Source: an uncultured Gammaproteobacteria bacterium (lineage in GTDB: Bacteria > Patescibacteriota > Patescibacteriia > Magasanikbacterales > UBA922). Taken from it: a DNA stretch of 64,000 nucleotides. Positions 1 to 64,000 of this stretch are shown here, one piece after another (positions within the stretch are counted from its first letter, which is position 1; each line of letters opens with the position of its first letter). Location of the stretch: contig CAYQNA010000003.1 of NCBI GenBank assembly GCA_964418775.1, positions 7,307-71,306 of the forward strand, written 5' to 3'. The notes below the pieces were generated by a model, which was not told the DNA's origin, made no database searches, and saw only the letters and a program-made list of their open reading frames with translations. The position numbers were made by a program, and so were the translations under genes.

Positions 1-1337
1 ACGCTGTTCGTCTTGCTTACGTTATCGCTAAACACAAGCTCCGTCGCCCCAAACCAACCGTCAAGGCTGGCGCAATTGTGGCCGTAACTTTTTTAATCGA
101 AGTAGGACTCGCACTGTACAAACACAGCTGGGATGCCGTGTTCGGTCTCGTTATTTTCCGCCCCTTCCTAATTGCGCTCATCACATTTGTATCAAATAAA
201 ATCACCGAGCAGCTTAAAAACTGGTATATTTATCGGGCCAGTCGCAAACTGGCTAAACACCCAAACCTCACGATCATTGGGATCACTGGAAGCTACGGTA
301 AATCAACAGTCAAAGAATACACCAGCCACATCCTCAGTAAAAAATTCCGCGTTCTCAAGACCCCGGGCAACATTAATACTGATATTGGTGTGGCCTTATT
401 TTTATTGCGTCAAAATTTAAATGAAGCCGATGTGCTCGTGGTTGAAATGGGGGCTTACAAAATTGGCGAAATCGAAAAAATTTGCCAAATGGTTAAACCA
501 AAAATTGCCATCCTTACTGCCATTATCGAGCAACACTTAATTTTGTTTGGTTCCATAAAAAATGTCCAAACTGCGAAATACGAATTGCTGCGTTCAGTGC
601 CAGCCGATGGTTTGGTCATTACAAACGCCGACAATAAATATTGCACTGAATACTTGTCGGAATTAACTTGCAAAAATCAGCAAACATTTGGCGAGGAATT
701 GGAAAACCGCCCAACCTTGATGATCGAAGAAACAAATTTCCGCAATGGTTTTGCGAGCGGCCGCTACACATATCAAGGTCACAGTTGGCACATAACGGCT
801 CCCGTAGTTGGTGCACATCAGATTAATAATTTAGCGCCCGCAGTCATGGTCGCGACACACCTGGGCATGAACCAAGAAGAAATCACTGTTGCCTGTGCCA
901 CATTGCCAGCCGGGGACCATGGGCTTAAAATCTTCTCATTCGGGCAGGCCACGATTATTGACGACTCCTACAATTCCAATCCAAATGGCTTTACCGCTGC
1001 GCTCGAAGTGATGGGCTCATTCCCATCATCACAGTCACGTGTGGTCATTACCCGCGGTATGATGGAGCTGGGTGATCGTCACGAAGAACTACACGAAACT
1101 ATTGCCGAAGAAATTGCGTTCTATGCTGACACACTTGTTATCATTACGCCTGATGCCGCTGCACCACTCAAACGCGGTGTTGAACGCTTGAACCAAAAAT
1201 TCCATTTGTCTGTTGAAGAAATGTATGACCAAGCCGCGCTACGCAATTATTTGCTTGGGCTCAAAGAAACCAGCAGCGTAATTTTACTTGAAAATCGCAT
1301 GCCAGATTCGGTGCGGTCATTACTTGCAGCCAAATAA
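1..1337 (+). CDS. murF: UDP-N-acetylmuramoyl-tripeptide--D-alanyl-D-alanine ligase MurF; 5' end runs off the window (reading frame open to position 3); N-terminal region unusually hydrophobic
   Basis: Mur ligase P-loop GITGSYGKST, MurF-type C-terminal motif IIDDSYNSNP; track ORF starts at GTG 78 but frame is open upstream. Confidence 0.75.
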   Translation, partial: AVRLAYVIAKHKLRRPKPTVKAGAIVAVTFLIEVGLALYKHSWDAVFGLVIFRPFLIALITFVSNKITEQLKNWYIYRASRKLAKHPNLTIIGITGSYGKSTVKEYTSHILSKKFRVLKTPGNINTDIGVALFLLRQNLNEADVLVVEMGAYKIGEIEKICQMVKPKIAILTAIIEQHLILFGSIKNVQTAKYELLRSVPADGLVITNADNKYCTEYLSELTCKNQQTFGEELENRPTLMIEETNFRNGFASGRYTYQGHSWHITAPVVGAHQINNLAPAVMVATHLGMNQEEITVACATLPAGDHGLKIFSFGQATIIDDSYNSNPNGFTAALEVMGSFPSSQSRVVITRGMMELGDRHEELHETIAEEIAFYADTLVIITPDAAAPLKRGVERLNQKFHLSVEEMYDQAALRNYLLGLKETSSVILLENRMPDSVRSLLAAK

Positions 1338-1338
1338 T

Positions 1339-2574
1339 ATGCGCACGATTTTTACTGGGTATGCACCAACCGAAAGTCTTGTTCAGGTAAAAACTGCCCT
1401 TAGTCTTTTTTTGCCAAATCGCTGGTCGGAGTGGCGCACGTTTAAACATTCGTCGCAAGTCGAAGCCTGGTTTGCCAATCAGTACCACGTAAAGCAGGCT
1501 CACACTATTGATAGTGGACGAGCCGCTATCCAACTCGTCCTAGAAGCACTGCACCTTAAGCCTGGAGATGAAGTATTGGTGCAGGCATACACCTGTCTAG
1601 TTGTGGTAAATGCAATCTGTTGGGCTGGCGGCACGCCAGTTTTTGTTGATGTGCTTGATAATACAACTATGGATGTTACGGATGCTGCTTGCAAAATTAC
1701 AAACCGTACTAAAGCTATTTTAATCCAACATACATTTGGTTTTGCTGCCGACATGCCCGCGCTTTTGGCCTTGGCCAAAAAAAATCATCTGTTCACCATT
1801 GAGGATTGCGCTCACGCTATTGGCGTCTACGATAAAGAAAATAAATTACTAGGCTCACAGGGCGACGCTGCTATTTTTAGTTTTGGTAGTGACAAGGTCG
1901 TATCTTCGGGCCGTGGTGGCATAATTGTTACCAAACACCAAGACCTTAACCAAAAATTACGAAAAAGGATTGCTAAGCTGCCAATTGTACCCAGATGGTA
2001 TACTGCGACCCATCTTTTGCGTGTAGTCTGGTTTTACTACGGCAAGGCAACATATCATTTAGGAATAGGTAAATGGCTTATGGCCGCAATGGCCAAACTC
2101 GGTCTTTCAAATCCTCTTATATACCCTAACGAAAAAAAGGGGGAGGGAATGAGTCCATTTCCAGCCAGGTGGCCAAGTGCTTTTGCTGCCTTGGTTTTAC
2201 CACAATTAATGAACTTAGACAAAATTCAAGCCGCTCGCAAACGCTTAGTTTTGCGTTACGAAGAAGAGATCAATAACCCTAACGTACGACTCGCCCCTGG
2301 TGCAAGTAAATACCCCCTTATTCGTTTACCAGCATTTGTGGAAGACCCACAGGCGTGGCACAAGGCTGCCCAAAAGCAAGGAATATTTTTAGGTTACTGG
2401 TATGATGCCGTTATTTCGCCAGATGAACGTGTAGTCATTGAAAAATACACACCGGGCAGTTGCCCGAACGCCGAACGGTTGGCTGCTCAGACAATAAATT
2501 TTCCGACTGGGCCACGTCTAACACCAGCCGAGCAGGGGAAAGTGATTGCTTTTATCAATTCGTTTCAACCGTAA
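1339..2574 (+). CDS. DegT/DnrJ/EryC1/StrS family PLP-dependent aminotransferase (sugar aminotransferase)
   Basis: ATG at 1339 directly after murF stop; AIQLVLEALHLKPGDEVLVQAYTC...FSFGSDK typical of DegT family. Confidence 0.7.
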   Translation: MRTIFTGYAPTESLVQVKTALSLFLPNRWSEWRTFKHSSQVEAWFANQYHVKQAHTIDSGRAAIQLVLEALHLKPGDEVLVQAYTCLVVVNAICWAGGTPVFVDVLDNTTMDVTDAACKITNRTKAILIQHTFGFAADMPALLALAKKNHLFTIEDCAHAIGVYDKENKLLGSQGDAAIFSFGSDKVVSSGRGGIIVTKHQDLNQKLRKRIAKLPIVPRWYTATHLLRVVWFYYGKATYHLGIGKWLMAAMAKLGLSNPLIYPNEKKGEGMSPFPARWPSAFAALVLPQLMNLDKIQAARKRLVLRYEEEINNPNVRLAPGASKYPLIRLPAFVEDPQAWHKAAQKQGIFLGYWYDAVISPDERVVIEKYTPGSCPNAERLAAQTINFPTGPRLTPAEQGKVIAFINSFQP

Positions 2575-2576
2575 TT

Positions 2577-3617
2577 ATGCACATTGCCCAGATTACCGAT
2601 TTGGCTGCATGGGAGAAGTTTGTTCAAGACCAGCCATACACGCTCTTTACCCAATCCACGCACTACGCTGATTTTCACCGTTCAATGGGAGAGGAAGGTT
2701 GGATTTGGGGTGTGTTTGATGATGCGGATAATTTAATTTTAGGCACACTTGTAATTAGTGTGCACGCCCGGCGTGGTAATTTTTTGTTTATTCCGTACGG
2801 GCCAGTGTGGGCTCATAGCGCAGACCCAGCCACAGTGAGCAAGGCTGGTTTGGCACTGTTGGCAGAATTAAAAAAATTCGGCCTGGCGCACAATTATCAT
2901 TTCATTCGCACGAGTCCATTCACGCCAGATATTGCCGAGACACGCGCACACTACGCCGAGGCCGGTTTTCGCGATGCGCCAATGCACATGCTCGCCGAAC
3001 ACACCTGGTTATTGGACTTGCACGCAGACGAAGACACGCTCTTAAGTGCGATGGAAAAAAACCATCGCAATTTAATTCGCCGCTGCCAAAAAGAAGGCGT
3101 ACGCGTTGATTTTTCGAGCAGTAGCGAGGCGGTGGCTGACTTCAATCGTTTACACGACATCACGGCCGCCCGCCACAAATTTCATCGTTTTTCGGCCAAT
3201 TATATTCAAAAAGAATTTGAAGCGTTCGCGTCTACCGGTCAGGCAGTGGTTGCCCGCGCGTATTTAGCCGATGGTACCCTCGATTCAGCGGCAATTTTCA
3301 TGTATTATGGTACCATGAGTGCGTATCGCCATGGCGCCTCGCTTATGACGGATAAAAAAGTCCCCACCTCGTACTTGTTGCAGTGGGAAGCAATCCGTCG
3401 TGCGCGTGACCAGGGTATGCAGTGGCATAATTTTTGGGGCATTGCACCCGATGGTGCGTCACCAAAGCATCCGTTTTACGGCATCACGCACTTCAAAAAA
3501 GGGTTTGGTGGCCAGCCATACCAGCTCGTGCACTGCCAGGATTTTCCACTGTCATGGCGCTACTGGCCCAATTGGATTTTAGAAACTGCTCGCAGTATTC
3601 GTCGCGGTTTTGTTTAA
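2577..3617 (+). CDS. FemAB-family peptidoglycan interpeptide aminoacyltransferase-like protein
   Basis: Start at MHIAQITDLAAWEKF just after upstream stop; overall FemAB/FemX-like N-terminal pattern; sits in dcw-like context. Confidence 0.5.
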   Translation: MHIAQITDLAAWEKFVQDQPYTLFTQSTHYADFHRSMGEEGWIWGVFDDADNLILGTLVISVHARRGNFLFIPYGPVWAHSADPATVSKAGLALLAELKKFGLAHNYHFIRTSPFTPDIAETRAHYAEAGFRDAPMHMLAEHTWLLDLHADEDTLLSAMEKNHRNLIRRCQKEGVRVDFSSSSEAVADFNRLHDITAARHKFHRFSANYIQKEFEAFASTGQAVVARAYLADGTLDSAAIFMYYGTMSAYRHGASLMTDKKVPTSYLLQWEAIRRARDQGMQWHNFWGIAPDGASPKHPFYGITHFKKGFGGQPYQLVHCQDFPLSWRYWPNWILETARSIRRGFV

Positions 3618-3620
3618 ACC

Positions 3621-4616
3621 ATGCGTTTTAATCCATACAAAGCACAACGGCAGCTTGATCGTCGCTCGCGCGCCTGGCACCAGACCACGGCGTGGTTTCG
3701 TAATCTCTTACCCAGCGGTCCACAGCCTGGGCGCTACGCTAACCCACTTCATCAGCAAACCAAAAAACGTTGGCCTTTGCCAACACTGATTGTGATGTTG
3801 TTTACACTTGGCGGGGTTTTAGTTTGGCACCCATTTTTTACTGTACATCTAGTTGGCGTCACTGGCGCGACACGCGTTCCAGCCAGTGAAGTTTCCGAGG
3901 TTGCACAGGGGATTATGGACCGTACCCGTTGGTTGGTGCTACCAGGTACAAATTATTTTTTGATCAATACAAACGAAATTGCTAACATTCTTACCCAACG
4001 GTTTCCATTTTATCGCGTCGAACTCGTAAAACGTTTCCCAAGCCAGCTTGACATTAGGGTAGTTGAAAAAGATCCGGTGCTTATTTTTGATAATGGTCTG
4101 GAATATAGTTATGTTGACCCTAGTGGTCAAGTGATTAAAGTTCTGGAACGGGTTGGGGACAATGAGTGGCAGTTTAAAACTGCCGTGCCTACGCACGCCA
4201 CAACCACGCCAGGAGTTACAAGCACTCTAGAGATTGTCAGCCGCTGGCACGAACCCGCTGCTAAACGTATTGCAACGACCTATGGCCTTTACCCAATCCT
4301 ATATCAAGTAGGAGGAACAACCACATCACCAAATAGTCAAGCAGTTTCGTTTGAGATGGTAACTAATGTCCGTGCCTGGCAAGAGCGGCTTGATAACAGT
4401 TTAGGACAGCCCGGCGCTCTGTTTTTTGTCCAGGACAACGAGAGGGGTGAGGGGAGTATACGCACTCGGGCTGGCTGGTCACTCAAAGTCCGTCTACTCG
4501 ATGACGTGGAAGTGCAAGCCCAACGACTTGAACTTGTGCTACGTACTTTAGATAATCAAAAAGTAAAACCAAACTATATTGACGTCCGGTTTGAAGGTAA
4601 AGTCTTCTGGCAGTAG
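3621..4616 (+). CDS. FtsQ/DivIB-like cell division protein (single TM + POTRA-like region)
   Basis: TM helix WPLPTLIVMLFTLGGVLVW followed by LVGVTGATRVPASEV...FPSQLDIRVVEKDP pattern typical of POTRA domain; position after murF cluster. Confidence 0.45.
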   Translation: MRFNPYKAQRQLDRRSRAWHQTTAWFRNLLPSGPQPGRYANPLHQQTKKRWPLPTLIVMLFTLGGVLVWHPFFTVHLVGVTGATRVPASEVSEVAQGIMDRTRWLVLPGTNYFLINTNEIANILTQRFPFYRVELVKRFPSQLDIRVVEKDPVLIFDNGLEYSYVDPSGQVIKVLERVGDNEWQFKTAVPTHATTTPGVTSTLEIVSRWHEPAAKRIATTYGLYPILYQVGGTTTSPNSQAVSFEMVTNVRAWQERLDNSLGQPGALFFVQDNERGEGSIRTRAGWSLKVRLLDDVEVQAQRLELVLRTLDNQKVKPNYIDVRFEGKVFWQ

Positions 4617-5225
4617 AGGAGAGAAGATGATAGGCGCCATGGACCATGGCTGCGAAGGATAAATTCAATGTCGCACAATGTTTATTATACGACCCTATAT
4701 ACTGGGTTTACCTAGAATAGACTCCGATCCTACATTGGCTAATTGCCTTCTCCACCAAGCACACAGACCAGATATTAAACAGCAAACGCCGGCGGATTTT
4801 GATTTCAAAATTTTTAGTTTTAAGTCCTAAATTCTAATTTAATTATCAGACAATTTACCTAAGCATTCTAGGACCTGGCTAACCTATGCTAACTAGCCCG
4901 CTTACCCCACCCTCCTACGCATTTACCCTAATTAGTAATAATTTTGCGACACAACAGAATAGTCGTTATTTTTCAAGGGGTATAGAGATACCTCTTTTCT
5001 TTAAAAAAATCTGTCCGAGTTTTTTGGTGCGTTACAAACAAAAATAATTTTGTTGAAAATTGAATTTACCAAGGTAAATTAAGGGTAAAATTCATCTGAA
5101 AATTTTTGTAATTAGCGTTGCATGCTAGCACAAATTATTTATCGGTACACAATGTGTGATTTGATTGTAAGGAGCACTTCCCTGTTATGACCTATTCTAG
5201 GCTAATATATTGTGCGACACATGAC

Positions 5226-6023
5226 TTATTTAATCATGTACTCAACTGTGCTTGTTTGCCAATGATCCAAGAGGTATGCCACCGATCGCTTCCCAATTGC
5301 ATATCTACCTTGCGCTGGATTCCACACATAATAACTCTGCAGTGCGGTTTGCTTGACCTTCTGCTCCCCTGCTGTTAATTCAATTGTTTGGCTTTTATCA
5401 CTACTAATGTCACTAAAATAAATTTTTTGCTGAATGCCTTTAAACCTCTGCAGAGCTTTTTGCAAACTCCAATGGTCAGGGTTGCGGAAGTGCGCCTCCC
5501 CTGGTCCTGAGGCAAGGGTGATGTAGGTGCCATTACCTAACTGGTCGTATATCCGAGCAATCGCCGCCTCGGCTTCCTCAATACTCAAATGCGCGTCGTT
5601 GTATTTAGGTGTGGAAGTGCCATCTATCCCCCCACCATTGGTGAAAATAATATGTTCAGGGTTCAGGCCAATCGCTTGCATGGATGCAAACACTTCGCGA
5701 TTACGAGCAGCCGAAAAGGCGCGTGGACTAAGCTGTAAACTGCGACGCACAACCGAACCAGCCCCATCAGTTACAATGATTGCATAGACTGGCCTGCCTG
5801 TATTTACAAAACGATGCAAACTGCCGGCATAAAACATTTCGTCATCCTGATGCGCGAGCAGGGCCACGACTGGCCAGGGGCCTGGTTTGTCAACATTGAT
5901 GTGCGGTCGTGCTGGTTGTACAGACCACCACGGCCACAAAGCACTGCTGGCAAGCCCTAAGCTGACGGTCGATAAGAAACCGGCAATAAAGATTCTAATT
6001 GTGCCATGAGGCCGGGTTCTCAT
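5226..6023 (-). CDS. PIG-L/LmbE family N-acetylglucosaminyl deacetylase, membrane anchored
   Basis: VVALLAHQDDEMFYAGSL...AIIVTDGAG motifs (AHxDDE) ; start chosen at MRTRPHG abutting upstream stop. Confidence 0.6.
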   Translation of the reverse strand: MRTRPHGTIRIFIAGFLSTVSLGLASSALWPWWSVQPARPHINVDKPGPWPVVALLAHQDDEMFYAGSLHRFVNTGRPVYAIIVTDGAGSVVRRSLQLSPRAFSAARNREVFASMQAIGLNPEHIIFTNGGGIDGTSTPKYNDAHLSIEEAEAAIARIYDQLGNGTYITLASGPGEAHFRNPDHWSLQKALQRFKGIQQKIYFSDISSDKSQTIELTAGEQKVKQTALQSYYVWNPAQGRYAIGKRSVAYLLDHWQTSTVEYMIK

Positions 6024-6541
6024 AATCCGGCCTTGGCCTGCAGTGCTAAGTATACTTCCCACAACCAACGTGCGTCATCAAGGGCATTGTGCTGTACACC
6101 CGTTTGTTTAACCAAACCTAATTCTTTCCAAAAATTTTCCCGACCCATGCTATCTGGTGGATATCCAAGCGCAAACAGAATCGAAGCAAAATCAATCGGG
6201 ATCCAAAACGCAGGGTGGTCCATTGGTGAGCCAAACAAGTCGTACCAAAACACGGCATCAAATTGATTTACATAAGCCACTAAGTAGGGCTGGTCTGGAC
6301 CCACAAACTCACGCAGACGTTTTTTAGCTTCCTCACGTTCAACTTTTGGGCCTTTTAAATAAGGTAAGACTTTTTCCGTCACCCAAGGGTGTGGCTCACC
6401 TTTGTAATCAAGCTCTAAGTAAAGCTCTTCCCCACTGTACTTAACTAAACCAATTGAAATTAATTCACCGTTGCGCGGGTCTAAATGTGTAAACTCGGTA
6501 TCAAAGAAAATTAATCGGTCTGAATATGGTTTAAATTGCAT
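6020..6541 (-). CDS. Rv2179c-like DEDDh 3'-5' exonuclease (small standalone)
   Basis: Motif I FFDTEFT, ELISIGLV, motif III HNALDDARW; size ~170 aa as Rv2179c family; downstream of lexA-dinB in same orientation. Confidence 0.55.
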   Translation of the reverse strand: MQFKPYSDRLIFFDTEFTHLDPRNGELISIGLVKYSGEELYLELDYKGEPHPWVTEKVLPYLKGPKVEREEAKKRLREFVGPDQPYLVAYVNQFDAVFWYDLFGSPMDHPAFWIPIDFASILFALGYPPDSMGRENFWKELGLVKQTGVQHNALDDARWLWEVYLALQAKAGL

Positions 6542-6562
6542 ATGGATTTATTTGTCTATATT

Positions 6563-7822
6563 TTACCGCACAATACCAGCCATGACCAGTGGCAAATGCC
6601 ATGGTGCAGTAGCGCGGCCAGCCTGCTTGAACACTTTAGTCCCCTTTTGACCCGTTAAAGCCGCTGCACTATGGACAGTGTGCTTACCAAAACGCTTGGC
6701 TAGGGTATCTACAGCTTCATAAACTTGGCGTAATGCTGGTGCTGTAACCACAGACTCGAACAAATCACCCTGCACAGCATCTGCATCGCTTAATTCCGCC
6801 AACACAACTCCGGTAGCACGATAGGCCTGGCCAGACTTGTGCAAACGAGCAAACACTGGTTTGATCGCATTGATTACATCACGGTCAAACGCTGAAGGAC
6901 GCACGAGCTTAATTTCCATAGCCATAACATTAAAGGCCGTATTTTTGAGAAAAATTGAAACTCGAGCAGCGACCAGGTTATGCTGACGAGCTTTGGCACA
7001 AGCATTCTCAATGTTGCGCACGAGCTCAGCATACACGGCCTGACGATCAGTTCGACCAACTGTGAACGTATGCGTTTTGGAAATCGAAGCTACGGTTGTT
7101 TTTTCTTCAGAAATCACTGGGTATACGCTAACACCTTGCAATTCTTGCCAGATTTCCTGGTGCGGTTTGGAAAAATTGTCACGCACCGCGCCCAAGGATT
7201 GGCCAACAAAATCATACGCAGTAAAAATATTCATGCGACGCATATATTCAGCTGTGCTCGAACCAATCCCCCACACTTGGTCCACCAGAAAGTCGCGTAA
7301 ATACTCAGGCAAATCTTTGCAACTAATCGTTACTAAACCATTTGGTTTATTGCTACCCGAAGCTAACTTGGCCAAAACTTTTGTTGGCGCAAGACCAACC
7401 GACACAGTGATTCCGAGCTCGCGTTGGATTGTATTTTTAACTGTTTCCGCAATCTGTTTGTAGGTTAAACCTTCCACTTTATCTAAGCCGGTAATATCCA
7501 TGAAACCTTCGTCAATACTGTATTCCTCTACCTGGTCAGTAAAACGACGCATGATCGCAAACAAGCGACGTGAGAACAAGCTGTAGGCTTCATAATCGCC
7601 CTCGCACACAGCCAAATCTGGACATAACTGACGAGCTTGCGACACGAGCATGCAACGCTTGACCCCTTTGGCTTTAGCTTCATAACTAAGAGCAGTCACA
7701 ATGCCACGGTCACCGCCAACAACCACTGGACGTCCTTTTAAACTAGGGTGTAAAGCTTGCTCGCAGCTGGCAAAAAATGCGTCGGCATCAATGTGCACGA
7801 TCGCCTTAGGAAATAAATTCAT
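6563..7822 (-). CDS. dinB: DNA polymerase IV (Y-family, DinB)
   Basis: IVHIDADAFFASCEQ...GRPVVVGG...GLD motifs of Y-family polymerases; 20 bp downstream of lexA. Confidence 0.9.
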   Translation of the reverse strand: MNLFPKAIVHIDADAFFASCEQALHPSLKGRPVVVGGDRGIVTALSYEAKAKGVKRCMLVSQARQLCPDLAVCEGDYEAYSLFSRRLFAIMRRFTDQVEEYSIDEGFMDITGLDKVEGLTYKQIAETVKNTIQRELGITVSVGLAPTKVLAKLASGSNKPNGLVTISCKDLPEYLRDFLVDQVWGIGSSTAEYMRRMNIFTAYDFVGQSLGAVRDNFSKPHQEIWQELQGVSVYPVISEEKTTVASISKTHTFTVGRTDRQAVYAELVRNIENACAKARQHNLVAARVSIFLKNTAFNVMAMEIKLVRPSAFDRDVINAIKPVFARLHKSGQAYRATGVVLAELSDADAVQGDLFESVVTAPALRQVYEAVDTLAKRFGKHTVHSAAALTGQKGTKVFKQAGRATAPWHLPLVMAGIVR

Positions 7823-7842
7823 AAGCGACAGGTTAAGTGAGT

Positions 7843-8424
7843 TTAGACGTACTTACGAATGACACTGGAAACCACCCCGCCAATTTTTAGTTCTTCGCGC
7901 GGATGAATATCTGGATAATTCTGGTTGGCCGGACGCAGAATTACCCTGTCACCACGTTTGATGTAATATTTCATGGTCCAATCATGGTCGACCTCTGCCA
8001 CCACGATATCACCAGTCTTAGGGGAACGCGTACGATCAACAATAACCATGTCCCCTTCCATAATTCCCGCTTCGATCATTGAATCTCCAGACACAGTGAG
8101 CAGATAACTAGCTTGTGGATGTTCGATTAGCCATCGGTCCAAGCTAACTGTACTGGCGGTTGCATCCTCCTCTGCAGTCGTAGGGAACCCGGCTTGTACA
8201 GAACCAAGTACCCGTAGACCAAATAACTTATCGGTTGGTAGCAACTTACCCGTACTCCCCTTTTCTAGGACACCATCTTCCAAAAACTTTTGCACGTAGC
8301 GATACAGCGAGCCTTTGGATTTGAGGGCGAACAGACTCAGCATTTCATCGTACGTCGGCAGTTGCCGATACTCTTGAAAGTACTGGGCCAGCTTGCGTCG
8401 TCGCTGCTGGTACATTTCGTCCAT
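7843..8424 (-). CDS. lexA: LexA repressor (S24 peptidase)
   Basis: wHTH N-terminus, GDSMIEAGIMEGDMVIVDR Ser/Lys dyad region. Confidence 0.9.
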   Translation of the reverse strand: MDEMYQQRRRKLAQYFQEYRQLPTYDEMLSLFALKSKGSLYRYVQKFLEDGVLEKGSTGKLLPTDKLFGLRVLGSVQAGFPTTAEEDATASTVSLDRWLIEHPQASYLLTVSGDSMIEAGIMEGDMVIVDRTRSPKTGDIVVAEVDHDWTMKYYIKRGDRVILRPANQNYPDIHPREELKIGGVVSSVIRKYV

Positions 8425-8463
8425 ATGAGTAAAAGTAAGTAATTAGGTGATATTTGTATTATA

Positions 8464-8479
8464 GAGAACATTTGTTCTC
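8464..8479. promoter_or_regulatory. LexA/SOS box (GAAC-N4-GTTC type): GAGAACATTTGTTCTC, perfect palindrome in lexA / exonuclease divergent promoter region
   Basis: Perfect 16-bp palindrome matching Gram-positive-type LexA consensus CGAACRNRYGTTCG; located 40 bp upstream of lexA start and 117 bp upstream of divergent exonuclease gene. Confidence 0.7.
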
Positions 8480-8595
8480 ATTGCAATACTTGACGTGTGG
8501 ATAAGTAACAAAATCTCTGAATTTACGTCTTCTTAGACAGCCTGGAGCCACAATTTTACAGTAAAAAAAGTTAACCCATTACTTATTGTTTAGGT

Positions 8596-9084
8596 ATGAA
8601 AAATTTAATTTTTGTCGACGTTGAAGCAACTGGAGATTGTCCAGGTATCCACAAAATGACGGAATTTGGTGCAGTTGACTACGCAACAAAGCAGACTTTT
8701 CATGGTATTTTGTTTACCAGTGTGCCAAATAAAGAAAACCCAGCTATTTCTGAAATTATCGGTGAAGGATTTGACCAAGTTAAGGTGTTTACCGAATTTA
8801 AAGAATGGATTGGCACAGTGTGCAAAGGCCGTCCTATTTTTATGAGTGATAATCCGGCTTATGATTTTCAGTGGATTAATTATGGTTTTTGGCACGCAAT
8901 TGGCGAAAATCCGTTTGGACACTCGGGTCGCCGTATCAGTGATTTTTATGCAGGATTAACTGATAATTTTTCCAACACGCAAGATTGGAAAAAATTGCGT
9001 ATTACACCGCATGATCACAATCCGGTAAATGACGCCATGGGCAATGTCGAAGCGTTCGAAAGAATGATGAAGGGTGAACGCTAG
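8596..9084 (+). CDS. DEDDh-family 3'-5' exonuclease (DnaQ-like), small standalone
   Basis: Motif I IFVDVEATG, motif III HDHNPVNDAMGN; divergent from lexA with LexA box between. Confidence 0.55.
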   Translation: MKNLIFVDVEATGDCPGIHKMTEFGAVDYATKQTFHGILFTSVPNKENPAISEIIGEGFDQVKVFTEFKEWIGTVCKGRPIFMSDNPAYDFQWINYGFWHAIGENPFGHSGRRISDFYAGLTDNFSNTQDWKKLRITPHDHNPVNDAMGNVEAFERMMKGER

Positions 9085-9117
9085 AAAAAACCGACCCAAT
9101 TGGGTCGGTTTTATTTT
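9085..9117. terminator. Bidirectional rho-independent terminator (palindrome CCGACCCAATTGGGTCGG flanked by A- and T-runs)
   Basis: Perfect 18-nt palindrome between convergent genes. Confidence 0.5.
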
Positions 9118-10340
9118 AAGTAATTCAGCGGATTAACCGGAATACCATTTTTGCGCACTTCAAAGTGCAAGTGAGGACCGGTAGTGAATGGGCCTGCGCC
9201 GACTGTGCCTGGTGTGGCGCCTGAATAACCAATCACATCGCCACGCGCGACGAATTGATCTTCGGCCACACTGATGGCGCTTAAGTGGCCATACACGGTC
9301 GAAATGCCATCGGCATGTACAATCATGACATACGCATAGCAACTCGCCGAGGTGCAGCGTTTAGCGCGGGCCACATAGCCCGATGACGCGGCTTTAACCA
9401 CGCTGCCTTGGCTTGTACCAATATCAATCGCATTGTGTTCGAAAATCGTGCGATATGGGTAGCCTGGGTCATTAAAATACGCAGTTACACGGCGACTGGC
9501 AATTGGCCATGACAATGAGCCAGAGTTATCAAATTCTTCGGGATTCTTTTTTTGTGCAGCCTCAACTTTGGCACGCACTTGACGTTCAATACCGCTAATC
9601 TCACCCTCAGTTTGCTGGAATTGTGTTTTGAGCGAATTAACCAGCGCCTTATATTTTAATTCGGAAGATTGCGTTTGCACGAGCAAATTTTGCTTGTTTT
9701 GTGACTGCCCTTCGAGGTCGGATTTTTTACCCTTTAATTCTTCTTGCAATTCATTGTACGCACGCTGACGCTCCTCGGCCTGCTGGTGTTTTTCTTCTAA
9801 TTCTTCTTTGGCCAAACGTAAATTTTTCGCACTCAAACCCAAATCCTGTTGCACTTTGTTTAAATACTGCACGCGATCAAAAAAATCGGAAAAATTATCG
9901 TAGCCAGCCATAATTTCCACATAACTTTTGTCTTGTTCCTGTTGCAGATTACGAAGCAATTCAGCCAGGATCGCTTTTTGGCGCCCAATGGTTTTATTTT
10001 TGTCAGCAATGGAAATGTCGAGACCCTGAATTTGGAGCTTTACTGTGTCGAGTTTTTCTTGCGTAGTTTCAACATCAAGCTCGACCTGTGCAATATGATT
10101 ATCGAGGAGGGATAATTGATTTTTGAGCGACACAGCCTCCAAACGCGTTTGCGAAATCTTGGTGTTGTACTCGGACATGGCCTTTTCCAGCTCAGCAATG
10201 CGCTTTTTTTTAACTTCAATCTGCTGGTTGAGTGCGTCAATCTCGCTATTACCAGTGGTTTCGGCATGCGCAATTAAAAAAGGCCCGGTAATCCAGGTCA
10301 GTGTGACAAATAAAATTACGAACAGACGAAAAAAACGCAT
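9111..10340 (-). CDS. M23 family metallopeptidase with N-terminal coiled-coil (EnvC/LytM-like murein hydrolase/activator)
   Basis: Signal/TM, long coiled coil, C-terminal GYSGATPG...GPHLHFEVRKNGIPVNP M23 motif. Confidence 0.8.
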   Translation of the reverse strand: MRFFRLFVILFVTLTWITGPFLIAHAETTGNSEIDALNQQIEVKKKRIAELEKAMSEYNTKISQTRLEAVSLKNQLSLLDNHIAQVELDVETTQEKLDTVKLQIQGLDISIADKNKTIGRQKAILAELLRNLQQEQDKSYVEIMAGYDNFSDFFDRVQYLNKVQQDLGLSAKNLRLAKEELEEKHQQAEERQRAYNELQEELKGKKSDLEGQSQNKQNLLVQTQSSELKYKALVNSLKTQFQQTEGEISGIERQVRAKVEAAQKKNPEEFDNSGSLSWPIASRRVTAYFNDPGYPYRTIFEHNAIDIGTSQGSVVKAASSGYVARAKRCTSASCYAYVMIVHADGISTVYGHLSAISVAEDQFVARGDVIGYSGATPGTVGAGPFTTGPHLHFEVRKNGIPVNPLNYLK

Positions 10341-10376
10341 ACGTGGTACCAGTATACCACATTTGCAGGGCTGATG

Positions 10377-11840
10377 TTAGCCTAATTTGGTCGCGGCTGC
10401 GGATAAACGGGCCAAAGTTTCGGCTTGGCCAAGTACAGCGGCCAATTCAGTTGGACCTGGCGAATTTTTCTGTCCTGACAGTGCCACCCGGAGTGGCCAC
10501 ATCACATTCCCCACGCCATAGCCTTTGTCAGCAATCCACGCTTGGAGTTTGGTATCCAAAGTTTCTTTGGTCCATTCTAGAGTTGGCAAGAGGTCGATTA
10601 ATTCACCAAAAATTTGCTTAGCTTCCTCGGGTGTGCCTTTTTTCCACACCAGCATGTCGGCCTCGTACTCGCCTGGCTTTAACACAAATTGAATCGCGTC
10701 TGGCAATTGGGCCAAAGTTTCCACACGACCACGTTCCAAATCAATCGCCGCCGCAAGCTGCTCGACTGGTACATTGGCAAATTCAGGGCGGGCGACAAAA
10801 AATGATTTTGCACGCTCCACAATTTCGGCCAAAGGCGACTTGGCCAAATACTGGCGATTATACCAGGCCAGTTTTTCCAAATTAAACACTGCTGGCGACT
10901 TGGCCACCTTATCCAAACTAAAGGTTTGTTCGAGCTCGGTCAGGGTAAATAATTCTTGCGCTGTGCCAGGATTCCAACCCAAAAAAGCAATAAAATTAAC
11001 CAGTGCTTCGGGTAAATAACCCTTCTCAACATAATCGCGCACCGAAACATCGCCGTGACGTTTACTCAATTTTTTCTTTTCAATGTTAACTAGCAATGGC
11101 AAATGAGCAAATGTTGGCGCTTCCCAACCAAACATGTGGTAGAGCACAAGGTGTTTTGGTGTGGACGACAGCCACTCTTCGCCACGAATGACGTGAGTGC
11201 ACTGCATAAAATGGTCGTCGACCACCACGGCCAAATGGTAGGTTGGGAAACCGTCGGCCTTCATGAGTACTTGGTCGTCAACAAGGGCATTTTTAAATTC
11301 CACGCGACCGCGGATGGCGTCTTCGAACACGCTTGCTCCCTCTTTTGGCATCTTCATGCGTACCACGTGGGCCTCGCCAAAGGCCACGCGCTTGGCACTC
11401 TCACCTGCGTCAGCCTCGCGACAATGGCCGTCGTAGCCTGGTGCAAGTTTGTTTAACTCCTGAAATTTACGCAACTCATCGAGGCGTTCTTTGGTGCAAA
11501 AACAATAATACGCGTGTCCAGCGGCGATTAATTTTTCCGCATGCTCCTGGTAAATAGACAAACGTTCGGATTGAATATACGGACCACAATCACCTGTTTG
11601 AGTGATCGCTTCGTCTACAATATCTACGCCTTCATCAATCGTGAGGCCAGCCCAACGCAGACTAGTAACAAAATCTTGAATTGCACCCTCGACAAAACGT
11701 CCCTGGTCAGTGTCTTCGATGCGAAGCGCGAATTTACCACCTTCGCGACGAGCGACTAAATACGCATACAGCGCCGTACGCAAACCACCGACATGGAGAA
11801 AACCAGTCGGACTAGGGGCAAAACGAGTTTTAGTCATCAT
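10377..11840 (-). CDS. gltX: Glutamyl-tRNA synthetase
   Basis: RFAPSPTGFLHVGG (HIGH region), KLSKR (KMSKS variant). Confidence 0.9.
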   Translation of the reverse strand: MMTKTRFAPSPTGFLHVGGLRTALYAYLVARREGGKFALRIEDTDQGRFVEGAIQDFVTSLRWAGLTIDEGVDIVDEAITQTGDCGPYIQSERLSIYQEHAEKLIAAGHAYYCFCTKERLDELRKFQELNKLAPGYDGHCREADAGESAKRVAFGEAHVVRMKMPKEGASVFEDAIRGRVEFKNALVDDQVLMKADGFPTYHLAVVVDDHFMQCTHVIRGEEWLSSTPKHLVLYHMFGWEAPTFAHLPLLVNIEKKKLSKRHGDVSVRDYVEKGYLPEALVNFIAFLGWNPGTAQELFTLTELEQTFSLDKVAKSPAVFNLEKLAWYNRQYLAKSPLAEIVERAKSFFVARPEFANVPVEQLAAAIDLERGRVETLAQLPDAIQFVLKPGEYEADMLVWKKGTPEEAKQIFGELIDLLPTLEWTKETLDTKLQAWIADKGYGVGNVMWPLRVALSGQKNSPGPTELAAVLGQAETLARLSAAATKLG

Positions 11841-12604
11841 ACACGGGACATTACAATCGCGGCCGCAATGGCGACATTAAGCGATTCGGCCTGGCCGCGA
11901 CCGGGGATAGTGTAGCGCGTATCGATCAATTTTTCAAGGCCTGGGCGGACACCGTGTGACTCGCTGCCAAAGAGGAAAATTACCTTATCTGAGCCTTTTT
12001 TAAGGAGTTTCTCGGGCAAGGGTTCGCCAGTCATTTCCAGGGAAACGACGCGGTACCCATATTTTTCTTTGAGTGTCGTGAGCGAGGTGGCCAGGCTTTG
12101 GCTTTCAAAAATGTGAGCCCGGAACATGGACCCCATTGTACTACGCACTACTTTTGGATTATACGGGTCTACAGTATCCTCGGCTAACAAAAAATTCTGA
12201 ATTCCAAACCAATCCGCCGTGCGAATAATGGTGCCCAAATTCCCTGGGTCCTTGACCCCATCCAGCGCTACAATTGGTCCATCCACAATTTGATCCAGGC
12301 CAATATCTGGTGATGACACAATCGCGAGCACGCCTGGGAATGTGTCGGTAGTTTTAATTTGGCCAATATCTTTGCGGCCACAAAATTCTACCTGCGCCTC
12401 GTGCTCTTCGGCCAATTCAATCAAGGCCCCCATGTCGGCCTCATCGCGAATATTACCGTCCACCACTACAAGTAACACCTCGGCGTCATTCTCCAGCGCT
12501 TCTTGCACGCCTTTAACACCTTCCACAATAAATTCGTGCGCGGCGGCGCGGTGTTTTTTTTGCTGCAATTCATTGATATGTTTGATGGTAGCGAGGGTGA
12601 GCAT
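11837..12604 (-). CDS. TrmH/SpoU family RNA 2'-O-methyltransferase (RlmB-like)
   Basis: LDGVKDPGNLGTIIRTADWFG, SpoU methylase C-terminal motifs; start placed at M53 (12604) right after upstream stop, track ORF extends to 12760. Confidence 0.65.
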   Translation of the reverse strand: MLTLATIKHINELQQKKHRAAAHEFIVEGVKGVQEALENDAEVLLVVVDGNIRDEADMGALIELAEEHEAQVEFCGRKDIGQIKTTDTFPGVLAIVSSPDIGLDQIVDGPIVALDGVKDPGNLGTIIRTADWFGIQNFLLAEDTVDPYNPKVVRSTMGSMFRAHIFESQSLATSLTTLKEKYGYRVVSLEMTGEPLPEKLLKKGSDKVIFLFGSESHGVRPGLEKLIDTRYTIPGRGQAESLNVAIAAAIVMSRV

Positions 12605-12605
12605 A

Positions 12606-13262
12606 TTATTTTGCTTCGTAAACAACTGGCCAGGCTGGCATTTCCTCAGCCTCGGGATTTTGTAAATGGAATTCATCGGCTGCTTCGCACGACTGATACT
12701 CGGTTTTGAGTAAAGTGAATTCGGATCCGACTCTAAAAGTTTCGCGTGTACCACAGTCACCTACTCCGCGGTCTTTGGTAAATATACTTACGGTTTTTTC
12801 GACTTCGTTAAACGTATCAAAACCCAAAACCGAACCATTAATATCGTCATCGTACTCGTACATTCGCGACACGACTTTTTTCTGGGCTAAATCATACGTT
12901 GGCACTTGCAACAAGGTTGCGGTTGGTTTTCCGTTAACGGTTGCGACATGATAAAACAACATGGTAGTTTGATATGCATACACACCACAGGTGACTCGCA
13001 AAATTGACTCGGTTGGAGTGTAAGAAAATAAGGCCAAACCACCCAAACCAGCCTCAGCCCCAATCCTAAAATCTTCATCACATAATTCTGGCCACTGCGC
13101 AATTTCGCGCCACTCGGCTCGTTCTTCGACCGTAAAATCTTGTTTTAAGGTCGGAGTATAATCAGTGTTTCTATTGGTTTCTGGTGCATTGGCACAACCA
13201 GCCCCTACCAACCATATTGCCGCTACCAAGAGTGATGATTTTAGAATGTTCATAGTAATCAC
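12606..13262 (-). CDS. Putative lipoprotein (signal peptide with lipobox LVGAGC)
   Basis: N-terminal signal + Cys lipobox; no recognisable domain. Confidence 0.4.
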   Translation of the reverse strand: MITMNILKSSLLVAAIWLVGAGCANAPETNRNTDYTPTLKQDFTVEERAEWREIAQWPELCDEDFRIGAEAGLGGLALFSYTPTESILRVTCGVYAYQTTMLFYHVATVNGKPTATLLQVPTYDLAQKKVVSRMYEYDDDINGSVLGFDTFNEVEKTVSIFTKDRGVGDCGTRETFRVGSEFTLLKTEYQSCEAADEFHLQNPEAEEMPAWPVVYEAK

Positions 13263-13286
13263 ACTGTACTACAAGACTGGTCTAAA

Positions 13287-13324
13287 AACAAGAAACAGCC
13301 CGAGTAGGCTGTCTCTTGTTTTTT
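13287..13324. terminator. Rho-independent terminator hairpin (AACAAGAAACAGCC..GGCTGTCTCTTGTT + T/A runs)
   Basis: 14-bp near-perfect stem, flanking runs. Confidence 0.45.
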
Positions 13325-13330
13325 AAACAC

Positions 13331-13792
13331 TTAATGACCGTGCGGTACGAGTTCACCGAGGCCGAGAGCCAAAAACCACAGGGCGACCAGAAGTACAAGC
13401 ACCAAGCAAACTAAGCCAACGACTCGTTGTGTCGTTAATTCGGATTGGTGGTCACGGTAGGCGAAGGCTAAATATCCAAGTAGTACCCCGCCTGGCAACA
13501 AAACCGAAGCCATGCGTGGTCCATCCAAATAATGCTGGGTAGCGCCACTTACCATGCCAGTACCAATTGATACTGCGACTGACAAGGCCGTGTACAGTTT
13601 TAAATCCTGACGCTGGTCATGACGATGTTCTAACCAGACACCTGCGGCAAACATGGCTGCGCCAGCAGTGATCAAAACTATATACTTGAGCCATCCACCG
13701 CCAAGCGTGCTGGCATGGACAATTGAGCCGGAAATCAACCCAACCCCAACATACCGCAACAAGTGGGTGCTGTACGCCTCGTTTAGACGCAT
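13331..13792 (-). CDS. Hypothetical polytopic membrane protein ending in HGH
   Basis: 4 predicted TM helices; adjacent to DUF305 gene. Confidence 0.3.
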   Translation of the reverse strand: MRLNEAYSTHLLRYVGVGLISGSIVHASTLGGGWLKYIVLITAGAAMFAAGVWLEHRHDQRQDLKLYTALSVAVSIGTGMVSGATQHYLDGPRMASVLLPGGVLLGYLAFAYRDHQSELTTQRVVGLVCLVLVLLVALWFLALGLGELVPHGH

Positions 13793-13793
13793 A

Positions 13794-14198
13794 TTACTTT
13801 GACCATTCTGTTAACCAAGCGCGCATCTGAGCAATTTCGGCAGTCTGCACGCGGATAATATCAGCCCCCATTTTCTGCAATTCTGGACGTTTGGTTTCTT
13901 TAACCAAAATTTGGGCCATATCGACAGCGCCTTGGTGATGCACGATCATATCTTCGAGAAAAATCTTATCGAGTTCGTCCCCTGTTTTTCCTTTCATACG
14001 GTCGGTCATCGTCATCATCTGGTGTTCCATGCTGCCCATGCTGTGACCCATCATTTTTTCTTGGTTAGCTTTGGCGTCCATCATGACACAACTTCCAGTT
14101 GCTGGCTGACTAGTGTGCATTTGGGTAAAACAACAGTAACCAATGACCAAACCAAGTGCCAAAGCCACCACGCCAACCACAATATTCTTAGAGTTCAT
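13794..14198 (-). CDS. DUF305 family protein (copper/metal-resistance associated)
   Basis: IVHHQGAVDMAQIL and duplicated helical motif typical of DUF305; N-terminal TM. Confidence 0.55.
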   Translation of the reverse strand: MNSKNIVVGVVALALGLVIGYCCFTQMHTSQPATGSCVMMDAKANQEKMMGHSMGSMEHQMMTMTDRMKGKTGDELDKIFLEDMIVHHQGAVDMAQILVKETKRPELQKMGADIIRVQTAEIAQMRAWLTEWSK

Positions 14199-14245
14199 AT
14201 ATAGTATGTAAAGAGAATTAAATTAAACTAATCTAATTCTAAACT

Positions 14246-14632
14246 TTACGGAGCGCGCGGTTGAATTGTAGTGGTAAAGAAAACTCGAGACAGTGGCGGC
14301 GGCAAAGCATATTCAGCCGGCGTTAGCACCCGAATGCTTAAAGCCCAGTACGTACGAATAGACCGAGCGATAAACCAAACAATCAACAGCACTGCTAACA
14401 CTTTGGCCGTAATTATAATTTGCAAAAAATGCTGCCAGGCACTAACGTGGTCAGTAAAACTCATTAAACAATCACTCTGCTCACTGGGCATAAACGGGCA
14501 GGTGCTTTGCTGTGCCCCACCATGATGCCCGTGTGATTCTAAGCGTTCGGCAGTGATTAGCAAACCAAACACAGCTAAGCAGGCAAAGCTAAGCAACATC
14601 ATCCCCGCCATCATTTTTCGCCATATGTTCAT
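14246..14632 (-). CDS. Hypothetical membrane protein with His/Cys-rich loop (HGHHGG...CPFMPSEQSDC)
   Basis: TM helices plus potential metal-binding residues; low confidence. Confidence 0.3.
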   Translation of the reverse strand: MNIWRKMMAGMMLLSFACLAVFGLLITAERLESHGHHGGAQQSTCPFMPSEQSDCLMSFTDHVSAWQHFLQIIITAKVLAVLLIVWFIARSIRTYWALSIRVLTPAEYALPPPLSRVFFTTTIQPRAP

Positions 14633-15390
14633 ACGGTTCCGGTTAGGCGTTTACGCCAATACAGAATTGGAAAAATAATTGTTGCTCTAAGTATACGCCC
14701 AACACGGTGTGGTTCGCAAATCAGGCGCCACAACCACTCGAGTCCCAGGCGTTGCATCCAACGGGGTGCGCGTTTGGCAATACCGGCCCAAAAGCTTAAA
14801 GTGCCGCCAACCCCCATCGCAACTTTGAGACTGGGAATTTGGTGAGCAAATTCGGCAATCCATTTTTCTTGTTTATTGTGCCCAAACGCCACTAACAAAA
14901 CATCAGGGGCAGTCATAATAATGCGGTTGAGCAATTCCTCGTGCGCATTAGCATCAAACCGTAATTGCGCGCCTGTCTCACTGGGGACCAAGGTGATCGC
15001 ATACCCAGGGTCTGTGCCAACCACTTTGAGATTCGGATATCGCACTGACAGATGAATCGCCGCGCGTTGCACTACCTCTGGCTTGCCAGTGCCCAGTAAA
15101 TACACGGACTTCCCTGCCTCTACCGCTAAGCCACACAGCGTCATGGCAAAATCAACGCCAGCAATTTTTGGTATGCCCGTAAATAAACTAATGCCAAAGC
15201 CATCACACAAATTTAAATCACCAGTGTTAAGTGTATCCAAAAAAAAACGATCATGCTGCGCCTCTACCAGCATTTCGGGGTTGGGCGTAAAAATATAGTT
15301 AATTTTCTCGCTACGCAAAAAATTGCGTGCCTGCTCTTGGGCAGCAGCCTCGTTTATATTATCAATTCGTACACCCAAAACAGTTTCCAT
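14629..15390 (-). CDS. WecB/TagA/CpsF family glycosyltransferase (N-acetylmannosaminyltransferase-like)
   Basis: ETVLGVRIDNI...LWRLICEPHRVGR...YW C-terminal motifs of TagA/WecG; start set at METVLGV (15390), track ORF extends to 15468. Confidence 0.65.
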   Translation of the reverse strand: METVLGVRIDNINEAAAQEQARNFLRSEKINYIFTPNPEMLVEAQHDRFFLDTLNTGDLNLCDGFGISLFTGIPKIAGVDFAMTLCGLAVEAGKSVYLLGTGKPEVVQRAAIHLSVRYPNLKVVGTDPGYAITLVPSETGAQLRFDANAHEELLNRIIMTAPDVLLVAFGHNKQEKWIAEFAHQIPSLKVAMGVGGTLSFWAGIAKRAPRWMQRLGLEWLWRLICEPHRVGRILRATIIFPILYWRKRLTGTV

Positions 15391-15391
15391 G

Positions 15392-15778
15392 TTATTTTTG
15401 GTAATCACAGACCCACTTGCCATTTTTTTCAGTTGGTTCAAGGCCAGCACAACAGTTTGGTGTATCAACCGTAATCATTTCGTTTGGAGCCGCACAAACG
15501 CGCGGTTTCCAACCGGTGCCAGGTTTACCGCACACACTAAAGGCGTGGTCCAAGGCAACATCCTCTAAACCAGCACAGCAGACTTGGGTATTGATATCTC
15601 TAGGCTGCCCTTCGGGGACGCAACTTTCGGCAGTACTAGTGGCGGGTGTAGTGCTCGTGGCCGCGATCTGCTTTTCCCAGGCACGATCTTTAGTATTCCA
15701 TTCCGACTCATATTTATACGAACAACCAGCGCCTACCAGGACGATTGTGGCTGCTAAAACTGTGAATAATTTAGTCAT
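15392..15778 (-). CDS. Cys-rich lipoprotein with internal CCAGLE repeat
   Basis: Signal peptide, lipobox LVGAGC, two CCAGLE(D/P) motifs. Confidence 0.4.
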   Translation of the reverse strand: MTKLFTVLAATIVLVGAGCSYKYESEWNTKDRAWEKQIAATSTTPATSTAESCVPEGQPRDINTQVCCAGLEDVALDHAFSVCGKPGTGWKPRVCAAPNEMITVDTPNCCAGLEPTEKNGKWVCDYQK

Positions 15779-15833
15779 AATTGGGCTAAAGATAGCTAAA
15801 AATATGCTATACTAAGCTTAAATATACCCCTTC

Positions 15834-15862
15834 TTGACACCTTTGTCTAGGCGCGGTATATT
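15834..15862 (+). promoter_or_regulatory. Sigma-70-type promoter for clpB (TTGACA-17-TATATT)
   Basis: Consensus -35, 17-nt spacer, near-consensus -10 immediately upstream of CIRCE. Confidence 0.5.
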
Positions 15863-15887
15863 AGCACTCGTAGGTTGTGAGTGCTAA
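15861..15887. promoter_or_regulatory. CIRCE element (HrcA operator) TTAGCACTC-N9-GAGTGCTAA
   Basis: Perfect match to CIRCE consensus, between promoter and clpB start. Confidence 0.75.
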
Positions 15888-15897
15888 ATTAACCCCT

Positions 15898-18534
15898 ATG
15901 ATACCACAAAACTTTACCCACAAATCACAGGAGGCAATTCAGGCAGCGCAAGAAATTGCCATGATGAACGGCCAGCCACAAGTTGAGCCGCCACATTTGT
16001 TTTTGGCGTTGCTTGAGCAAGAAGATGGTGTGGTTTTGTCAGTGCTCAAAAAATTGAACGTGAACACTGTACAAGTGGCCGAAGATATTCAACAGCTGAT
16101 TAACACCATTCCTAAACAGGGCGAAATGGGCGCACGGCCAATGGGTCAAGTGCTGCTTGGCCAGGCCACGATGTATATTTTGCAGGCCGCCGAACAAGAA
16201 GCGCGCAAAATGCACGATGAGTATATTAGTGTGGAGCACATGCTGCTTGCATTTTTGACAAACAAAAATCCAGTTAGTGACTCGCTCGCTCGCCAGGGCG
16301 CGCATTACAATGATATTTTAAAAACACTCGCCACAATTCGTGGCACGCAGCGTGTTGATTCACCTGAACCGGAAAGTAAATACCAGGCCCTCGAAAAATA
16401 CGGGATAAATTTAACTGACCGTGCACGCAAAGAAAAACTGGACCCAGTGATTGGTCGCGATGATGAAATTCGCCGCGTCATGCAAGTGCTTACTCGCCGC
16501 ACGAAAAATAACCCAGTCCTGATTGGCGAACCAGGGGTTGGTAAAACAGCGGTGGCCGAAGGTTTGGCACAGCGCATTGTGAATGGTGATGTACCAGAAA
16601 ACTTAAAAGACAAAGAAATTATTTCCCTTGATATTGGTGCTCTCATTGCTGGCACAAAGTTTCGCGGTGAATTTGAAGAACGTTTTAAGGCCGTGATTAA
16701 AGAGATTACAGAGGCGCGCGGCAAAGTGGTGTTATTTATTGATGAATTGCACACAATTGTTGGCGCAGGTAGTTCAGATGGCGCAGTTGACGCGAGCAAC
16801 ATGCTTAAACCTGGTCTGGCGCGCGGTGAATTGCACATTATTGGCGCCACTACACTTAAAGAATACCAAAAACACATCGAAAAAGACGCGGCGTTTGAAC
16901 GCCGTTTCCAGCCTGTGCTCGTGAATGAGCCGAACGAAGAAGATGCAATCGCGATTTTACGCGGGATTAAAGAAAAGTACGAAGTCCACCACGGTGTACG
17001 CATTACTGACCCAGCCGTAGTATCGGCTGTCACTTTGTCGACGCGCTATATTTCGGACCGCTTCCTACCTGACAAAGCCATTGACCTAATTGACGAAGCC
17101 GCCAGTGCGCTCAAAATGCAAATTGATTCCATGCCTGATGACCTCGATAAAATGAAGCGCCAGGCCATGAAAATTGAAATTGAATTGCGTGCGCTCAAAA
17201 AAGAAGCGGATACAGAGTCGCGCGAGCGCCAACAAAAATTAAAAGAAGAGCTCGCGAATTTAAAGGAGAAAACGCAGGCCCTGGAAATGCAGTGGCAAAA
17301 TGAAAAAGACATTATTACCAAAATTCGCGATTACAAAAAAGAAATTGACAAATTAAAACAGGAGGCCGAAATTCAGGAACGCCGCGGTGATTTGCAAAAA
17401 GTTGCCGAGATTCGTTATGGCAAAATTCCCACGACCGAAGAAGCAATCCAAAAGTTGCAAACTAAGCTCCTTGATATTCAAAAAACGCGCGGCATTTTAA
17501 AAGAAGAAGTAACTGAGCGCGATATTGCCGCAGTGGTGGCGCGTTGGACTGGAATTCCCGTGTCCAAAATGCTCGAGGATGAAACCAAAAAATTGGCCCG
17601 TATGGAAGAAGAATTGAACAAACGCGTAGTTGGTCAAGACGAAGCGATCAAAGCCGTGTCCAATGCCATTCGCCGCTCCCGCGCTGGCATTGCCGAGGAA
17701 AAACGCCCAATTGGTTCATTTATATTCATGGGTCCAACGGGTGTTGGTAAAACCGAACTCGCAAAATCACTGGCGCAATTCTTGTTCAACGACGATGACG
17801 CATTAGTGCGTGTGGATATGACCGAATACATGGAAAAACACGCGGTATCGCGCTTGATTGGCTCCCCGCCTGGTTATGTTGGCTTCGAGGAAGGCGGCCA
17901 GCTCACCGAAATTATTCGTCGCAAACCATACTCGGTCATTTTGTTTGATGAAGTGGAAAAAGCCCACCCAGACACATTCAACATCATGCTGCAGATTCTT
18001 GAAGATGGCCATTTGACCGATGCCAAGGGTCGCAAAGTCAACTTCAAAAACACCGTCATTATCATGACCAGCAACATTGCCAGCAGCGTGATTATGGAAA
18101 TGGGCAAACGCGGTGAATTTGGTTTTGGTGACAAAAAGAAAACCGCGACCACCAAAGACCAGGAAGAAAAAATGAACGAGAAAGTCCGCGACGCCCTGAA
18201 GGATTACTTTAAACCTGAATTCCTCAATCGTATTGACGAAGTGATCGTCTTCCACCCACTTGCCGCGAATCAAATCCGCTCGATTGTGGACAAACAGCTC
18301 GCGATTGTGGCCACCCGCCTACTCAAGCAAAAAATTACGCTCGAAGTTTCGAATGAAGCCAAGGATTGGCTAGCCAAAAAAGGCTACGACCCAAATCTTG
18401 GTGCTCGCCCACTCAAGCGCGTCATTCAAACCGAACTTCTCGACCCACTTGCCCTCAAAATTGTCGCTGGCGAAGTTGGTGAGGGTCAAACTGTGCGCGT
18501 CACCGTAGACAAAGAAAAACTCGAGATTGTGTAA
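15898..18534 (+). CDS. clpB: ATP-dependent chaperone ClpB (two AAA+ modules, middle coiled-coil)
   Basis: Two Walker A motifs GEPGVGKTA / GPTGVGKTE, middle coiled coil, ClpB N-domain; ATG 15898 chosen because GTG 15877 lies inside CIRCE. Confidence 0.9.
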
Positions 18535-18540
18535 ATTGAA

Positions 18541-18559
18541 AAGCCCCATCATGGGGCTT
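18541..18559. terminator. Bidirectional terminator hairpin AAGCCCCAT-C-ATGGGGCTT with flanking A/T runs
   Basis: Perfect 9-bp stem between convergent clpB and ferredoxin genes. Confidence 0.55.
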
Positions 18560-18563
18560 TTTG

Positions 18564-18848
18564 TTATTCTTCGGGGAAAATTTGTTTACCATCTTCGTCG
18601 TACAACCGAATGGCCAGCACCGGGCATGACTGCGCGGCCATTAAAATTGTATCCTCGTCCGTGCCATCTGGGTCAGTCACATAGGCCAGGTTTTCATCAT
18701 CCATTTGGAATACACCTGGCGCAACAACGACACACGAACGCGCGCCAATACAGCCCTGGCGGTCAACCACAATGCGGCGGATTTTCCCACCGGCGCGAAT
18801 TTTCTGCGAGATTTCTTCGGGTAAATTATCAGGTAATTTTGGTTCCAT
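18564..18848 (-). CDS. Small ferredoxin (single-cluster, Fer4_13/15-like)
   Basis: CIGARSC...CP cysteine pattern, ~90 aa; last gene of suf-associated string. Confidence 0.5.
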   Translation of the reverse strand: MEPKLPDNLPEEISQKIRAGGKIRRIVVDRQGCIGARSCVVVAPGVFQMDDENLAYVTDPDGTDEDTILMAAQSCPVLAIRLYDEDGKQIFPEE

Positions 18849-18868
18849 AGTGACTCTATACTAACACA

Positions 18869-19294
18869 TTATTTAAAATTGCCAAGTTCGGCCTCGGACA
18901 CAGGGCTAAACTGCGCCGCTAGTGTGGCAGCAAACGACGCTGCCTCGGGGCCAAGCAAAGCATACGAACGGGGCTTGCGTGCACCCACCTTAATCACCAG
19001 CGCCACCCAGCCATACTTTGGGCGTGGCACAACCGATAAACCACTAATCTCCCCCACCCTCAGCGTACGCCAGAAACCAGAACGAAAATAAATTCGCAGG
19101 GTTTGATCAGTATACGTAATTTTGCGGACACTAATTAACCAACTAAACCCTAAGGCAAAAAAAATCAAACCACAAAAAATTATAATTTTAATGTTTCCCG
19201 CCGTGAGTCCATGATACATCGGCCAAATCATGCCAAATCCAAACAACCATAGTAAGCACCATTCAGTAGAGGCTGGTTGACGGAACTCAAGCAT
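18869..19294 (-). CDS. Hypothetical membrane protein (bacterial PH-like)
   Basis: Two N-terminal TM helices; no motif. Confidence 0.3.
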   Translation of the reverse strand: MLEFRQPASTEWCLLWLFGFGMIWPMYHGLTAGNIKIIIFCGLIFFALGFSWLISVRKITYTDQTLRIYFRSGFWRTLRVGEISGLSVVPRPKYGWVALVIKVGARKPRSYALLGPEAASFAATLAAQFSPVSEAELGNFK

Positions 19295-19295
19295 A

Positions 19296-19586
19296 CTAAA
19301 TTCCCAACATTAACCGCAGCTCCTCGCTGGGTTGCCACTTAGGCTCGTAGGTAATAGTTACACCCACATCACTAGCCCCTAAATCAAGAATTTTTTCCTT
19401 AACTTGCGCGGTTAACAGAGGTCCAAACGGACACAGTGGCGTGGTGTACGTCATCACTACCTGTACCGTGTTATCCGTCGCAATTTGAATATCGTAAATT
19501 AATCCCATGGTCCAGATATCCAGATTAATTTCGGGATCAAACACGGTTTTGAGTTCTGCGATAATCGCCTCTTTGGTCAAACTCAT
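19296..19586 (-). CDS. DUF59/MIP18-family Fe-S assembly protein (SufT-like)
   Basis: DPEI...LGLIY...TPLCP signature of DUF59. Confidence 0.65.
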   Translation of the reverse strand: MSLTKEAIIAELKTVFDPEINLDIWTMGLIYDIQIATDNTVQVVMTYTTPLCPFGPLLTAQVKEKILDLGASDVGVTITYEPKWQPSEELRLMLGI

Positions 19587-20068
19587 ACTTTGCGCAACGA
19601 GTGTAAATTGGCGGCAATGGTAGCAGCCACGGCAATAAGGGCTAGGTTTTTAATAATATATTGCCCTTCCAAAGTTGGCACAAATGGACCAGTCCAAGCC
19701 AAGGCTGGCAAAACAATGAGCGGCAAAACCGTCGTCACCATATGAACCCCTAACATTGGCAGCACAATCCGCTCTTGTTTACGAACCAAAAATAAAATCC
19801 CGATTAAAACCTCGAACAAACCAAACCCAATTAAAAACTCATCAATGCCGTGAGCCGTATTGAACACACGCTCGTATAATGCGCGCACCAATGGTGAGGC
19901 TGGACTCAAGCCAAGCACTTTTAAAATCCCAAACCAAAAGAAAATCACAAACAGCGAAACACGACTGTAACTTTCGTGGTGGCGACGCACAAAATGAATA
20001 ATTTTGTCATCGGTTTTTTCAAGCTTATGATCCATAGAAGTTCGGTTAATTAAAATCAGTATACCCAT
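19583..20068 (-). CDS. DoxX-like small membrane protein
   Basis: 4 TM helices, size and hydropathy consistent with DoxX/DUF417; low confidence. Confidence 0.3.
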   Translation of the reverse strand: MGILILINRTSMDHKLEKTDDKIIHFVRRHHESYSRVSLFVIFFWFGILKVLGLSPASPLVRALYERVFNTAHGIDEFLIGFGLFEVLIGILFLVRKQERIVLPMLGVHMVTTVLPLIVLPALAWTGPFVPTLEGQYIIKNLALIAVAATIAANLHSLRKV

Positions 20069-20774
20069 TGGCCTCGATTGTGGCCACTAATTCGGGTCCA
20101 CCGTGCGCAATTAGTTTTCCGGCGCGCATAATGTGGACGTGGGTTGGTTTAATGTATTCCAGCAGCCGCGCGTAGTGGGTAATTAACAATACCCCATTGG
20201 TCGGTGCTTGAAACTGGGCGATCCCCTGCCCGACAATTTTGAGTGCGTCCACATCCAACCCCGAGTCTGTTTCGTCGAGTAGCGCATAGGTCGGTTGCAA
20301 CAACGCGAGTTGCAAAATCTCGGCTCGCTTTTTCTCGCCCCCCGAAAAGCCAGTGTTTAAAGACCGTTTAGCAAAGTTCTCGTCAATTCCTAATTTAGCC
20401 ATGGCCGCTTTTAATTCCTGATAAAAATCAAGGGGGTTGACCGAAACACCCCGCCGCGCAGATACAGCCAAGCGCAAAAAATTCGCAATTGTTACCCCTG
20501 CAATTTCGGGTGAATATTGTGGTGACAAAAATAATCCAGCCTTGGCGCGCTCTTCGGGTTTGGCTGCGGTAATATCAACTCCGTCGGCCGTAATTGTTCC
20601 GGCAGTAACGGTGTACTTGGGGTGACCAGCCAGCGTGTTTACGAGGGTGGATTTACCCGAACCATTTGGGCCCATAATCACGTGCACTTCGCCTTGGTTT
20701 ACCACCAAATCCAAACCATGCAAAATTTCTTTGCCCTCGGTGCTGACGGTTAAATTTTTAATTTCAAGTGACAT
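20046..20774 (-). CDS. sufC: Fe-S cluster assembly ATPase SufC
   Basis: LEIKNLTVS...GPNGSGKSTL, ABC signature; start at MSLEIKN. Confidence 0.85.
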   Translation of the reverse strand: MSLEIKNLTVSTEGKEILHGLDLVVNQGEVHVIMGPNGSGKSTLVNTLAGHPKYTVTAGTITADGVDITAAKPEERAKAGLFLSPQYSPEIAGVTIANFLRLAVSARRGVSVNPLDFYQELKAAMAKLGIDENFAKRSLNTGFSGGEKKRAEILQLALLQPTYALLDETDSGLDVDALKIVGQGIAQFQAPTNGVLLITHYARLLEYIKPTHVHIMRAGKLIAHGGPELVATIEANGYTDFN

Positions 20775-20775
20775 A

Positions 20776-21183
20776 TTATGTTTCGCTGCGGGAAATAATG
20801 GCTCGCCATTCGGTGGGTGTGACTGGTTGAACCGACAGGCGGCCATGCGTAACCAATTTCATGGTTTTGCATTCGCTCATACTCTTGGCTTCTTCCAAAC
20901 TAACCGGCCGCATTAATTTTTTGACTGGCGCAACATCGACACAGTGCCACACACCAGTATTATCGGTTGAATCCTGATGTGCCAGCGCAATCACTTTGGC
21001 AATCCCGACAATTTCTTTACCCTCCACACTGTGATAAATGAACACTTCGTCCCCGATTTGCATGGCTTTCATGTGGTTGCGCGCTGCGTAATTGCGCACA
21101 CCCGTCCATTCGGCGCGACCATCACGCACCAAATCGTCCCACGAAAAAGTTGTTGGTTCGGTTTTCATTAACCAGTAGTTCAT
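20776..21183 (-). CDS. EVE (PUA-like) domain protein
   Basis: NYWLMKTEP...FSWDDL...WTGVRNYAARN...GDEVFIYHS hallmark of EVE domain. Confidence 0.6.
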   Translation of the reverse strand: MNYWLMKTEPTTFSWDDLVRDGRAEWTGVRNYAARNHMKAMQIGDEVFIYHSVEGKEIVGIAKVIALAHQDSTDNTGVWHCVDVAPVKKLMRPVSLEEAKSMSECKTMKLVTHGRLSVQPVTPTEWRAIISRSET

Positions 21184-21551
21184 AGCAGGGATTTTTGCAA
21201 AACTCTTAGCCCCAGCGTAGCACATTTTAGGCGCGTGTGGCTAATTGGGATATTGAGGAGCTTCACGGCGTCATCACCACTCATGGCCAACACATCAGCG
21301 CGTGATTTCCCTTTTACATTTTCCGTCACGAGCGAAACCGCGGCCTGCGAAATTGCACAACCAACACCACTGTGTTTAATTTCCGCAATCGCATCACTGT
21401 CGATTCGCACCATCACGCGAATTTGGTCGCCACAACTTGGATTCACATCCTCGGCCTCGGCATCAGGCCCACTCAAAACACCCGCATTTAAAGGGTGGCG
21501 GTACAGGTCCAAAATATATTCTTGGTAAATTGGGTCAAAAGCCTCACTCAT
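21180..21551 (-). CDS. sufU: SufU/IscU-type Fe-S scaffold / sulfur acceptor
   Basis: NifU N-terminal-like with conserved Cys (PSCGD, GCAIS, HTRLKCA). Confidence 0.8.
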   Translation of the reverse strand: MSEAFDPIYQEYILDLYRHPLNAGVLSGPDAEAEDVNPSCGDQIRVMVRIDSDAIAEIKHSGVGCAISQAAVSLVTENVKGKSRADVLAMSGDDAVKLLNIPISHTRLKCATLGLRVLQKSLL

Positions 21552-22741
21552 ACTTTGAGGATTTGTTTGGCTTCTTGCAAAGCACTAACCAACGCATCAA
21601 TATCATTTTTGGTTGTGTACAATCCAAACGAAGCGCGCGTTGTGCCCACTAAACCGAGGTGTTTCATCAGTGGCATGGCACAATGGTGGCCAGCCCGAAC
21701 GGCAATATTACTGCGATTCAAAATCTCGGCCACATCGTGCGGATGTGCATCACCCAAGGTGAACGAAAAGACTGGAACGCGCTTGTCACCAAATGGTCCA
21801 ATAATTTTTACCACTGGATTCAATTTGGTCAGTACGTAATTAATCAGCTCAAAATTATGGGCAAAAATTGCGTCCCAACCAATACTCTCGATGAATGTAA
21901 TGGCTGCAGCCAGGCCAATCGCCTCGGCAATTGGTGGCGTACCAGCTTCAAACTTCTGTGGTGCATCGGCCCAGGTAGCGGCTTCGTACGTAACCTCACG
22001 AATCATCTCGCCCCCAAAATTCACTGGTTCTAATTCTGTCAGCAATTCACTTTTGCCATACAAGACCCCAATCCCAGTTGGACCATACACTTTGTGCCCA
22101 GAAAAAGCTAGAAAATCAACATCCCATTCGTTAACATGGATTTCTTTGTGCGCCACCAATTGCGCGGCATCCACGACTGTATACGCGCCAACTTTTTTGG
22201 CCAATCTGACCAATTCGTTTACGTTAACAATCGTACCTAACACATTTGACGCCGCACTGAACGCCACAATTTTTGTTTTCGAACCAATCATGGAATTAGC
22301 CGAATTCCAATCTAAATGGTAATCCGCGTCCAATTCAATAAACTTCAAAATTGCGCCCGTACGCTGAGCCACTTGTTGCCACGGAATTAAATTCGCATGA
22401 TGTTCAAAACGCGTCAGGACAATTTCATCGCTAGGCTGCAGTTTTTGTTCCAATAAACGCGCGGCTAAATTCAAACTGGCCGTAGTGCCACTGGTAAAAA
22501 TAATTTCTTCTGGTTTAGCTTTAATAAAATTAGCCACCGCTTTGCGTGAATCCTCATACATCATCGTGGCTCGTTCAGACAAATCATACAAACCACGGTG
22601 TACATTGGCCCCCACTGTCTGGTAATATTGATCCATGGCGCTAAGCACGACCTGGGGTTTAAGGGTAGTCGCCGCGCTATCAAAGTACGCTAAATCCGGC
22701 TGGTTAGCCAACAGTGGAAATTGGGCGCGGATTTGGTCCAT
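21548..22741 (-). CDS. sufS: Cysteine desulfurase SufS (class V aminotransferase)
   Basis: FSGHKVYGPTGIGVLYGK PLP-lysine region, C-terminal active Cys loop. Confidence 0.85.
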   Translation of the reverse strand: MDQIRAQFPLLANQPDLAYFDSAATTLKPQVVLSAMDQYYQTVGANVHRGLYDLSERATMMYEDSRKAVANFIKAKPEEIIFTSGTTASLNLAARLLEQKLQPSDEIVLTRFEHHANLIPWQQVAQRTGAILKFIELDADYHLDWNSANSMIGSKTKIVAFSAASNVLGTIVNVNELVRLAKKVGAYTVVDAAQLVAHKEIHVNEWDVDFLAFSGHKVYGPTGIGVLYGKSELLTELEPVNFGGEMIREVTYEAATWADAPQKFEAGTPPIAEAIGLAAAITFIESIGWDAIFAHNFELINYVLTKLNPVVKIIGPFGDKRVPVFSFTLGDAHPHDVAEILNRSNIAVRAGHHCAMPLMKHLGLVGTTRASFGLYTTKNDIDALVSALQEAKQILKV

Positions 22742-22796
22742 ATTTACGCTATATTAAGCCTTATTCTCCCATATTTTAGGGAAAAAGTAAAGCCCT

Positions 22797-23324
22797 ATGC
22801 CTACTGTCGTTATTAGTTCCAAAAACCCAGTAAAAGTTAATGCCACCAAGCAGGCCTTTGCCCTTGTGTTTCCTGATCAAACCTTTGACTTTGTAGAGAT
22901 TTCGGCAGAATCAGGCGTTTCCAACCAGCCGCTTAGCAATCAGGAGACTCAAGCAGGGGCCACGAATCGGGTGAATAATGTCGCAGCCGCACATCCTGGA
23001 GCTGATTTTTATGTGGGCATTGAGGGCGGTGTGGAGCAAGTTGGTCCAGACATGCACTCATTTGCCTGGGTCATAATTAAAGGACAAAATAAAAATGGAC
23101 AGGCACGTACTGGAACTTTTTTCTTGCCAGCTAAAGTGGCTGAACTCATCCACCAAGGCGTAGAGCTAGGCGCAGCCGATGACATTGTATTTGCAAAAAA
23201 CAATTCTAAACAACAAAATGGTGCGGTGGGAATTTTAACTGGTGATGTAATCGACCGCACCAAATATTATTTGGACGCGGTGGTGTTAGCACTTATCCCC
23301 TTCCGGAATCCGGATTTGTATTAA
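22797..23324 (+). CDS. Inosine/xanthosine triphosphatase (YjjX family non-canonical NTP pyrophosphatase)
   Basis: Collinear with E. coli YjjX: SSKNPVK, ESGVSNQP..ETQAGA.NR, DFYVGIEGG, ILALIPF. Confidence 0.7.
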   Translation: MPTVVISSKNPVKVNATKQAFALVFPDQTFDFVEISAESGVSNQPLSNQETQAGATNRVNNVAAAHPGADFYVGIEGGVEQVGPDMHSFAWVIIKGQNKNGQARTGTFFLPAKVAELIHQGVELGAADDIVFAKNNSKQQNGAVGILTGDVIDRTKYYLDAVVLALIPFRNPDLY

Positions 23325-23341
23325 TTTCCAGATAAAATTTT

Positions 23342-23650
23342 ATGAATCTACTTAGATGGGACATATACGAAATCACTACAATCTCGACCCCAATTACCGG
23401 AGTTATGCTCAGGGGTAAAATTAGAAAACTTTGCCTAGAAAACAACAAAAATGTTTTGGTTGAGAACGCTGAAGATCTTAAAGATGTGGTTAGATTTGCT
23501 GTCGTTGAGGGTGAAGAAATTTCGATAATAAATAATTACCTAAAAAAAATTGTTCCCGATCTTAATATAACAAAGGTACGAGAATCTGTTCCTAATCCGG
23601 TATTATCTAAATTAAAAATTAATTTAGAAGATAGATATATCTTACACTAA
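23342..23650 (+). CDS. Hypothetical small protein, possibly acylphosphatase-like fold; markedly AT-rich relative to neighbours
   Basis: ITGVMLRGKIRK..VLVEN..VVRFAVVEG loosely resembles acylphosphatase motifs; compositional outlier. Confidence 0.25.
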   Translation: MNLLRWDIYEITTISTPITGVMLRGKIRKLCLENNKNVLVENAEDLKDVVRFAVVEGEEISIINNYLKKIVPDLNITKVRESVPNPVLSKLKINLEDRYILH

Positions 23651-23658
23651 ATCATACG

Positions 23659-23676
23659 ATATATAAATTTATATAT
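23659..23676. repeat. Perfect 18-bp palindrome ATATATAAATTTATATAT between convergent genes
   Basis: Seen directly; likely bidirectional terminator/AT hairpin. Confidence 0.5.
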
Positions 23677-23690
23677 GTCAGAGGTAAAGA

Positions 23691-24368
23691 CTAAAAAGAT
23701 ACCAATTTCAAATCCAAGTCTGTTTGCACTTCTTCTGGAATCTGCTCCAAAATACTGTTGATATGCGCCTCAATTAAAAGTTGTCGGCTCGTAGTTTCAT
23801 CCAATCCCCGGCTCGCTAAGTAAAATAATTTTTCCTTGTTCAGACGTGTAGTCGTGACGGCGTGTTTACACTGCACATCATTATTACCAATTTCTAATTC
23901 TGGTACGGCAATTACCCGCGCATTGTCGGAAAGTAAAATGGTGTCTGACCGTTCATCACCAGAACAGCCCGGTTGATTTGGTAGTATTTCAATGCGACTA
24001 ATTTGGTGCGCAAAACTTGAACCGCTCAAAATTCCTTTTGATTCCAATCGTGATGTTGTTCGTGGGGCCACGTGAATTACCTTATGGGAAATCCTTAGAC
24101 TATCATTCCCCTGTCCGGCAAATAAGCCAAGTAATTTTACTTCTGCACCCTCGCCCACCAATTCCACCAACACATCGGTTTTGCGTTCAGTGCCCCCATT
24201 ACCAATTTGCAAATCAATCACGGTCAATTTCGCATTCGCCCCAACCCTAAAGACACGCGTAAAAACACCGTTTTCACTGGGTTGCAACACCTGTACGCTT
24301 ACCTGACCAGATTGTAACGTAAATAATTCCATATAATTATCCCACTGACCCCTCCATTTCCAGCTCAA
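23691..24368 (-). CDS. sufD: SufD-like Fe-S assembly protein (short form)
   Basis: Beta-helix repeat pattern and position between sufB and rest of suf genes; overlaps sufB by 32 nt. Confidence 0.55.
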   Translation of the reverse strand: MSWKWRGQWDNYMELFTLQSGQVSVQVLQPSENGVFTRVFRVGANAKLTVIDLQIGNGGTERKTDVLVELVGEGAEVKLLGLFAGQGNDSLRISHKVIHVAPRTTSRLESKGILSGSSFAHQISRIEILPNQPGCSGDERSDTILLSDNARVIAVPELEIGNNDVQCKHAVTTTRLNKEKLFYLASRGLDETTSRQLLIEAHINSILEQIPEEVQTDLDLKLVSF

Positions 24369-25743
24369 TTAATTTATTGAGTTCAATAGCATATTCGAGT
24401 GGCAAGGCTTTGACAATTGGTTCAATAAAGCCGGCGACAACGAGTTGGCGGGCCTGATCCTCGGACAAACCACGGGAACGCAAATAGAAAATTTCGTCAT
24501 CGCCAATTTTTCCCACTGTGGCCTCGTGCGCCATATCTACATCGGCCTGGTCGATTTTCATGGTTGGATAGGTGTTGGAAACTGATGCATCGTCAATGAG
24601 GAGCGCGTCACAATTTACGGCCACGCTTGAATTGGCGGCCTTTGGGGTCACGCGCACGAGCCCACGATACGTGGAAATTCCACCCCCAACCGAAATTGAT
24701 TTGGCTTTGATGGTTGATTTGGTGTCTGGGGCCACGTGAATTGCTTTGGCGCCCGTGTCCTGATTTTGTCCCGGACCGGCAAACGCCACCCCAAGACTGT
24801 CTGAACGCGCTCCGCGACCGCGCAAAATTGAACATGGGTACAGCATGGTCACGCCACTGCCCATGTTGCCATTAATCCACTCAATCACCCCATTTTCATC
24901 AACGAGCGCGCGTTTGGTATTCAGGTTGTACGTATTTTTGGACCAGTTTTCAATGGAATAATATCTGGCGCGTGCGTTTTTATGGACAAAAATTTCCACA
25001 CAGCCGGCGTGGAGCGAACTCGTAGTGTAGCGCGGCGCACTACAGCCTTCGATATATTGGACCTCGGCACCCTCATCCACAATAATCAGGGTATGTTCAA
25101 ACTGGCCGCCACTTTTGGCATTCATACGGAAATAGGCTTGCAACGGCAAATCAACTTTTACGCCCTTGGGCACATAAATAAAGGTTCCACCGCTCCACAC
25201 CGCCGCGTGCAGCATCACAAACTTGTGGTCATTAATTGGTACGCATTGAGTCATGAAATACTTTTGCACGAGCTCTGGATATTCGTGCACGGCCGTATCC
25301 ATGTTTTCAAAAATCACACCTTGTTCGCGCAGTTGTTGCTGAATATTGTGATACACCACGTCACTATCATACTGTGCACCCACGCCAGCCAGAACGTTTT
25401 TTTCGGCCTCGGGAATACCAAGACGATCGAAAGTCTGTTTAATTTCGGCCGGGACATCGTCCCAACTTTTGGCTTCGTTAGTATCGGGGCGCACAAAATA
25501 AATAATTTCGTTGAGTTTAAGACCAGACAAATCCGGCCCCCAACTTGGCATTGGCGCTTGTTCAAATAATTCAAATGCTTGCAGACGCTTTGCCAACATC
25601 CACTCGGGTTCGTTTTTTTGTTTGGAAATTTCAATCACGACCTCGCGCGTTAAGCCAGGTTTGGATTTGTATTTTGACCGTTCTTCGTTCGCATCGTCGT
25701 AAAGCGCGCGGTCTAGATAAATTGTTGGCTTTTGCAGGGCCAT
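24337..25743 (-). CDS. sufB: Fe-S cluster assembly protein SufB
   Basis: SufB core motifs (RGARSDSLGVAFAGPGQ...); start set at MALQKPTIYLD (25743) matching canonical SufB N-terminus. Confidence 0.85.
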   Translation of the reverse strand: MALQKPTIYLDRALYDDANEERSKYKSKPGLTREVVIEISKQKNEPEWMLAKRLQAFELFEQAPMPSWGPDLSGLKLNEIIYFVRPDTNEAKSWDDVPAEIKQTFDRLGIPEAEKNVLAGVGAQYDSDVVYHNIQQQLREQGVIFENMDTAVHEYPELVQKYFMTQCVPINDHKFVMLHAAVWSGGTFIYVPKGVKVDLPLQAYFRMNAKSGGQFEHTLIIVDEGAEVQYIEGCSAPRYTTSSLHAGCVEIFVHKNARARYYSIENWSKNTYNLNTKRALVDENGVIEWINGNMGSGVTMLYPCSILRGRGARSDSLGVAFAGPGQNQDTGAKAIHVAPDTKSTIKAKSISVGGGISTYRGLVRVTPKAANSSVAVNCDALLIDDASVSNTYPTMKIDQADVDMAHEATVGKIGDDEIFYLRSRGLSEDQARQLVVAGFIEPIVKALPLEYAIELNKLIELEMEGSVG

Positions 25744-25744
25744 A

Positions 25745-25773
25745 TTGACAAAATGATGATTTTTGGCTATACT
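25745..25773 (+). promoter_or_regulatory. Consensus sigma-70 promoter TTGACA-17-TATACT reading into GC-rich island
   Basis: Perfect -35, 17-nt spacer, TATACT -10, located 2 nt after sufB start codon on the opposite strand. Confidence 0.55.
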
Positions 25774-25795
25774 CCGCAGTTCGTTGCCTGAAAGG

Positions 25796-25954
25796 ATGTC
25801 TATGCCGAACACTGCGTACATGGGGGCGCCACCCCTTCCCAACTGGGTGAACACCGTAGTGGGACTCATCACGAGCCCGCTACAGACCGCCCACTACCTC
25901 CTCCAAGATCTGTGGGCATGGATCACCAACCTATTTTCCGGAGGTGAACCCTAG
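25796..25954 (+). CDS. Possible small ORF (52 aa, amphipathic) at start of GC-rich island
   Basis: AAAGGA then ATG; GC-rich codons; followed by structured repeat copy 1. Confidence 0.25.
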   Translation: MSMPNTAYMGAPPLPNWVNTVVGLITSPLQTAHYLLQDLWAWITNLFSGGEP

Positions 25955-26001
25955 AGAAAAGCAGTGTCTGGTGGAGATCAACTAAGGGCGACGAACAACC
26001 G

Positions 26002-26068
26002 AACCACCCGACACTGCGTCTCTGCAGAAATATTTCTGACGAGGCGTGGAGGCGGGTGGTTTTGGTTT
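26002..26068 (+). repeat. Structured 66-nt repeat, copy 1 (long imperfect hairpin CCACCCG...CGGGTGG followed by TTTTGGTTT; terminator-like)
   Basis: Direct repeat of 26935-27001; inner palindrome CAGAAATATTTCTG. Confidence 0.6.
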
Positions 26069-26118
26069 ATTTGACAGCCGTGGATTTCTTGGAGAGAATC
26101 TGTGTCACAGGAGGCGTC

Positions 26119-26343
26119 ATGTTCTTTTACAAGCAACTCGAGCTAGTCGGTCCCAAGCACCACGAACTCATTCTCGGGGCCTTTAAGGAAAGGCCTCCGC
26201 TACCACTGTTCCAAACCGCCATCGTCATCAAACCAGAATATGTCGGCGCTCTGTGCTCGGTCTGCCAAAACTCGGCCGTGGACCGGAACCCCGAAGGCTT
26301 GCGCTGCCCCAAGTGCGGAGCCGAGTGGCCTAACCCGCCTTGA
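26119..26343 (+). CDS. Small Cys4 zinc-ribbon protein (74 aa)
   Basis: AGGAGG 5 nt before ATG; CSVCQ-x13-CPKCG; GC-rich. Confidence 0.45.
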   Translation: MFFYKQLELVGPKHHELILGAFKERPPLPLFQTAIVIKPEYVGALCSVCQNSAVDRNPEGLRCPKCGAEWPNPP

Positions 26344-26397
26344 CAAAAGGCCGGTTTTCCGCTTTACTTGGGCCAGTTTTCCACCACAAAGGGTCTA

Positions 26398-26649
26398 ATG
26401 GCACGAGTTCGAGCATTCGCCGCACTTGCCCTGATTCTTAACCAGCGACGGGTGGAGAAGCCCGCAACCAAGGAACCAAACCGGTATTTCCCACCCAAAG
26501 GTGAGCTGTTCCAGGCCTGCAGTCAGTGCCCAGGGACAACCGACCTTTACCTCGAGACACAAAACGGCCAGGAAATCGTCATCTGCGGGGATTGCGGCGG
26601 CAGGGTGCTGCTACTAACCGCCGATGACGGTGTTAACTGGGTGACCTGA
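26398..26649 (+). CDS. Small Cys4 zinc-ribbon protein (83 aa)
   Basis: CSQCPG-x20-CGDCGG; hydrophobic N-terminus; GC-rich. Confidence 0.4.
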   Translation: MARVRAFAALALILNQRRVEKPATKEPNRYFPPKGELFQACSQCPGTTDLYLETQNGQEIVICGDCGGRVLLLTADDGVNWVT

Positions 26650-26656
26650 GGAGATC

Positions 26657-26887
26657 ATGAACACGCAAGATCTGATCGACTGGCTTCCGTTCCCCCTTAA
26701 CGTAGCCCTGTTCGGGGCCGAGTTGATCGCAGGCGGCGTCCTGCTGACCGGTATGGTCTTCGGCGCCAGCCTGGCGCTGCAGGGAACTGCCTTGACCGAC
26801 GAGGTCAAGGAGGTTCTGAAGGCGATCGGTGCTTTTTTCCAGTGGCTCTTTGAACTGCCCGGCACGGGCGAGGAGGTGAACGCCTGA
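26657..26887 (+). CDS. Small single-TM membrane peptide (76 aa)
   Basis: GAGGAG 5 nt before ATG; TM helix LNVALFGAELIAGGVLLTGMVFGASLAL; acidic C-terminus. Confidence 0.45.
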   Translation: MNTQDLIDWLPFPLNVALFGAELIAGGVLLTGMVFGASLALQGTALTDEVKEVLKAIGAFFQWLFELPGTGEEVNA

Positions 26888-26934
26888 TGGGCCGCAGTGT
26901 TGGGTACAAACCCCACGATCCGGCCCCCACCCAC

Positions 26935-27001
26935 AACCACCCGACACTGCGTCTGTTGAGAAACATTCTCACCAGGCGTGGAGGCGGGTGGTTTTGGTTT
27001 T
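26935..27001 (+). repeat. Structured 66-nt repeat, copy 2 (same outer stem and T-tail as copy 1, inner stem GAGAAACATTCTC with compensatory changes)
   Basis: Direct repeat of 26002-26068 with covarying inner-stem bases; abuts stop of convergent nifS-like gene. Confidence 0.6.
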
Positions 27002-28229
27002 AGGGGTTACCGGCTTGCATGACGCGTACGCCCGCAACAATGCCAGGCAAATATTTGAGGACATAATCCAGGTCCTCTTTTTTTGTCTCGCGACCAATCG
27101 TAAACCGCACACTGGATTTGGAGTCATCGAATTTTAATCCACAGGCCGTGAGCACATGCGACGCATCGTCACTATCAGTTGCACAGGCCGAACCTGTGGC
27201 CGCGATAATTCCATACGCATCCAAATACAATACTAATGTCTCGCCTTCGAGTCCGACAAAACGAACATTCAAATTATTGGCAAGGCGCTGTTCAGTTAAT
27301 TCAGGTCCATTCAAAAATGCATTGGGAATTTTTTTGCTGATTTGTTGCCACAAATAATTACGCAATTTAGTTTGACGTGCATTTTCTTTCTCGGCATTCT
27401 TTTGGACTAATTCGAGCGCACTCGCAAACCCAATAATTCCAGACACATTCTCGGTACCACTGCGAAGTTTATTTTCCTGTCCACCGCCAAGCATAATTGG
27501 TGCAATTGGCGTGCCACGACGAACAAACAAGGCGCCTACGCCTTTGGGCCCATAAATCTTGCTCGAATTAATCGTCATGAGGTCGACATGCAAACGCTCC
27601 ACCTGCAAATCAAGCGCACCCGCGGCCTGGCACGCATCAGTGTGAAAATATGGATATTGCGTTTTGTGCTGCTTACGATATTTCAAAAGTTCGCGACCCA
27701 ATTCGGCAATTGGATTAATCGTCCCAATTTCATTGTTCGCATACATAATCGAAATCAAGCGTGTTTCGGGGCGGATTGCGTTCATTATTTCTTTCACATT
27801 AATTTCTCCGCGTTCATTCATCGGCACATACGTTACTTCCACTCCCCACTTCTCCAATTCACGTAATGGCTCGAGCACCGAGTGGTGTTCGATTGCCGTG
27901 GTAATAACATGGATCTTCTCGGGTGAATTATTTTTCAAAGCTTTAACAACACCGGTAAGCGCTAAATTATTCGCTTCTGTTCCACCACTCGTAAACGTAA
28001 TACAATCTGGATGTGTAAACAAAATTTCCGCCACACGCGCACGCGCTTGTTCAACAGCCTCGTGATTCGCGCGCCCGAGTGAATACAACGCCGATGGATT
28101 CGCAAAACGCTTGGTCCAAAATGGCGCCATAGCTTTGACCACACGCGGATCAGTCGGGGTTGTCGCCGCATGGTCCAAGTAGACCACGCGCTTCTTGATT
28201 GGTTTCGGTGGAAACTTCATAATTGCCAA
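27000..28229 (-). CDS. Cysteine desulfurase, NifS/IscS family
   Basis: VYLDHAATTP, SSKIYGPKGVGALFV PLP-lysine region, class V aminotransferase. Confidence 0.85.
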   Translation of the reverse strand: MAIMKFPPKPIKKRVVYLDHAATTPTDPRVVKAMAPFWTKRFANPSALYSLGRANHEAVEQARARVAEILFTHPDCITFTSGGTEANNLALTGVVKALKNNSPEKIHVITTAIEHHSVLEPLRELEKWGVEVTYVPMNERGEINVKEIMNAIRPETRLISIMYANNEIGTINPIAELGRELLKYRKQHKTQYPYFHTDACQAAGALDLQVERLHVDLMTINSSKIYGPKGVGALFVRRGTPIAPIMLGGGQENKLRSGTENVSGIIGFASALELVQKNAEKENARQTKLRNYLWQQISKKIPNAFLNGPELTEQRLANNLNVRFVGLEGETLVLYLDAYGIIAATGSACATDSDDASHVLTACGLKFDDSKSSVRFTIGRETKKEDLDYVLKYLPGIVAGVRVMQAGNP

Positions 28230-28290
28230 AGCCCGTTAAATATGCTAGGCTTGAACCACAATTTTAAGCCAAATTTAGCCAAAAGTCAAT

Positions 28291-28977
28291 ATGGCCCCGG
28301 CCCGCTTTACTGCTCCAATTATAGCCAAAAAAATGCTTAACGACTATGTCCTCGAAGTCCGTTTTGCCAAACCCTCGAGTTTTGTGTACGAGGCTGGTCA
28401 ATTTTTACAACTCCTGGTGCCAGGGGAAAAGGCCGAAATGCCGCGCTCGTACTCACTCTCCTCCACCCCGGCCGATGATTATTTGGAATTTGGCATTAAA
28501 TTGTACGAAACAGGTTTAACAATGCCATACCTCGACAAAACAAATATTGGTGAAGAAGTTGCCTTGCGCGGACCATTTGGCCGTTTTACAAACACGCACG
28601 CAGACCCAATCGTTGGGGTGGCCACTGGCGTCGGCTTAGTGCCAATTGTAGGGATTGCGCGCGATGAATTGCTCAACAAAAAATCAACGACACCAATCAA
28701 AATAATTTTTGGTGTGCGTACCGAGGCTGATCTGTTTTGGCTCGACGAATTACAAGCACTCGCCAATGACCACACCAACTTCACGTTCGAAGTCACACTC
28801 ACGCAACCTAGCGAAGCCTGGGCCAAACTGCGCGGTCGCGTGACCGAACACCTGACACACACCGACTCGCTCACCCGCTACTTTATTTGCGGCAGCCCAG
28901 AAATGGTTAAGGACGTAAAAACAAAACTGACCGGGCTTGGAGCCGCGGCCAGTCAGTTACACTTTGAAATTTTCTAA
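28291..28977 (+). CDS. FAD/NAD(P)-binding oxidoreductase, ferredoxin-NADP reductase-like
   Basis: RSYS FAD-binding motif, GVATGVGLVP NAD-binding motif, CGSPEM C-terminal motif. Confidence 0.6.
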   Translation: MAPARFTAPIIAKKMLNDYVLEVRFAKPSSFVYEAGQFLQLLVPGEKAEMPRSYSLSSTPADDYLEFGIKLYETGLTMPYLDKTNIGEEVALRGPFGRFTNTHADPIVGVATGVGLVPIVGIARDELLNKKSTTPIKIIFGVRTEADLFWLDELQALANDHTNFTFEVTLTQPSEAWAKLRGRVTEHLTHTDSLTRYFICGSPEMVKDVKTKLTGLGAAASQLHFEIF

Positions 28978-29567
28978 AACGGAAGTGTTAAATTAATTGA
29001 TCCACCCACAGTCGCGCCTGCACCACTGACACCGGCCGGCACAACCGGCATATCAAAGTTCACGGCAATTGGCAAAACTTCGCCCGTCAAGGTTGGATAA
29101 TACAGCATTTTATTTTTGCGACCAAAGTCATAGACTTCTTTGGTGACTTTTACGTCTTGTTCGCAGTATTGTTTAATGAGGTCCATTTTGCCTTCTTTAA
29201 ACCACTCCATGGCTTGCAAACCATCGGCACTTTTTTCAATTTGCAATGTGGCCTTGGCAATGTCATTGAGTTTATAACGGCGGCCTGATGATTCTTTAAT
29301 CACCTTGAGAATATCAAGATGCGGGATGCGCGTTAAGTCACCCGCATAATATTTACCCAAAATCGGCAAGTCAAAGTGTTCGCTGTTAAAACCAATTAAA
29401 CGCTCGGCCTTTTCGAAAATCGGCCAAAGAGCGCCTAATTCGTGTTCTTCGAACGACGTATATTTATCAGTTTCAAATTCGTAAATCGAAGCAACCGTCA
29501 ACTTCATGGTCGACATGTCGCGAATATCACCAATAGTTTCAATATCAAACACGACTTCACGGGACAT
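28974..29567 (-). CDS. DEDDy 3'-5' exonuclease, PolB-exonuclease-like (standalone)
   Basis: VVFDIETIGD (Exo I), FNSEHFDLPIL (Exo II), YCEQDVKVTKEVY (Exo III, Y-x3-D); start set at MSREVVFDIE. Confidence 0.55.
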   Translation of the reverse strand: MSREVVFDIETIGDIRDMSTMKLTVASIYEFETDKYTSFEEHELGALWPIFEKAERLIGFNSEHFDLPILGKYYAGDLTRIPHLDILKVIKESSGRRYKLNDIAKATLQIEKSADGLQAMEWFKEGKMDLIKQYCEQDVKVTKEVYDFGRKNKMLYYPTLTGEVLPIAVNFDMPVVPAGVSGAGATVGGSINLTLPF

Positions 29568-29568
29568 A

Positions 29569-29925
29569 TTATTTTGCTTTGCGGAATTTAACAGTAAAAA
29601 CTGGTTCGTACTGATTTTGGTATTTGTCAGTGACTTCAACTTGTTCACCTTTAACCAAACGCGTGAGCGCAATGTCACTGAGCATTTCCATGTCCGAGTC
29701 CATGTCGACTTTAAGGTCTTCGAGTTCTGTGGCTTCTTTGGTAAAATTTTCGCGGATCGTATTTTCAATTTGTTTTTTACGTTCGCGTAAAGTTTTTATT
29801 TTATCGTTTAACTCAGTGTATTCCTGTGTGCCAGCGAGCGCATCTTTGTACATGGTGCGCAATTCCTTCATACGCGCGCGGTTTTTTTCAACGCGATCAA
29901 AAATTTCCTGAACCGAGTGTTCCAT
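29569..29925 (-). CDS. Hypothetical coiled-coil protein, likely co-transcribed with exonuclease
   Basis: Heptad-rich KE-rich sequence; start at MEHSVQEIF. Confidence 0.3.
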   Translation of the reverse strand: MEHSVQEIFDRVEKNRARMKELRTMYKDALAGTQEYTELNDKIKTLRERKKQIENTIRENFTKEATELEDLKVDMDSDMEMLSDIALTRLVKGEQVEVTDKYQNQYEPVFTVKFRKAK

Positions 29926-30024
29926 AGAAATGAAAAAGACAAAAGTAGTGCGGAGTATATCATAGCCATGGAGGCCTGCCAAGCGCGTTGACGGGCCCCG
30001 CGGGCGCCAGTATACTAAGCTCAT

Positions 30025-31167
30025 ATGAATACTTTTTGGAAAGCCTTGGGCATTACCGCCTTCTTTTTTACCATGGTGGCTGGAGTCGTATTTTTGGCCA
30101 ATTTTCGGTTAAATTTGTATCATGATGCGTTTTACGAATCGCCGGCCAGCAAAACTGTGGCGCCGAGTTTAACGACCGCGCGGTTTTGGCATAATTTGTA
30201 TCGTTGGGACGCAGGCTGGTATTGGGATGTAATTAGCAAAGGATACACGGCCGAAAACGCGACGTTTTTCCCGCTCTACCCCATGACTGTGCGAGCACTC
30301 ATGGCTTTGCAACCAAATACCCCTGGCGCATATCCAAATGCAGCATTGGTGATTTCGTTGGTCTCGGTGTTTAGCATTGCAGTACTCCTAATTACGTTTG
30401 CTAAACGCGAGGGACAAGCTGATACCACGTTTGCCGCGTTATTATTTTTGTTCTTCCCAACAGCCATGTTTTTGGCAGCACCATACACCGAGGGTTTGTT
30501 TATCGCATTATTGTTGGGATTTGTGCTTGCAGTGCAAACACAAAAATGGTGGTGGGCGTTGGCGGTAGGAATTTTGCTTGGACTCACGCGCGTAAGTGGA
30601 GTGACCCTTATTCTGTACCCATTGTATTTGGCCTGGACAAATCGTCATGACCGTGCCCTGTTAAAACACTATGCACTCGCAATAGCTGGTCCGCTCATTG
30701 GCGTGGGAATTTTCGCTGGCATTCAATACCATATACTCCACAATGCGTTGGCATTTATCACAACCCAAAACACGTGGGGACGCACAACCACGTTTGATAT
30801 TACGGCAATCGCGGCCAATTATGCCAAAAATTGGCGTGACTTTATGAGCCTATCCATGTTCCACCCCCGCTTTATTGGCTGGGGTCTGAATTATATTTTC
30901 ACCACGCTTGGACTTGGCCTCACTGCCTGGCTCTGGTTTGTGCGTCGCGAGTACAGTGTGGTCGCCCTCGCCATAATCGCCCTACCACTCCTGAGCGGCA
31001 CCACGCACTCATTCCCCCGCCTCCTCTTGCCAGCCATTCCCCTAACCGCATTAGTTATTGCAGACAAATTAAAAAATCCAACTGCCCGCACCATGCTTTT
31101 GATCGCCTGTGTGGCTGGTTGGACTTTTTTCTTGGTCTTGTTTACGCGCGGATACTGGGTGGCTTAA
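30025..31167 (+). CDS. Polytopic membrane protein, putative glycosyl(mannosyl)transferase of PIG-V/Gpi18-like family
   Basis: WDAGWYWDVISKGY...FFPLYP motif resembling Mannosyl_trans2 family; 9-10 TM. Confidence 0.35.
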   Translation: MNTFWKALGITAFFFTMVAGVVFLANFRLNLYHDAFYESPASKTVAPSLTTARFWHNLYRWDAGWYWDVISKGYTAENATFFPLYPMTVRALMALQPNTPGAYPNAALVISLVSVFSIAVLLITFAKREGQADTTFAALLFLFFPTAMFLAAPYTEGLFIALLLGFVLAVQTQKWWWALAVGILLGLTRVSGVTLILYPLYLAWTNRHDRALLKHYALAIAGPLIGVGIFAGIQYHILHNALAFITTQNTWGRTTTFDITAIAANYAKNWRDFMSLSMFHPRFIGWGLNYIFTTLGLGLTAWLWFVRREYSVVALAIIALPLLSGTTHSFPRLLLPAIPLTALVIADKLKNPTARTMLLIACVAGWTFFLVLFTRGYWVA

Positions 31168-31601
31168 TCAAATATTGTAACCACTTGTGTAAAACAATCG
31201 TGGCCGGCGTTGTGATTCCACACGCTTCTATCGCCATACGAATTATACATATGCTCGTTTAATTCATTCTTGGTATTAAACTGAGCACAAAGTTCAAACT
31301 CACGCGTAGTCGTGCTTAACACACGGTACTCGTATGGCGCGCTTGATTGCGGATCCTTAAGGTTCAAGGTCTGGTTAAAATACTTTTGGTTATACTCATC
31401 TAATTGTGTAATTGTCTCTGGCATGGTTTTGCTGCGATTGTAGTAGTTGGTAACCGCATTGGAAATCGCGTCTAGATCTTGGACGCGAATATTGTCAAAA
31501 CGTTTGGCGCGAGCATCTTTTGGCGAACCTGCCAAATAAATTCCCACACTCACCAAGACAACGAAAAAGACTGCGAGACCAATTAAAAGGGCGCGTTTCA
31601 T
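31164..31601 (-). CDS. Hypothetical signal-anchored protein
   Basis: N-terminal TM (MKRALLIGLAVFFVVLV); no motif. Confidence 0.3.
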   Translation of the reverse strand: MKRALLIGLAVFFVVLVSVGIYLAGSPKDARAKRFDNIRVQDLDAISNAVTNYYNRSKTMPETITQLDEYNQKYFNQTLNLKDPQSSAPYEYRVLSTTTREFELCAQFNTKNELNEHMYNSYGDRSVWNHNAGHDCFTQVVTIFD

Positions 31602-31602
31602 A

Positions 31603-32091
31603 TTAGGCTTTTGGTGCCTTGTGTGTGCGGGCGTCCCACAAATAATAGCCAAACACCGCACCACCAACGACGAGCATGGACAATAATTTCAAGCTAAAAC
31701 GGAGTGTTAGCTCGCCATCGAGCAAACGGTTTACTGCGGTTACAAGCATCACCATCATGCTCACAGCCGCTGCAAACATGGTGAGCCCGACCAAGAAACG
31801 ACGAATAAGCATGTGACGAATCGCTGGCATGGCGTCCATGCGGCGCATCATAAACCAAGCCATGCCGATTTGTACTGGAAAAAATACAATGAGCGTGGAC
31901 AGAGCGCCCTTTAGAGTGCTTTTATACATCTCGCTCGGATAATACTGGCTGTACTCCAAGCTGTCTGGCACGGTAATATTAATGACCTGAAAGAGTACGA
32001 TGAGTAAACTAATGAGAGTTGTGTACAACACCACCATGTTAAAGAGATGGAGAAAAAATTCTCGAGCTCCGTTTTCGACATGTTGTTCCAT
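31603..32091 (-). CDS. Hypothetical 4-TM membrane protein
   Basis: Hydropathy only. Confidence 0.3.
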   Translation of the reverse strand: MEQHVENGAREFFLHLFNMVVLYTTLISLLIVLFQVINITVPDSLEYSQYYPSEMYKSTLKGALSTLIVFFPVQIGMAWFMMRRMDAMPAIRHMLIRRFLVGLTMFAAAVSMMVMLVTAVNRLLDGELTLRFSLKLLSMLVVGGAVFGYYLWDARTHKAPKA

Positions 32092-32100
32092 AAAAATTGG

Positions 32101-32856
32101 TTAGGCCAGTAACCTGGCTTCTAGGAATAAAAATAAGGGAATTTCTTTACGTGATTGTTCAAGCGCAGCAAACGTGCGGCCTTTTGGACCCGGACGATTT
32201 GAAATCCACTCCTCCAAACGCGTTACCCCAAAGCCAGCTTTGCCAAGCGCTTTCACATATGACTGCAAGGGACGATGAAAACTGACCGTGTACGAATCCG
32301 GGTCTGCACCCGGGTGCATTTGAATTTTGTGTTTGCTTTCGGATAAGTACGCGTCAATACGACGGAACTGTACGTCGCGGTCGCGGCTCCAATCCCAACC
32401 CGACGCGCGGGGCACACGAAACACGGGATGATTCAAAACTAAAAATAAAGAACCGCCGGGCTTGAGTACACGTGCACACTCACCTACCACGCCCGCAAGA
32501 TTTTCCATGTTTTGCAGGGCAAGTACAATTGTGACCGCATCAAACGTTTTGTCTTTTAATTTACTGATATTGTCGGCGCTGGCTTTAAAATATTCAATGT
32601 CCCCGCCCGCCTCTTTGGCCAAGCGGATCATATCAGCCCCATTATCCACACCCACTACTTCGGCCCCGGATTGGGCAAAGGCGCGCGCAAAAAACCCAGT
32701 ACCGCAGCCCAGGTCGAGCAGCCTCATCCCCTGTTTTGGGGCCACGAGACGCATTAAATTAGGCAACAAAATATCAGTTTGAAATGTCCCCGCCCCTTCG
32801 GCGAGCAAAGCCTGATACCATTCGGCTGATTCGTGCCATGACGTGTCTTTTTTCAT
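32101..32856 (-). CDS. Class I SAM-dependent methyltransferase
   Basis: LLDLGCGTGFFARAF (motif I), VGVD, Methyltransf_11-like. Confidence 0.7.
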   Translation of the reverse strand: MKKDTSWHESAEWYQALLAEGAGTFQTDILLPNLMRLVAPKQGMRLLDLGCGTGFFARAFAQSGAEVVGVDNGADMIRLAKEAGGDIEYFKASADNISKLKDKTFDAVTIVLALQNMENLAGVVGECARVLKPGGSLFLVLNHPVFRVPRASGWDWSRDRDVQFRRIDAYLSESKHKIQMHPGADPDSYTVSFHRPLQSYVKALGKAGFGVTRLEEWISNRPGPKGRTFAALEQSRKEIPLFLFLEARLLA

Positions 32857-32948
32857 ATATACCCAGAATATCAGACTTTTCCCAATAAATAAAGGACCAG
32901 GCCCCCAGGGCCCAGTCCTTTTTCGCACTGGTTAAATTGTGGGGAATT

Positions 32949-33464
32949 CTATTTGGCAACCTCCGTTCTATTCTTTGATTTTAATTTCATCTCGACGCGC
33001 TTAGTCTCCATTTCGGCCTGACGAGTTTTCATGGCAGTAAGGCGAGCGTCGGCCTGTGCCTGTGTGATGTAACCCTTGGTTACCAAAGCTTGCAAGGTTT
33101 CTTTTTGTTTTGTTTCCGCAGCGGCTTTTAATTTTTCCGCGAGTTGTTCGCGAGTAATTCCCTTTTCTGTGGCCAAGTCTTCAAGCGTTTTACCCTGTGA
33201 CCACGCAGTCTTCATTTCATCCACGCTAATGCCAAGGATTGAAGCTTCGGAAGTAATGCGGTTAAGCCACTGGTCTGGGTCACGCTCAAAATTACCACCA
33301 TGGCCAAACCCGCCGCGGCCACCTGGTCCACGCATTTCACCCTGGCCAAACGGAACTGCTTTGTTTGCGGTGGTAAGGCCTTGTGCAGAAGCCGCACCCG
33401 CACCAGCAAACAATGTTAACGCTAACGCTGGCACAACCAAATATTGCTTCTTAAACTTTTTCAT
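32949..33464 (-). CDS. Secreted hypothetical protein (Gly-rich then helical)
   Basis: Signal peptide; GPGGRGGFGHGG low complexity. Confidence 0.35.
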   Translation of the reverse strand: MKKFKKQYLVVPALALTLFAGAGAASAQGLTTANKAVPFGQGEMRGPGGRGGFGHGGNFERDPDQWLNRITSEASILGISVDEMKTAWSQGKTLEDLATEKGITREQLAEKLKAAAETKQKETLQALVTKGYITQAQADARLTAMKTRQAEMETKRVEMKLKSKNRTEVAK

Positions 33465-33529
33465 ATAGTGTGTAATAAGTGAGTAAGGAGGCTAGCCTTC
33501 TGTCTTATACTACGACTTACACACACGAT

Positions 33530-34270
33530 TTATTTCATTGGTTCTTGTGGTGGCACATTTTGACCATGACGCTCAATGATTTGACGGCGTAGCAAGCGCG
33601 CCTCATCTGGCGAAATTACCCGCACACGTTCAGCCCAAAATTCCGGTGGTCGTAATTTACCAATTGACACTACAAATAAGCCCGGCTCAAGTGTTGGTAA
33701 TGGTTTATACGCGTATTCCAAATGCACAATCAAATCACCCTGTGGTGTTTGAAGAAGTAAGGTCATGGGCGCAACCTGTAAGACACGGCCAACCACGCCG
33801 TGCGAACGCGTTTCTAGGCTGCGACGGATAAATGGTTTGATAAAACGTTGACTTTCCAATGTTTCAGCCACATTGGTCGCGGCAAGTGATGCGCCACCTA
33901 AGATAATTACGAACAGCAACCCAAGCGCCACATAGGCATACGAATATTTGTAAACAAGGTCGGTTTTCTTGAGTAAATAGCCGGCAAGCAAAATTACACC
34001 AGTTAATAAAAACACGAGCGTGTATGGAAACGAATCCAAAAACGCGGCCAAACCACTGTGACCAAAATTCAAATAGGCTAACGCATCAGACGCATTCAAA
34101 TAAAATAGTGCGAGTGTGCATACGAGTACGGCTACAAAAATCGACAACACCACCGCACTGCCCAGGCCTAATTTTTCAGCCGCAAACACAAAGCGCGAAC
34201 GCAACTTAACACGCCCACTCTGAATGTCGGCCATGACTTTTTGTTGAATGTCCGTGTGATTGTCGCTCAT
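33530..34270 (-). CDS. Putative anti-sigma factor (membrane protein downstream of ECF sigma)
   Basis: Overlaps sigma gene stop by 4 nt; cytoplasmic N-term, TM helices. Confidence 0.35.
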   Translation of the reverse strand: MSDNHTDIQQKVMADIQSGRVKLRSRFVFAAEKLGLGSAVVLSIFVAVLVCTLALFYLNASDALAYLNFGHSGLAAFLDSFPYTLVFLLTGVILLAGYLLKKTDLVYKYSYAYVALGLLFVIILGGASLAATNVAETLESQRFIKPFIRRSLETRSHGVVGRVLQVAPMTLLLQTPQGDLIVHLEYAYKPLPTLEPGLFVVSIGKLRPPEFWAERVRVISPDEARLLRRQIIERHGQNVPPQEPMK

Positions 34271-34818
34271 ACAGGCGGCTGTAACAAACTTTTTAACTGT
34301 GATTTGGCGCGGGAAATTAATGTTCCAACTGTGTTGCGCGGCAAGCGCAAGATTTCACTGATTTCTTCGTACGTACGCTCTTCAAAATAGAATAGGACCA
34401 GCGGCTCGCGATATTTTGATTTGAGCTGACCAAGTGCAGCGGCCATGGTCTCGCGCGTGAACGTGTGGTCCATTTCGCGCGACAGGTCCAGACGCTCGTC
34501 CGCCACTTCCCACTCGTGCTCGTCAATAATCAGTGGTTCGCGCTTGTGCTTTTTAATGTGATTCAACGCTTCGTTATGCGCAATCCGGTACAGCCACGGC
34601 GAAAAACGGCGCTCTACATCAAAGCCGTTTAAATTACGGTACGCCTTTATAAAAACATCCTGAAGCACATCTTCTTGTTCGGCCTGGTTAGGCACAAACT
34701 TACGAATATAGCGCCCCAGCTTCCCCTCGTACCGCTGAATTAGCTCACCATACGGCTCTGACTCGCCAGCCCGCACGCGGGCTACCAGCGACTCGTCGCT
34801 CTCTGCTGTAGGGTTCAT
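34267..34818 (-). CDS. ECF-type RNA polymerase sigma factor (sigma-70 regions 2 and 4)
   Basis: FSPWLYRIAHNEALN (region 2.x), YEEISEILRLPRNTVGTLISRA (region 4 HTH). Confidence 0.8.
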   Translation of the reverse strand: MNPTAESDESLVARVRAGESEPYGELIQRYEGKLGRYIRKFVPNQAEQEDVLQDVFIKAYRNLNGFDVERRFSPWLYRIAHNEALNHIKKHKREPLIIDEHEWEVADERLDLSREMDHTFTRETMAAALGQLKSKYREPLVLFYFEERTYEEISEILRLPRNTVGTLISRAKSQLKSLLQPPV

Positions 34819-34903
34819 ACCCTATATACAATACACGAAGGGCTTTTATTTCGCCATTGGCGGCTTGCCAAATTTTACTTTTTAGGCTATATTTAGCCCT
34901 ATT

Positions 34904-36649
34904 ATGTCTAAACCAACCCCCAACACTAAGCCCAAACAACCCAGTGTGTTTGGTCTCCTGGGCCCATACCGCAAGCTGGTCATTGGCCTGGTTTTACTCA
35001 CAGTGGCGGCCAATGCGCTCAGCTTGGTCTTGCCACTCATGATTTCACGCGGCATTGACGCCTACACAGCCGGCACCTTGCATTTGGGCCGACTGAGCGC
35101 CGAGTTCATTGCCGTGGCCTTGTTTATTTTTATATTCACGTATTTGCAAAGCATTGTGCAGGCCTTTGCATCCGAACGCGTGGCGCGCGACTTGCGTACT
35201 CAGGTGACTGCGAAAATTTCCGAACAAACCTACGCGTTTGTGCAAAAAATTACGCCTGCAAAATTGCTTACGAATTTAACCGCGGACATTGATTCAATCA
35301 AAATGTTTGTGGCCCAAGCGATTGCTGCCCTAATTTCTTCGGTCGTGATTATTATTGGGGCCAGTACGCTGCTGCTAATTATTGATTGGCGCTTAGGCTT
35401 GAGCGTGCTCGCATTATTGCCAATTATTGCGGTCGTATTTTCATTTGTGCTTGGCAAAGTGCGCGCTTTGTTTTTGCAAAGTCGCGAAGTGCTCGACAAG
35501 CTCAATCGCGTCATTAATGAAACAATTTTGGGAGCAGCGCTCATTCGCGTACTCAATTCAACGAACAATGAAAATGCGAAATTCAAAGTTGCCAATACTG
35601 AAGCCACCAATTTAGGCCTGCGCATTCTTGCCTTGTTCGCCACCATGATTCCAATTGTCACGTTTGTGGCCAACATGGGCACAGTTGTAATTCTCATGCT
35701 TGGTGGTTGGTTTGTAATTAATGGTAGCCTGAGCGTGGGTGACTTTGCCGCATTCATGAGTTACTTGGTAATTCTGATTTTCCCAATCTTTGTAATTGGG
35801 TTTATGAGCAATATTATTGCCCAAGCCACAGCTTCGTACCAGCGCATTCGCGAAGTGATTGATACGCCAGTGGCCGCAGCCCCAGGCACCAAGAGCGCGA
35901 CACTACGTGGTGATGTGGCCATGGACGGCGTGACAATTTCGTATGGTGAAAAAACTGCGCTCAAAGATGTCAGCTTTGCAATTAAGGGCGGCACACGCAC
36001 GGCAATTATTGGGCCAACCGCCGCGGGTAAAACCCAATTACTCTACGCGCTCACGGGCCTAATCAAACCGCAAACCGGAGCAGTGTTATTTGATGGCACA
36101 CCAGTTGAGGCCTATGACCCTGCGTCATTGCACGCGCAAGTTGGCTTTGTGTTTCAGGACAGTATTATCTTTAACCTGAGCTTGCGTGAAAATATTGCGT
36201 TTAGCAGCGCTGTGACTGACGCGGACTTAACCAAAGCTCTTGATACGGCTGAGCTAACGGAGTTTGTCGATGCGTTGCCCGAAAAATTAAACACGATTGT
36301 GTCTGAACGCGGTACATCATTGTCTGGCGGCCAAAAACAACGCATCATGTTGGCTCGTGCCCTAGCCTTGAATCCAAAGATTTTACTCCTCGATGACTTT
36401 ACAGCTCGTGTTGATACACACACAGAGCAAAAAATCTTGGCTAATATCGCACGCAATTATCCAAATCTCACGTTAATTTCGGTCACACAAAAATTGGCCA
36501 CAGTCGAGGCTTATAACCAAATCATTGTGTTAATGGAGGGTGAAGTTTTGGCCACAGGCACACATGCCGAACTTATGGATACTTCGCCAGAATACGTGCA
36601 AATTTATAATTCACAGCAAAGCACCAATGCGTATGACGTACACGTTTAA
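34904..36649 (+). CDS. ABC transporter permease/ATPase (type I exporter half-transporter)
   Basis: 6 TM + NBD with Walker A GPTAAGKTQ, LSGGQKQR signature. Confidence 0.85.
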   Translation: MSKPTPNTKPKQPSVFGLLGPYRKLVIGLVLLTVAANALSLVLPLMISRGIDAYTAGTLHLGRLSAEFIAVALFIFIFTYLQSIVQAFASERVARDLRTQVTAKISEQTYAFVQKITPAKLLTNLTADIDSIKMFVAQAIAALISSVVIIIGASTLLLIIDWRLGLSVLALLPIIAVVFSFVLGKVRALFLQSREVLDKLNRVINETILGAALIRVLNSTNNENAKFKVANTEATNLGLRILALFATMIPIVTFVANMGTVVILMLGGWFVINGSLSVGDFAAFMSYLVILIFPIFVIGFMSNIIAQATASYQRIREVIDTPVAAAPGTKSATLRGDVAMDGVTISYGEKTALKDVSFAIKGGTRTAIIGPTAAGKTQLLYALTGLIKPQTGAVLFDGTPVEAYDPASLHAQVGFVFQDSIIFNLSLRENIAFSSAVTDADLTKALDTAELTEFVDALPEKLNTIVSERGTSLSGGQKQRIMLARALALNPKILLLDDFTARVDTHTEQKILANIARNYPNLTLISVTQKLATVEAYNQIIVLMEGEVLATGTHAELMDTSPEYVQIYNSQQSTNAYDVHV

Positions 36650-38351
36650 AAATCTTTGGCCGCTCATGCGTGACGAGCGATTTAACCTGGTCCGCGCTGG
36701 CGTCGCGATTGCGATTAACTCGCTGTGTAACTTGGCCGGCCCAATTGTGGTTGGTCATGCACTCGACACCTACATCCAAAACCGTGATTATTCGGGCGTA
36801 CTGCGCTCTACTGGTCTTTTAGTAGTTGTATACCTGATCGCTCTTGTCAGTAGTTATTTGCAAACTCGCTGGATGGGTGGCGTTGGCCAGCGCGTTTTGT
36901 TTACTGTGCGTACCACGTTGTTTGGTAAACTACAGTCACTCCCAGTGTCTTTTTTTAACAAACACCAATCTGGTGACCTGATTTCGCGCCTTAATAATGA
37001 CACTGATAAACTCAATCAATTCTTCTCGCAAGCACTCATGCAGTTTATTGGCAATGCGTTTATCATGCTTGGGGCCGCAATTTTCTTGGTTGTGCTTAAT
37101 CCTGCGCTTGGTTTGGCCACGCTCGTACCAGCTGCCCTATTGTTGATTTTTAATCGTTCTGTGTCAGCCTGGGTTAAAAACAAAAATGCCAACAGTTTAA
37201 AAAGTACCGGTGGCCTAAGTGCGGAAATTCAAGAAAGTCTGGATAATTTCAAAGTAATTGTGGCGTTTAATCGTCGCGATTATTTCCGCAGTAAATTCTC
37301 GGAAGCCAATGAAGCCAACTACAAAGCCGCCGTTGGCGCTGGCATTGCCAACAATATTTTCACCCCAGTGTATGGGCTCTCGTCCGCACTCGCTCAGCTC
37401 ATTGTCCTGGTATACGGTATTTATTTAATCACGCACGGCAGCTTTACAGTTGGTTTGCTCGTCAGTTTCCTGGCCTATGCCACAAACTTCTACAACCCAC
37501 TTCGCCATTTGGCTGCGCTCTGGGCCAACTTTCAGGTCGCTGTAGCTGGTTGGGACCGTATTGCCGCGATTTTAGCCGTTGAATCTGACCTTGTCACCGT
37601 TCCAGAAAAAGACACAGCGCCAATTACGAACGCCCCCCTGCTCGAATTCAAAGACGTACACTTTGCATACCCAAATGGCAAAGTCATATTACATGATATT
37701 AACTTGCAACTGGAAGCTGGTAAAACGTATGCGCTGGTGGGTCCAACTGGCGGCGGCAAAACGACAACTGCATCGCTCATGGCACGCTTGTACGACCCAA
37801 CTCAGGGCTCAATTAACTTGCACGGCCATGATCTGCGTAGCTACTCACCCGAAGACCGTGCTCAAAAAATTGGTTTTATTTTACAAGAACCAATGCTCTT
37901 TAGCGGCACGATTCGCGACAACATTAAATATGGCCACGCTGAATACGCAGATTACACGAACCAACAGTTACTTGAGGTATTAAAAAAGGCGGGTTTGGAC
38001 CGCCTCATGACACGCTTTGACCAAGGCCTCGACACACCAGTCGCACACAGTGGCGACAGTATTAGTCTGGGCCAAAAACAAATTATTGCGTTTATGCGCG
38101 CCGTGCTCCGCCAACCAGAGTTACTGATTTTGGACGAAGCCACGGCTAACATCGACACAGTAACTGAACAAATTCTCGAGGAAATCTTAGCCAAATTACC
38201 AACCAGTACCACGCGTGTAATTATTGCACACCGCTTAAATACGATTGCGAATGCTGATGAAATATTCTTTGTGAATAGCGGTGCAGTGACACCAGCGGGC
38301 TCCATGGAACACGCTGTCGAAATGCTGCTGCACCACAAACGACAGAGTTAA
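36627..38351 (+). CDS. ABC transporter permease/ATPase (partner half-transporter)
   Basis: Walker A GPTGGGKTT, signature SLGQKQ; start overlaps upstream stop. Confidence 0.85.
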   Translation: MRMTYTFKNLWPLMRDERFNLVRAGVAIAINSLCNLAGPIVVGHALDTYIQNRDYSGVLRSTGLLVVVYLIALVSSYLQTRWMGGVGQRVLFTVRTTLFGKLQSLPVSFFNKHQSGDLISRLNNDTDKLNQFFSQALMQFIGNAFIMLGAAIFLVVLNPALGLATLVPAALLLIFNRSVSAWVKNKNANSLKSTGGLSAEIQESLDNFKVIVAFNRRDYFRSKFSEANEANYKAAVGAGIANNIFTPVYGLSSALAQLIVLVYGIYLITHGSFTVGLLVSFLAYATNFYNPLRHLAALWANFQVAVAGWDRIAAILAVESDLVTVPEKDTAPITNAPLLEFKDVHFAYPNGKVILHDINLQLEAGKTYALVGPTGGGKTTTASLMARLYDPTQGSINLHGHDLRSYSPEDRAQKIGFILQEPMLFSGTIRDNIKYGHAEYADYTNQQLLEVLKKAGLDRLMTRFDQGLDTPVAHSGDSISLGQKQIIAFMRAVLRQPELLILDEATANIDTVTEQILEEILAKLPTSTTRVIIAHRLNTIANADEIFFVNSGAVTPAGSMEHAVEMLLHHKRQS

Positions 38352-38542
38352 AGCGTATTTTCGTCAATCCGCTTTTTGCGTTCTTCTTCACGTTTTTCGC
38401 GCGCCGCTTTTCTGGCGTTACCCTTTTGCATGCCTACCAAAAGTCCGGCTGTGAATGCCGAGGCACGTTTTTTACGTTTTTTTTCCCGCTCTTCGGGTGT
38501 AGAAGTAAAAATGCCCATAGGCACAGAGTTAAAAGTAACCAT
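38348..38542 (-). CDS. Possible small basic protein (64 aa)
   Basis: Lys/Arg-rich; no motif; weak. Confidence 0.2.
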   Translation of the reverse strand: MVTFNSVPMGIFTSTPEEREKKRKKRASAFTAGLLVGMQKGNARKAAREKREEERKKRIDENTL

Positions 38543-39034
38543 CTACTCAGCCATCTCATCCTTAAAATCTTGCCAACGATTTTTGAGCATGCGGCTCAAA
38601 TCAGTGGCGGCTTTTTTGGTTAAGGTTTTTTGTTTAGCGTACTTTTTTACCAAGTCATCGGCTGCTTTATCAAAGCTCTTACGCGAAACTTTGGCCGCGT
38701 CGCTAAATTCAGCCTTTAAATCCGCGTACAAAGCGCGTGCTTGAATATAATGCCAACGCTTTTTTAACTCATCGGCCAAATAATCGGCAGTACCCGTGGA
38801 AAGTTTTTTATTTTTGGCATACAGTTCCACCATTGTATCGACTGCGTCATCGTATGTTTCACGCGTGGCATCACCAAGTTCGGCAATACGGTGACCCATT
38901 TTGTCGTACAAATCTTCCAACTCTGCGTGAACTTTCTTCGTAATTTCCTTACCCTTCTTAGTTTTGCTCAAAGCCAACATTGCGCCGCCAATTAACGCAC
39001 CAAATGCCAGCCCTTTTTTGAATCCAGAACTCAT
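38543..39034 (-). CDS. YtxH-like membrane-anchored coiled-coil protein
   Basis: N-terminal TM (GLAFGALIGGAMLAL) then helical repeats. Confidence 0.3.
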   Translation of the reverse strand: MSSGFKKGLAFGALIGGAMLALSKTKKGKEITKKVHAELEDLYDKMGHRIAELGDATRETYDDAVDTMVELYAKNKKLSTGTADYLADELKKRWHYIQARALYADLKAEFSDAAKVSRKSFDKAADDLVKKYAKQKTLTKKAATDLSRMLKNRWQDFKDEMAE

Positions 39035-39107
39035 AGGCGTATTGTAAGCGACCTAACAGGCCATATAATTAACCATACGCCCGAAGATAGTGATTTGTCA
39101 ACCTAAA

Positions 39108-39626
39108 TCACAGTCTGCGGCTGTCGTAAGCCCAGTGCAACACTGCCTGGCGTTGGCGTGGACGGCAAAAAATATCACCTGTGCGACAATTGCGCTTGAT
39201 TTGCATAAGGTGGCGCGAGATTGCTTTCCAGCGGCGAATTTGGCGCGCGTCTTCTTTTGGTAAACGGCGGCCCATGTAATAGCGACAATACCATTGAAAC
39301 CAACCACGCGGATCAACCGGATTAATCCAACCTTTGGCGCGCCACACTGATAACGGTTGACTCGCACGCACGCCAAAATAATTTAATTTACGGTCTGCTT
39401 TGATTGGACTTAGTTTCGCATGTACAAACCAACTCGCGGGAAATTCCGCACGGCAATCGGTCATATACTTGCCACCAAAAACCCCAAGCTCCAACATCTC
39501 GGCCGGAGTTAAATGCGGTTTAAATTCCGGGTCAAAATTTTTTCCAATCGGTTCGGTTAATTCGTATTCGTAATCTTGCTGCATCAAATCGTTCACGACC
39601 ACAGTTTTTGGTTTGCTGCGAGACAT
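39108..39626 (-). CDS. Hypothetical protein (W/Y/R-rich: GWFQWYCRYYMGRR)
   Basis: No recognisable family. Confidence 0.3.
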   Translation of the reverse strand: MSRSKPKTVVVNDLMQQDYEYELTEPIGKNFDPEFKPHLTPAEMLELGVFGGKYMTDCRAEFPASWFVHAKLSPIKADRKLNYFGVRASQPLSVWRAKGWINPVDPRGWFQWYCRYYMGRRLPKEDARQIRRWKAISRHLMQIKRNCRTGDIFCRPRQRQAVLHWAYDSRRL

Positions 39627-39627
39627 A

Positions 39628-40320
39628 TTATTGCAATTGATACGTCCCGAAAATCTCTAATGAATTGGAAGCACAAACACTATTGCACGCAATTAAATTG
39701 AGTTTAGTAATAGGCACCTCACCAATCACTATGGTTCGCAGTTCGCGTAATTTTTGTTTAAATGCTTCGCCCGGTTCATGCGCAAAACGACAAAACGTGA
39801 TATTCCCAAAGAAAATCGAATCAGACATTAATTTTTTGTTATCAGGCACACCAATGATTTTCAAATTACTGCCCAATGTTTGGACCAGTGCCCGCAAGCG
39901 TTCGTCACTGTAACCCATTAACGAAAGGCTGGCAGGAAAGCGAATTACATCCTCGAGTACAAACGAAAACGCCTGATGTTGCGGCACAGTGTCGCGACAC
40001 ATAGCATCCACCGCCTGCACATCATCAGCTGTGAACGTGGGCGGGTTGTTAATCACTTGCACGTTTTTAATCGTCAAATGCATTGATTCGGCCGGATAAA
40101 AATAATGCTCGGGTTCAATTGCACGCAGCGGCTCTATAACCTCACGAATAATTTTAGTACTGATTGCTACGGGCACAAACGCCACAATCGTTAAACAAAG
40201 TCGTTTATCGTTAATAAAATCAGTTGGCCCGGTAACAATTGTGGCTGGATACGCATCATGTGCCACCGCTTTTTCAAGCTCAAGCACTAATTTTTTCTGT
40301 TTATCTTGATACATACACAT
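39628..40320 (-). CDS. Hypothetical protein, possibly 2H phosphoesterase-like
   Basis: One H-x-T-like motif (SMHLTIK); second motif degenerate; weak. Confidence 0.25.
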   Translation of the reverse strand: MCMYQDKQKKLVLELEKAVAHDAYPATIVTGPTDFINDKRLCLTIVAFVPVAISTKIIREVIEPLRAIEPEHYFYPAESMHLTIKNVQVINNPPTFTADDVQAVDAMCRDTVPQHQAFSFVLEDVIRFPASLSLMGYSDERLRALVQTLGSNLKIIGVPDNKKLMSDSIFFGNITFCRFAHEPGEAFKQKLRELRTIVIGEVPITKLNLIACNSVCASNSLEIFGTYQLQ

Positions 40321-40323
40321 AAT

Positions 40324-41079
40324 TTAAGCACACTCTAGATACAGAGGGCTATGATCCGAAAGAACATCAGGCAAAACCTTAAATTCATTAATCGTAATTC
40401 CCCTACTCACCAGCGCATAATCCGCAAATTTCCCAGGCTTAGTGTACAACAGAGTGCGCGTGGATTGAATACTATTCTCAATGATTAAATTGTGCAGACC
40501 CTCATTTTCCAACATGCGCAGACTTTCGGTATTTGGCTCTAAATTAAAATCCCCAATGATTATATACGGGTGGTCGAGTGTTTGGGTGAACTCAATTATT
40601 TTTTGTGATTGTTCCAAACGCGCAGGTGTATCCCCTTTTCCACTTTTATTCCACAAACAATGAACATTAATTACCGTGCGCAAGCCCCCATCAGTTTTGA
40701 ATGTAATATAGTCGAAATTCCGCGCATGATCTCTAACTACTGTTGACGACGCATAACCAGGAATTTGGTACACATATTTCTCACCCTCACTCACAATTTC
40801 ATATGCACGATTAACCAAAATTGCTTGACCAAAAAATTTGTAAAAGGCCGGATGGAAAAACCCTTGATGGCTGGGAAAAAAGTCCTGCACTTTTGGCCAC
40901 AGTTGATATTCGACTCCAACCAATGAGAGGTCTTGTCCAACGATTGGAAATAAATCTTCGCCACCACTGATCATTTCCTGAAAACAAAAAATATCCACGT
41001 CACGGTGACGTTCAAAAAATTCGGCAAACGCTGGCCACTCTACTCGGCCAGCGTTAATATTAAGACTAATGATTTTCAT
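40324..41079 (-). CDS. Endonuclease/exonuclease/phosphatase (EEP) family protein
   Basis: SLNINAG...CFQE, IIIGDFN, SDHSPL motifs. Confidence 0.75.
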   Translation of the reverse strand: MKIISLNINAGRVEWPAFAEFFERHRDVDIFCFQEMISGGEDLFPIVGQDLSLVGVEYQLWPKVQDFFPSHQGFFHPAFYKFFGQAILVNRAYEIVSEGEKYVYQIPGYASSTVVRDHARNFDYITFKTDGGLRTVINVHCLWNKSGKGDTPARLEQSQKIIEFTQTLDHPYIIIGDFNLEPNTESLRMLENEGLHNLIIENSIQSTRTLLYTKPGKFADYALVSRGITINEFKVLPDVLSDHSPLYLECA

Positions 41080-41101
41080 ATTGGGCTAAGGGTACCACAA
41101 T

Positions 41102-41126
41102 AAAAAAACACCCTCAAGGTGTTTTT
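41102..41126. terminator. Bidirectional terminator AACACC-CTCAA-GGTGTT with A/T runs
   Basis: Hairpin plus flanking runs. Confidence 0.55.
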
Positions 41127-41179
41127 CAGATGGAATGACGGGGCGACTGATGTCGTCGCCCCGGGCCTTCGTTCCTTGG

Positions 41180-41296
41180 CTAGAACGAGTAGCCGCTCGT
41201 ACGGCCCGAGGCATGGTACGCCCGAGTGCAGCCGAAGCCGCGCTCGAAGTGCCACACCACATTGATGCCGTTCGCGCGCTTGACAGTGACGCGCAT
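41180..41296 (-). other. GC-rich, highly structured ~200-nt locus: 38-codon ORF (MRVTVKRANGINVVWHFERGFGCTRAYHASGRTSGYSF) with AAAGGAGG SD, or structured sRNA
   Basis: Own promoter, strong SD, multiple perfect hairpins (GTCCAC-TCC-GTGGAC; CGGC-UUCG-GCUG; GGGGCGAC-N7-GUCGCCCC), terminator. Confidence 0.3.
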
Positions 41297-41329
41297 GGTC
41301 CCTCCTTTCGTCCACGGAGTGGACAAGTC

Positions 41330-41358
41330 ATAGTACTCTAAAAAGCCACTTTTGTCAA
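41330..41358 (-). promoter_or_regulatory. Minus-strand sigma-70 promoter TTGACA-17-TACTAT for the GC-rich small locus
   Basis: Consensus spacing and hexamers. Confidence 0.45.
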
Positions 41359-41367
41359 GATTTTCTA

Positions 41368-41396
41368 TTGGAAGGGAAAGAAAAAAATGCTATGAT
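41368..41396 (+). promoter_or_regulatory. Promoter TTGGAA-17-TATGAT for greA; ATG 6 nt downstream suggests near-leaderless mRNA
   Basis: Seen in sequence. Confidence 0.4.
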
Positions 41397-41402
41397 GTGG
41401 CT

Positions 41403-41900
41403 ATGCGCACGCTTGATCGAAAACCAGGCAAATATGGGCAAATGAAAGCTGACCCGTTTTTGACCGTGGATAAATTTCAAGAATTGGAACGGCAGTTGGC
41501 CCGGCTCAAAAAAAGCCAACCCGAGGCTGCGGCCGAAGTGGCTCGTTTGGCTGAAATGGGTGATTTTTCCGAGAATTTTGCTTACCAGCATGCCAAAGGA
41601 CGCTTGCGCGGTATTAACCAACGCATTTTGGAACTTGAGCATAAATTAAACCAGGCCGAGGTAATTCAACCTGGTGGTATGGATACAGTAGAGGTCGGCC
41701 ATACCGTTACCGTGGAATGTGACGGTGCGCAAAAAACCTTCCAAATCCTAGGGTCGACTGAAACTGACCCTCGCCGCGGTGTGATTTCGCACAACTCCCC
41801 GATTGGCGCAGCATTACTTGGCCACAAAGTTGGCGATATTGTGACAGTAAAAATTGTCAACAAAGCGCGCGAATATCAAATCATTAGCATCACTGTATGA
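41403..41900 (+). CDS. greA: Transcription elongation factor GreA
   Basis: N-terminal coiled coil with GDFSENFAYQHAK, C-terminal FKBP-like; alternative start 41442. Confidence 0.8.
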   Translation: MRTLDRKPGKYGQMKADPFLTVDKFQELERQLARLKKSQPEAAAEVARLAEMGDFSENFAYQHAKGRLRGINQRILELEHKLNQAEVIQPGGMDTVEVGHTVTVECDGAQKTFQILGSTETDPRRGVISHNSPIGAALLGHKVGDIVTVKIVNKAREYQIISITV

Positions 41901-42631
41901 AATGGACCATACTGACAGTAATTGGCGCCATTGGTTTATACGCTTGGATTGCGTATGCACACATGTACAATGACCGCACCGGTTTAACCACCCTCGACCC
42001 AACCCCAGAAGTTATGACGATTGCTGATGGTGAAGGTGGCGGCACAGGTTTAGTGTATGCTGCGCTTGGTGATAGTTTAACTGCGGGCACAGGCGTGGAC
42101 CAGGCTAGTGACTCGTACCCATACCAGCTTGGCCTCAAATTATCGAGTGAAAATAATTTTCCCGTAACTGTCATTAACTTAGGCATTCCCGGCGCTGTGG
42201 CTGCTGATGTTTTAAATACTGAGATTCCGCAATTAGCAGACCGTTACACTGATATTGTCACGCTGGCAATTGGTACAAACGATGTTCACAATCGCACGCC
42301 ACTGCCTGAATTTAAAAAAACATTAGAGACAATTGTCACCACACTGCACGAACGCGATGGCCAATTATACGTTATTAATATTCCCTATTTAGGCGACAAA
42401 CGTTTAGTGTGGTCACCATACCGTTCAATCATTGACCGCAGAATTCAGGCCTATAACCGCGTTATTAACGAAGTAGCCGATACCCAAGGTGTGTTTGTGA
42501 TTGACCTGTATAGCGAAACCAAAGCCGCAGCCTGGGCTGGCGGTGACTATTATTCAATTGATAAATTTCACCCTTCAGCGCAAGGGTATTTGTTATGGAG
42601 TTCTATTATTTATGACACACTTAATCACTAA
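41897..42631 (+). CDS. SGNH/GDSL hydrolase
   Basis: ALGDSLTAGTG block I, GTND block, DxxH C-terminal (DKFHPS). Confidence 0.75.
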   Translation: MKWTILTVIGAIGLYAWIAYAHMYNDRTGLTTLDPTPEVMTIADGEGGGTGLVYAALGDSLTAGTGVDQASDSYPYQLGLKLSSENNFPVTVINLGIPGAVAADVLNTEIPQLADRYTDIVTLAIGTNDVHNRTPLPEFKKTLETIVTTLHERDGQLYVINIPYLGDKRLVWSPYRSIIDRRIQAYNRVINEVADTQGVFVIDLYSETKAAAWAGGDYYSIDKFHPSAQGYLLWSSIIYDTLNH

Positions 42632-43700
42632 CGCAGTCACGCAAACGTATATTGTTATTGGGGTTTTGCTCGCTGGTTTACTGCTCACAATTCGCAAACG
42701 TCCGCTTGGCGCACTGTTTCCACCCGAGGCCACGACTGAATTAAAGGGACTGGCGATTTTGTTTGTGGTATTGTCGCATATCGGGTACTTTTTGGTCAGT
42801 GACCATGAGTTTTTGCAGCCACTCTCGAATTTTGCCGGTGTGGGCGTGGATATTTTCTTTATTTTATCAGGCTATGGGTTAGTGGCGAGCGCGCTCCAAC
42901 GCCCAATTTCGGTGTGGCAATTTTACCGCAAGCGTTTGCTAAAAATTTTTGTGCCCGTGCTTGTAACCATGCTGCTTTTGCTCGGTCTTGATTATTTGGT
43001 TCTCGACATCACGTATCCAACCGCGCTCACCATTAAAAATTTGTTTGGCTTTTTCCCACAGGCAGATTTGTATCGCGAAATCAATTCCCCACTCTGGTAC
43101 ATCACACCGCTCCTCGCCTACTACATTTTGTTCCCACTCGTATTTTGGCGCAAACAACCGCTGATTTCGGCCGGTGTTTTGGCCCTGGCAGCGTGGGTGT
43201 TTATTTACTTCTTGCCAGACCTAAATTTAGTGAGTGAAAGTTTAGTACACATGTACAAGCTGCATTTTATGGCCTTCCCCGTGGGTATGGCCGTGGCCGC
43301 ACTCACGAGTGAACCAATCCATTTGTCGCAAAAAAATCGCTGGGTTTGGACCGCTATTACGGCTGTGCTCGTGACCTACATGCTCAACAACACACAAGTT
43401 GGCAGCAGTTGGAAAAATGAATCAGCCTCGAGTATTGTGACTGCGCTCGCACTCGTTGGTTTGTTTATGGCCAAACCAATCAACAACAAAATACTGGCGC
43501 TCTTTGGCCTGTTTTCATTCGAAATTTATTTGCTACACTGGCCGCTCGTATATCGCTACGATTTCCTGTATGGCGGTGGTGTGCCAGCCGGTATTGCTAC
43601 AATCCTCTATCTCTTGATTTTATTGGGTCTCGGCTATTTGATGCAAAACTCAATTGCGCTCGCGCTCCAATCTAGGGCTGAAAAGCGTCGGTTAGCCTAA
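42612..43700 (+). CDS. Acyltransferase family 3 (membrane O-acyltransferase, OatA-like N-domain)
   Basis: ~10 TM, AT3 pattern; overlaps GDSL gene stop. Confidence 0.7.
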   Translation: MTHLITNAVTQTYIVIGVLLAGLLLTIRKRPLGALFPPEATTELKGLAILFVVLSHIGYFLVSDHEFLQPLSNFAGVGVDIFFILSGYGLVASALQRPISVWQFYRKRLLKIFVPVLVTMLLLLGLDYLVLDITYPTALTIKNLFGFFPQADLYREINSPLWYITPLLAYYILFPLVFWRKQPLISAGVLALAAWVFIYFLPDLNLVSESLVHMYKLHFMAFPVGMAVAALTSEPIHLSQKNRWVWTAITAVLVTYMLNNTQVGSSWKNESASSIVTALALVGLFMAKPINNKILALFGLFSFEIYLLHWPLVYRYDFLYGGGVPAGIATILYLLILLGLGYLMQNSIALALQSRAEKRRLA

Positions 43701-43706
43701 GCAGCG

Positions 43707-44165
43707 CTAAATTTTCTTCCACAATTCAACTGTGACTGGCATCATTCCCAAAGATTTGTACAAAGCCTGAGCAGCCTCGTTTTCCCAATCCGTGTGCGTG
43801 ATACTATGGTCGCATTTTTTGTTTTTAAATTCACGTACCAGACTTTTGATTAATTGTGTGCTAATACCTTGATTGCGAAAATTCTTGGAAATAAACAATT
43901 CACTAATATAACCCATTTTAGATAGAGTATGGCCGGGCCGTTTGAAAATTTCACCAAATACAAATCCGGCCAATTCACCGTCCACTTCTGCTACCAAAAC
44001 AACCTCACCGGCACCCAGTTTAGTGATTAAGCTAATTGATTTTGTGCGTTCATGAAACGCCCGACTCTTTTTCCATAATTTCTGCCGCGCCTTTTGCAAT
44101 TCATTTTGCCATTCCTGAATTTTAGGCAGGTCTTTTTTGGTGGCTTTACGAATAATTGTTTTCAT
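43707..44165 (-). CDS. GNAT family N-acetyltransferase
   Basis: Acetyl-CoA binding motif region Q/RxxGxG/A-like (NQGISTQLI). Confidence 0.6.
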   Translation of the reverse strand: MKTIIRKATKKDLPKIQEWQNELQKARQKLWKKSRAFHERTKSISLITKLGAGEVVLVAEVDGELAGFVFGEIFKRPGHTLSKMGYISELFISKNFRNQGISTQLIKSLVREFKNKKCDHSITHTDWENEAAQALYKSLGMMPVTVELWKKI

Positions 44166-44169
44166 AAAA

Positions 44170-44976
44170 TTAGAATTCTTTCTGAATATATAAATTCTCA
44201 ATTTCCTCAGCATCATTGGAATTTAAAATTAACTGCCTCCAAAAATCATACGGAGTATACCCTTTTTTATTCTCTAATGAATCCTTGGCATGAGGTACAC
44301 CATGAGCTACAGTGTTCTCCATATCAAAAGGTTCTGACCAAGCAAACATTGGATGGTCATTATTCAGCAATTCAACAAACTCAGGGAACTTTTGTGGAAA
44401 ATTTGCAAAGAAATTATGGTAGAAAGTTACCGGTAGATCAATTAATCCCAACTCTTCGTGAGTGCTATGTGTAGTAAACGCGCGATTACCCGCATAAACC
44501 TCATGCAAGGCCTCGCCAAATCCAGCAAAACGATCCACATACTTGAGGAACTTTGCCTCAGTTGTTTGAAGCTCTTGGGACTCCTTTAAAAGATCTTCGT
44601 AGGAATAATTCATTAGTTTGTACGGAAAGCGAGCAGACATTGCCGCGATTGCGTTTTGCTCTTGATTAGCAACTTCAGCAAGCTGGGCTGGTGCCATTTT
44701 AATTTTGTGACCTGCCTGCACATCGCCCATCACAATTTCCATATCATCGTGAACTGCGGCCATTAATTGAACTTTTGTTGAATCAAAACTACTGCCGAAT
44801 ACCTTTTCTGCAAGTGGCAAAATACTCTGGAGCAACCAAAGAACATGTTTAGAATGAGTAAACAAATTAGTACGATAATACATCGGACTATAAATGTGGT
44901 AACGCGTTACCTGGCGCAGGTCGTGCTCGCGGCCTTCAAAGTTCGCAAAAATCTCAGGATAGTTTATTTTTTCCAT
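44170..44976 (-). CDS. HD-domain phosphohydrolase (YfbR-like)
   Basis: HSKHV...AAVHDDMEIVMGD HD motif. Confidence 0.5.
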   Translation of the reverse strand: MEKINYPEIFANFEGREHDLRQVTRYHIYSPMYYRTNLFTHSKHVLWLLQSILPLAEKVFGSSFDSTKVQLMAAVHDDMEIVMGDVQAGHKIKMAPAQLAEVANQEQNAIAAMSARFPYKLMNYSYEDLLKESQELQTTEAKFLKYVDRFAGFGEALHEVYAGNRAFTTHSTHEELGLIDLPVTFYHNFFANFPQKFPEFVELLNNDHPMFAWSEPFDMENTVAHGVPHAKDSLENKKGYTPYDFWRQLILNSNDAEEIENLYIQKEF

Positions 44977-46078
44977 AGACTTGTTTGGAGAGTAGCATGA
45001 TTGGGAACACAAAAAACAGTACTGCCATAATCAAAAATGCTTCGCGGAGGTGACCTGTATACACAATTACTGATAAAGAAACGAGCGTAATTGTACGGCC
45101 AATGTTCAAATATAATTCGCGTGAGATCCAGGTAATTGACGCATTAGTAACATTATCAAGCAAAATATTGGAACGGATTGGGTTAAGCAGATTGTTCAGA
45201 AATTGATACGCAATAATGATAATCACGGCCAATCCTAGTGACTGCACAAAATATAGTGAAGTCATAAGGATACCGATCACAACGGACAATGGCCAAATAA
45301 ACTCCAGACGTTTTTTGGTTCGGTCAGAAATTCGGGCCAACCGGAGTGATAGCACCACTGACACCAGTGCAATCATGGACAACACTTGCCCAAAGTTAAA
45401 TTCACTTTTTATAAACGTGAGTAAATACAGCGCAATTAAAAGGCCGGATGTACTTTGCAATGCACCGTCAAGCATGGAAATCACACGAAAATTTTTGATG
45501 TGGTTAGTGATCTCAGCACGTGTATACGGATATTCTACGCGTTTAACCCATACCGTCAGAATCAAAGCCAGCACTAAAATCGCCAGGCCAATTGCAATAA
45601 ACGTGTGCAAACCAAATTGGCTCATAATCCAACCGCCCGTCATTGGCGCGAGTACACTGACCGCGCTACCAATCCCCCAATACAGAGCCATGCGTTGCAT
45701 TTTCTTTTCCTGGTGTGTATTCTCGAAAAACAAAATATTGTATGGCACGTAAAACAAGATGCCACCGCTGAGTTTGAGGAGTGTGTACGGAAACAAAATA
45801 TAGAGCGGCGCAATGGGGGTCAAAAGTAATGGCAGGCTAAGTAAAACCAGGCCCAATCCAAGCTGCATGCCACGCTGAGTGGTAAAACGACGCTTACTAA
45901 GTAAAAACAATGCACTGAGCCCATACCCTAGCCCCTCGGCCAAAAGCACGAGCCCAAAATTCAAATTATTTTTAACAAAATACGCAAACAAAATCGCCAA
46001 AAAACCAGACTGCACTGTGCTATAGGCAATGAGCACCCACCAGACTTGAAATTTTGACTTCAAATTCATAATGCACAT
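44954..46078 (-). CDS. MFS transporter
   Basis: 12 predicted TM helices. Confidence 0.7.
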   Translation of the reverse strand: MCIMNLKSKFQVWWVLIAYSTVQSGFLAILFAYFVKNNLNFGLVLLAEGLGYGLSALFLLSKRRFTTQRGMQLGLGLVLLSLPLLLTPIAPLYILFPYTLLKLSGGILFYVPYNILFFENTHQEKKMQRMALYWGIGSAVSVLAPMTGGWIMSQFGLHTFIAIGLAILVLALILTVWVKRVEYPYTRAEITNHIKNFRVISMLDGALQSTSGLLIALYLLTFIKSEFNFGQVLSMIALVSVVLSLRLARISDRTKKRLEFIWPLSVVIGILMTSLYFVQSLGLAVIIIIAYQFLNNLLNPIRSNILLDNVTNASITWISRELYLNIGRTITLVSLSVIVYTGHLREAFLIMAVLFFVFPIMLLSKQVYGKNKLS

Positions 46079-46102
46079 ACGATATCACAAACCCTGGAAA
46101 AA

Positions 46103-46127
46103 CAAAAAGACCTTGTGGGTCTTTTGT
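46103..46127. terminator. Terminator hairpin AAGACC-TTGTG-GGTCTT + T-run, downstream of intron-containing tRNA
   Basis: Seen in sequence. Confidence 0.5.
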
Positions 46128-46134
46128 ATACGAG

Positions 46135-46550
46135 CTCGACGGGTCGGATTCGAACCGACGACCAATTGGTTACACGTTATCCTTGCTTTCGCAAAGCGTG
46201 GACTATATCTTCACCCACGTCATAATCTGGTCAAGCCAGAAACGTTAGGGTGCGAAGCGCTTCCCCCGATAAATCGAGGTACTCCCATATGGGATAGTCT
46301 CTGAACCTTCAATGCCGTCCAGACAGTCATAAAGACAAATCCTTCTCAGCAAAGCTTGGCTGCAGATTGCCATATCCCGAACAAGTCGGGCTTTAGGTTT
46401 CCTGATCCGGTTAACCGGATTTTTCCAAATAAATGGAAAACAGTTCACTTCGTTTTTCATCCGAGCATTACTGCCCGGAGCTGCTATTCAGCTCTCTCGC
46501 GAGAGGAGCCGTAGCTACAGCCAACTGCTCTACCACTGAGCTACCGTCGA
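46135..46550 (-). tRNA. tRNA gene (U1-A72, G73) interrupted in the anticodon loop by a group I intron; spliced anticodon loop CUGUUAA (Asn, GUU) favoured, CUUGUAA (Thr, UGU) not excluded
   Basis: Intact acceptor/D arm (TCGACGG TA GCTC AGTGGTA GAGC) and T arm/acceptor (GTCGG TTCGAAT CCGAC CCGTCGA G) separated by ~340 nt carrying group I core elements; coordinates +/-2. Confidence 0.7.
46173..46516 (-). ncRNA. Group I intron (approx. boundaries) within tRNA
   Basis: Conserved R element GGTTCAGAGACTA and S element AAGATATAGTCC (P7 pairing GACTA/TAGTC), Q-like AATCTGCAGCCAAG; candidate IGS GCAGCU pairing exon GGCUGU with U.G at splice site; ends in G. Confidence 0.65.
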
Positions 46551-46635
46551 ATGATTGGTTTAAAGAACTGGCAAAAGTATATCAAAATCTTAAGAGGGTG
46601 TCAAGCACGGCAAAAAGGCAGAATTTTCTCTTTAC

Positions 46636-47106
46636 TTAGCCTATTTTAATCAAAAAATCAGGAATGATTCCCAAGGCAATGTAACGCGCCTGTAATTCTG
46701 CTGGTAAATATTGGAAATCGCGAATTAAACCACGGCACAACAGACTGCCGCACTCACACGTCATTTCATTCGCATCATTGTACATGGTAGTGGAATAATC
46801 GTAAGTGATTTGTTCACCCGCACCAATGTCTTTGATAGCAATTAAATCCGCCAGCTCGCCCACCACGCGATACCCGGCATTTGGGTCGCACGAGTGATTG
46901 ACATAATCATCAACCTCACCCGACGAACCTAAAAATGTGCGCTCCCCGATTTGCAAACAATGCTCGTCCTCGTATGAGCCATCCTCAAAATCATCATAAT
47001 CCAAAATTGGCCCCTTGGCTTCGAGGATTTTCTCACCTTTGGCAAACGGCCTGGCCGCAAACACGCCCTGGCCATATTTGGTTTGTTTGGTGATAATATC
47101 GGGCAT
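46636..47106 (-). CDS. SET-domain protein (putative lysine methyltransferase)
   Basis: NHSCDPN, ITYDY and post-SET CECGSLLCRG motifs; start set at MPDIITK because track ORF (TTG 47175) would overlap tRNA-Gln. Confidence 0.65.
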   Translation of the reverse strand: MPDIITKQTKYGQGVFAARPFAKGEKILEAKGPILDYDDFEDGSYEDEHCLQIGERTFLGSSGEVDDYVNHSCDPNAGYRVVGELADLIAIKDIGAGEQITYDYSTTMYNDANEMTCECGSLLCRGLIRDFQYLPAELQARYIALGIIPDFLIKIG

Positions 47107-47129
47107 ATAAAAACAGAGGTTGTCCTCTG
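47104..47129. terminator. Terminator hairpin CAGAGG-TTGT-CCTCTG followed by U-run on minus strand
   Basis: Immediately downstream of tRNA-Gln. Confidence 0.45.
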
Positions 47130-47136
47130 CAAATAG

Positions 47137-47207
47137 TTCCGGGGCAAGGATTCGAACCTCGATACGCAGCTTCAAAGGCTGCTGTCCTACCTTTAGACGA
47201 CCCCGGA
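47137..47207 (-). tRNA. tRNA-Gln (anticodon UUG), U1-A72
   Basis: Cloverleaf: TCCGGGG/CCCCGGA acceptor, anticodon arm GCAGC-CTTTGAA-GCTGC, T loop TTCGAAT. Confidence 0.85.
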
Positions 47208-47218
47208 GTGTTCCCTAC

Positions 47219-48127
47219 CTAGACCTTGAGGTAGCGGCGCATGGCCAGGTAACTGGTGCCAACGGTCAAAATCACGACCGCACCCAGCTGCCAGGCAGCG
47301 AGCTCAATTATATGGGCCGACAGGTAATTTGTCAATATTCCCGAACGGTTGAAGACCGCGGTTAAATACGGCTCGGCATAGCGCAAAACCAGGCGTACGA
47401 GCCCATACGAGGCCACAAGCGCGATGAGTGAGAAAAAGACTGACTCGACCACATACGGCCCGCGCACATACCAATTGGTCGCGCCCACGAGCTTTTTGAT
47501 GCTGATTTCCACGCGCTGGGTGTAGATGGCCACGCGCACAGTGTTGAAAATAATGATAAATGAAATCAAGCCAAATAAAACCGTGAGACCAAACGTAAAG
47601 CGCTCGATTTGATTCGTGACTTGCTGGATTTTGCTAATCGCGGCCTGAGTATCGCCAAATGTTTTCGCATCAATGACCTTGTCATATTCGGGGAGCGACA
47701 ACGCACTCATGACTTTGTCATAATCTTGTGGCTCGCGCGTTTTGACAATAAGTGTGGCGCCCAGTGGATTTTCACCTAATTCTTCGAGCGAACTTAAGAT
47801 CGCGGGGTTGGCCTGGTACAATTCACGGAATTTTTCGAGTGTCTCGTCTTTATTCAAAAACGTGGTCTTGGTGACTTCGGGGAAGGCATCAACAAACGCA
47901 CGCACCTCGCTCACCTGCGTGTCGGTAGCAGTTGGTTTAAAATAAATACTCACGTCAATTTGCTGCTTCACAGCTGTGATTGCTTCGCCAGTCAGTACGC
48001 GCACAGCAATCATAGTGTTCACGGAGAGCAGGAGTAAAATCAAAATAAGCACAGTCATGAATGACAGGCTGAAATTTCGGAACATGTCTTGGAGCGCAAA
48101 TCGAACAATGCGGAAAAATGGCAACAT
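47219..48127 (-). CDS. ftsX: Cell division permease FtsX
   Basis: 4 TM, FtsX periplasmic domain, directly downstream of ftsE. Confidence 0.8.
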   Translation of the reverse strand: MLPFFRIVRFALQDMFRNFSLSFMTVLILILLLLSVNTMIAVRVLTGEAITAVKQQIDVSIYFKPTATDTQVSEVRAFVDAFPEVTKTTFLNKDETLEKFRELYQANPAILSSLEELGENPLGATLIVKTREPQDYDKVMSALSLPEYDKVIDAKTFGDTQAAISKIQQVTNQIERFTFGLTVLFGLISFIIIFNTVRVAIYTQRVEISIKKLVGATNWYVRGPYVVESVFFSLIALVASYGLVRLVLRYAEPYLTAVFNRSGILTNYLSAHIIELAAWQLGAVVILTVGTSYLAMRRYLKV

Positions 48128-48129
48128 AA

Positions 48130-48810
48130 TTAGAGTCGATATTTGCCTTTAGCTTCGTCCGACACCACACGCCCACCATGCAGCGTAATCACGCGGCGGT
48201 TCAAGCGATTCACAATGTCGCGATTGTGTGTGACGAGCACAACTGTGGTCCCAAAACTATTGATTTTTTTGAGAATTTCAATAATTTCGTGTGTGTTGAT
48301 CGTGTCCAAATTCCCGGTTGGTTCGTCAGCGACCAAAATTTTGGGGCGGTGCACGAGTGAACGCGCAATGGCCACGCGCTGTTGTTCACCACCAGACAAT
48401 TGGCCGGGATACCGCTCGGCTTTGTTGCCAAGCCCAACAATTTCAAGCACCCGCGGCACAACTTCGCGAATGCGCTTGCCTGGTTCGCCGGCGACTTGCA
48501 GTGCAAACGCAATATTTTCACTCACGGTTTTTTTGCCCAGCAATTTAAAGTCCTGAAAAATCACGCCGATCTGGCGGCGGAGCAGCGGCACATCGCGATA
48601 CGCAATTTTAGTAATATCCCAGCCACCCACTTCAATTTTGCCATGTGACGGGCGCTCCTCGGCAATCAAAACTTTGACGAGTGTGGTCTTGCCCGTGCCA
48701 CTCTGACCCACAATAGACACAAACTCGCCCGGCGCAATTGCGAGCGAAACATTATCGAGGCCAACACTTTTGTGGCCGTAGTGCTTACTGACATTAGTCA
48801 GGTTAATCAT
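48130..48810 (-). CDS. ftsE: Cell division ATPase FtsE
   Basis: Walker A GQSGTGKTT, LSGGEQQR signature. Confidence 0.9.
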   Translation of the reverse strand: MINLTNVSKHYGHKSVGLDNVSLAIAPGEFVSIVGQSGTGKTTLVKVLIAEERPSHGKIEVGGWDITKIAYRDVPLLRRQIGVIFQDFKLLGKKTVSENIAFALQVAGEPGKRIREVVPRVLEIVGLGNKAERYPGQLSGGEQQRVAIARSLVHRPKILVADEPTGNLDTINTHEIIEILKKINSFGTTVVLVTHNRDIVNRLNRRVITLHGGRVVSDEAKGKYRL

Positions 48811-48876
48811 ACGCTAGTGCGTACAGTATAGCACATTTTTTACAAAACAAAAAAGGGCCGATTAAGGCCCTTTATA

Positions 48877-49281
48877 TTATTCTTGTTCCTCGAGCATTTG
48901 CAAAATGCGATTGAGCTTACCATTAATTTCATCGAGCTGTTGTTTGACGTTGCTATCAACCTTATCAGCCCCATATGAACGTTGAGGGCGCTCACTAAAG
49001 CGTGGACGGTCGAAATTCTTTGGACCAAATTTGGCGCCACTGTCTTGCTTACCAAAACAAGTGCTGCACAAAACTGGTTTGCGACCGTTTGGACGGAATG
49101 GCACTTGGCACTCATTGCCACATTGGCCGCAAGTCGCGTCATACATCATGGCCGAGCGAGCAGGACGGTCCCCGCGTTCAGCGCGGTCAGACTTTGGATA
49201 GCGAGGCTTTTTAAAACCCCACTCCGTTGACTTGCTTTTGCCACCACTTTTGCCACGGCCCACTTTGTCAAAATTAATCAT
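48877..49281 (-). CDS. Basic zinc-ribbon protein (C-x2-C-x17-C-x2-C) with C-terminal coiled coil
   Basis: CGQCGNECQVPFRPNGRKPVLCSTCF; Lys/Arg-rich N-terminus. Confidence 0.4.
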   Translation of the reverse strand: MINFDKVGRGKSGGKSKSTEWGFKKPRYPKSDRAERGDRPARSAMMYDATCGQCGNECQVPFRPNGRKPVLCSTCFGKQDSGAKFGPKNFDRPRFSERPQRSYGADKVDSNVKQQLDEINGKLNRILQMLEEQE

Positions 49282-49468
49282 AATTGAGCTAAAAAATAAT
49301 CAGATAAGCCAACACTATAGCCTAGTATACCCTAAAAAGCAAGGGGTAACAAAAAACCGTCCAACCTCCTGCCCTGCTCTTGAAATTCAGAAACAAAGCA
49401 CGGTATTGGACGGTTCTCTGACAACCACCTCACGTGTCGCTCGCCAACTGTTGCAGTCGGGCGAACGA

Positions 49469-49948
49469 TTAGTAGCCCTTGGAGGGCGTGATAACGGCGT
49501 CGTTGACGCGGATGATCCCGCCTTCAAGGATCTCCGCAACAATGCCACCGCGCTCGGTGAACGCCTTCCGGAAGTCACCCTTGCCGGAGAGCTTGCCCGG
49601 AAGCGGGCAGGGGTCGCAGTACTTGATGCCGCGGAACTTTGCCTCTCCGACCTGGAATTCCACGTTAACCAGGTCAATGAGCTCGAAGCGCTCCTCACCC
49701 TCGGCCGCATCAACGATGAGGTTGCGACGACTGTCGGCGTATTCGAACTTCGTTCCCTCGAAGAAGCAGCCTCGGATGAGCGTGACCTGCCGTCGGCCCA
49801 CGTTCCCCTTGTTGAATCTCCCCTTCCCCGTGCAGTACCGGTCCCCCTCGAGGCCCTGGCCAGCGACGGCCCGGACCTCATCAACAAGACGCATCGGTGC
49901 ACCCGCTGCGGGCGCGATGCAGACTGCGATCACTTTTCCCTCAGGCAT
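49469..49948 (-). CDS. MOSC-domain protein (YiiM-like); GC-rich (~62%) compositional outlier
   Basis: GKVIAVCIAP...GLEGDRYC...RRQVTLI...RRNLIV...YCDPC pattern typical of MOSC; overlapping track ORFs on other frames are GC artefacts. Confidence 0.6.
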   Translation of the reverse strand: MPEGKVIAVCIAPAAGAPMRLVDEVRAVAGQGLEGDRYCTGKGRFNKGNVGRRQVTLIRGCFFEGTKFEYADSRRNLIVDAAEGEERFELIDLVNVEFQVGEAKFRGIKYCDPCPLPGKLSGKGDFRKAFTERGGIVAEILEGGIIRVNDAVITPSKGY

Positions 49949-50011
49949 TTTCTCACACCCCGTGAGTGGTTTACAGGGATACTAACGAAACACCGACTCA
50001 AAGTCAATCGC

Positions 50012-50039
50012 TTGACCAACCTCATGGGGCCTGTATACT
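50012..50039 (+). promoter_or_regulatory. Promoter TTGACC-16-TATACT with ATG 7 nt downstream (leaderless mRNA for 50046 gene)
   Basis: Seen in sequence. Confidence 0.45.
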
Positions 50040-50045
50040 AATCGC

Positions 50046-50747
50046 ATGAAACACCAATATTTTGGGGATAAAACGGATTACATTAAACACGGCCTCCTGC
50101 GGGGCTTATGTCGTGCCAACATCCCACTTGGCATTCACTGGACCCTGACGCCTGATGACAAAAGTTCAGATGGTTCACGCACAACATACCTCAAAAATCC
50201 CGATCAATGGCGGCACTACGACCCGCCGTTGTTTGATGTCATCCAAAAAAGTTTACAAAATAACCACCGCAATTTATTAATTTTACAAAAACACGCTCTG
50301 CTAACAGGCGCAAATGAGTGTTTTGATGAATGGACGGCGAATAAAGAATCTCGTCAAAAAAGTTTAACCTCTTTTACAAAGACTTTACCAAAAAATTCAC
50401 TTATATTTTTAGACCCAGATAACGGGCTCGAAACTAAATCAATGAAACCAGGTTCTGAGGCTTGTAGTAAATATGTTTATTTTGATGAGGTTGCGCAACT
50501 CTGGAAACAAGGATTCTCACTAATTCTCTACCAACATTTTCCACGTGTTTCTCGGGAAAAATATCTTAACGAACGCTTCACACAATTAGAAAAATATACG
50601 CCAAAAGCAAATCAATTTGCGCTGATTACTAGTCATGTCGCATTTATTGTTTTAGCCCAACCAAACAAAAAGAAAATCGATTCCACAATAAAAAATCTTG
50701 TGACCCATTGGCATCCCCATGTCACTATTCACTCACCAGTTTCATAG
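50046..50747 (+). CDS. Hypothetical protein with distant RlmJ/DUF519-like features (degenerate catalytic motif DPDN)
   Basis: N-terminal YFGDKTDYIKHGLL resembles RlmJ HAGNHADVLKH; LIFLDPDNGLE resembles LIDPPYE region; weak. Confidence 0.3.
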   Translation: MKHQYFGDKTDYIKHGLLRGLCRANIPLGIHWTLTPDDKSSDGSRTTYLKNPDQWRHYDPPLFDVIQKSLQNNHRNLLILQKHALLTGANECFDEWTANKESRQKSLTSFTKTLPKNSLIFLDPDNGLETKSMKPGSEACSKYVYFDEVAQLWKQGFSLILYQHFPRVSREKYLNERFTQLEKYTPKANQFALITSHVAFIVLAQPNKKKIDSTIKNLVTHWHPHVTIHSPVS

Positions 50748-50749
50748 TG

Positions 50750-50822
50750 CTCCCAGGGCTGGACTCGAACCAGCGATATCCGCGTTAACAGCGCGGTGTT
50801 GTACCAACTCAACTACCCGGGA
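50750..50822 (-). tRNA. tRNA-Asn (anticodon GUU), U1-A72, G73
   Basis: Acceptor TCCCGGG/CCTGGGA, anticodon loop CTGTTAA, T loop TTCGAGT. Confidence 0.85.
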
Positions 50823-50853
50823 ATAAAAAACTCTCCTGTGCGGAGAGTTTTGT
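50823..50853. terminator. Bidirectional terminator AACTCTCC-TGTGC-GGAGAGTT with A/T runs
   Basis: Seen in sequence. Confidence 0.5.
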
Positions 50854-50969
50854 GTGTGCAAAAAATCACCGCTTAGGCAGAGTAATTATTGTTATTATTA
50901 GTGAATGAGTGCTTCATACTTATATACTATATCATGCCTTAAAATTTATGCAACTGGTTTATCCACAAC

Positions 50970-51671
50970 CTACTTCCAGGCTGTGGCTGACGTAATCTTA
51001 ACCGGCAACAAGTCTTGCGAAGATATAAAGTAGAGTTCATTTGTATTAAATTGTCCTTTTTCACTAACAACAACTTTTGAGTCAACAATCTTTACAAATT
51101 TATTGCGCATAATGTCGTATTTTCCGCCAAGATACATGTGTTCCATTTTCTTGAACGCCCGCGTTGCTTTTTGTTCTGCCTCTTTAAGCGATTTAGCAAA
51201 CACAAGATATGCGCGACCCTCTTGCTGCTGAGTACCATAACTTTTCCCTTTTGTTTGATACACAAACAATCCGGTAACCAAATGCCAGTCCGACTCTCGT
51301 TTAGGTAATTTGGTAATTGTAATCTGTTTGCGTCCGCGTATTTTATCAATCTGCACAACACGAATTGCCGCGCGGCTGTTAATCAATCTGTGCAAGTTTG
51401 GACCAGTGATTACCGCTTTAAAGATATCTGGCTCACGATGGTTCTCATCACGCACGAACACATCCTCTAAAGCAAAATTGGCCATTGTTTTTTGCAACGA
51501 ATCTTTGAGAAACTTTTCGGTAAACTTTTTACGCTCCGGTACAGTCAAGGGCACCATTTTTTTAACCGATGGCCACTCTAAGAAAACTGTGACTTCAATT
51601 TTGGTACTTAAACTCTTTAAATCTTTTTCTTTTAGACCGTACAAATCTAACCCCCAGATTGGAATTTGCAT
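50970..51671 (-). CDS. Hypothetical protein, paralog B of tandem pair (unknown family)
   Basis: Aligns along full length with 51685-52383 product (IPIWGLDLYGLKEKDLK...KKMVPLTV.ERKKF...YLVFAKSLKEAEQKA). Confidence 0.4.
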   Translation of the reverse strand: MQIPIWGLDLYGLKEKDLKSLSTKIEVTVFLEWPSVKKMVPLTVPERKKFTEKFLKDSLQKTMANFALEDVFVRDENHREPDIFKAVITGPNLHRLINSRAAIRVVQIDKIRGRKQITITKLPKRESDWHLVTGLFVYQTKGKSYGTQQQEGRAYLVFAKSLKEAEQKATRAFKKMEHMYLGGKYDIMRNKFVKIVDSKVVVSEKGQFNTNELYFISSQDLLPVKITSATAWK

Positions 51672-51684
51672 ATAAAAAAGTAAT

Positions 51685-52383
51685 TTACAACCATGCATTT
51701 TGCGCCGTAATTTTACCCGGCTCGACGATACGGCTCAAAATTATGTTTGACTCTGACTTGTTAATTATTTCATTATCTGTACCTGCATAGCGAGATTCCA
51801 GAAATTCAACAAAGGTATGTTTGACTAATTGATACCTCTGATCAAAGTACACTTTTTCCATTTTTCGAACCGTCTTTTTGGCCCTACGTTCGGCCTCATT
51901 ATACGAATGCGCAAATACCAACAGGACTTTTTCCTGTCGCATATGTACCCCTTTATTTTTGCCCCTTACCCGCTCTTCAAAAAGAGCAATAAAATAAAAC
52001 CAGCTTGTTGGAAAAATTTGTTTGGTTTTAATTGGCTTCATTCCGATAATCCTCTGTACAGCCAATGATTCAACTCCAGTGGCTTGATTCAATATTTGAT
52101 ATAACGTCTGCCCCGAAACTACAATCGTAGCTTTTCTTAAATTAAGAGGCCAACCGTCCTCGCCGTGACGAGCTTCAACGAGCGGAAAGTTTGATACTAA
52201 CTTTTGATATAACGCATTGTAATATTTGTGCGCAAACTTTTTTCGCTCTAACACAGAAAGCGGAAGCATTTTTTTAAGCGGCGGCTCGGCAAACGTAACA
52301 AAAAGAGTAATTTTGTTATCAACATTCTTTAAATCTTTAACTGTAAGACCGTAAACATCCAAAAAGTAGATAGGAATTGACAT
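51685..52383 (-). CDS. Hypothetical protein, paralog A of tandem pair (unknown family)
   Basis: IPIYFLDVYGLTVKDLK...KKMLPLSVLERKKF...VLLVFAHSYNEAERRA; no recognisable catalytic motif. Confidence 0.4.
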   Translation of the reverse strand: MSIPIYFLDVYGLTVKDLKNVDNKITLFVTFAEPPLKKMLPLSVLERKKFAHKYYNALYQKLVSNFPLVEARHGEDGWPLNLRKATIVVSGQTLYQILNQATGVESLAVQRIIGMKPIKTKQIFPTSWFYFIALFEERVRGKNKGVHMRQEKVLLVFAHSYNEAERRAKKTVRKMEKVYFDQRYQLVKHTFVEFLESRYAGTDNEIINKSESNIILSRIVEPGKITAQNAWL

Positions 52384-52400
52384 ATTTGGCTATTAAACCA

Positions 52401-52985
52401 CTAATTTAAACTACCTTCGACGAAACTAACAATTCGCTGGTGCGTATCGTCTTTGGCCCAAGTGCCATTAATCTTTAGAAATTTAGCTTTTGGTCGCGAA
52501 TTCTTTTTGTATGAATTTGCCAGAACCTTGAGCCACGGTGCATTCATCGCCACTTCGTCAACTGCTTCCTGTTTGGTTTTTGTGTGGCGGTCGAGTGACA
52601 AATCAATTGCGTTTTCAAAATAAATAATACCATCCACAAATTTTTGGAAGCGTTTGAACGTTGTTTTAAGGGCCTGATTTTCGGCGATAGAAATTTCTTT
52701 AAAATGGCGACGCACATCGGCCCACACTGGAACATCAAAAATACCGCGGTCAATGAGCAAATAATCAACTTTGTCTTTATGTTTGTAATACGCCTCAACA
52801 ACCGCGGCAAAAAATACGAGTGTGTAAGCGAGGCCTTCAGTTGGTGGAGTGGCCAATGAACTGGCGCGTTCGCGATCAGTTAACACCGCGACTTTGTAAC
52901 CCTGTTTTTGCAAATATTTTTTGAGGAGATTAATTTGCGTTGTCTTGCCTGCTCGGGCCATGCCCAAAAATTCAATAGTTTTCAT
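52401..52985 (-). CDS. P-loop nucleoside/nucleotide kinase-like protein (dNK/Tmk-like)
   Basis: Walker A FLGMARAGKTT; DRERAS and LIDRGIFD segments reminiscent of dNK ERS/LID regions. Confidence 0.5.
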   Translation of the reverse strand: MKTIEFLGMARAGKTTQINLLKKYLQKQGYKVAVLTDRERASSLATPPTEGLAYTLVFFAAVVEAYYKHKDKVDYLLIDRGIFDVPVWADVRRHFKEISIAENQALKTTFKRFQKFVDGIIYFENAIDLSLDRHTKTKQEAVDEVAMNAPWLKVLANSYKKNSRPKAKFLKINGTWAKDDTHQRIVSFVEGSLN

Positions 52986-53111
52986 ACGACACAATCCTAT
53001 CACCAATTGCCCGCTGACGCAAAATTGAAACTATATATAGCTTGTCAATTATGATAACTATATATAGTTCCATTTTTCCATAAAACAAAACTGCCTTAAG
53101 GGCAGTTTATC

Positions 53112-53186
53112 TGAGCCGATGGCCAGGATTGAACTGGCGACCTGTACGTTACGAGTGTACCGCTCTACCAACTGAGCTACATCGGC
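53112..53186 (-). tRNA. tRNA-Thr (anticodon CGU)
   Basis: Acceptor GCCGATG/CATCGGC, D arm GCTCAGTTGGTAGAGC, anticodon loop CTCGTAA, T loop TTCAATC. Confidence 0.85.
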
Positions 53187-53304
53187 CAATAAGCGAGCGA
53201 AATGCTGAGCTGGCTCAAGCATTTCCGAGCGTTTGGACGATGCACGAAGTGCAGCGGCAAACGGTCTAGGCCAAAATTATAATTGGAGAAGATGGTTTTG
53301 TCAA

Positions 53305-53862
53305 TTAACCCTGCACCTGAATTTCGGCCGCACCACCACCATCGCAAATGATGGTGTATGTGCCAGCGGTTGGGGCTTTGGCAATGACATAGTCATAGCC
53401 CAACACCGAGAAGGATTGCTTGCCCATTTTAAAGGTGTGCTTTTCGCTATCGCGATTATCGAGCATGAGCGGCAGGCCGGCCTTAAGGGTCAGACGGCTT
53501 GGGTTGGCCTGGCAGTTAAGGAATTGAAGACGATATTGGTAGGTCCCCAGGGCCTTTTGGTAGGTTTCGGCGCTCTTGACCGTGCGAGGGGCTTCCTGGC
53601 CGCCCACGGCCTTTCTAAGGGCCTCCAAAGGGGTTGTATTAGCATTTGGCACCACCTGGCGCTGTTGTTGGCCGGCTGGCTGTGTACCCGTGGCCTGAGT
53701 GCCCGAAGAGGCCTCCACAGGGGTAGTAGAGGTTAAACTGGTCTCTTGGACCGTCTGGACCGCCAGGTCAGCCTTTTTGGTACAGCCCCAACCAACCAGG
53801 GTTACCAGGGCTAAAACGCTTGCGATACGAAAAACCGGGGATGACATAAGTAGAAACAGCAT
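53305..53862 (-). CDS. Putative lipoprotein (lipobox LVGWGC) with low-complexity linker and C-terminal ~100-aa domain
   Basis: Signal peptide + Cys; moderately GC-rich. Confidence 0.4.
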   Translation of the reverse strand: MLFLLMSSPVFRIASVLALVTLVGWGCTKKADLAVQTVQETSLTSTTPVEASSGTQATGTQPAGQQQRQVVPNANTTPLEALRKAVGGQEAPRTVKSAETYQKALGTYQYRLQFLNCQANPSRLTLKAGLPLMLDNRDSEKHTFKMGKQSFSVLGYDYVIAKAPTAGTYTIICDGGGAAEIQVQG

Positions 53863-53912
53863 ACCACAACTCCCCTTTTGGAGCAAGTCTAAAGCGGTAT
53901 ATTTGGCTTAAT

Positions 53913-54542
53913 TTAGCTAAAACTAGGCTTAATATACTCCAGCAAAGCCGCCACTGTTCGACCCTCACTAATTTCACCTGTTTTACATTTCTCAATAATC
54001 TCGGCAAAACTGAGCCAGGCAGTATCGTGGATGTCCTCGCCTTCATTGTGCTCCAGCGCCGCCTCAAGCGTCGATACATCCTCGGCCACCACGTAATACA
54101 AATCCCACTCAACTGTGGCCCCGTCTTCTTTTTTGCAAAACACGGAAAAATGTTCACTTTGCAAACCAGCTTCTTCGCCCAATTCTTTAGCGGCTGCAGC
54201 CAAAATTATTTCTTCAGGAATTTCCTTGCCGAGATACTGTTTGTATTCAACAAAACTATCCACAACTTTGCCGCCCGGTAAACGCCAATCAGGCACATTG
54301 TTTTTCTCCCACCGCGCTTCTTTTTGGAAAAATATTTTTCCATCACGAACAGCCATAATACGTGTGCCTGGCGCACGCACAAATTTCTCAAACTTTTTTT
54401 CCACATATCCATGACCTTCGTCAACCAAAACCGGAAATTGCACAATTGCACCAATTCTACCCTCGCTTAAAATTGCAGGCTCACCATCGCGAATAATCTT
54501 TGGCTCATCAGGATTGCGCTGTCTTTTAATTGTTGCGTTCAT
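53913..54542 (-). CDS. NUDIX hydrolase
   Basis: Nudix box GGKVVDSFVEYKQYLGKEIPEEIILAAAAKELGEEAGL. Confidence 0.75.
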   Translation of the reverse strand: MNATIKRQRNPDEPKIIRDGEPAILSEGRIGAIVQFPVLVDEGHGYVEKKFEKFVRAPGTRIMAVRDGKIFFQKEARWEKNNVPDWRLPGGKVVDSFVEYKQYLGKEIPEEIILAAAAKELGEEAGLQSEHFSVFCKKEDGATVEWDLYYVVAEDVSTLEAALEHNEGEDIHDTAWLSFAEIIEKCKTGEISEGRTVAALLEYIKPSFS

Positions 54543-54545
54543 AGT

Positions 54546-54618
54546 TGAGCGGGTAAGGAGAATCGAACTCCTGGCTTATCCTTGGGAAGGATACATATTA
54601 CCATTATACTATACCCGC
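54546..54618 (-). tRNA. tRNA-Gly (anticodon CCC)
   Basis: Acceptor GCGGGTA/TACCCGC, anticodon arm TATCC-TTCCCAA-GGATA, T loop TTCGATT. Confidence 0.85.
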
Positions 54619-54648
54619 GCGAGGGGGATTTTAATCTCCCCCGGAATT

Positions 54649-55713
54649 TTATTTTGTAGTTGTTGCGGCAGCTGCCCCAGCACCCATGGCCTCGGCTTTG
54701 AGCTGGGCAAATGGGTCGTGGAGCGAACCAAAAACACGTACATCGGCCTTGCCAATAAGGTTCTTAATATAAGCTGTATACACCGCACTGTCAACTGGGA
54801 CCAAGATGTGACGGGCACGTACTTCGGTCTCGTCTGGCTGACCAGCGGTTTTACTTTTTACAGTGCGGACACCATCAACTTTAATGATGTGGTAACCATA
54901 CTCAGTGCGCACTGGCTCTGGGCTAACTTCGCCAGCTTTGAGTGCAAATGCGGCAGCTTCGAACTCTGGCACCATGGCGCCACGACCAAACCAACCTAGG
55001 TCACCGCCTTTGTCTTTGGTGGCATCAGTCCCAAACTCCTTAGCGAGTTTAGCAAAGTCCTCGCCTTTTTTGGCGCGAGCCACGAGATCGACGGCTTTTT
55101 GTTTGGCCGCATCACCACCATTTTTGGCAATAAAAGACTCGGCTAATTTCTGTTCAAGCAAAACTGAGCGCACCACGTGGTCCATGAATTGATCGAGTTC
55201 GAGGTCGTAATTCTGTTTCAAGAATTCTTCGGCTTTTTCTTCACTACCCTCGAAACGCTGTAAGAAATCAGTGCGTGCTTTATTGAATTCTTCGTCAGGC
55301 AAAATCACATTCTGTTCAGTCGCTGCTTTGGCAATTAATTGATTCACCACCAAACGACTAAGCACGCGGTCGGACTCTTCCTGCTCACTGGCTGGAGCTG
55401 ATTCCTGGCCAGCGTTAGCTTTATAAAAATGATTCATGGAGCGACGGTCACGAATGTAGTCGGAAAAACTAATCCGTTCGCCATTCACACTGGCGGCAGT
55501 CAAACCAAACATACGCGCCGTTGTGGCTGACCAATTGGACATATCACCTTTGTAAACACGTGAAATACTGTAACCCTCGGCCACAGCCGCACCAATCACA
55601 ATGGCGCCCACAGTGCCGAGCACAAGTGGCATCCACACTTTGCGTGCAGGCTTTGGGGCGCTGGTTGGCGCACTGTCAATTACTTCCACCTCTGGCATTT
55701 TTTGTTCATCCAT
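54649..55713 (-). CDS. PpiC-type (parvulin) peptidyl-prolyl isomerase, PrsA/SurA-like, N-terminal TM
   Basis: C-terminal parvulin motif EPVRTEYGYHIIKVDG; N-terminal anchor. Confidence 0.75.
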   Translation of the reverse strand: MDEQKMPEVEVIDSAPTSAPKPARKVWMPLVLGTVGAIVIGAAVAEGYSISRVYKGDMSNWSATTARMFGLTAASVNGERISFSDYIRDRRSMNHFYKANAGQESAPASEQEESDRVLSRLVVNQLIAKAATEQNVILPDEEFNKARTDFLQRFEGSEEKAEEFLKQNYDLELDQFMDHVVRSVLLEQKLAESFIAKNGGDAAKQKAVDLVARAKKGEDFAKLAKEFGTDATKDKGGDLGWFGRGAMVPEFEAAAFALKAGEVSPEPVRTEYGYHIIKVDGVRTVKSKTAGQPDETEVRARHILVPVDSAVYTAYIKNLIGKADVRVFGSLHDPFAQLKAEAMGAGAAAATTTK

Positions 55714-55723
55714 ACAAAATAAA

Positions 55724-56131
55724 TTATTCAGTTATTGGTAAATGATGTACTGTAAAGTAATACCACCAACGCACTGGGTTTGAGGCTTTGGACTCGGGCA
55801 AGGGTCCATTGACTGTAGTACCAGTCGCACGATGTTCTTGGGGAATTACCAGTACGCGTTCGCCGGGCTTTTTTAAATTAAGCTCGGTTCTCCCCCGTTC
55901 TTCGACAAAATCCGGGCTCATGACATAGGACAGGAGCGCCGCTGATTCGATTTTTTTCTTTTGCAGCTGGCTGACCTGGTCTTGCAAAGCGCGGATTTCT
56001 TGGGCCACTTGGTAGTCCTGGTAATAGGCGCGGCCAAGCCCAACAAGGGCTAAAATAAGCAGCGGCACAGTGACCAGCCAAAATAGGCGGGATTGAAAAA
56101 ACCGGCGTACTCGGGGCGTTTCGGCTTTCAT
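55724..56131 (-). CDS. FtsB/DivIC-like septum formation initiator
   Basis: TM helix then coiled coil (EIRALQDQVSQLQKKK). Confidence 0.45.
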   Translation of the reverse strand: MKAETPRVRRFFQSRLFWLVTVPLLILALVGLGRAYYQDYQVAQEIRALQDQVSQLQKKKIESAALLSYVMSPDFVEERGRTELNLKKPGERVLVIPQEHRATGTTVNGPLPESKASNPVRWWYYFTVHHLPITE

Positions 56132-56160
56132 ACGGGGAAATTATACCTTAGGGTCAGAAT

Positions 56161-57300
56161 TTACTCAAGCCAGGCACGAAGGCCGGACAGTTGGTGAGTC
56201 CAATTGAATTCAGCGCGCATGCGGGCCTGGCCAGCGCGGCCGAGTTGTTCGCAAAGTGCTGGGTCATGGAGCAAATTCACAATTGCCGCACTAATTTCGG
56301 CTTTTTGATTATACACATCGAAAATAAAACCGGTTTGATTGTGTTTAACACCCTCCTCCACCCCACCACTTTTACCCGCAATAACCGGCAGTCCAACGGC
56401 GGCGGCTTCCAAAAACACCAAACCAAGCCCTTCTTCTTGTCCATTATCCGGATGTGTGAGGAGGACAAAAATGTCTGCCAAATGATAGTACAAATTTAAA
56501 TCTACGTGCGCAACTTCGCCCACAAAGCGCACGGAATTTTGCAAGCCGTGTTTTTGAATTAGGTTTACGACTTCAGCAGTTTTGGGACCACTGCCCACAA
56601 TAATCCACACGGTGTTCGGGTCGTCTTTGAGCACAGTTTCCAAAATTGGAATCAGGTGTGGAAAACCTTTACCATCAACCAAACGCGCGACCGTAAGGAG
56701 CACACGCTTACCTTCGAGTGCGAACTTAGTGCGAACTCTTTCCAAATCAATTGATGCAGGCGGTGTGTAAAATAATTCATCAGGGCATGGGTAAATCACG
56801 CCAGATTTAGTTTGAAATTCAGGGACGCGGGCGAGGGCGCGCGACAAAAGCGACTGACTATTAAACACGACGGCGTCAGCACGGCGCAATACTTGGCGCA
56901 GACGCTTGGTTTTCCAATTCGTGCGCGTCGCGAGTGCAATGTCTGTGCCATGCGAGAACACGACAAATTTAACTTTGAGCAAACGCGCAGCGAGTTGGGC
57001 CACATACCCAACCGGCAACACATGATGAACCAAAATGCGTTCGACGTTTTCTTTTTTTACCAATTGTTTAACCTCGCGCCACAAACGCCACCAACGAGGC
57101 CACACAAATGCAGGATACAAAAATGGTGCACGAATGACACGGTACGTCTGAGCCTTGTCCCATTCTTCATTATCATGCGCGGGTGGAGCAAGGACAATTG
57201 TCTGTTCGGCTGGCAGCGCACTTGCGAGCGCGTGCACATACGTGGCAATCCCACCGACCTGTGGTGGATATTCAAGTGAAATTATAAGAGTTTTTTTCAT
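56161..57300 (-). CDS. Glycosyltransferase family 4
   Basis: EGLGLVFLEAAAVGLPVIAGKSGG (E-x7-E motif). Confidence 0.8.
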   Translation of the reverse strand: MKKTLIISLEYPPQVGGIATYVHALASALPAEQTIVLAPPAHDNEEWDKAQTYRVIRAPFLYPAFVWPRWWRLWREVKQLVKKENVERILVHHVLPVGYVAQLAARLLKVKFVVFSHGTDIALATRTNWKTKRLRQVLRRADAVVFNSQSLLSRALARVPEFQTKSGVIYPCPDELFYTPPASIDLERVRTKFALEGKRVLLTVARLVDGKGFPHLIPILETVLKDDPNTVWIIVGSGPKTAEVVNLIQKHGLQNSVRFVGEVAHVDLNLYYHLADIFVLLTHPDNGQEEGLGLVFLEAAAVGLPVIAGKSGGVEEGVKHNQTGFIFDVYNQKAEISAAIVNLLHDPALCEQLGRAGQARMRAEFNWTHQLSGLRAWLE

Positions 57301-58769
57301 ACAGTAGGCTGGGTTGGGCGACGGTACAATTTGCTAAATAATTGTTGCCAATGTGTTGGTGCAATCACGCGAAGCACGACAATAAAGAGCGCGTAAATCG
57401 CTGATCCAATGACACCCACGGCAATAAAATGCAATTGATTCCGCAAAATATAGAGCGCCGCTGACATGGCTACACCAGCAAAGATAATTTTTATGATGGC
57501 GAGTAAAATCGTACCGTGTTTAATCGCCGCGTCACGCGGCATCAGCATGTATCCACCTGCAGTCAAAACCACATTACCAATGAGCGTGGCCCACGCTGCG
57601 GCCACAGCGCCAAAATGCGGAATAAAATACCAATTCAAACCAGCGTTTATGACGAGCACAATACCGGTTAGCATAGTTTGACGGGTCTGACGGTTGCTCG
57701 CATTGAGCAAGGCCCCAACTGGGAACGAGGCAAAGGCCCACGCCAAACTAAGGCCCAAAATTTGCAACGGAACAATTGCACCGCGATACTCTTCGCCAAA
57801 CAAAAACAGAGTAAGTGGTTCGGCTAACCAATATAAACCTAATGTCACTGGCAGTGCAATGAGCGTCAAATACACAAAACTATCGGTAAACGCTTGCGCA
57901 CATTTAGCTTTGTTCGTTTGGTAAAATTCACTGAGGCGTGGATACAGAGCCGCGACCAATGCAAGTGGAATAAATTGAAACGCAAACGTGATTTTTGACG
58001 GTGTGCTGTACAGCGCAGTCGCGGCATTGCCCGCGAGACGGTTGAGCATGAGCACGTCGAGGTATGAATAAATGCGGTTAAAAATTGCGGCCAAAGCAAA
58101 TGGAATTACGGCAATTACCAAACTTTTAAAATGTGAGCCGGGCCAACGCCATTTGACCACCACACCGGCGCCACGCAATTGGTACCAGGCATACAGCGCG
58201 TTAGACATAGACGCGACCAAAAAACCAACCAACAAAAGCATGACCGGACCGCGCCACAGCCACAGAGCCGCGCCACCAATTACAAGCGTAATGAATTGAC
58301 TCGCAACCATACCAACCGCTTCATACTTTAATTCCCCGCGCACACGCAGCGCGCCATACAATGTTAGGTGCAGCGAATCAAACAACATTGTGAGGCCAGA
58401 CACTGCAGTTAGCAGCAAAAATTCCGGTCCAAACCCAGACCAATGTACGGCGAGCAATAAACCAACATATGAGAGTAGGCCAGTTACCAACTTTACGGTG
58501 AGCATATTGCCCAATGCAACCGGTAGCCGGCTTGGGTCACGGGCCGTGTCACGAATAAACACGTTTGTCAGTCCCAAATCTACAAACACTACAGCAATCG
58601 TTGTTGTGGCGAGCACTGACGTATACAAACCAGTTTGTTCTGGTCCGAGCAGACGCGCGACTAATGCAAAATACACGAGCGAAATCACCTTTTGCCCAAT
58701 CGAAGCCGCGAGCATAAAGCTCGTGTTTTTGAACAGTGAAGCCATAGAAATATGGCTTAATAATACCAT
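57297..58769 (-). CDS. MOP-superfamily polysaccharide flippase (Wzx-like)
   Basis: 12-14 TM, polysaccharide biosynthesis protein pattern; start set at MVLLSHIS (58769) because upstream extension runs through a terminator and the GC-rich insert. Confidence 0.6.
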   Translation of the reverse strand: MVLLSHISMASLFKNTSFMLAASIGQKVISLVYFALVARLLGPEQTGLYTSVLATTTIAVVFVDLGLTNVFIRDTARDPSRLPVALGNMLTVKLVTGLLSYVGLLLAVHWSGFGPEFLLLTAVSGLTMLFDSLHLTLYGALRVRGELKYEAVGMVASQFITLVIGGAALWLWRGPVMLLLVGFLVASMSNALYAWYQLRGAGVVVKWRWPGSHFKSLVIAVIPFALAAIFNRIYSYLDVLMLNRLAGNAATALYSTPSKITFAFQFIPLALVAALYPRLSEFYQTNKAKCAQAFTDSFVYLTLIALPVTLGLYWLAEPLTLFLFGEEYRGAIVPLQILGLSLAWAFASFPVGALLNASNRQTRQTMLTGIVLVINAGLNWYFIPHFGAVAAAWATLIGNVVLTAGGYMLMPRDAAIKHGTILLAIIKIIFAGVAMSAALYILRNQLHFIAVGVIGSAIYALFIVVLRVIAPTHWQQLFSKLYRRPTQPTV

Positions 58770-58800
58770 CAATCCCCTGCCCTGTACATAATATAAACTA

Positions 58801-58834
58801 AAAACAAAAACAACTCTTGGTAAGAGTTGCTTTT
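58801..58834. terminator. Terminator CAACTCTT-GGTA-AGAGTTG with U-run on minus strand (ends 2OG-oxygenase transcript)
   Basis: Seen in sequence. Confidence 0.5.
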
Positions 58835-58927
58835 GACTGACTCCGACGGGCTGCGGTGGTTCCCAAAGGAGCCAGCGGCGTATGCCGTCGGAGATGCGCG
58901 CGAAGCGCCGTCCTCCTGTTGCTGATG

Positions 58928-60031
58928 TCAAATCAGCGCCGTCATGTCCCCGTCGGTGATGGGGATGAGCTCATCGCCCGCGACCTCGCGGGTGGCGAGA
59001 CCAATGTCGATGAGGACCTCCCAGCTGCGCGTGCCCGCGAGCGTGGGCGGATACCTCTGTGACACATTGTCATGGTCCACGGGCGCCTCCTCCATGACGC
59101 CCATGACCGCGTCGGTATGCAGATGCAGGAAGAGCGAACGTGCAACACGGAACGGCGAACGTCCATCCGCCACTGCCCCGATCACGGAGTTCGCCGCTCG
59201 CTGCGTGCACGAGACCTCGTGGTACCCCGCGAGAAAGTACCCACCGGTCACGTACTCGAGTTGCTGTCCGACCTGCACCAGGAAGCACCCGGGCGGGATC
59301 GAGACCTCGAGCTTGGTGCCGTCCCGAAGCCAGATCACCAACCCCGGGAACGTCGAGCGGTCGTGCGCCGTCAGGAACCCGAAGTCGTTGTGGCAGGCGT
59401 TGATGACGTCGCCCACCTTCAACGTGCTCAGGTCAATGGCGTTGAGGGCCAGGATCGTTGCACCGTCGATGAGTCGATGCGTGAGCCGTCCCGCCTTGAG
59501 CCCGAGCCCCCGCTCCACCAGCATCGTGCAGGTGAGAGAGGTGTTGATGAGCACCTGAGCCTGCCGGTCCATGAGGGACGGCCACAGGTCGGTGAACACG
59601 GCCGGCACGACCTGTTCCTCGCGCTTGTTCAGCTTGGGGAACCGCGTCTTGGCCGGCTGCGTACCCGCGCGCCACATGAACCGCATCTTGGGATCCGCGA
59701 ATCCGGCGGGGCACACGGTCGGGTAGTTCTCAGGGTTGAGCGTCCGGAGGAACTCCGCGCACTCGACCGCCTTCTCGACGCCCGGGGGCGTCAGTCCGAC
59801 CTGGTACCCGAGCTCCTCACGCACATCTGACGCCAGGAGCTCCCACGGCTGCGCGAAGTACTGCTGAGCCATGGTCCGGACCTGCACGTCCTCGCCAGAC
59901 GTGAGAACGCGCGGATCCCGCACGATGACCGCACCGAACCGGTGCAGGGCATCGACGAGCGTGCGCGCCGTGTCTAGGTCATCCTCACCCGCCAACGTGC
60001 TGGTGAGGTCGATGATGGGAAGATCCTTCAT
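58928..60031 (-). CDS. 2OG-Fe(II) oxygenase family protein (isopenicillin N synthase-like); GC-rich (~63%) outlier
   Basis: N-terminal DIOX_N-like LPIIDLTS...FGAVIVRDPRV, H-x-D (CHNDFG) iron-binding motif; GAGGTG SD before MKDLPI start; many overlapping GC-artefact ORFs. Confidence 0.65.
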   Translation of the reverse strand: MKDLPIIDLTSTLAGEDDLDTARTLVDALHRFGAVIVRDPRVLTSGEDVQVRTMAQQYFAQPWELLASDVREELGYQVGLTPPGVEKAVECAEFLRTLNPENYPTVCPAGFADPKMRFMWRAGTQPAKTRFPKLNKREEQVVPAVFTDLWPSLMDRQAQVLINTSLTCTMLVERGLGLKAGRLTHRLIDGATILALNAIDLSTLKVGDVINACHNDFGFLTAHDRSTFPGLVIWLRDGTKLEVSIPPGCFLVQVGQQLEYVTGGYFLAGYHEVSCTQRAANSVIGAVADGRSPFRVARSLFLHLHTDAVMGVMEEAPVDHDNVSQRYPPTLAGTRSWEVLIDIGLATREVAGDELIPITDGDMTALI

Positions 60032-60110
60032 TGTCACCTCTTGCGCTTGAGACCACTGCGGTCTGGCTTTTAAATACCATAAACAAGCCAAAAACGCAAC
60101 TAAAAAAATT

Positions 60111-60148
60111 TGAAAACAAAAAATCCCCCACCACATGGGCGAGGGATT
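60111..60148. terminator. Terminator AATCCC-N16-GGGATT + U-run on minus strand downstream of rpsI
   Basis: Seen in sequence. Confidence 0.5.
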
Positions 60149-60169
60149 CTTGATTTTGAAAATTGCGGA

Positions 60170-60580
60170 TTAACGCTTTCTCCACTGGTGACCACGGCGA
60201 GCTTTGCGCTTACCTGGCTTCTTACGTTCCTTGGCACGAGCGTCGCGTGTCAAGTAACCTTCGGCGCGGAGCACTGGGCGGAGGTCTTCGTTCCACTTGG
60301 TCAAAGCGCGAGCAATACCATGGCGAGCAGCCACAGCCTGGGCGTGAACGCCACCACCGCTAACTTTGATACTAATGTCGAGCTGACCTTCGCGGCCGGC
60401 GAGCTTAAGTGGAGCAACCACTTTTTCGCGCCAGAGTGCGACTGGGAAGTACGCTTCGAGCGTCTTGCCGTTTACTGTAATTGTACCATTACCTGGGGCC
60501 ATTTGAACGCGGGCAGCCGCGGTTTTGCGGCGACCAACAGCGCGTTCTGCGCCACCAGTTGTTTTTGCTTTAGTAGCCAT
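60170..60580 (-). CDS. rpsI: 30S ribosomal protein S9
   Basis: S9 signature GGG..QA.A..HGIARAL, basic C-terminus. Confidence 0.9.
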   Translation of the reverse strand: MATKAKTTGGAERAVGRRKTAAARVQMAPGNGTITVNGKTLEAYFPVALWREKVVAPLKLAGREGQLDISIKVSGGGVHAQAVAARHGIARALTKWNEDLRPVLRAEGYLTRDARAKERKKPGKRKARRGHQWRKR

Positions 60581-60591
60581 AAATATTCAGA

Positions 60592-60957
60592 TTAGGCTTC
60601 GATAGTCAAGCGGTTCATAAGGTCACTGCGACGGCGGTTTTTTGGCAACATGCCATTAACAGCGTGACGCATAACCTCGGCTGGACTCTGCTTGAAGACT
60701 TTGGCCATGGCCACGGTTTTCAAACCACCAGGATGCATGGTGTGGTGTTTAAAATCTTTCTGGGCTAATTTTTTACCCGTAAAGATTACCTTGCCAGCGT
60801 TTTTTACAACCACTGACACGTTTGGGTCAAGGTGAGGCACCATGCCTGGCTTATCCTTGCCCATGAGTGCCATGGCGATCTGAGTTGACACACGACCTAC
60901 GGCCTGACCAGCCGCGTCGATTTCCACAGTGCGTGGAGCGGGATTAGTTAATGCCAT
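60592..60957 (-). CDS. rplM: 50S ribosomal protein L13
   Basis: IDAAGQAVGRVSTQIA...GK motif; start at MALTNP (track ORF extends upstream). Confidence 0.9.
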   Translation of the reverse strand: MALTNPAPRTVEIDAAGQAVGRVSTQIAMALMGKDKPGMVPHLDPNVSVVVKNAGKVIFTGKKLAQKDFKHHTMHPGGLKTVAMAKVFKQSPAEVMRHAVNGMLPKNRRRSDLMNRLTIEA

Positions 60958-60961
60958 AGGA

Positions 60962-61312
60962 TTAGACAAACTCAATTCTGACCATTTCCGCACTGTCGTT
61001 GCGACGGCGGCCGATCTTAATAATGCGAGTATAACCACCGGCGCGGGTTGTGTAACGTGGCGCAATGTCGGTGAGCAAGCGGTGCATGGCATCGCTGGTG
61101 TACAACACTTTGGTGATTTGTTCGCGGTCACTTGGTTGATTGCGCTTGGCTTTGGTAACCAATGGCTCTACAACCGAGCGAACAGCTTTGGCCTTGGCTT
61201 TGGTAGTATTAATACCATCGTGCAAAACCAAACTTTCGGCCAAGCTGCGCAACAGCGCTTTGCGTGGACCAGCCTCGCGGCCTAATTTTACAGATTTTTT
61301 CTGATGTCTCAT
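60962..61312 (-). CDS. rplQ: 50S ribosomal protein L17
   Basis: MRHQKKSVKLGR...TTKAKAKA. Confidence 0.9.
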   Translation of the reverse strand: MRHQKKSVKLGREAGPRKALLRSLAESLVLHDGINTTKAKAKAVRSVVEPLVTKAKRNQPSDREQITKVLYTSDAMHRLLTDIAPRYTTRAGGYTRIIKIGRRRNDSAEMVRIEFV

Positions 61313-61325
61313 AACAGGTCAAAAC

Positions 61326-62033
61326 TTACGCCTCTTTAGAGGTTTCAGACGCTTCAAGAATAATACTGAAGTGGTTCATCAGGATCTTAGTCGTTTCACG
61401 CACTGCTTCGCGAGGCATGATCGTACCATTGGTTTCAATGGTGAGCGTCAATTTTTCGTAGTCAGTAATATCGCCAACGCGGGTGTTTTCCACATCGTAG
61501 CCAACATCCTTAACCGGGGAGTAGAAGGAGTCTACGAGCATGGTGCCCAAGTCGAGATTCTTACTGTTCTTTTCCGCAGCTGGGATATAGCCCAAGCCGC
61601 GACCTACGATAACTTCCATGGAGAAAGTTTTCTTCGCGTCAGTAACAGTTGCCAAAACGGCGTCCTGATTAATAATTTCCACATCAGCGTTCTTTTCAAA
61701 ATCAGCCGCAGTGACTGGGCCAAGACCCTTTTTAGTCAATGTCAGCTTTACTGGCGCGTCGCTGTGGGACACAACGGCCAACTGCTTCAAGTTCAACAAA
61801 ATATCAATGACATCTTCCTGCACACCGTCAATGCCAGCAAATTCATGCTGCACACCCTCGATCTTCACAGCTTCAACCGCTGCGCCTGGGATGGAGGACA
61901 AGAGCACGCGGCGGAGCGCATTGCCCAAAGTTGTACCATAGCCCTGGTGACATGGAGTCACTACCAACTTACCAACCAATGGATTTTCAGTTGTCTGAAA
62001 CTCGATCGTGGACGGAATGAGAATGTGTTCCAT
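61326..62033 (-). CDS. rpoA: DNA-directed RNA polymerase alpha subunit, N-terminal domain only (no alpha-CTD)
   Basis: Alpha NTD motifs (GYGTTLGNALRRVLLSSIPG, EVIVGRGLGY); ends ~235 aa at ...TKILMNHFSIILEAS with stop 14 nt before rplQ. Confidence 0.85.
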   Translation of the reverse strand: MEHILIPSTIEFQTTENPLVGKLVVTPCHQGYGTTLGNALRRVLLSSIPGAAVEAVKIEGVQHEFAGIDGVQEDVIDILLNLKQLAVVSHSDAPVKLTLTKKGLGPVTAADFEKNADVEIINQDAVLATVTDAKKTFSMEVIVGRGLGYIPAAEKNSKNLDLGTMLVDSFYSPVKDVGYDVENTRVGDITDYEKLTLTIETNGTIMPREAVRETTKILMNHFSIILEASETSKEA

Positions 62034-62034
62034 A

Positions 62035-62658
62035 TTAGCGGGTAGAGAAATACTCAATAATAAGGGTAACGTCAAAAAGTTTCTCAAAGTCGTCCTTCTG
62101 TGGTTCACTCAAAACTTTACCAGACAGGGCGGCAGAATCATTGGACACCCATGATGGAAGGGTGGCTTTTTCTAATTTCTCGGACATGCCTTCGAACAAC
62201 TTGCTCTTGGCCTTGGTTGGCTTAACGGTTACGACATCGCCCGGCTTAACCAAGTGCGAAGCCACGTCGAGTTTCTTGCCATTCAAGAAGAACATGCCGT
62301 GAGTCACCATTTGGCGAGCTTGGGCGCGAGTAAGAGCAAAACCCATACGGTACACCACGTTGTCGAGACGCATTTCGAGGGCCTGTTGCAAGTGAACACC
62401 AGAGTCACCCTTTACGCGAGTGGCTTCGTCAACATAGCGACGGAGCTGGCGTTCGCGGATACCATAAATATACTTGGCTTTTTGTTTTTCCAAAAGTTGC
62501 TTACCAAAACTCGATGGTGCCTTAACACGCTTGCCAGGACCATGGACGCCAGGCTGCTGATTCAAACGGCGGGCAACCTTGGCTGGATTACTCTTGAGGC
62601 CAAGATTAACGCCAAAGCGGCGGGCGATTTTATTACGTGGACCAGTAAATCTTCCCAT
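62035..62658 (-). CDS. rpsD: 30S ribosomal protein S4
   Basis: MGRFTGPRNKIARRFG, S4 domain. Confidence 0.9.
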   Translation of the reverse strand: MGRFTGPRNKIARRFGVNLGLKSNPAKVARRLNQQPGVHGPGKRVKAPSSFGKQLLEKQKAKYIYGIRERQLRRYVDEATRVKGDSGVHLQQALEMRLDNVVYRMGFALTRAQARQMVTHGMFFLNGKKLDVASHLVKPGDVVTVKPTKAKSKLFEGMSEKLEKATLPSWVSNDSAALSGKVLSEPQKDDFEKLFDVTLIIEYFSTR

Positions 62659-62681
62659 ATCAGAACAAAATAGTTACCAAA

Positions 62682-63071
62682 TTAGACGCGACGGCGCTTT
62701 GGTGGACGGCAGCCATTGTGTGGCATTGGGGTCATATCTTTTACCCCGAGCACCTGCACACCATTGGTGTTAAAAGCGCGGATAGCGGCTTCGCGACCAC
62801 CACCAATACCCTTAACAAACACAGTTACTTCTTTGAGGCCTGCGTCTTTGATAGACTCCAGCACCTTCTTGACCACCATACCAGCAGCGTATGGAGTGGC
62901 CTTTTTGGCGCCTTTAAAACCAGCGCCACCAGCACTTGCCCAACCCATTACATCACCGTTCTGGTCAGTCAACGTCACAATTGTGTTATTGAAAGTAGCC
63001 TGAACATAGGCGCGTCCATGAGCAACAAGTTTAAGGACTTTCTTCTTTTTTACAACTTTCTTTTCAGCCAT
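62682..63071 (-). CDS. rpsK: 30S ribosomal protein S11
   Basis: Typical S11 sequence (FNNTIVTLTD..GDV..WASAG). Confidence 0.9.
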   Translation of the reverse strand: MAEKKVVKKKKVLKLVAHGRAYVQATFNNTIVTLTDQNGDVMGWASAGGAGFKGAKKATPYAAGMVVKKVLESIKDAGLKEVTVFVKGIGGGREAAIRAFNTNGVQVLGVKDMTPMPHNGCRPPKRRRV

Positions 63072-63091
63072 ATAATGCAGTTAAATCAAGA

Positions 63092-63478
63092 CTAGGTCTT
63101 CTGAGCCGCTGGCTTCTTGCCACTGGCTGCCAAGTTACGCTTGTTACCGCGTACGGTACGAGAATTTGTTTTGGTACGCTGGCCACGAACTGGCAAATGA
63201 CGCATGTGACGGACACCACGGTAAGCCTTGATATCCTTGAGGCGCTTAATGTTGGCCTGCACTTGGCGACGGAGGTCACCCTCGGTGGTGTGTTGCTTTT
63301 CAACAATTGTGCGGACCATGTCCTGCTCGTCCTGAGTCAACTCGCTCACACGCTTGGTCAACGGGAGTTTAGCTGCAGCTACGATTTTAGCAGCAGTGGT
63401 TGGACCAATCCCGTAAATATACTCGAGCGCAATTACGAGACGCTTCTCCTTTGGAATAGTTACACCGGCAATACGCAT
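63092..63478 (-). CDS. rpsM: 30S ribosomal protein S13
   Basis: MRIAGVTIP..YIYGIG. Confidence 0.9.
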   Translation of the reverse strand: MRIAGVTIPKEKRLVIALEYIYGIGPTTAAKIVAAAKLPLTKRVSELTQDEQDMVRTIVEKQHTTEGDLRRQVQANIKRLKDIKAYRGVRHMRHLPVRGQRTKTNSRTVRGNKRNLAASGKKPAAQKT

Positions 63479-63489
63479 ACTGAATAATA

Positions 63490-63627
63490 TTAAGCGGCTT
63501 TAATGCGCTGTTTAGTACCCTGACGCTGTTTGTGGCGTGGAGTTTCGCAGATAATGTGAACTACCTGGCGACGACGCACCACTTTGCACTTATTGCAACG
63601 AGGTTTAACTGAGGCTGTCACTTTCAT
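63490..63627 (-). CDS. rpmJ: 50S ribosomal protein L36 (45 aa, below ORF-track cutoff)
   Basis: Translates to [37 protein letters not shown]...; C-x2-C...C...H zinc ribbon. Confidence 0.8.
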
Positions 63628-63778
63628 ACTGTAATAAAATTCCCAAATTTTAAATTACTAAATTCCCCTATAAACAAAAAAATTCAACCACTGCCGCGAT
63701 ATCATAGCTAATATTTGACCCTGCCCTTTTAAAGGCCGCTAGTCATTAGCTCCACCGCACTGGTTGATTTATTGAGTT

Positions 63779-63994
63779 TTAGAAACGGTAGGTCACGCGA
63801 CCTTTGGTCAAGTCGTAGGGCGAAAGCTCTACTTTGACCTCATCCCCAATACTCAAACGAATATTGTGGACGCGCATTTTCCCTGATAAGTGGGCAATGA
63901 CCACTAGCTCATTTTCCAAAATTACCCTAAATTTTGCTCCGGGTAGAACCTCATCGATTTTACCACGGACCTCCAAAACGCTGTCTTTAGGCAT
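63779..63994 (-). CDS. infA: Translation initiation factor IF-1
   Basis: S1-like OB fold sequence typical of IF-1. Confidence 0.9.
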
Positions 63995-64000
63995 GAGAGA

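Follow-up and report, generated by a model that had tools for sequence, protein, structure and literature searches.

A Patescibacteria tRNA-Asn(GUU) gene split between U35 and U36 by a subgroup IA-like group I intron

The classical group I introns of bacterial tRNA genes belong to subgroup IC3, and interrupt tRNA-Leu(UAA) at position 34/35, tRNA-fMet at 33/34, and both tRNA-Ile(CAU) and tRNA-Arg(CCU) at 36/37. Subgroup IA is marked by two additional hairpins, P7.1 and P7.2, between P7 and the 3' strand of P3 (P3'); the classical IC3 tRNA introns do not have them. Phage introns of subgroup IA, for example that of T4 td, carry the P7.1/P7.2 extension and self-splice in a reaction initiated by guanosine. 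These td-type introns sit in protein-coding genes, often together with endonuclease ORFs.

The preprint of Williams (2020; bioRxiv 10.1101/2020.01.27.920355) extends the bacterial tRNA intron classes from the four classical ones to 21, and presents a seed alignment that includes an "Asn.4Ug" intron (seed name Pam37.Asn.4Ug). Nakagawa et al. (2026, mSystems, PMC13011429) report that introns at the 35/36 site fall mostly into subgroup IA (25 of 28) and usually contain no endonuclease gene, four long ones with HNH genes excepted. Such introns are often missed or labelled tRNA-Thr, and both ARAGORN and tFind are reported to mis-call them as Thr(UGU). Precise self-splicing in vitro was demonstrated for one Saccharimonadia tRNA-Asn intron (35/36) and one tRNA-Asp intron. 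The ligated tRNA-Asn product was sequenced and has the 35/36 junction; changing the terminal guanosine (omegaG) from G to C blocked exon ligation. In both test cases, the genome had no further copy of the tRNA gene concerned. The mean length of 333 bacterial tRNA group I introns was 257 nt.

The stretch of DNA analysed here (the window, 64,000 nucleotides) contains what is very probably a functional tRNA-Asn(GUU) gene of Patescibacteria (CPR), into which a self-splicing group I intron of 344 nt, with no homing endonuclease gene, is inserted between U35 and U36. The gene is on the minus strand, with U1 at 46550 and the discriminator base G73 at 46135: a 34-nt 5' exon, the intron (46516-46173), and a 38-nt 3' exon. 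The interruption follows the fourth nucleotide of the anticodon loop. The gene and its surroundings comprise these features:

46636 to about 47106, minus strand: gene for a SET-domain protein, adjoining the split tRNA
46576 to 46604, minus strand: TTGACA and TATACT spaced 17 nt apart, a promoter-like site whose -10 is TG-extended (11/12 consensus positions matched; presumed function)
46517 to 46550, minus strand: 5' exon, tRNA-Asn positions 1-35 (sequence; ARAGORN -i)
46173 to 46516, minus strand: group I intron of 344 nt, ending in omegaG (46173) (Rfam RF00028; ARAGORN intron (35,344))
46135 to 46172, minus strand: 3' exon, tRNA-Asn positions 36-73 (sequence; ARAGORN -i)
46105 to 46125, minus strand: hairpin and T run resembling an intrinsic terminator, 10 nt past the tRNA (presumed function)
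44954 to 46078, minus strand: gene for an MFS transporter, neighbour of the split tRNA
50749/50750 to 50822, minus strand: second tRNA-Asn(GUU), uninterrupted and divergent in sequence (ARAGORN; Rfam tRNA model, 67.2 bits)

The 5' exon (UCGACGG UA GCUC AGUGGUA GAGC A GUUGG CUGU) supplies the 5' strand of the acceptor stem, the D arm, the 5' strand of the anticodon stem, and C32 U33 G34 U35. The 3' exon (UAA CCAAU UGGUC GUCGG UUCGAAU CCGAC CCGUCGA G) supplies U36 A37 A38, the 3' strand of the anticodon stem, the variable loop, the T arm, the 3' strand of the acceptor stem, and G73; CCA is not encoded. With introns allowed (-i), ARAGORN calls tRNA-Asn(gtt) with an intron (35,344) after U35. The spliced sequence folds as a regular cloverleaf: acceptor stem UCGACGG/CCGUCGA; D arm GCUC-AGUGGUA-GAGC; anticodon stem GUUGG/CCAAU; and T arm GUCGG-UUCGAAU-CCGAC. 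The assembled exons show the features of tRNA-Asn, namely anticodon GUU, U1-A72, and G73. Default ARAGORN, which has no intron option set, does not call the split gene in the window.

The Rfam group I intron model (RF00028, Intron_gpI) matches 46456-46180 on the minus strand along its entire length (model positions 1-253 of 253), reaching 54.5 bits where the gathering score is 50 (E = 4.6e-11 for the whole window). It is the sole non-tRNA Rfam match within 64 kb. The excess over the gathering score is modest. The original prediction had placed a tRNA, split by a group I intron of about 340 nt in the anticodon loop, at 46135-46550, and both the covariance-model scan and the intron-tolerant tRNA scan bear it out: these positions are the exact tRNA ends, and the tRNA arms, the U1-A72 pair, and the G73 that it quoted all appear in the ARAGORN cloverleaf. 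Its strand needed correction, to minus; read that way, its sequence claims hold. Chance resemblance to a group I intron was also considered, and was rejected in view of the Rfam score above gathering, the expectation of 0 chance matches in the window to a combined S-element/3'-exon pattern, and an MFE z-score of -4.5.

The promoter-like match is a strong one of the sigma-70 type, lying upstream of U1 by about 26 nt. With promoter-like and terminator-like sites on its two flanks, the split gene appears to be a transcription unit of its own. Its neighbours are ordinary cellular genes: besides the MFS transporter and the SET-domain protein, these include tRNA-Gln, FtsX, and FtsE, with MurF, DinB, GltX, ClpB, SufB, and a NifS-like desulfurase at greater distance. 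Among named homologues, those nearest to GltX belong to Candidatus Magasanikbacteria and further Patescibacteria (about 60% identity), which places the host among the uncultured Patescibacteria (CPR).

A scan of one genome per GTDB species, with the pattern S-element ... G|UAA ... T-arm, returned at least 120 related loci. Nearly all of those listed come from Patescibacteria MAGs; a few listed bins are labelled Gammaproteobacteria, Omnitrophota, Elusimicrobia, or others. Because the pattern demanded G before TAA, the universality of omegaG at -1 is partly built in. Of the at least 120 loci, 85 were parsed as split tRNAs; 35 of those listed stayed unparsed and were left out of the counts. In every parsed relative the 5' exon ends CUGU and the 3' exon begins UAA; C2-G71 and G73 are likewise present in 85/85, and U1-A72 in 84/85. 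The introns range from 185 to 630 nt, and 66 of them share with the window an architecture denoted "type A"; 14 have a second architecture, and five are other variants. By blastn, the window intron matches L099, L038, L035, and L079. These counts suggest that the tRNA-Asn intron family is very widespread in Patescibacteria.

The consensus structure was derived with RNAalifold from 28 short type-A introns, excluding the window (alignment A1), and the P7 pseudoknot was added; the window was then joined by mafft --add and its pairs counted. RNAalifold recovers the anticodon stem, P1, P2, P3, P4, P5, P6/P6a, P7.1, P7.2, P8, P9.0, and P9. Across the 68 consensus pairs, 95.6% of the cells are paired; shifting the 3' partners 1-3 columns lowers this to 36-43%. 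Compensatory changes occur in 45 of these pairs, and the covariation score is 0.538, where shuffles give 0.175 and none of 500 reaches the observed value. P7 is invariant in the family, which fits the structure and gives no covariation information. Of these consensus pairs, 58 form in the window, with P3 (7/7), P4 (6/6), P6, P7 (5/5), P7.1, P8, and P9.0 fully kept, and 68 of the 69 family-invariant nucleotides are retained; the missing pairs lie in variable hairpins or alignment gaps, together with the P1 +1 pair. The predicted fold of the window intron thus contains the group I core P3-P9, including the P3/P7 pseudoknot:

46517 to 46522, minus strand: P1 5' strand, exon G30 G31 C32 U33 G34 U35, pairing with the guide sequence (46484-46479)
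46490 to 46510, minus strand: P1-loop hairpin GGCUCCUCUCGCGAGAGAGCU, lineage-specific (identical in the close relatives L130 and L131; absent from most family members)
46479 to 46484, minus strand: internal guide sequence (IGS) GCAGCU, P1 3' strand (GCAG invariant in alignment A1)
46461 to 46478, minus strand: P2 hairpin CCGGGCA-GUAA-UGCUCGG (family helix 3; compensatory changes in 6/6 pairs)
46446 to 46452, minus strand: P3 5' strand CGAAGUG (7/7 pairs with 46259-46253)
46405 to 46440, minus strand: two-hairpin insertion (UUUUCC..GGAAAA, AUCCGG..CCGGAU) splitting the P4 5' strand, CUG^CAGG
46360 to 46404, minus strand: remainder of the P4 5' strand, P5/P5a, and P4 3' strand, in AAUCUGCAG, the "Q" element (family helices 5 and 6)
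46306 to 46359, minus strand: P6 and extended P6a (family helices 7 and 8)
46295 to 46307, minus strand: R element GGTTCAGAGACTA / GGUUCAGAGACUA, holding the P7 5' strand GACUA (family-invariant)
46264 to 46294, minus strand: P7.1 (UCCCAUAUGGGA) and P7.2 (CCUCG..CGGGG) (family helices 10 and 11, with compensatory changes)
46253 to 46259, minus strand: P3 3' strand CGCUUCG (pairs with 46446-46452)
46212 to 46252, minus strand: P8, extended (family helix 12; 4/5 pairs compensatory, 5/5 formed in the window)
46200 to 46211, minus strand: S element AAGATATAGTCC / AAGAUAUAGUCC, holding the P7 3' strand UAGUC (5/5 pairs with GACUA)
46173 to 46200, minus strand: P9.0 (CAC/GUG), P9 CUUUGC-GAAA-GCAAGG, and the terminal omegaG at 46173 (family helices 13 and 14)

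The elements named from the window sequence at the outset recur in this fold. R and S pair as P7, in columns that are invariant across the family; the Q-like element is AATCTGCAGCCAAG, starting at 46368; and a canonical P3-P7 core folds around R and S. The predicted IGS, GCAGCU, pairs with exon GGCUGU, and the U.G wobble at the 5' splice site is formed by U35 (46517) with a G of the IGS. Of a full P1-P10 model, P1-P9 together with P7.1/P7.2 stand by covariation in the 28 relatives; P10 is weak, amounting to at most 2 bp identified by eye.

In P3, the window has A-U where the family has, near-invariantly, G-C: a compensatory double change. Its extra length lies in the P1-loop hairpin, the two-hairpin P4 insertion, and the long P6a and P8. 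The P4 insertion, whose junction geometry we infer, is kept in L130 and L131 with indels confined to loops, and L019 also has an insertion at that site. The P6/P6a region is the most variable part among close relatives. The pair between intron +1 and IGS -1 is an A-A mismatch in the window and in L079; L130 and L131 share it, as read from the identical sequence of this region.

P7.1 and P7.2, both supported by covariation, stand between P7 and P3', so that assignment to subgroup IC3 was rejected; the predicted structure is IA-like. The intron resembles the classical IC3 tRNA introns in being small, of a self-splicing class, and located in the anticodon loop; in drawing its P1 from nucleotides of the anticodon loop and anticodon stem; and in its conserved R/S (P7) and P4/P6 motifs. 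Most classical ones are likewise without endonuclease genes. It differs from them in insertion position, in the tRNA interrupted, and in having P7.1/P7.2. With T4 td-type introns it shares P7.1/P7.2; unlike these, it lies in a tRNA gene and has no endonuclease ORF. The intron holds a single ORF (71 aa, 46460-46245), which runs across conserved RNA elements and matches nothing in Pfam, indicating that no homing endonuclease is encoded; a mobile intron with an HNH endonuclease ORF was rejected for lack of such a match. At 344 nt, the intron is shorter than the class of more than 500 nt that carries endonuclease genes.

Where the exons are joined determines which amino acid the tRNA would carry. 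In the window sequence alone, two junctions have U before and G last: CUGU|...G|UAA, giving Asn, and CU|...G|UGUAA, giving Thr. Splicing two nucleotides upstream (U33/34) would produce the loop CUUGUAA and a tRNA-Thr(UGU). Either way, the 5' exon would end in U and the intron in G (...ACG|UG|UAA), and ARAGORN -i assigns Thr(tgt) at 62 of the related loci, against 30 calls of Asn(gtt). The comparative data nonetheless favour splicing at 35/36 over 33/34. The IGS core GCAG, invariant in A1, pairs with C32-U35, and C32-G, U33-A, G34-C, and U35.G are each found in 28/28 sequences; U33 is therefore paired with the A of GCAG, and U35 makes the wobble. The intron +1 pair with the base before GCAG covaries (GC 12, CG 9, AU 6, GU 1). 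Two covarying P9.0 pairs stop immediately 5' of the terminal G at 46173. At -3, where the Thr reading needs omegaG, 20 of the 85 relatives have A or U. The tRNA body points the same way: AsnRS recognises G73 as an identity element, while ThrRS relies on G1-C72 and C2-G71, so U1-A72 with G73 fits tRNA-Asn rather than tRNA-Thr under textbook identity rules. Finally, the sequenced spliced product of an intron of the same insertion class, 63% identical to this one, has the 35/36 junction (PMC13011429). Splicing to tRNA-Thr is exceedingly unlikely. The original prediction had preferred Asn(GUU), now supported by both the comparative data and that experimental junction; the Thr(UGU) alternative it flagged proves to be the known mis-call, made by tFind for many published cases (PMC13011429) and reproduced here with ARAGORN -i.

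Compared with the sequences of Table S3 in PMC13011429, the window is 63% identical to the validated Saccharimonadia intron and 67% to a type-A Paceibacteria sequence. It shares with Asn.4Ug and the PMC13011429 introns the tRNA-Asn(GUU) host gene, the 35/36 site, U at -1, G at omega, the phylum Patescibacteria, the core motifs, and the Asn/Thr ambiguity in annotation; judged by sequence, every testable defining feature of the Asn 35/36 class is present. It differs from the published average in length (344 nt, against the 257-nt mean of all 333 bacterial tRNA introns), from published Asn.4Ug-type introns in its lineage-specific peripheral insertions, and from the PMC13011429 test cases in coexisting with an intact tRNA-Asn(GUU).

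Earlier work already covers this intron class, including where it inserts and that it self-splices (Williams 2020; PMC13011429), and the locus opens no new question; its practical value lies in annotation. Standard tRNA annotation misses the split gene, and intron-aware tools often label its relatives tRNA-Thr. Genes missed or mislabelled in this way distort estimates of tRNA complement and genome completeness for Patescibacteria. The locus is also a further well-preserved member without an endonuclease gene, with synteny in two relatives and lineage-specific peripheral insertions.

Established group I biochemistry and the in-vitro splicing of the 63%-identical Saccharimonadia tRNA-Asn intron suggest how the window copy would be processed. 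Transcription of the split gene would start at its own promoter and stop at its own terminator, and the intron would fold into a P1-P9 core with P7.1/P7.2 as in subgroup IA. The IGS would pair with exon G30-U35, placing U35 in the U.G wobble of P1. A free guanosine, bound in P7, would then attack after U35. Next, omegaG (46173), positioned by P9.0, would replace the free guanosine, and the 3'-OH of U35 would attack after omegaG, joining CUGU to UAA and restoring the loop CUGUUAA.

From the adjacent SET protein, homologues were traced to two Logan contigs of related organisms, L131 (SET protein 77% identical) and L130 (67%). In both, a tRNA-Asn(gtt) gene comes after the SET gene and is interrupted at 35/36 by an intron of 346 or 347 nt, and the pre-tRNA is 93% (L131) or 90% (L130) identical to that of the window. 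The P1-loop hairpin and the P4 insertion are common to all three. Pre-tRNA differences are compensatory or in loops. Compensatory sites lie in the acceptor stem (A4-U69 versus G-C), the T stem, P2 (CCUGGUA/UAUCAGG in L130 versus CCGGGCA/UGCUCGG in the window), and P9; the remaining differences are in the P6a and P7.2 loops. The TTGACA...TATACT arrangement also stands upstream of both orthologous genes. The L130 intron scores 48.8 bits on RF00028, just under the gathering score of 50. A tblastn search for synteny with the window among the 120 loci listed found none.

The second tRNA-Asn(GUU) lies 4.2 kb from the split gene. The original prediction had reported this intact gene at 50750-50822, which ARAGORN and Rfam both recover, on the minus strand. 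It had suggested that the split gene might be a second isoacceptor; because the two share the anticodon GUU, it is instead a second gene copy, an isodecoder. No second copy was seen in the 120 related loci listed, each viewed in a short, 8-kb window. Given the intact gene, the cell may not depend on the split one.

The split copy might accordingly be a decaying relic that no longer splices and gives no mature tRNA, with Asn decoded by the gene at 50749-50822. This reading can point to the intact gene nearby, to the missing homing endonuclease, to the large lineage-specific insertions in the P1 loop and within the P4 strand, and to the mismatched P1 +1 pair. Decay is hard to reconcile with the conservation of all core helices and of 68/69 family-invariant nucleotides, or with the presence of promoter-like and terminator-like sites, the promoter motif being itself conserved. 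The close relatives weigh further against it: their pre-tRNAs are 90-93% identical to that of the window beside SET proteins of only 67-77% identity; they keep the insertions; and their changes in the acceptor stem, T stem, P2, and P9 are compensatory. That the RNA structure is far better conserved than the neighbouring protein argues for vertical inheritance under purifying selection. A relic is thus highly improbable; the split gene is real, and looks functional rather than decaying.

Vertical inheritance also bears on whether the intron is a recent mobile invader, or the tRNA and intron a laterally acquired cassette, instead of a vertically inherited resident. Some family members are 510-630 nt, a size at which published ones carry HNH endonucleases (PMC13011429); the family is also found on IMG/VR viral contigs, inside tRNA arrays; and the two tRNA-Asn genes of the window are very different in sequence. 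A distant blastn comparison of the locus with phage GenBank records gave no match. Against recent arrival, the window intron has no endonuclease ORF and occupies the same position beside the same SET gene in two diverged relatives. Moreover, the split gene agrees exactly in anticodon arm and T arm with L032, a Magasanikiibacteriota locus; the host GltX is closest to the same group, and the data therefore fit vertical descent. Recent invasion or lateral acquisition is very unlikely.

A functional split gene leaves room for the intron to be more than a tolerated passenger: splicing could gate the supply of one Asn isodecoder, a reading we regard as highly improbable. The cue could be guanosine/GTP, Mg2+, or a factor that binds the added hairpins. 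The data behind this reading are the insertions in the P1 loop and P4 strand, conserved in two relatives. Its setting is a reduced genome in which two tRNA-Asn(GUU) genes of very different sequence lie 4.2 kb from each other, one free of introns and the other dependent on a ribozyme for its maturation.

Automatic tRNA annotation misnames many relatives of the intron-split tRNA-Asn gene. When ARAGORN was run with introns allowed on the related loci (at least 120, L001-L120), 62 split genes were called tRNA-Thr(tgt), with the junction placed at 33/34, and only 30 were called tRNA-Asn(gtt). Asn-type acceptor and discriminator features are nonetheless present in every split gene that could be parsed from these loci (85 of 85). 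The tRNA-Thr labels on related split genes are a systematic annotation error across public MAGs.

The intron family itself comprises at least two core architectures among the matches listed from L001-L120: type A, in which the P7.1/P7.2 hairpins follow AGACUAUC (67 sequences, with that of the window counted in); and type B, which carries AGACUAGAUACC and lacks a P7.1/P7.2-like pair (14 of the listed sequences). Among the same matches, 23 parsed introns measure 511-630 nt, a length sufficient for an endonuclease ORF.

Group I introns also interrupt tRNA genes on four IMG/VR contigs:

L123, 129-428, (-) strand: group I intron; the split gene is tRNA-Asn(gtt)
L127, 5522-5813, (-) strand: group I intron; the split gene is tRNA-Asn(gtt)
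L122, 6402-6618, (+) strand: group I intron; the host is a tRNA with a G1-C72 acceptor stem
L128, 705-933, (+) strand: group I intron; the host is a tRNA with a G1-C72 acceptor stem

All four introns score 90-96 bits against the Rfam group I model RF00028, and all lie in dense tRNA arrays, each locus having 6-16 tRNA genes. An intact tRNA-Asn follows two genes downstream of the intron-bearing tRNA in both L122 and L128. Related group I introns that fit the S-element pattern of the tRNA-Asn family thus occur also in tRNA genes on phage-like contigs, whose viral label is that of their IMG/VR database listing.

In the window, the interval between tRNA-Gln and the split tRNA-Asn encodes:

46636-47106, (-) strand: SET-domain protein (Pfam PF00856, E = 3.6e-15)

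Bacterial SET-domain methyltransferases are patchily distributed, and homologues of this protein turn up in only a handful of metagenomic contigs. An MFS transporter gene immediately follows the split tRNA-Asn in the window, whereas the corresponding position in L130, a contig from a related organism, holds other genes:

L130, 1242-3513: KAP-family NTPase and serine recombinase/resolvase genes

These genes may belong to an element integrated beside the tRNA gene.

Two stretches depart in base composition from the window's GC of about 47%. GC reaches 58.6% at 58001-60000, where two ORFs lie:

57297-58931, (-) strand: MOP-flippase-like ORF, whose end falls in the GC-rich stretch
58928-60136, (-) strand: 402-aa ORF, with no match in an NCBIfam search

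The minimum, 39.6% at 50001-52000, adjoins the intact tRNA-Asn(GUU) gene (50749-50822), whose D arm, GUUG-AGUUGGUA-CAAC, is atypical. This stretch encodes:

50046-52383: three ORFs of 233, 242 and 232 aa

A family search with the 233-aa ORF returned no match. The other two are paralogues (33% identity) with weak DUF4288 matches. The low-GC stretch beside the intact gene could be an acquired segment.

Follow-up and report, generated by a model that had tools for sequence, protein, structure and literature searches.

The GC-rich segment that separates rpsI from a polysaccharide flippase gene in the window (the whole 64,000-nucleotide stretch of DNA analyzed here) is probably a horizontally acquired, self-contained accessory module (58800-60111; Table 1). 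In this Magasanikbacteria-like CPR bacterium, it has the rpsI terminator on one side and the flippase promoter on the other. The horizontal transfer is real and of an ordinary kind, and it brought in an accessory gene of a known category, here one for a predicted Fe(II)/2-oxoglutarate (2OG) oxygenase.

Table 1. Features of the inserted segment and its host flanks, in window coordinates
Feature	Position	Strand	Remarks
rpsI (ribosomal protein S9, 136 aa)	60170-60580	-	ORF list; host flank upstream of the island
rpsI intrinsic terminator	60112-60151	-	Stem-loop 60119-60151 and T-tract TTTTTTGTTTTC ending at 60112
Whole inserted segment, 1,312 bp	58800-60111	-	Defined against the L004/L020 empty site (junction alignments)
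AT-rich leader	60032-60100	-	Conserved in the window, L001, L002 and L021
Leader -35-like TTGCGT	60094-60099	-	Followed by a 17-nt spacer
Leader TG	60078-60079	-	
Leader -10-like TATTTA	60071-60076	-	
Leader inverted repeat AGACC-N5-GGTCT	60050-60064	-	
Oxygenase SD GAGGTG	60035-60040	-	
Predicted Fe(II)/2OG oxygenase	58928-60031	-	ATG 60031, stop TGA 58928-58930; 367 aa plus stop
GC-rich 3' tail of the module	58836-58927	-	First ~41 nt (58887-58927) 91-98% conserved in three copies
Intrinsic terminator of the module	58800-58835	-	Stem-loop 58805-58835 and T-tract 58800-58810
Native flippase promoter-like site (TGTACA, 17 nt, TG-n-TATTAT)	58760-58788	-	Intact, downstream of the insertion
Wzx/MOP-type polysaccharide flippase	57297-58745	-	Conserved start ATG 58745; 482 aa
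GT4 glycosyltransferase	56161-57300	-	Pfam Glycos_transf_1 3e-38; overlaps the flippase stop; host flank

The host locus is a conserved one. rpsI is the final member of the gene string infA-rpsM-rpsK-rpsD-rpoA-rplQ-rplM-rpsI, and the best named matches of RpoA are from Candidatus Magasanikbacteria (66-77%). The Pfam family Ribosomal_S9 matches an identical copy of rpsI in the Logan assembly L003, and nucleotide identity of rpsI among relatives is 92-96%. The rpsI terminator (14-bp stem, -22.1 kcal/mol, z = -4.3) is host sequence, as its hairpin and tail are also present in relatives with (L001) and without (L004, L020) the insertion. On the other side, the flippase matches Pfam Polysacc_synt (1e-25), with scores far below the curated cut-offs of all NCBIfam MOP-flippase models (best 44.7 vs 273 bits). 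The preliminary description held that the GC-rich DNA displaces the real start of this gene, and that its listed reading frame extends artificially through the island. Only the second statement stood: the mechanical ORF (57297-58931, 544 aa, TTG start), which runs upstream through the module terminator into the island, is an artefact, in which nothing but the open frame is artificially long. The start itself (MASLFKN...) is conserved in six relatives, and L004 has a stop codon just upstream of it; an in-frame ATG at 58769 is an alternative start. The 'gtgtacag' box of the native promoter-like site is likewise conserved across all empty and filled sites. We therefore correct the annotated starts to 60031 for the oxygenase and 58745 for the flippase.

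Comparison with relatives bore out the earlier proposal that foreign DNA entered the spacer between rpsI and the flippase gene. In five related genomes (L004, L016, L017/L018 and L020), only 115-193 bp separate the two genes, and the rpsI terminator and flippase upstream sequence are identical. These empty sites (five contigs, four distinct sequences) have an undisturbed spacer without any island remnant, and the window flanks are collinear with them to the base. The closest relative, L001, which comes from a different sample, carries the island at the identical place and with equal composition, and its oxygenase protein is 15% diverged from that of the window. A relative with the same gene, place and composition had been named beforehand as a sign of ancestry, and L001 is in form such a case; the empty sites rescue the insertion. 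The term 'recent' holds in a relative sense only: the insertion stands, given the empty sites in more distant relatives, but the L001 copy has already diverged to this extent, with a dS of 0.43. An assembly or binning chimera, in which GC-rich DNA of another organism was joined into a CPR contig, is extremely unlikely: artefacts do occur in such data, and a k-mer chimera is possible at the end of L001 rpsI, but both junctions recur with sequence divergence in L001, the left one also in L003, and the base-exact collinearity of the flanks speaks against it as well. The 3' end of rpsI was also considered as a recombination breakpoint, with L001 rpsI being 99% like that of L016 and its flippase closest to that of the window. 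This reading was set aside: the switch comes immediately behind 34 nt that all three sequences have in common, and a chimera from assembly at k=31 would account for it just as well.

Two further copies of the module lie on short metagenomic contigs, L002 and L021, whose CPR assignment we infer from the shared leader and the low-GC flank of L021. In both, the oxygenase gene is preceded by an extra GC-rich first gene for a membrane protein of about 160 aa (161 aa in L021), in an SD-linked two-gene arrangement. L002 has a leader and tail like those of the window; in L021, the leader, first gene and oxygenase gene adjoin a NYN gene of 36% GC, that is, a different locus. The partner protein has no Pfam family, and its AF2 model, of moderate quality (pLDDT 71), gave no significant structural match; as modelled, it may be a membrane-anchored beta-sandwich protein. 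The window version appears to have lost this first gene, probably by recombination between two CAAGGAG ribosome-binding regions.

The deviating composition that had first drawn attention to the segment was confirmed. Its core (58840-60067) has 65.3% GC (z = 6.0; other 1.2-kb windows: mean 46.7%, sd 3.1, max 57.6), and the oxygenase coding sequence 65.4%. The GC3 of this gene, 0.858 compared with 0.472 ± 0.061 in 65 host ORFs (z = 6.3), makes it the sole strong GC3 outlier within the window. Third-position changes since the split from L002 run from GC to AT rather than the reverse (18 vs 4 in the window, 17 vs 9 in L001), and this net flux indicates that amelioration is under way. Synonymous divergence between the island copies (dS 0.47-0.87) is lower than that of the flanking host genes of the window and L001 (1.17-1.22), although the lower island values could partly be a codon-bias artefact. 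An ancestral gene of the lineage, lost in the relatives and kept at high GC for some intrinsic reason, would explain the island in L001 at the same place and with the same composition, yet we consider it very improbable. The four sequence-distinct empty sites without remnant, the distance of 6 sd from host GC3, the shift of third positions toward AT, the module at a different locus in L021 and the island dS below that of the flanks all argue against it.

The GC3 shows that the coding DNA came originally from a high-GC organism. A word-indexed search of 5.8 G proteins returned no close relative beyond the four members of the oxygenase clade, and a HMMER profile search of 1.84 billion cluster representatives returned nothing above 39% identity outside it; membership stands at four among 15 billion proteins, with the next best match at 39%. 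GTDB species representatives gave no hit, and neither did JGI metagenome contigs (queried with the tail DNA and the protein) or IMG/VR (queried with the protein and the leader DNA); a literature search found no relevant papers. The actinobacterial donor suggested earlier, or any other named one, is therefore not supported by a best outside match of 39%. The module probably reached this genome from another CPR genome and not from a high-GC organism, because its AT-rich leader accompanies the GC-rich genes and occurs with them at a different locus in L021. A recent transfer into this genome directly from a high-GC organism, for example an actinobacterium, would fit the GC3 of 0.86 with its little amelioration, as well as the bacterial look of the two-gene arrangement in L002 and L021. 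We nevertheless regard it as unlikely: besides the lack of any protein above 39% identity outside the clade and of any hit in GTDB, the leader and terminator are AT-rich, the terminator has the host's usual T-rich tail, the leader is common to a copy at another locus, and the island is already present, in diverged form, in L001.

In addition to its gene, the acquired module carries conserved non-coding elements at both ends. The leader follows the pattern TATGGTAWTWAARAGSC-AGACC-N5-GGTCTCAA. A consensus promoter scan over it called no promoter, because the -10-like hexamer ends in A, and the promoter assignment within the leader is inferred. In L021, where the gene upstream lies on the other strand, transcription must begin within the leader. 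The 3' tail has the pattern CATCAGCAACAGGAGG...GGCGCTTCGCGCGCA, and its first ~41 nt can form a small GC hairpin. The module terminator has a 14-bp stem (z = -4.5), in which four pairs are kept between the window and L001 through compensatory changes on both sides. No known RNA families were found in leader or tail. The SD GAGGTG and the two terminators reported at the outset are present, the latter within a few bases of the positions first given. With terminators on both sides, the oxygenase gene would form a separate transcript that starts in the leader.

The ends of the insertion say little about how it arrived. Its exact limits can be shifted by about 11 nt, because the 10-nt repeat TTTTTGTTTT is present at both ends, at a spacing of 1311-1312 (T/T in the window, A/A in L001). 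A reading of this repeat as a target-site duplication was dropped: TTTTTGTTTW is the common terminator tail of the genome (14 copies vs 2.35 expected), so that the repeat says little in favour of any integration mechanism. The co-linear repeats D1 and D2 also suggested that the leader might be a copy of the native flippase promoter. This match is weak, with 75 of 4410 windows scoring as well, and it is further countered by the occurrence of the leader at another locus (L021), so that it was rejected as the main reading. The ORF list shows no recombinase in or next to the island, and its ends have no terminal inverted repeats. Integration probably needed no dedicated recombinase and most likely took place after DNA uptake, through illegitimate or microhomology-assisted recombination at the T-tract of the terminator; the module has probably since circulated among CPR genomes as a unit.

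Known systems offer partial parallels. Like small acquired genomic islets, the module combines atypical GC and codon usage with presence/absence among relatives, a location in an intergenic spacer beside conserved genes, and ongoing amelioration; unlike them, it has no integrase, tRNA target, IS element or terminal inverted repeats, and it brings its own conserved leader and terminator. Like an integron gene cassette, it is a compact mobile unit of one or two genes that has a conserved non-coding element at its 3' end. Integron cassettes are usually promoterless, whereas the module has its own promoter-like leader and is inserted at a terminator, not at attI. No attC-like core sites were seen by eye in the 3' tail, and no intI in the immediate neighbourhood. 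A bolder and improbable reading is that leader, ~160-aa gene, oxygenase gene and tail form an undescribed recombinase-free mini-module, which inserts at terminator T-tracts, brings a promoter along and in this way passes from one CPR (Patescibacteria) genome to another, with the oxygenase giving a new scavenging (e.g. pyrimidine salvage) or host-interaction activity.

The assignment of the protein needs profile and structure rather than a single sequence, which scores 21.7 bits against Pfam 2OG-FeII_Oxy (PF03171), below the 23-bit cut-off; 33 of 60 family members match PF03171 at E<=1e-3. A profile of these 60 sequences matches PDB 2OG oxygenases at E = 5e-26 (3OOX) and 1e-18 (T7H), and the AF2 model (pLDDT 96.4) has the double-stranded beta-helix fold. 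These predictions confirm the fold and place the protein, as proposed, among the Fe(II)/2OG oxygenases; it would be a soluble enzyme of the IPNS/DOXC structural class (Pfam DIOX_N and 2OG-FeII_Oxy). The HxD...H facial triad expected of such an enzyme is present and conserved (H214, D216 and H271, in 59, 60 and 59 of 60 family members, respectively) and aligns to those of 3OOX and T7H. The putative 2OG-binding position R295 is Arg in 59/60, and Ser297 of the RxS motif, Ser in 51/60, is Ala in the window clade; given this change, dependence on 2OG is not certain. The predicted enzyme would bind Fe(II) through the triad and 2OG through R295, and may use O2 to hydroxylate or oxidise a small soluble metabolite.

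Within its class, the protein is only 14-20% identical to any solved enzyme. The nearest structures are Neurospora thymine-7-hydroxylase T7H (5C3P), the best structural match at only 17% identity, Caulobacter CC_0200 (3OOX, function unknown) and the Pseudomonas ethylene-forming enzyme (5LSQ). No substrate can be transferred from IPNS/DOXC-class members. Orthology to IPNS, judged by ACV-binding residues and beta-lactam cluster context, was not borne out, and the label 'tailoring enzyme' is unsupported. Full-length homology (30-39% identity) is shared with an uncharacterised 'isopenicillin N synthase-like dioxygenase' subfamily, with the common motifs YQVG-TP, DPK-RF-WR and HxD...AG-HEV; examples are Chlamydomonas eustigma GAX84440, MMETSP and EukProt transcripts, and TSC84742 of Parcubacteria bacterium Gr01-1014_13. 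In a rough NJ tree, the window clade, which carries a specific 20-residue C-terminal extension, forms a long branch apart from the algal and protist branch; its own branch holds two members traced to bacterial contigs, and others of unknown origin.

The dN/dS between oxygenase copies (0.15-0.22, well below 1 in all six pairwise comparisons) indicates that the gene is under purifying selection, and the reading frame is free of frameshifts and stops in all four copies. These intact frames, the fully preserved catalytic residues, the low dN/dS and the compensatory changes in the terminator weigh against an intact but functionally irrelevant passenger drifting toward decay, which we think doubtful. 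Such a passenger would be in keeping with the dN/dS values of 0.19-0.22, which amount to 3-7 times those seen in the flanking genes (0.03-0.07), and with the loss of the first gene in the window, the Ser297 to Ala change and the rarity of the clade.

Two homologs of 34-38% identity have pyrimidine-linked neighbourhoods: the Parcubacteria gene lies 37 nt after pyrG, and that of L012 is divergent from a nucleoside phosphorylase gene, near UPRTase. A further hint is that the closest match by structure is a thymine dioxygenase. A pyrimidine base or nucleoside in salvage is our leading guess at the substrate, though a tentative one.

CPR bacteria are metabolically minimal, mostly fermentative episymbionts, and because their genomes are tiny and dependent on other cells, every accessory gene they keep is informative. 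Filled and empty sites here delimit cleanly the gain of a predicted O2-dependent enzyme, under purifying selection, from a very rare clade of an uncharacterised subfamily common to algae and a few bacteria. If its substrate is, for example, a pyrimidine, the enzyme would add a salvage step to CPR metabolism. The copies further suggest that, within this group, a unit of one or two genes with a promoter of its own can pass from locus to locus and from lineage to lineage with no visible recombinase.

The oxygenase gene coincides with the most GC-rich part of the window, whose highest-GC kilobase (59001-60000) reaches 65.8% against a whole-window mean of 47%. In the fine profile, the GC-rich core at about 58840-60067 has 65.3% GC (z = 6.0), compared with a mean of 46.7% (sd 3.1, maximum 57.6) for the remaining 1.2-kb windows. 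The gene is also the sole strong GC3 outlier, at 0.858 versus 0.472 ± 0.061 in 65 host ORFs (z = 6.3), and the numerous long opposite-strand and other-frame ORFs over the island are the usual shadows of GC-rich DNA. The gene is 367 codons long, because the start at ATG 60031 (MKDLPIIDL...) is conserved in all homologs and the alternative ATG 60136 falls within the rpsI terminator stem. The preliminary description of a GC-rich segment with its own Shine-Dalgarno sequence, bounded by an rpsI terminator and a terminator of its own, is borne out on each point (see table).

The island follows the series infA-rpsM-rpsK-rpsD-rpoA-rplQ-rplM-rpsI and precedes genes for a Wzx-type flippase, a GT4 glycosyltransferase, DivIC, and a PpiC/SurA-like protein. 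The best named relatives of RpoA (66-77% identity) all belong to Candidatus Magasanikbacteria or Patescibacteria, which places the host, as judged from this protein, in that CPR group. RpoA itself comprises the N-terminal and insert domains only (PF01193, PF01000), and its ~120 best homologs share this short domain set (230-290 aa), so the alpha C-terminal domain seems to be absent throughout the lineage.

In five related contigs (L004, L020, L016, and L017/L018), rpsI is followed directly by the flippase gene at a spacing of 115-193 bp, with terminator and flippase upstream sequence both the same as in the window and nothing of the island between them. Among them, L004 is a GTDB representative MAG, labeled "uncultured Gammaproteobacteria" in its record, yet its genes are closest to those of the window. 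Flippase genes at empty sites share 72-77% nucleotide identity with that of the window. The closest relative, L001, which comes from a different sample (flippase 83% identical in nucleotides and 94% in amino acids), carries the island at the same place and with the same composition (65.5% GC, GC3 0.88). These empty sites, together with the GC3 deviation, support the proposed horizontal acquisition, and the simplest reading of the presence/absence pattern is one gain in an ancestor shared by the window and L001.

Coordinates of the island, its signals, and other features (window positions unless a contig is named)
Feature	Position	Strand	Remark
Insert, limits against the empty site	58800-60111	-	1,312 bp
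Oxygenase ORF, mechanical extent	60136-58928	-	from ORF list
Shine-Dalgarno GAGGTG of oxygenase gene	60035-60040	-	from sequence
rpsI terminator	60119-60151	-	-22.1 kcal/mol, z = -4.3
Oxygenase gene's own terminator	58805-58835	-	-15.4 kcal/mol, z = -4.5
Conserved ~41-nt 3' stretch	58887-58927	-	L001 1538-1578; L002 1679-1720; may form a small GC hairpin
"Flippase" ORF, mechanical	57297-58931	-	544 aa, TTG start; open upstream across the second terminator and into the island
Flippase promoter-like site	58760-58788	-	TGTACA, 17 nt, TG-n-TATTAT; between island terminator and ATG 58745
TTTTTGTTTW, example sites	46099-46108, 48844-48853, 58801-58810, 60113-60122
rpoA	61329-62033	-	235 aa
Intron-split tRNA gene	46130-46555	-
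Rfam Intron_gpI match	46180-46456		54.5 bits
SET-domain protein gene	46639-47175	-	Pfam SET, 3.6e-15
MFS transporter gene	44957-46078	-
Milder GC-rich patch	25900-27000		55-67% GC
SufB-like gene	24337-25872
Cysteine-desulfurase-like gene	27000-28229
ORF, 269 aa	49232-50041	+	~56% GC
ORF, 193 aa	53305-53886	-	~56% GC
L011 oxygenase homolog and 81-aa ORF	6001-7397		VMGB01000001
L012 family member	6001-7056		GCA_964596525.1, 1.34-Mb contig

The flippase ORF had been described as artificially extended through the island, which is correct, and its real start as displaced, which is not: six relatives share the start at ATG 58745 (MASLFKN). L004 has a stop codon immediately before this start, and the "gtgtacag" box of the promoter-like site is kept in all relatives. 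Given the shared start and the conserved site, gene and signals of the flippase are intact, and the mechanical ORF alone is too long.

A word-indexed protein search with the oxygenase returned five proteins only; in an exhaustive profile search, 268 clusters scored E<=1e-30 and 2,191 scored E<=1e-3. None of the relatives outside the clade of four island oxygenases exceeds 39% identity, which leaves the suggested actinobacterial origin without support. The wider family includes Chlamydomonas eustigma GAX84440, MMETSP and EukProt transcripts, a Sanchytrium protein, and members on a picoeukaryote-like 1-Mb contig that also encodes kinesin and TMEM18, in Parcubacteria bacterium Gr01-1014_13 (TSC84742), and on a 1.34-Mb bacterial contig; in a rough NJ tree without support values, the island clade forms a long branch beside the bacterial-contig members, not the algal ones. 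H214, D216, H271, and R295 are conserved family-wide, in keeping with the IPNS-like Fe(II)/2-oxoglutarate class assigned earlier, although the single sequence falls just below the Pfam threshold (21.7 versus 23 bits); NCBIfam models gave no match. Clade members share a Ser-to-Ala change in the RxS motif and a 20-residue C-terminal extension. The protein is a soluble oxygenase of the IPNS/DOXC class whose substrate is not readable from homology, and the label "tailoring" enzyme is therefore not supported.

Two weak hints link the family to pyrimidine metabolism: the Parcubacteria homolog lies 37 nt after pyrG, and in L012 the homolog is arranged divergently to a nucleoside phosphorylase gene (PNP_UDP_1), with UPRTase nearby. 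Thymine dioxygenase is, likewise, the top structural match. Near the Parcubacteria homolog there are glycan genes as well. The neighbors of the oxygenase in the window, however, reflect the place of insertion rather than the function of the module. In Parcubacteria (L011), the 34-35%-identical homolog is directly 3' of pyrG, adjoins sugar-transferase and epimerase genes, and is followed by an 81-aa ORF; both have 46-48% GC within 37-40% GC surroundings and may represent another, older CPR acquisition of the same enzyme family. The L012 member (38% identical) lies ~5 kb from rplQ-rplM-rpsI, with P450 and GH1 genes also nearby.

Further copies of the module occur on two short metagenomic contigs. 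L002 (1.7 kb; oxygenase 72% identical) contains, in this order, an AT-rich leader, a GC-rich 160-aa protein gene, the oxygenase gene, and a 3' tail, with leader and tail as in the window. In L021, an oppositely oriented gene for an NYN-domain protein (36% GC), which has no homolog in the window, is followed by the leader, a 161-aa gene (GC3 0.75), and the oxygenase gene (GC3 0.81; 86% identical to that of L001 and 81% to that of the window). Leader, genes, and tail thus move together and are found in at least two different genomic contexts. Since the upstream gene points away, transcription in L021 must start inside the 81-nt leader. All four copies share TTGC(G/T)T, a 17-nt spacer ending in TGG, and a Shine-Dalgarno sequence, with a -10-like hexamer TATTTA (TAATAA in L001), and the inverted repeat AGACC-N5-GGTCT has an invariant stem and a different loop in each copy. 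Conservation and context thus point to the leader as a promoter, which the consensus promoter scan did not call because the hexamer ends in A.

The first gene is missing from the window and L001; as CAAGGAG stands at both of its ends in L002 and L021, deletion between these repeats is plausible. Its product is predicted to be a membrane-anchored beta-sandwich protein, for which no known relatives were found. Downstream, the ~41 nt after the oxygenase stop are 91-98% conserved, versus 74-85% identity in the coding sequences of the same copies, and the island terminator stem differs in sequence between the window and L001 with pairing kept through four double changes.

Between the window and L001, the oxygenase gene has a dS of 0.43 and a dN/dS of 0.22, compared with 1.17 and 0.03 for the flanking flippase gene and 1.22 and 0.07 for GT4. 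Across all four copies (284 shared codons; dS 0.47-0.87), dN/dS is 0.15-0.22, so the gene is under purifying selection, weaker than that on its flanking genes. The L021 copy, at another locus, and the window copy are about equally close to L001 (dS 0.57 for L021). Copies of the island look younger than the surrounding host genes, which fits later spread between lineages, an argument that we weight moderately because strong codon bias can depress dS. With L002 as outgroup, third-position changes from G/C to A/T outnumber the reverse in the window (18 versus 4) and L001 (17 versus 9). Amelioration is slow and far from equilibrated, and the acquisition was not very recent, contrary to the preliminary description.

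No recombinase, tRNA target, or terminal inverted repeat was found at the island, and no copies in IMG/VR. In the window, TTTTTGTTTT occurs at both island ends; in L001, both ends carry TTTTTGTTTA, the same as its own spacer type. This end motif, TTTTTGTTTW, has 14 sites in the window versus 2.35 expected, and appears to be the ordinary T-rich tail with which intrinsic terminators of this genome end. The repeat may be a duplicated target, a microhomology exploited by illegitimate recombination, or just two terminators. We favor, as an inference, a route in which DNA uptake would have been followed by microhomology-assisted illegitimate recombination. In L001 1-300, the rpsI part is 99% identical to L016 and the sequence is then window-like; a recombination breakpoint here was set aside, since the switch immediately follows 34 nt common to L001, L016, and the window, and a k=31 assembly chimera fits equally.

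Elsewhere in the window, a tRNA gene is split by a group I intron, with flanks that read as tRNA halves (acceptor stem TCGACGG...CCGTCGA) and a terminator after them; ARAGORN did not call it. It is flanked by genes for an MFS transporter and a SET-domain protein, a type uncommon in CPR genomes. The second GC-rich patch, between the SufB-like and cysteine-desulfurase-like genes, contains no ORFs other than small Cys-rich ones (CxxC...CxxC, 93-95 aa) without Pfam or Rfam match and could be another foreign segment or encode zinc-ribbon mini-proteins. The ORFs of 269 and 193 aa exceed the host mean GC and have no Pfam match.

The proximate source of the island is more likely another CPR genome. 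Horizontal acquisition of an accessory oxygenase gene is a known kind of event; of modest interest are the occurrence of a leader-bearing one- or two-gene module at different loci, and the presence of a very rare clade of an uncharacterized oxygenase subfamily in an organism of minimal metabolism.

Follow-up and report, generated by a model that had tools for sequence, protein, structure and literature searches.

The C-terminal domain (CTD, PF03118) of the α subunit of bacterial RNA polymerase (RNAP) binds UP elements, region 4 of the sigma factor and transcriptional activators. It is the basis for the stimulation of rRNA and tRNA promoters by UP elements as well as for most class I activation and is usually regarded as universal in bacteria; an evolutionary study from 2025 calls it ubiquitous in all Bacteria (PMC12531629). 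An α subunit that is truncated for the CTD still assembles and basal transcription is kept, while transcription that depends on UP elements or class I activators is lost (summarised in PMC8321222). Bacillus subtilis cells with a CTD-less α continue to grow, but double in 1.9 h as compared to 1.0 h, and genes for ribosome synthesis and for secondary carbon sources are down-regulated (PMC4495994).

Naturally CTD-less α subunits have been described in Hodgkinia, Tremblaya and Euglena plastids (PMC8321222, 2021), and a single sentence in the same paper states that Parcubacteria lack the α-CTD. The study cited for this claim (Nelson & Stegen 2015, PMC4508563) lists rpoA merely as a core gene, and CTD loss in Parcubacteria is not mentioned in the text or supplements examined. 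The organism analysed here, represented by a DNA stretch of 64 kb (the window), belongs to the Patescibacteria (CPR) and is Magasanikbacteria-like. Magasanikbacteria are placed inside the Parcubacteria group in the NCBI taxonomy, and the sentence in PMC8321222 therefore covers this organism. Full-text literature searches retrieved no paper on the phylogenetic extent of the loss, on basic or AT-hook tails of α, or on the consequences for promoters. The bare fact of CTD loss in Parcubacteria has thus already been stated, and the RpoA encoded in the window is a well-documented case of a scarcely described kind.

The rpoA gene of the window is located on the minus strand at 61326..62033, starts with ATG at 62033, ends with TAA at 61328-61326 and encodes a protein of 235 amino acids (MEHILIPS...SETSKEA). 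A longer reading of 260 residues from a GTG at 62108 was rejected, as it overlaps rpsD and the homologues all start with MEHILLPS. A Pfam scan detects PF01000 at residues 56-172 (E 3e-29) and PF01193 at residues 27-222 (E 2e-24), while PF03118 is absent from the protein even at E<=1. The NCBIfam rpoA equivalog models used for comparison are 298-344 positions long, and the match is confined to their first ~230 positions (1-232 in a model with 320 positions, 2-216 in one with 298). With 260.6 bits, the protein scores above the cut-off of TIGR02027 (227.8 bits); it stays below that of NF003519 (272.3 versus 277) and likewise below those of the other PRK05182 sub-models, because the CTD part of these models is unmatched.

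Structural comparisons lead to the same boundary. Alignments with α subunits in the PDB span only residues ~20-235 of the latter, with residues 19-225 of the window protein corresponding to residues 22-231 of E. coli α, and the identity to solved N-terminal domains (NTDs) is 42-46%; the chain in PDB 1BDF likewise consists of 235 residues. In an AlphaFold2 model that was computed with 25 relatives as input (mean pLDDT 90.5), the last predicted helix comprises residues 207-230 and is followed by five residues and the TAA stop codon. Foldseek matches this model to the α NTDs of solved RNAP structures with TM-scores of 0.87-0.91 over 221-233 alignment columns. The combined Pfam, NCBIfam, PDB, AlphaFold2 and Foldseek results therefore define the window RpoA as a complete α NTD and no more. 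The original prediction, that the reading frame ends about 235 residues after its start and at the end of the NTD, is borne out by the Pfam, NCBIfam and PDB alignments, and the alignment to reference proteins that it proposed matched only the NTD part of α. It is thereby confirmed that rpoA in the window genuinely encodes an α subunit with the assembly domain alone.

The gene occupies its usual position in the α operon, between rpsD and rplQ. The minus-strand gene order is infA (63779..63994), a 45-aa ORF (63490..63627) that is probably rpmJ as judged from its position and sequence, rpsM (63092..63478), rpsK (62682..63071), rpsD for S4 (62035..62658), rpoA, rplQ for ribosomal protein L17 (60962..61312), rplM (60592..60957) and rpsI (60170..60580). 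The Pfam labels of infA, rpsM and rpsK derive from the identical gene order on a second contig, L081, and rplM and rpsI from gene calls on the same contig that were mapped onto the window. The stop codon of rpsD lies 1 nt ahead of the rpoA ATG, a gap that suggests translational coupling of the two genes. A terminator scan identified a strong terminator-like hairpin with a 14-bp stem at 60151..60119, which is probably the end of the operon.

Directly past this terminator, a 402-aa ORF (58928..60136, minus strand; 367 aa as called on L081) is found in a block with 58.6% G+C, compared to about 46% in the window. It shows a weak match to 2OG-Fe(II) oxygenases (E 3e-4) and may have been acquired horizontally. 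Elsewhere on the same strand, the window encodes two adjacent paralogous ORFs at 50970..51698 and 51685..52383 (242 and 232 aa), which match DUF4288 weakly and below the Pfam cut-off.

On the downstream side of rpoA, the spacer between its stop codon and the ATG of rplQ (61313..61325) comprises 13 nt, and the rplQ product is complete (PF01196 1-97/97, E 3e-32). The earlier statement that rplQ starts 14 nt further on agrees with this arrangement, in which the ATG begins at the 14th nucleotide, and so does the statement that there is no room for an α-CTD: the 13-nt spacer offers no coding space for one. An assembly error, a frameshift or a gene-calling artefact that cuts a normal rpoA of ~315 aa was considered as a rival explanation for the short α, since such truncations do arise in metagenome assemblies, and several CTD-negative proteins among 150 more distant representatives have tails resembling frameshifts or chimeras (e.g., P0174, P0195 and P0234). 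In the window, however, a frameshift or readthrough into a CTD was rejected, since only 13 nt separate the stop codon from a complete rplQ, and a CTD is encoded in none of the frames, downstream of rpoA or elsewhere. The identical 235-aa protein is encoded on L081, an independently assembled Logan contig (run SRR12487046), with unchanged neighbours and again a 13-nt spacer. All 120 nearest relatives, as well as nine related loci among those listed, share this architecture. An artefact is thus effectively excluded, and we assign it only a negligible residual probability; the test for a frameshift or assembly error came out in favour of a CTD-less state that is conserved in the lineage.

The relatives were analysed at two levels of divergence. 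The best 120 matches among 5.8 billion proteins share 64-99% identity with the window protein, are 230-289 aa long, originate from many separate assemblies and all carry only PF01000 and PF01193; where sources are named, they are Candidatus Magasanikbacteria, Parcubacteria or Patescibacteria group bacterium. The comparison of rpoA length across the lineage that had been suggested thus gave a short α without PF03118 throughout these best 120 relatives. A local profile built from 80 CTDs matched none of the 120, as opposed to 80 of 150 more distant representatives (the best 150 of clusters at 50% identity), and its calls agreed with a Pfam spot-check in seven of seven proteins (two with and five without a CTD). 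Among the GTDB species genomes, nine of the loci listed (L001-L008 and L074) contain a CTD-less rpoA with rplQ 2-26 nt past the stop codon; their titles include one Veblenbacteria, one Parcubacteria and two Patescibacteria group genomes. Another 71 loci listed keep a normal CTD, including Saccharibacteria, Andersenbacteria and one Patescibacteria-group genome. This survey comprises at least 16 loci that are titled as Patescibacteria lineages or contain a CTD-less rpoA, and it represents a sample of the distribution and not a census.

These data indicate that the loss covers part of the Patescibacteria, namely Magasanikbacteria, Veblenbacteria and some Parcubacteria, and that it is evidently typical of the branch of the window organism and not of the whole Patescibacteria radiation. 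In a neighbour-joining tree of the NTDs, the window protein falls within a clade whose members all lack the CTD; a further large cluster is CTD-less too. The deep branches of this tree are long and poorly resolved, and a number of independent losses is therefore not claimed. An archaeal-like or ancestral CTD-less state was considered and ruled out by the presence of the CTD in Saccharibacteria, Andersenbacteria and other Patescibacteria. These CTD-bearing relatives therefore identify the CTD-less state as a secondary loss.

Some of the retrieved sequences deserve mention in their own right. Three of the CTD-less loci (L001, L003 and L007; CAZKQL010000049.1, CAZQRI010000022.1 and CAZIVC010000007.1) belong to MAGs that are titled 'uncultured Gammaproteobacteria bacterium'. 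Their rpoA genes are of the CTD-less Patescibacteria type, with products that are 49-75% identical to the window protein, and the Gammaproteobacteria labels are probably wrong. Two other proteins contain two divergent α NTDs in tandem, P0123 (526 aa) in the order NTD-NTD-CTD and P0132 (664 aa) in the order NTD-CTD-NTD-CTD, and could be covalently fused α dimers. The internal duplication in P0121 (569 aa) is exact and probably arose during assembly.

A CTD that is missing from α could be supplied in trans from outside the window, either by a separate (HhH)2 protein, by a fusion to another RNAP-associated protein or by a second, full-length rpoA. Free-standing PF03118 proteins do exist elsewhere. 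One is the 84-aa protein P0320, encoded at 7001..7255 of locus L084 (also present on L085 and L086) in a prophage of an unrelated bacterium, and a similar protein of 96 aa (P0326) is annotated in Bacillus paramycoides. Two non-identical α subunits are known in Francisella (PMC3294249), and the sequence examined for the window organism amounts to 64 kb of its genome.

Within these 64 kb, a search of all six frames with the CTDs of E. coli and B. subtilis as queries found no α-CTD (best E 2.6), nor did the same search with the profile of 80 CTDs (best E 2). The nine CTD-less loci listed are likewise devoid of CTD matches anywhere in the locus, i.e., within ~6 kb on each side of rpoA as far as the contigs permit. 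The separate CTD gene that would overturn the original prediction is consequently absent from all of the sequence covered by these searches. A profile of Patescibacteria CTDs retrieved 47 short proteins with no Magasanikbacteria among those with legible source names, which is a weak negative result, as most of the 47 are nameless and some names are incomplete; both top hits inspected are contig-end fragments of an ordinary rpoA just upstream of rplQ, and a further hit is the prophage protein P0320. An untethered CTD also has no known means of docking on RNAP. Finally, relatives carry other appendages at the position of the CTD, such as Lys-rich tips and possibly a SAP-like repeat, and replacement or loss is therefore favoured over a split gene. 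A CTD provided in trans is accordingly considered very unlikely, and loss of the domain remains the preferred reading. The α-CTD is essential for viability in E. coli, and for this reason the window organism may possess a compensating feature.

The prophage encoding P0320 contains integrase, YopX, HNH and Lar-like genes and adjoins rimP-nusA-infB. P0320 may serve as a phage decoy for partners of the α-CTD.

In many CTD-less relatives, the alignments and tail statistics reveal an appendage at the CTD position that is variable and disordered; it consists of an acidic spacer and a Lys-rich tip, e.g., ...EEKKPKKAKKSKKEE. Tails of at least 15 aa are present in 72 of the best 120 relatives, and 40 of these 72 contain at least five Lys or Arg residues within the last 15 positions. 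Short low-complexity tails are also found on 28 distant CTD-less representatives, with a basic tip in 22 of them. Four representatives have AT-hook-like ends, which read KRGRPKK in P0133, P0138 and P0187 and KRGRKKK in P0259, and rpoA of the Veblenbacteria locus L006 ends with KRGRPKK as well. Where a tail reaches 25 aa or more, the spacer carries a mean net charge of -4.4, compared to +2.1 for the tip. AT-hooks and, at UP elements, the α-CTD have the minor groove of A+T-rich DNA as their common binding site. This shared mode of binding makes it an attractive hypothesis that the tips are minimal substitutes for the CTD, and the Lys-rich or AT-hook-like tips on α of these relatives may provide a weak and non-specific contact to upstream DNA.

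The near relative P0125 (332 aa) of the Magasanikbacteria-type α subunits differs from this pattern. Its residues ~225-332 form an acidic linker followed by two repeats of ~35 aa that replace the CTD and show a weak SAP/Ish1/Rho_N-like similarity (E 8e-5, below the Pfam cut-off). The source of P0125 is a single contig of 2.9 kb.

If upstream DNA were contacted through such non-homologous modules, UP-like stimulation by A+T-rich sequences could persist without an α-CTD, via the Lys-rich or AT-hook tip on α in the relatives and via some other basic tail in the window organism, e.g., on sigma or on a nucleoid protein. The frequency of basic tips in close and distant relatives, the AT-hook-like ends and the alternation of a negative spacer and a positive tip are in line with this possibility. 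Conversely, the window RpoA has no tail, and 39 of the 120 closest relatives resemble it in having at most 12 residues past the NTD. Tail length and sequence also differ widely, with some tails being acidic throughout, which implies that at least some members of the clade can dispense with them. The strong promoters of the window, described below, furthermore lack an A+T-rich upstream region. Persistence of UP-like stimulation through a non-homologous module is hence regarded as unlikely. A substitution of the CTD by basic tails is possible in the relatives, but inapplicable to the tail-less RpoA of the window; in the window organism and in its closest relatives, the tail has apparently disappeared too.

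The promoters predicted in the window are compatible with transcription from core elements. Promoter-like sites are twice as frequent in the window as in shuffled sequences (49 versus 23.8). Perfect 12/12 matches to TTGACA-17-TATAAT are predicted on the minus strand at 53304..53276 and at 47335..47307, located 90-100 nt upstream of tRNA-Thr(CGU) and tRNA-Gln(UUG), respectively, and 11/12 matches precede tRNA-Gly and an intron-containing tRNA. At about -59..-38, the promoters that precede tRNA-Thr, tRNA-Gln and tRNA-Gly contain 36-45% A+T. Over the seven best predicted sites of the sigma-70 type, a number with low statistical power, no A+T enrichment was observed at this position (mean 0.52 versus 0.53 for the window). 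The strong predicted promoters, a small sample of seven sites, fit a model in which transcription relies on consensus core elements and UP elements play no role.

Several features in the vicinity of these tRNA genes were recorded in addition. The promoter of tRNA-Gln(UUG) sits within the 3' end of the ftsX coding region. A group I intron of ~350 nt (Rfam RF00028, 54.5 bits; core 46180..46456) interrupts the anticodon loop of a tRNA gene at ~46134..46550 (minus strand). This tRNA gene was missed by ARAGORN. When spliced in silico according to the group I rule, by which the 5' exon ends with U and the intron with G, it folds as tRNA-Thr(UGU) or tRNA-Asn(GUU). The predicted 11/12 promoter just upstream of this gene (46604..46576) contains a TG extension. 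A small SET-domain protein is encoded at 46636..47175 (minus strand; PF00856, E 4e-15). Such domains are characteristic of lysine methyltransferases, and a gene of this type is unusual in a bacterium with a reduced genome. The listed TTG start of this gene overlaps tRNA-Gln, and the true start is therefore probably located further downstream.

On the basis of these observations, we consider it highly likely that the window contains a genuine, lineage-typical rpoA, in which the CTD and its linker have been lost and the assembly function has been kept, with a loss of UP-element and activator contacts and a reliance on core promoters. In the corresponding mechanism, the 235-aa α would dimerise and nucleate the assembly of α2-β-β′, in line with its intact fold and the conserved LGNALRRVLLSS motif; the genes for its putative partners, rpoB and rpoC, lie outside the window. 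Contacts of an α-CTD with UP-element DNA, sigma region 4 or class I/II activators would not be formed. The strength of a promoter would then be set by the -35 and -10 core elements recognised by sigma, and regulation would take place via repression or via contacts with sigma, β or β′. As none of the 120 closest relatives contains a CTD, UP elements and class I activation probably play no part in transcription in this lineage. The original prediction had gone further in stating a necessary departure from model bacteria in promoter architecture and in the use of activators; this is plausible, in that it follows from established α-CTD biology and fits the few strong promoters of the window.

A broader scenario extends this reading to the clade. 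A large branch of the Patescibacteria may have dropped the α-CTD together with the UP and class I layer of regulation, and in many members the acidic spacer with its Lys-rich or AT-hook tip would act as a minor-groove-binding substitute. The window organism would represent the end point of this process, with no upstream contact by α and with near-consensus core promoters. We put this scenario forward tentatively, as a possibility that is somewhat doubtful at present.

A CTD-less environmental lineage constitutes a natural experiment in a minimal bacterial transcription apparatus. The absence of the CTD limits the regulators that CPR bacteria can use, and it is relevant for promoter prediction, for expression engineering and for the reconstitution of RNAP from these organisms. 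The basic or AT-hook tips that recur in relatives suggest the testable hypothesis that a DNA-binding domain was convergently replaced by a short disordered motif.

In comparison to canonical RpoA (TIGR02027/PRK05182; 329 aa in E. coli and 314 aa in B. subtilis), the window protein has the same two-domain NTD, retains the LGNALRRVLLSS motif and shares the operon position rpsM-rpsK-rpsD-rpoA-rplQ, but it lacks the linker of ~13 aa and the (HhH)2 CTD of ~80 aa. Its end nearly coincides with that of the classical α(1-235) assembly fragment of E. coli, and essentially the same end point is found in the RpoA-del construct of B. subtilis. These truncations are laboratory constructs with fitness defects, whereas the truncation in the window is natural and conserved. 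The archaeal Rpo3 (subunit D) and the eukaryotic Rpb3 are homologous assembly platforms that are likewise devoid of an α-CTD-like domain. The sequence affinity of the window RpoA is nevertheless clearly bacterial, and models of archaeal subunit D give low scores (30 bits versus 153 for NF001988 and 23.8 versus 194 for NF011548).

The closest parallels are the α subunits of Hodgkinia, Tremblaya and Euglena plastids, in which the NTD has also been kept and the CTD lost in a genome-reduced lineage; for the Patescibacteria considered here, a genome size of roughly 1 Mb is estimated from contigs of relatives, which measure up to 873 kb. As in these known cases, the CTD-less state is lineage-wide, being present in all of the best 120 relatives and in the nine loci listed. 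In contrast to the insect endosymbionts and plastids, however, the lineage of the window organism belongs to a large and diverse environmental radiation, and many of its members carry a new appendage, the acidic spacer with its basic tip.
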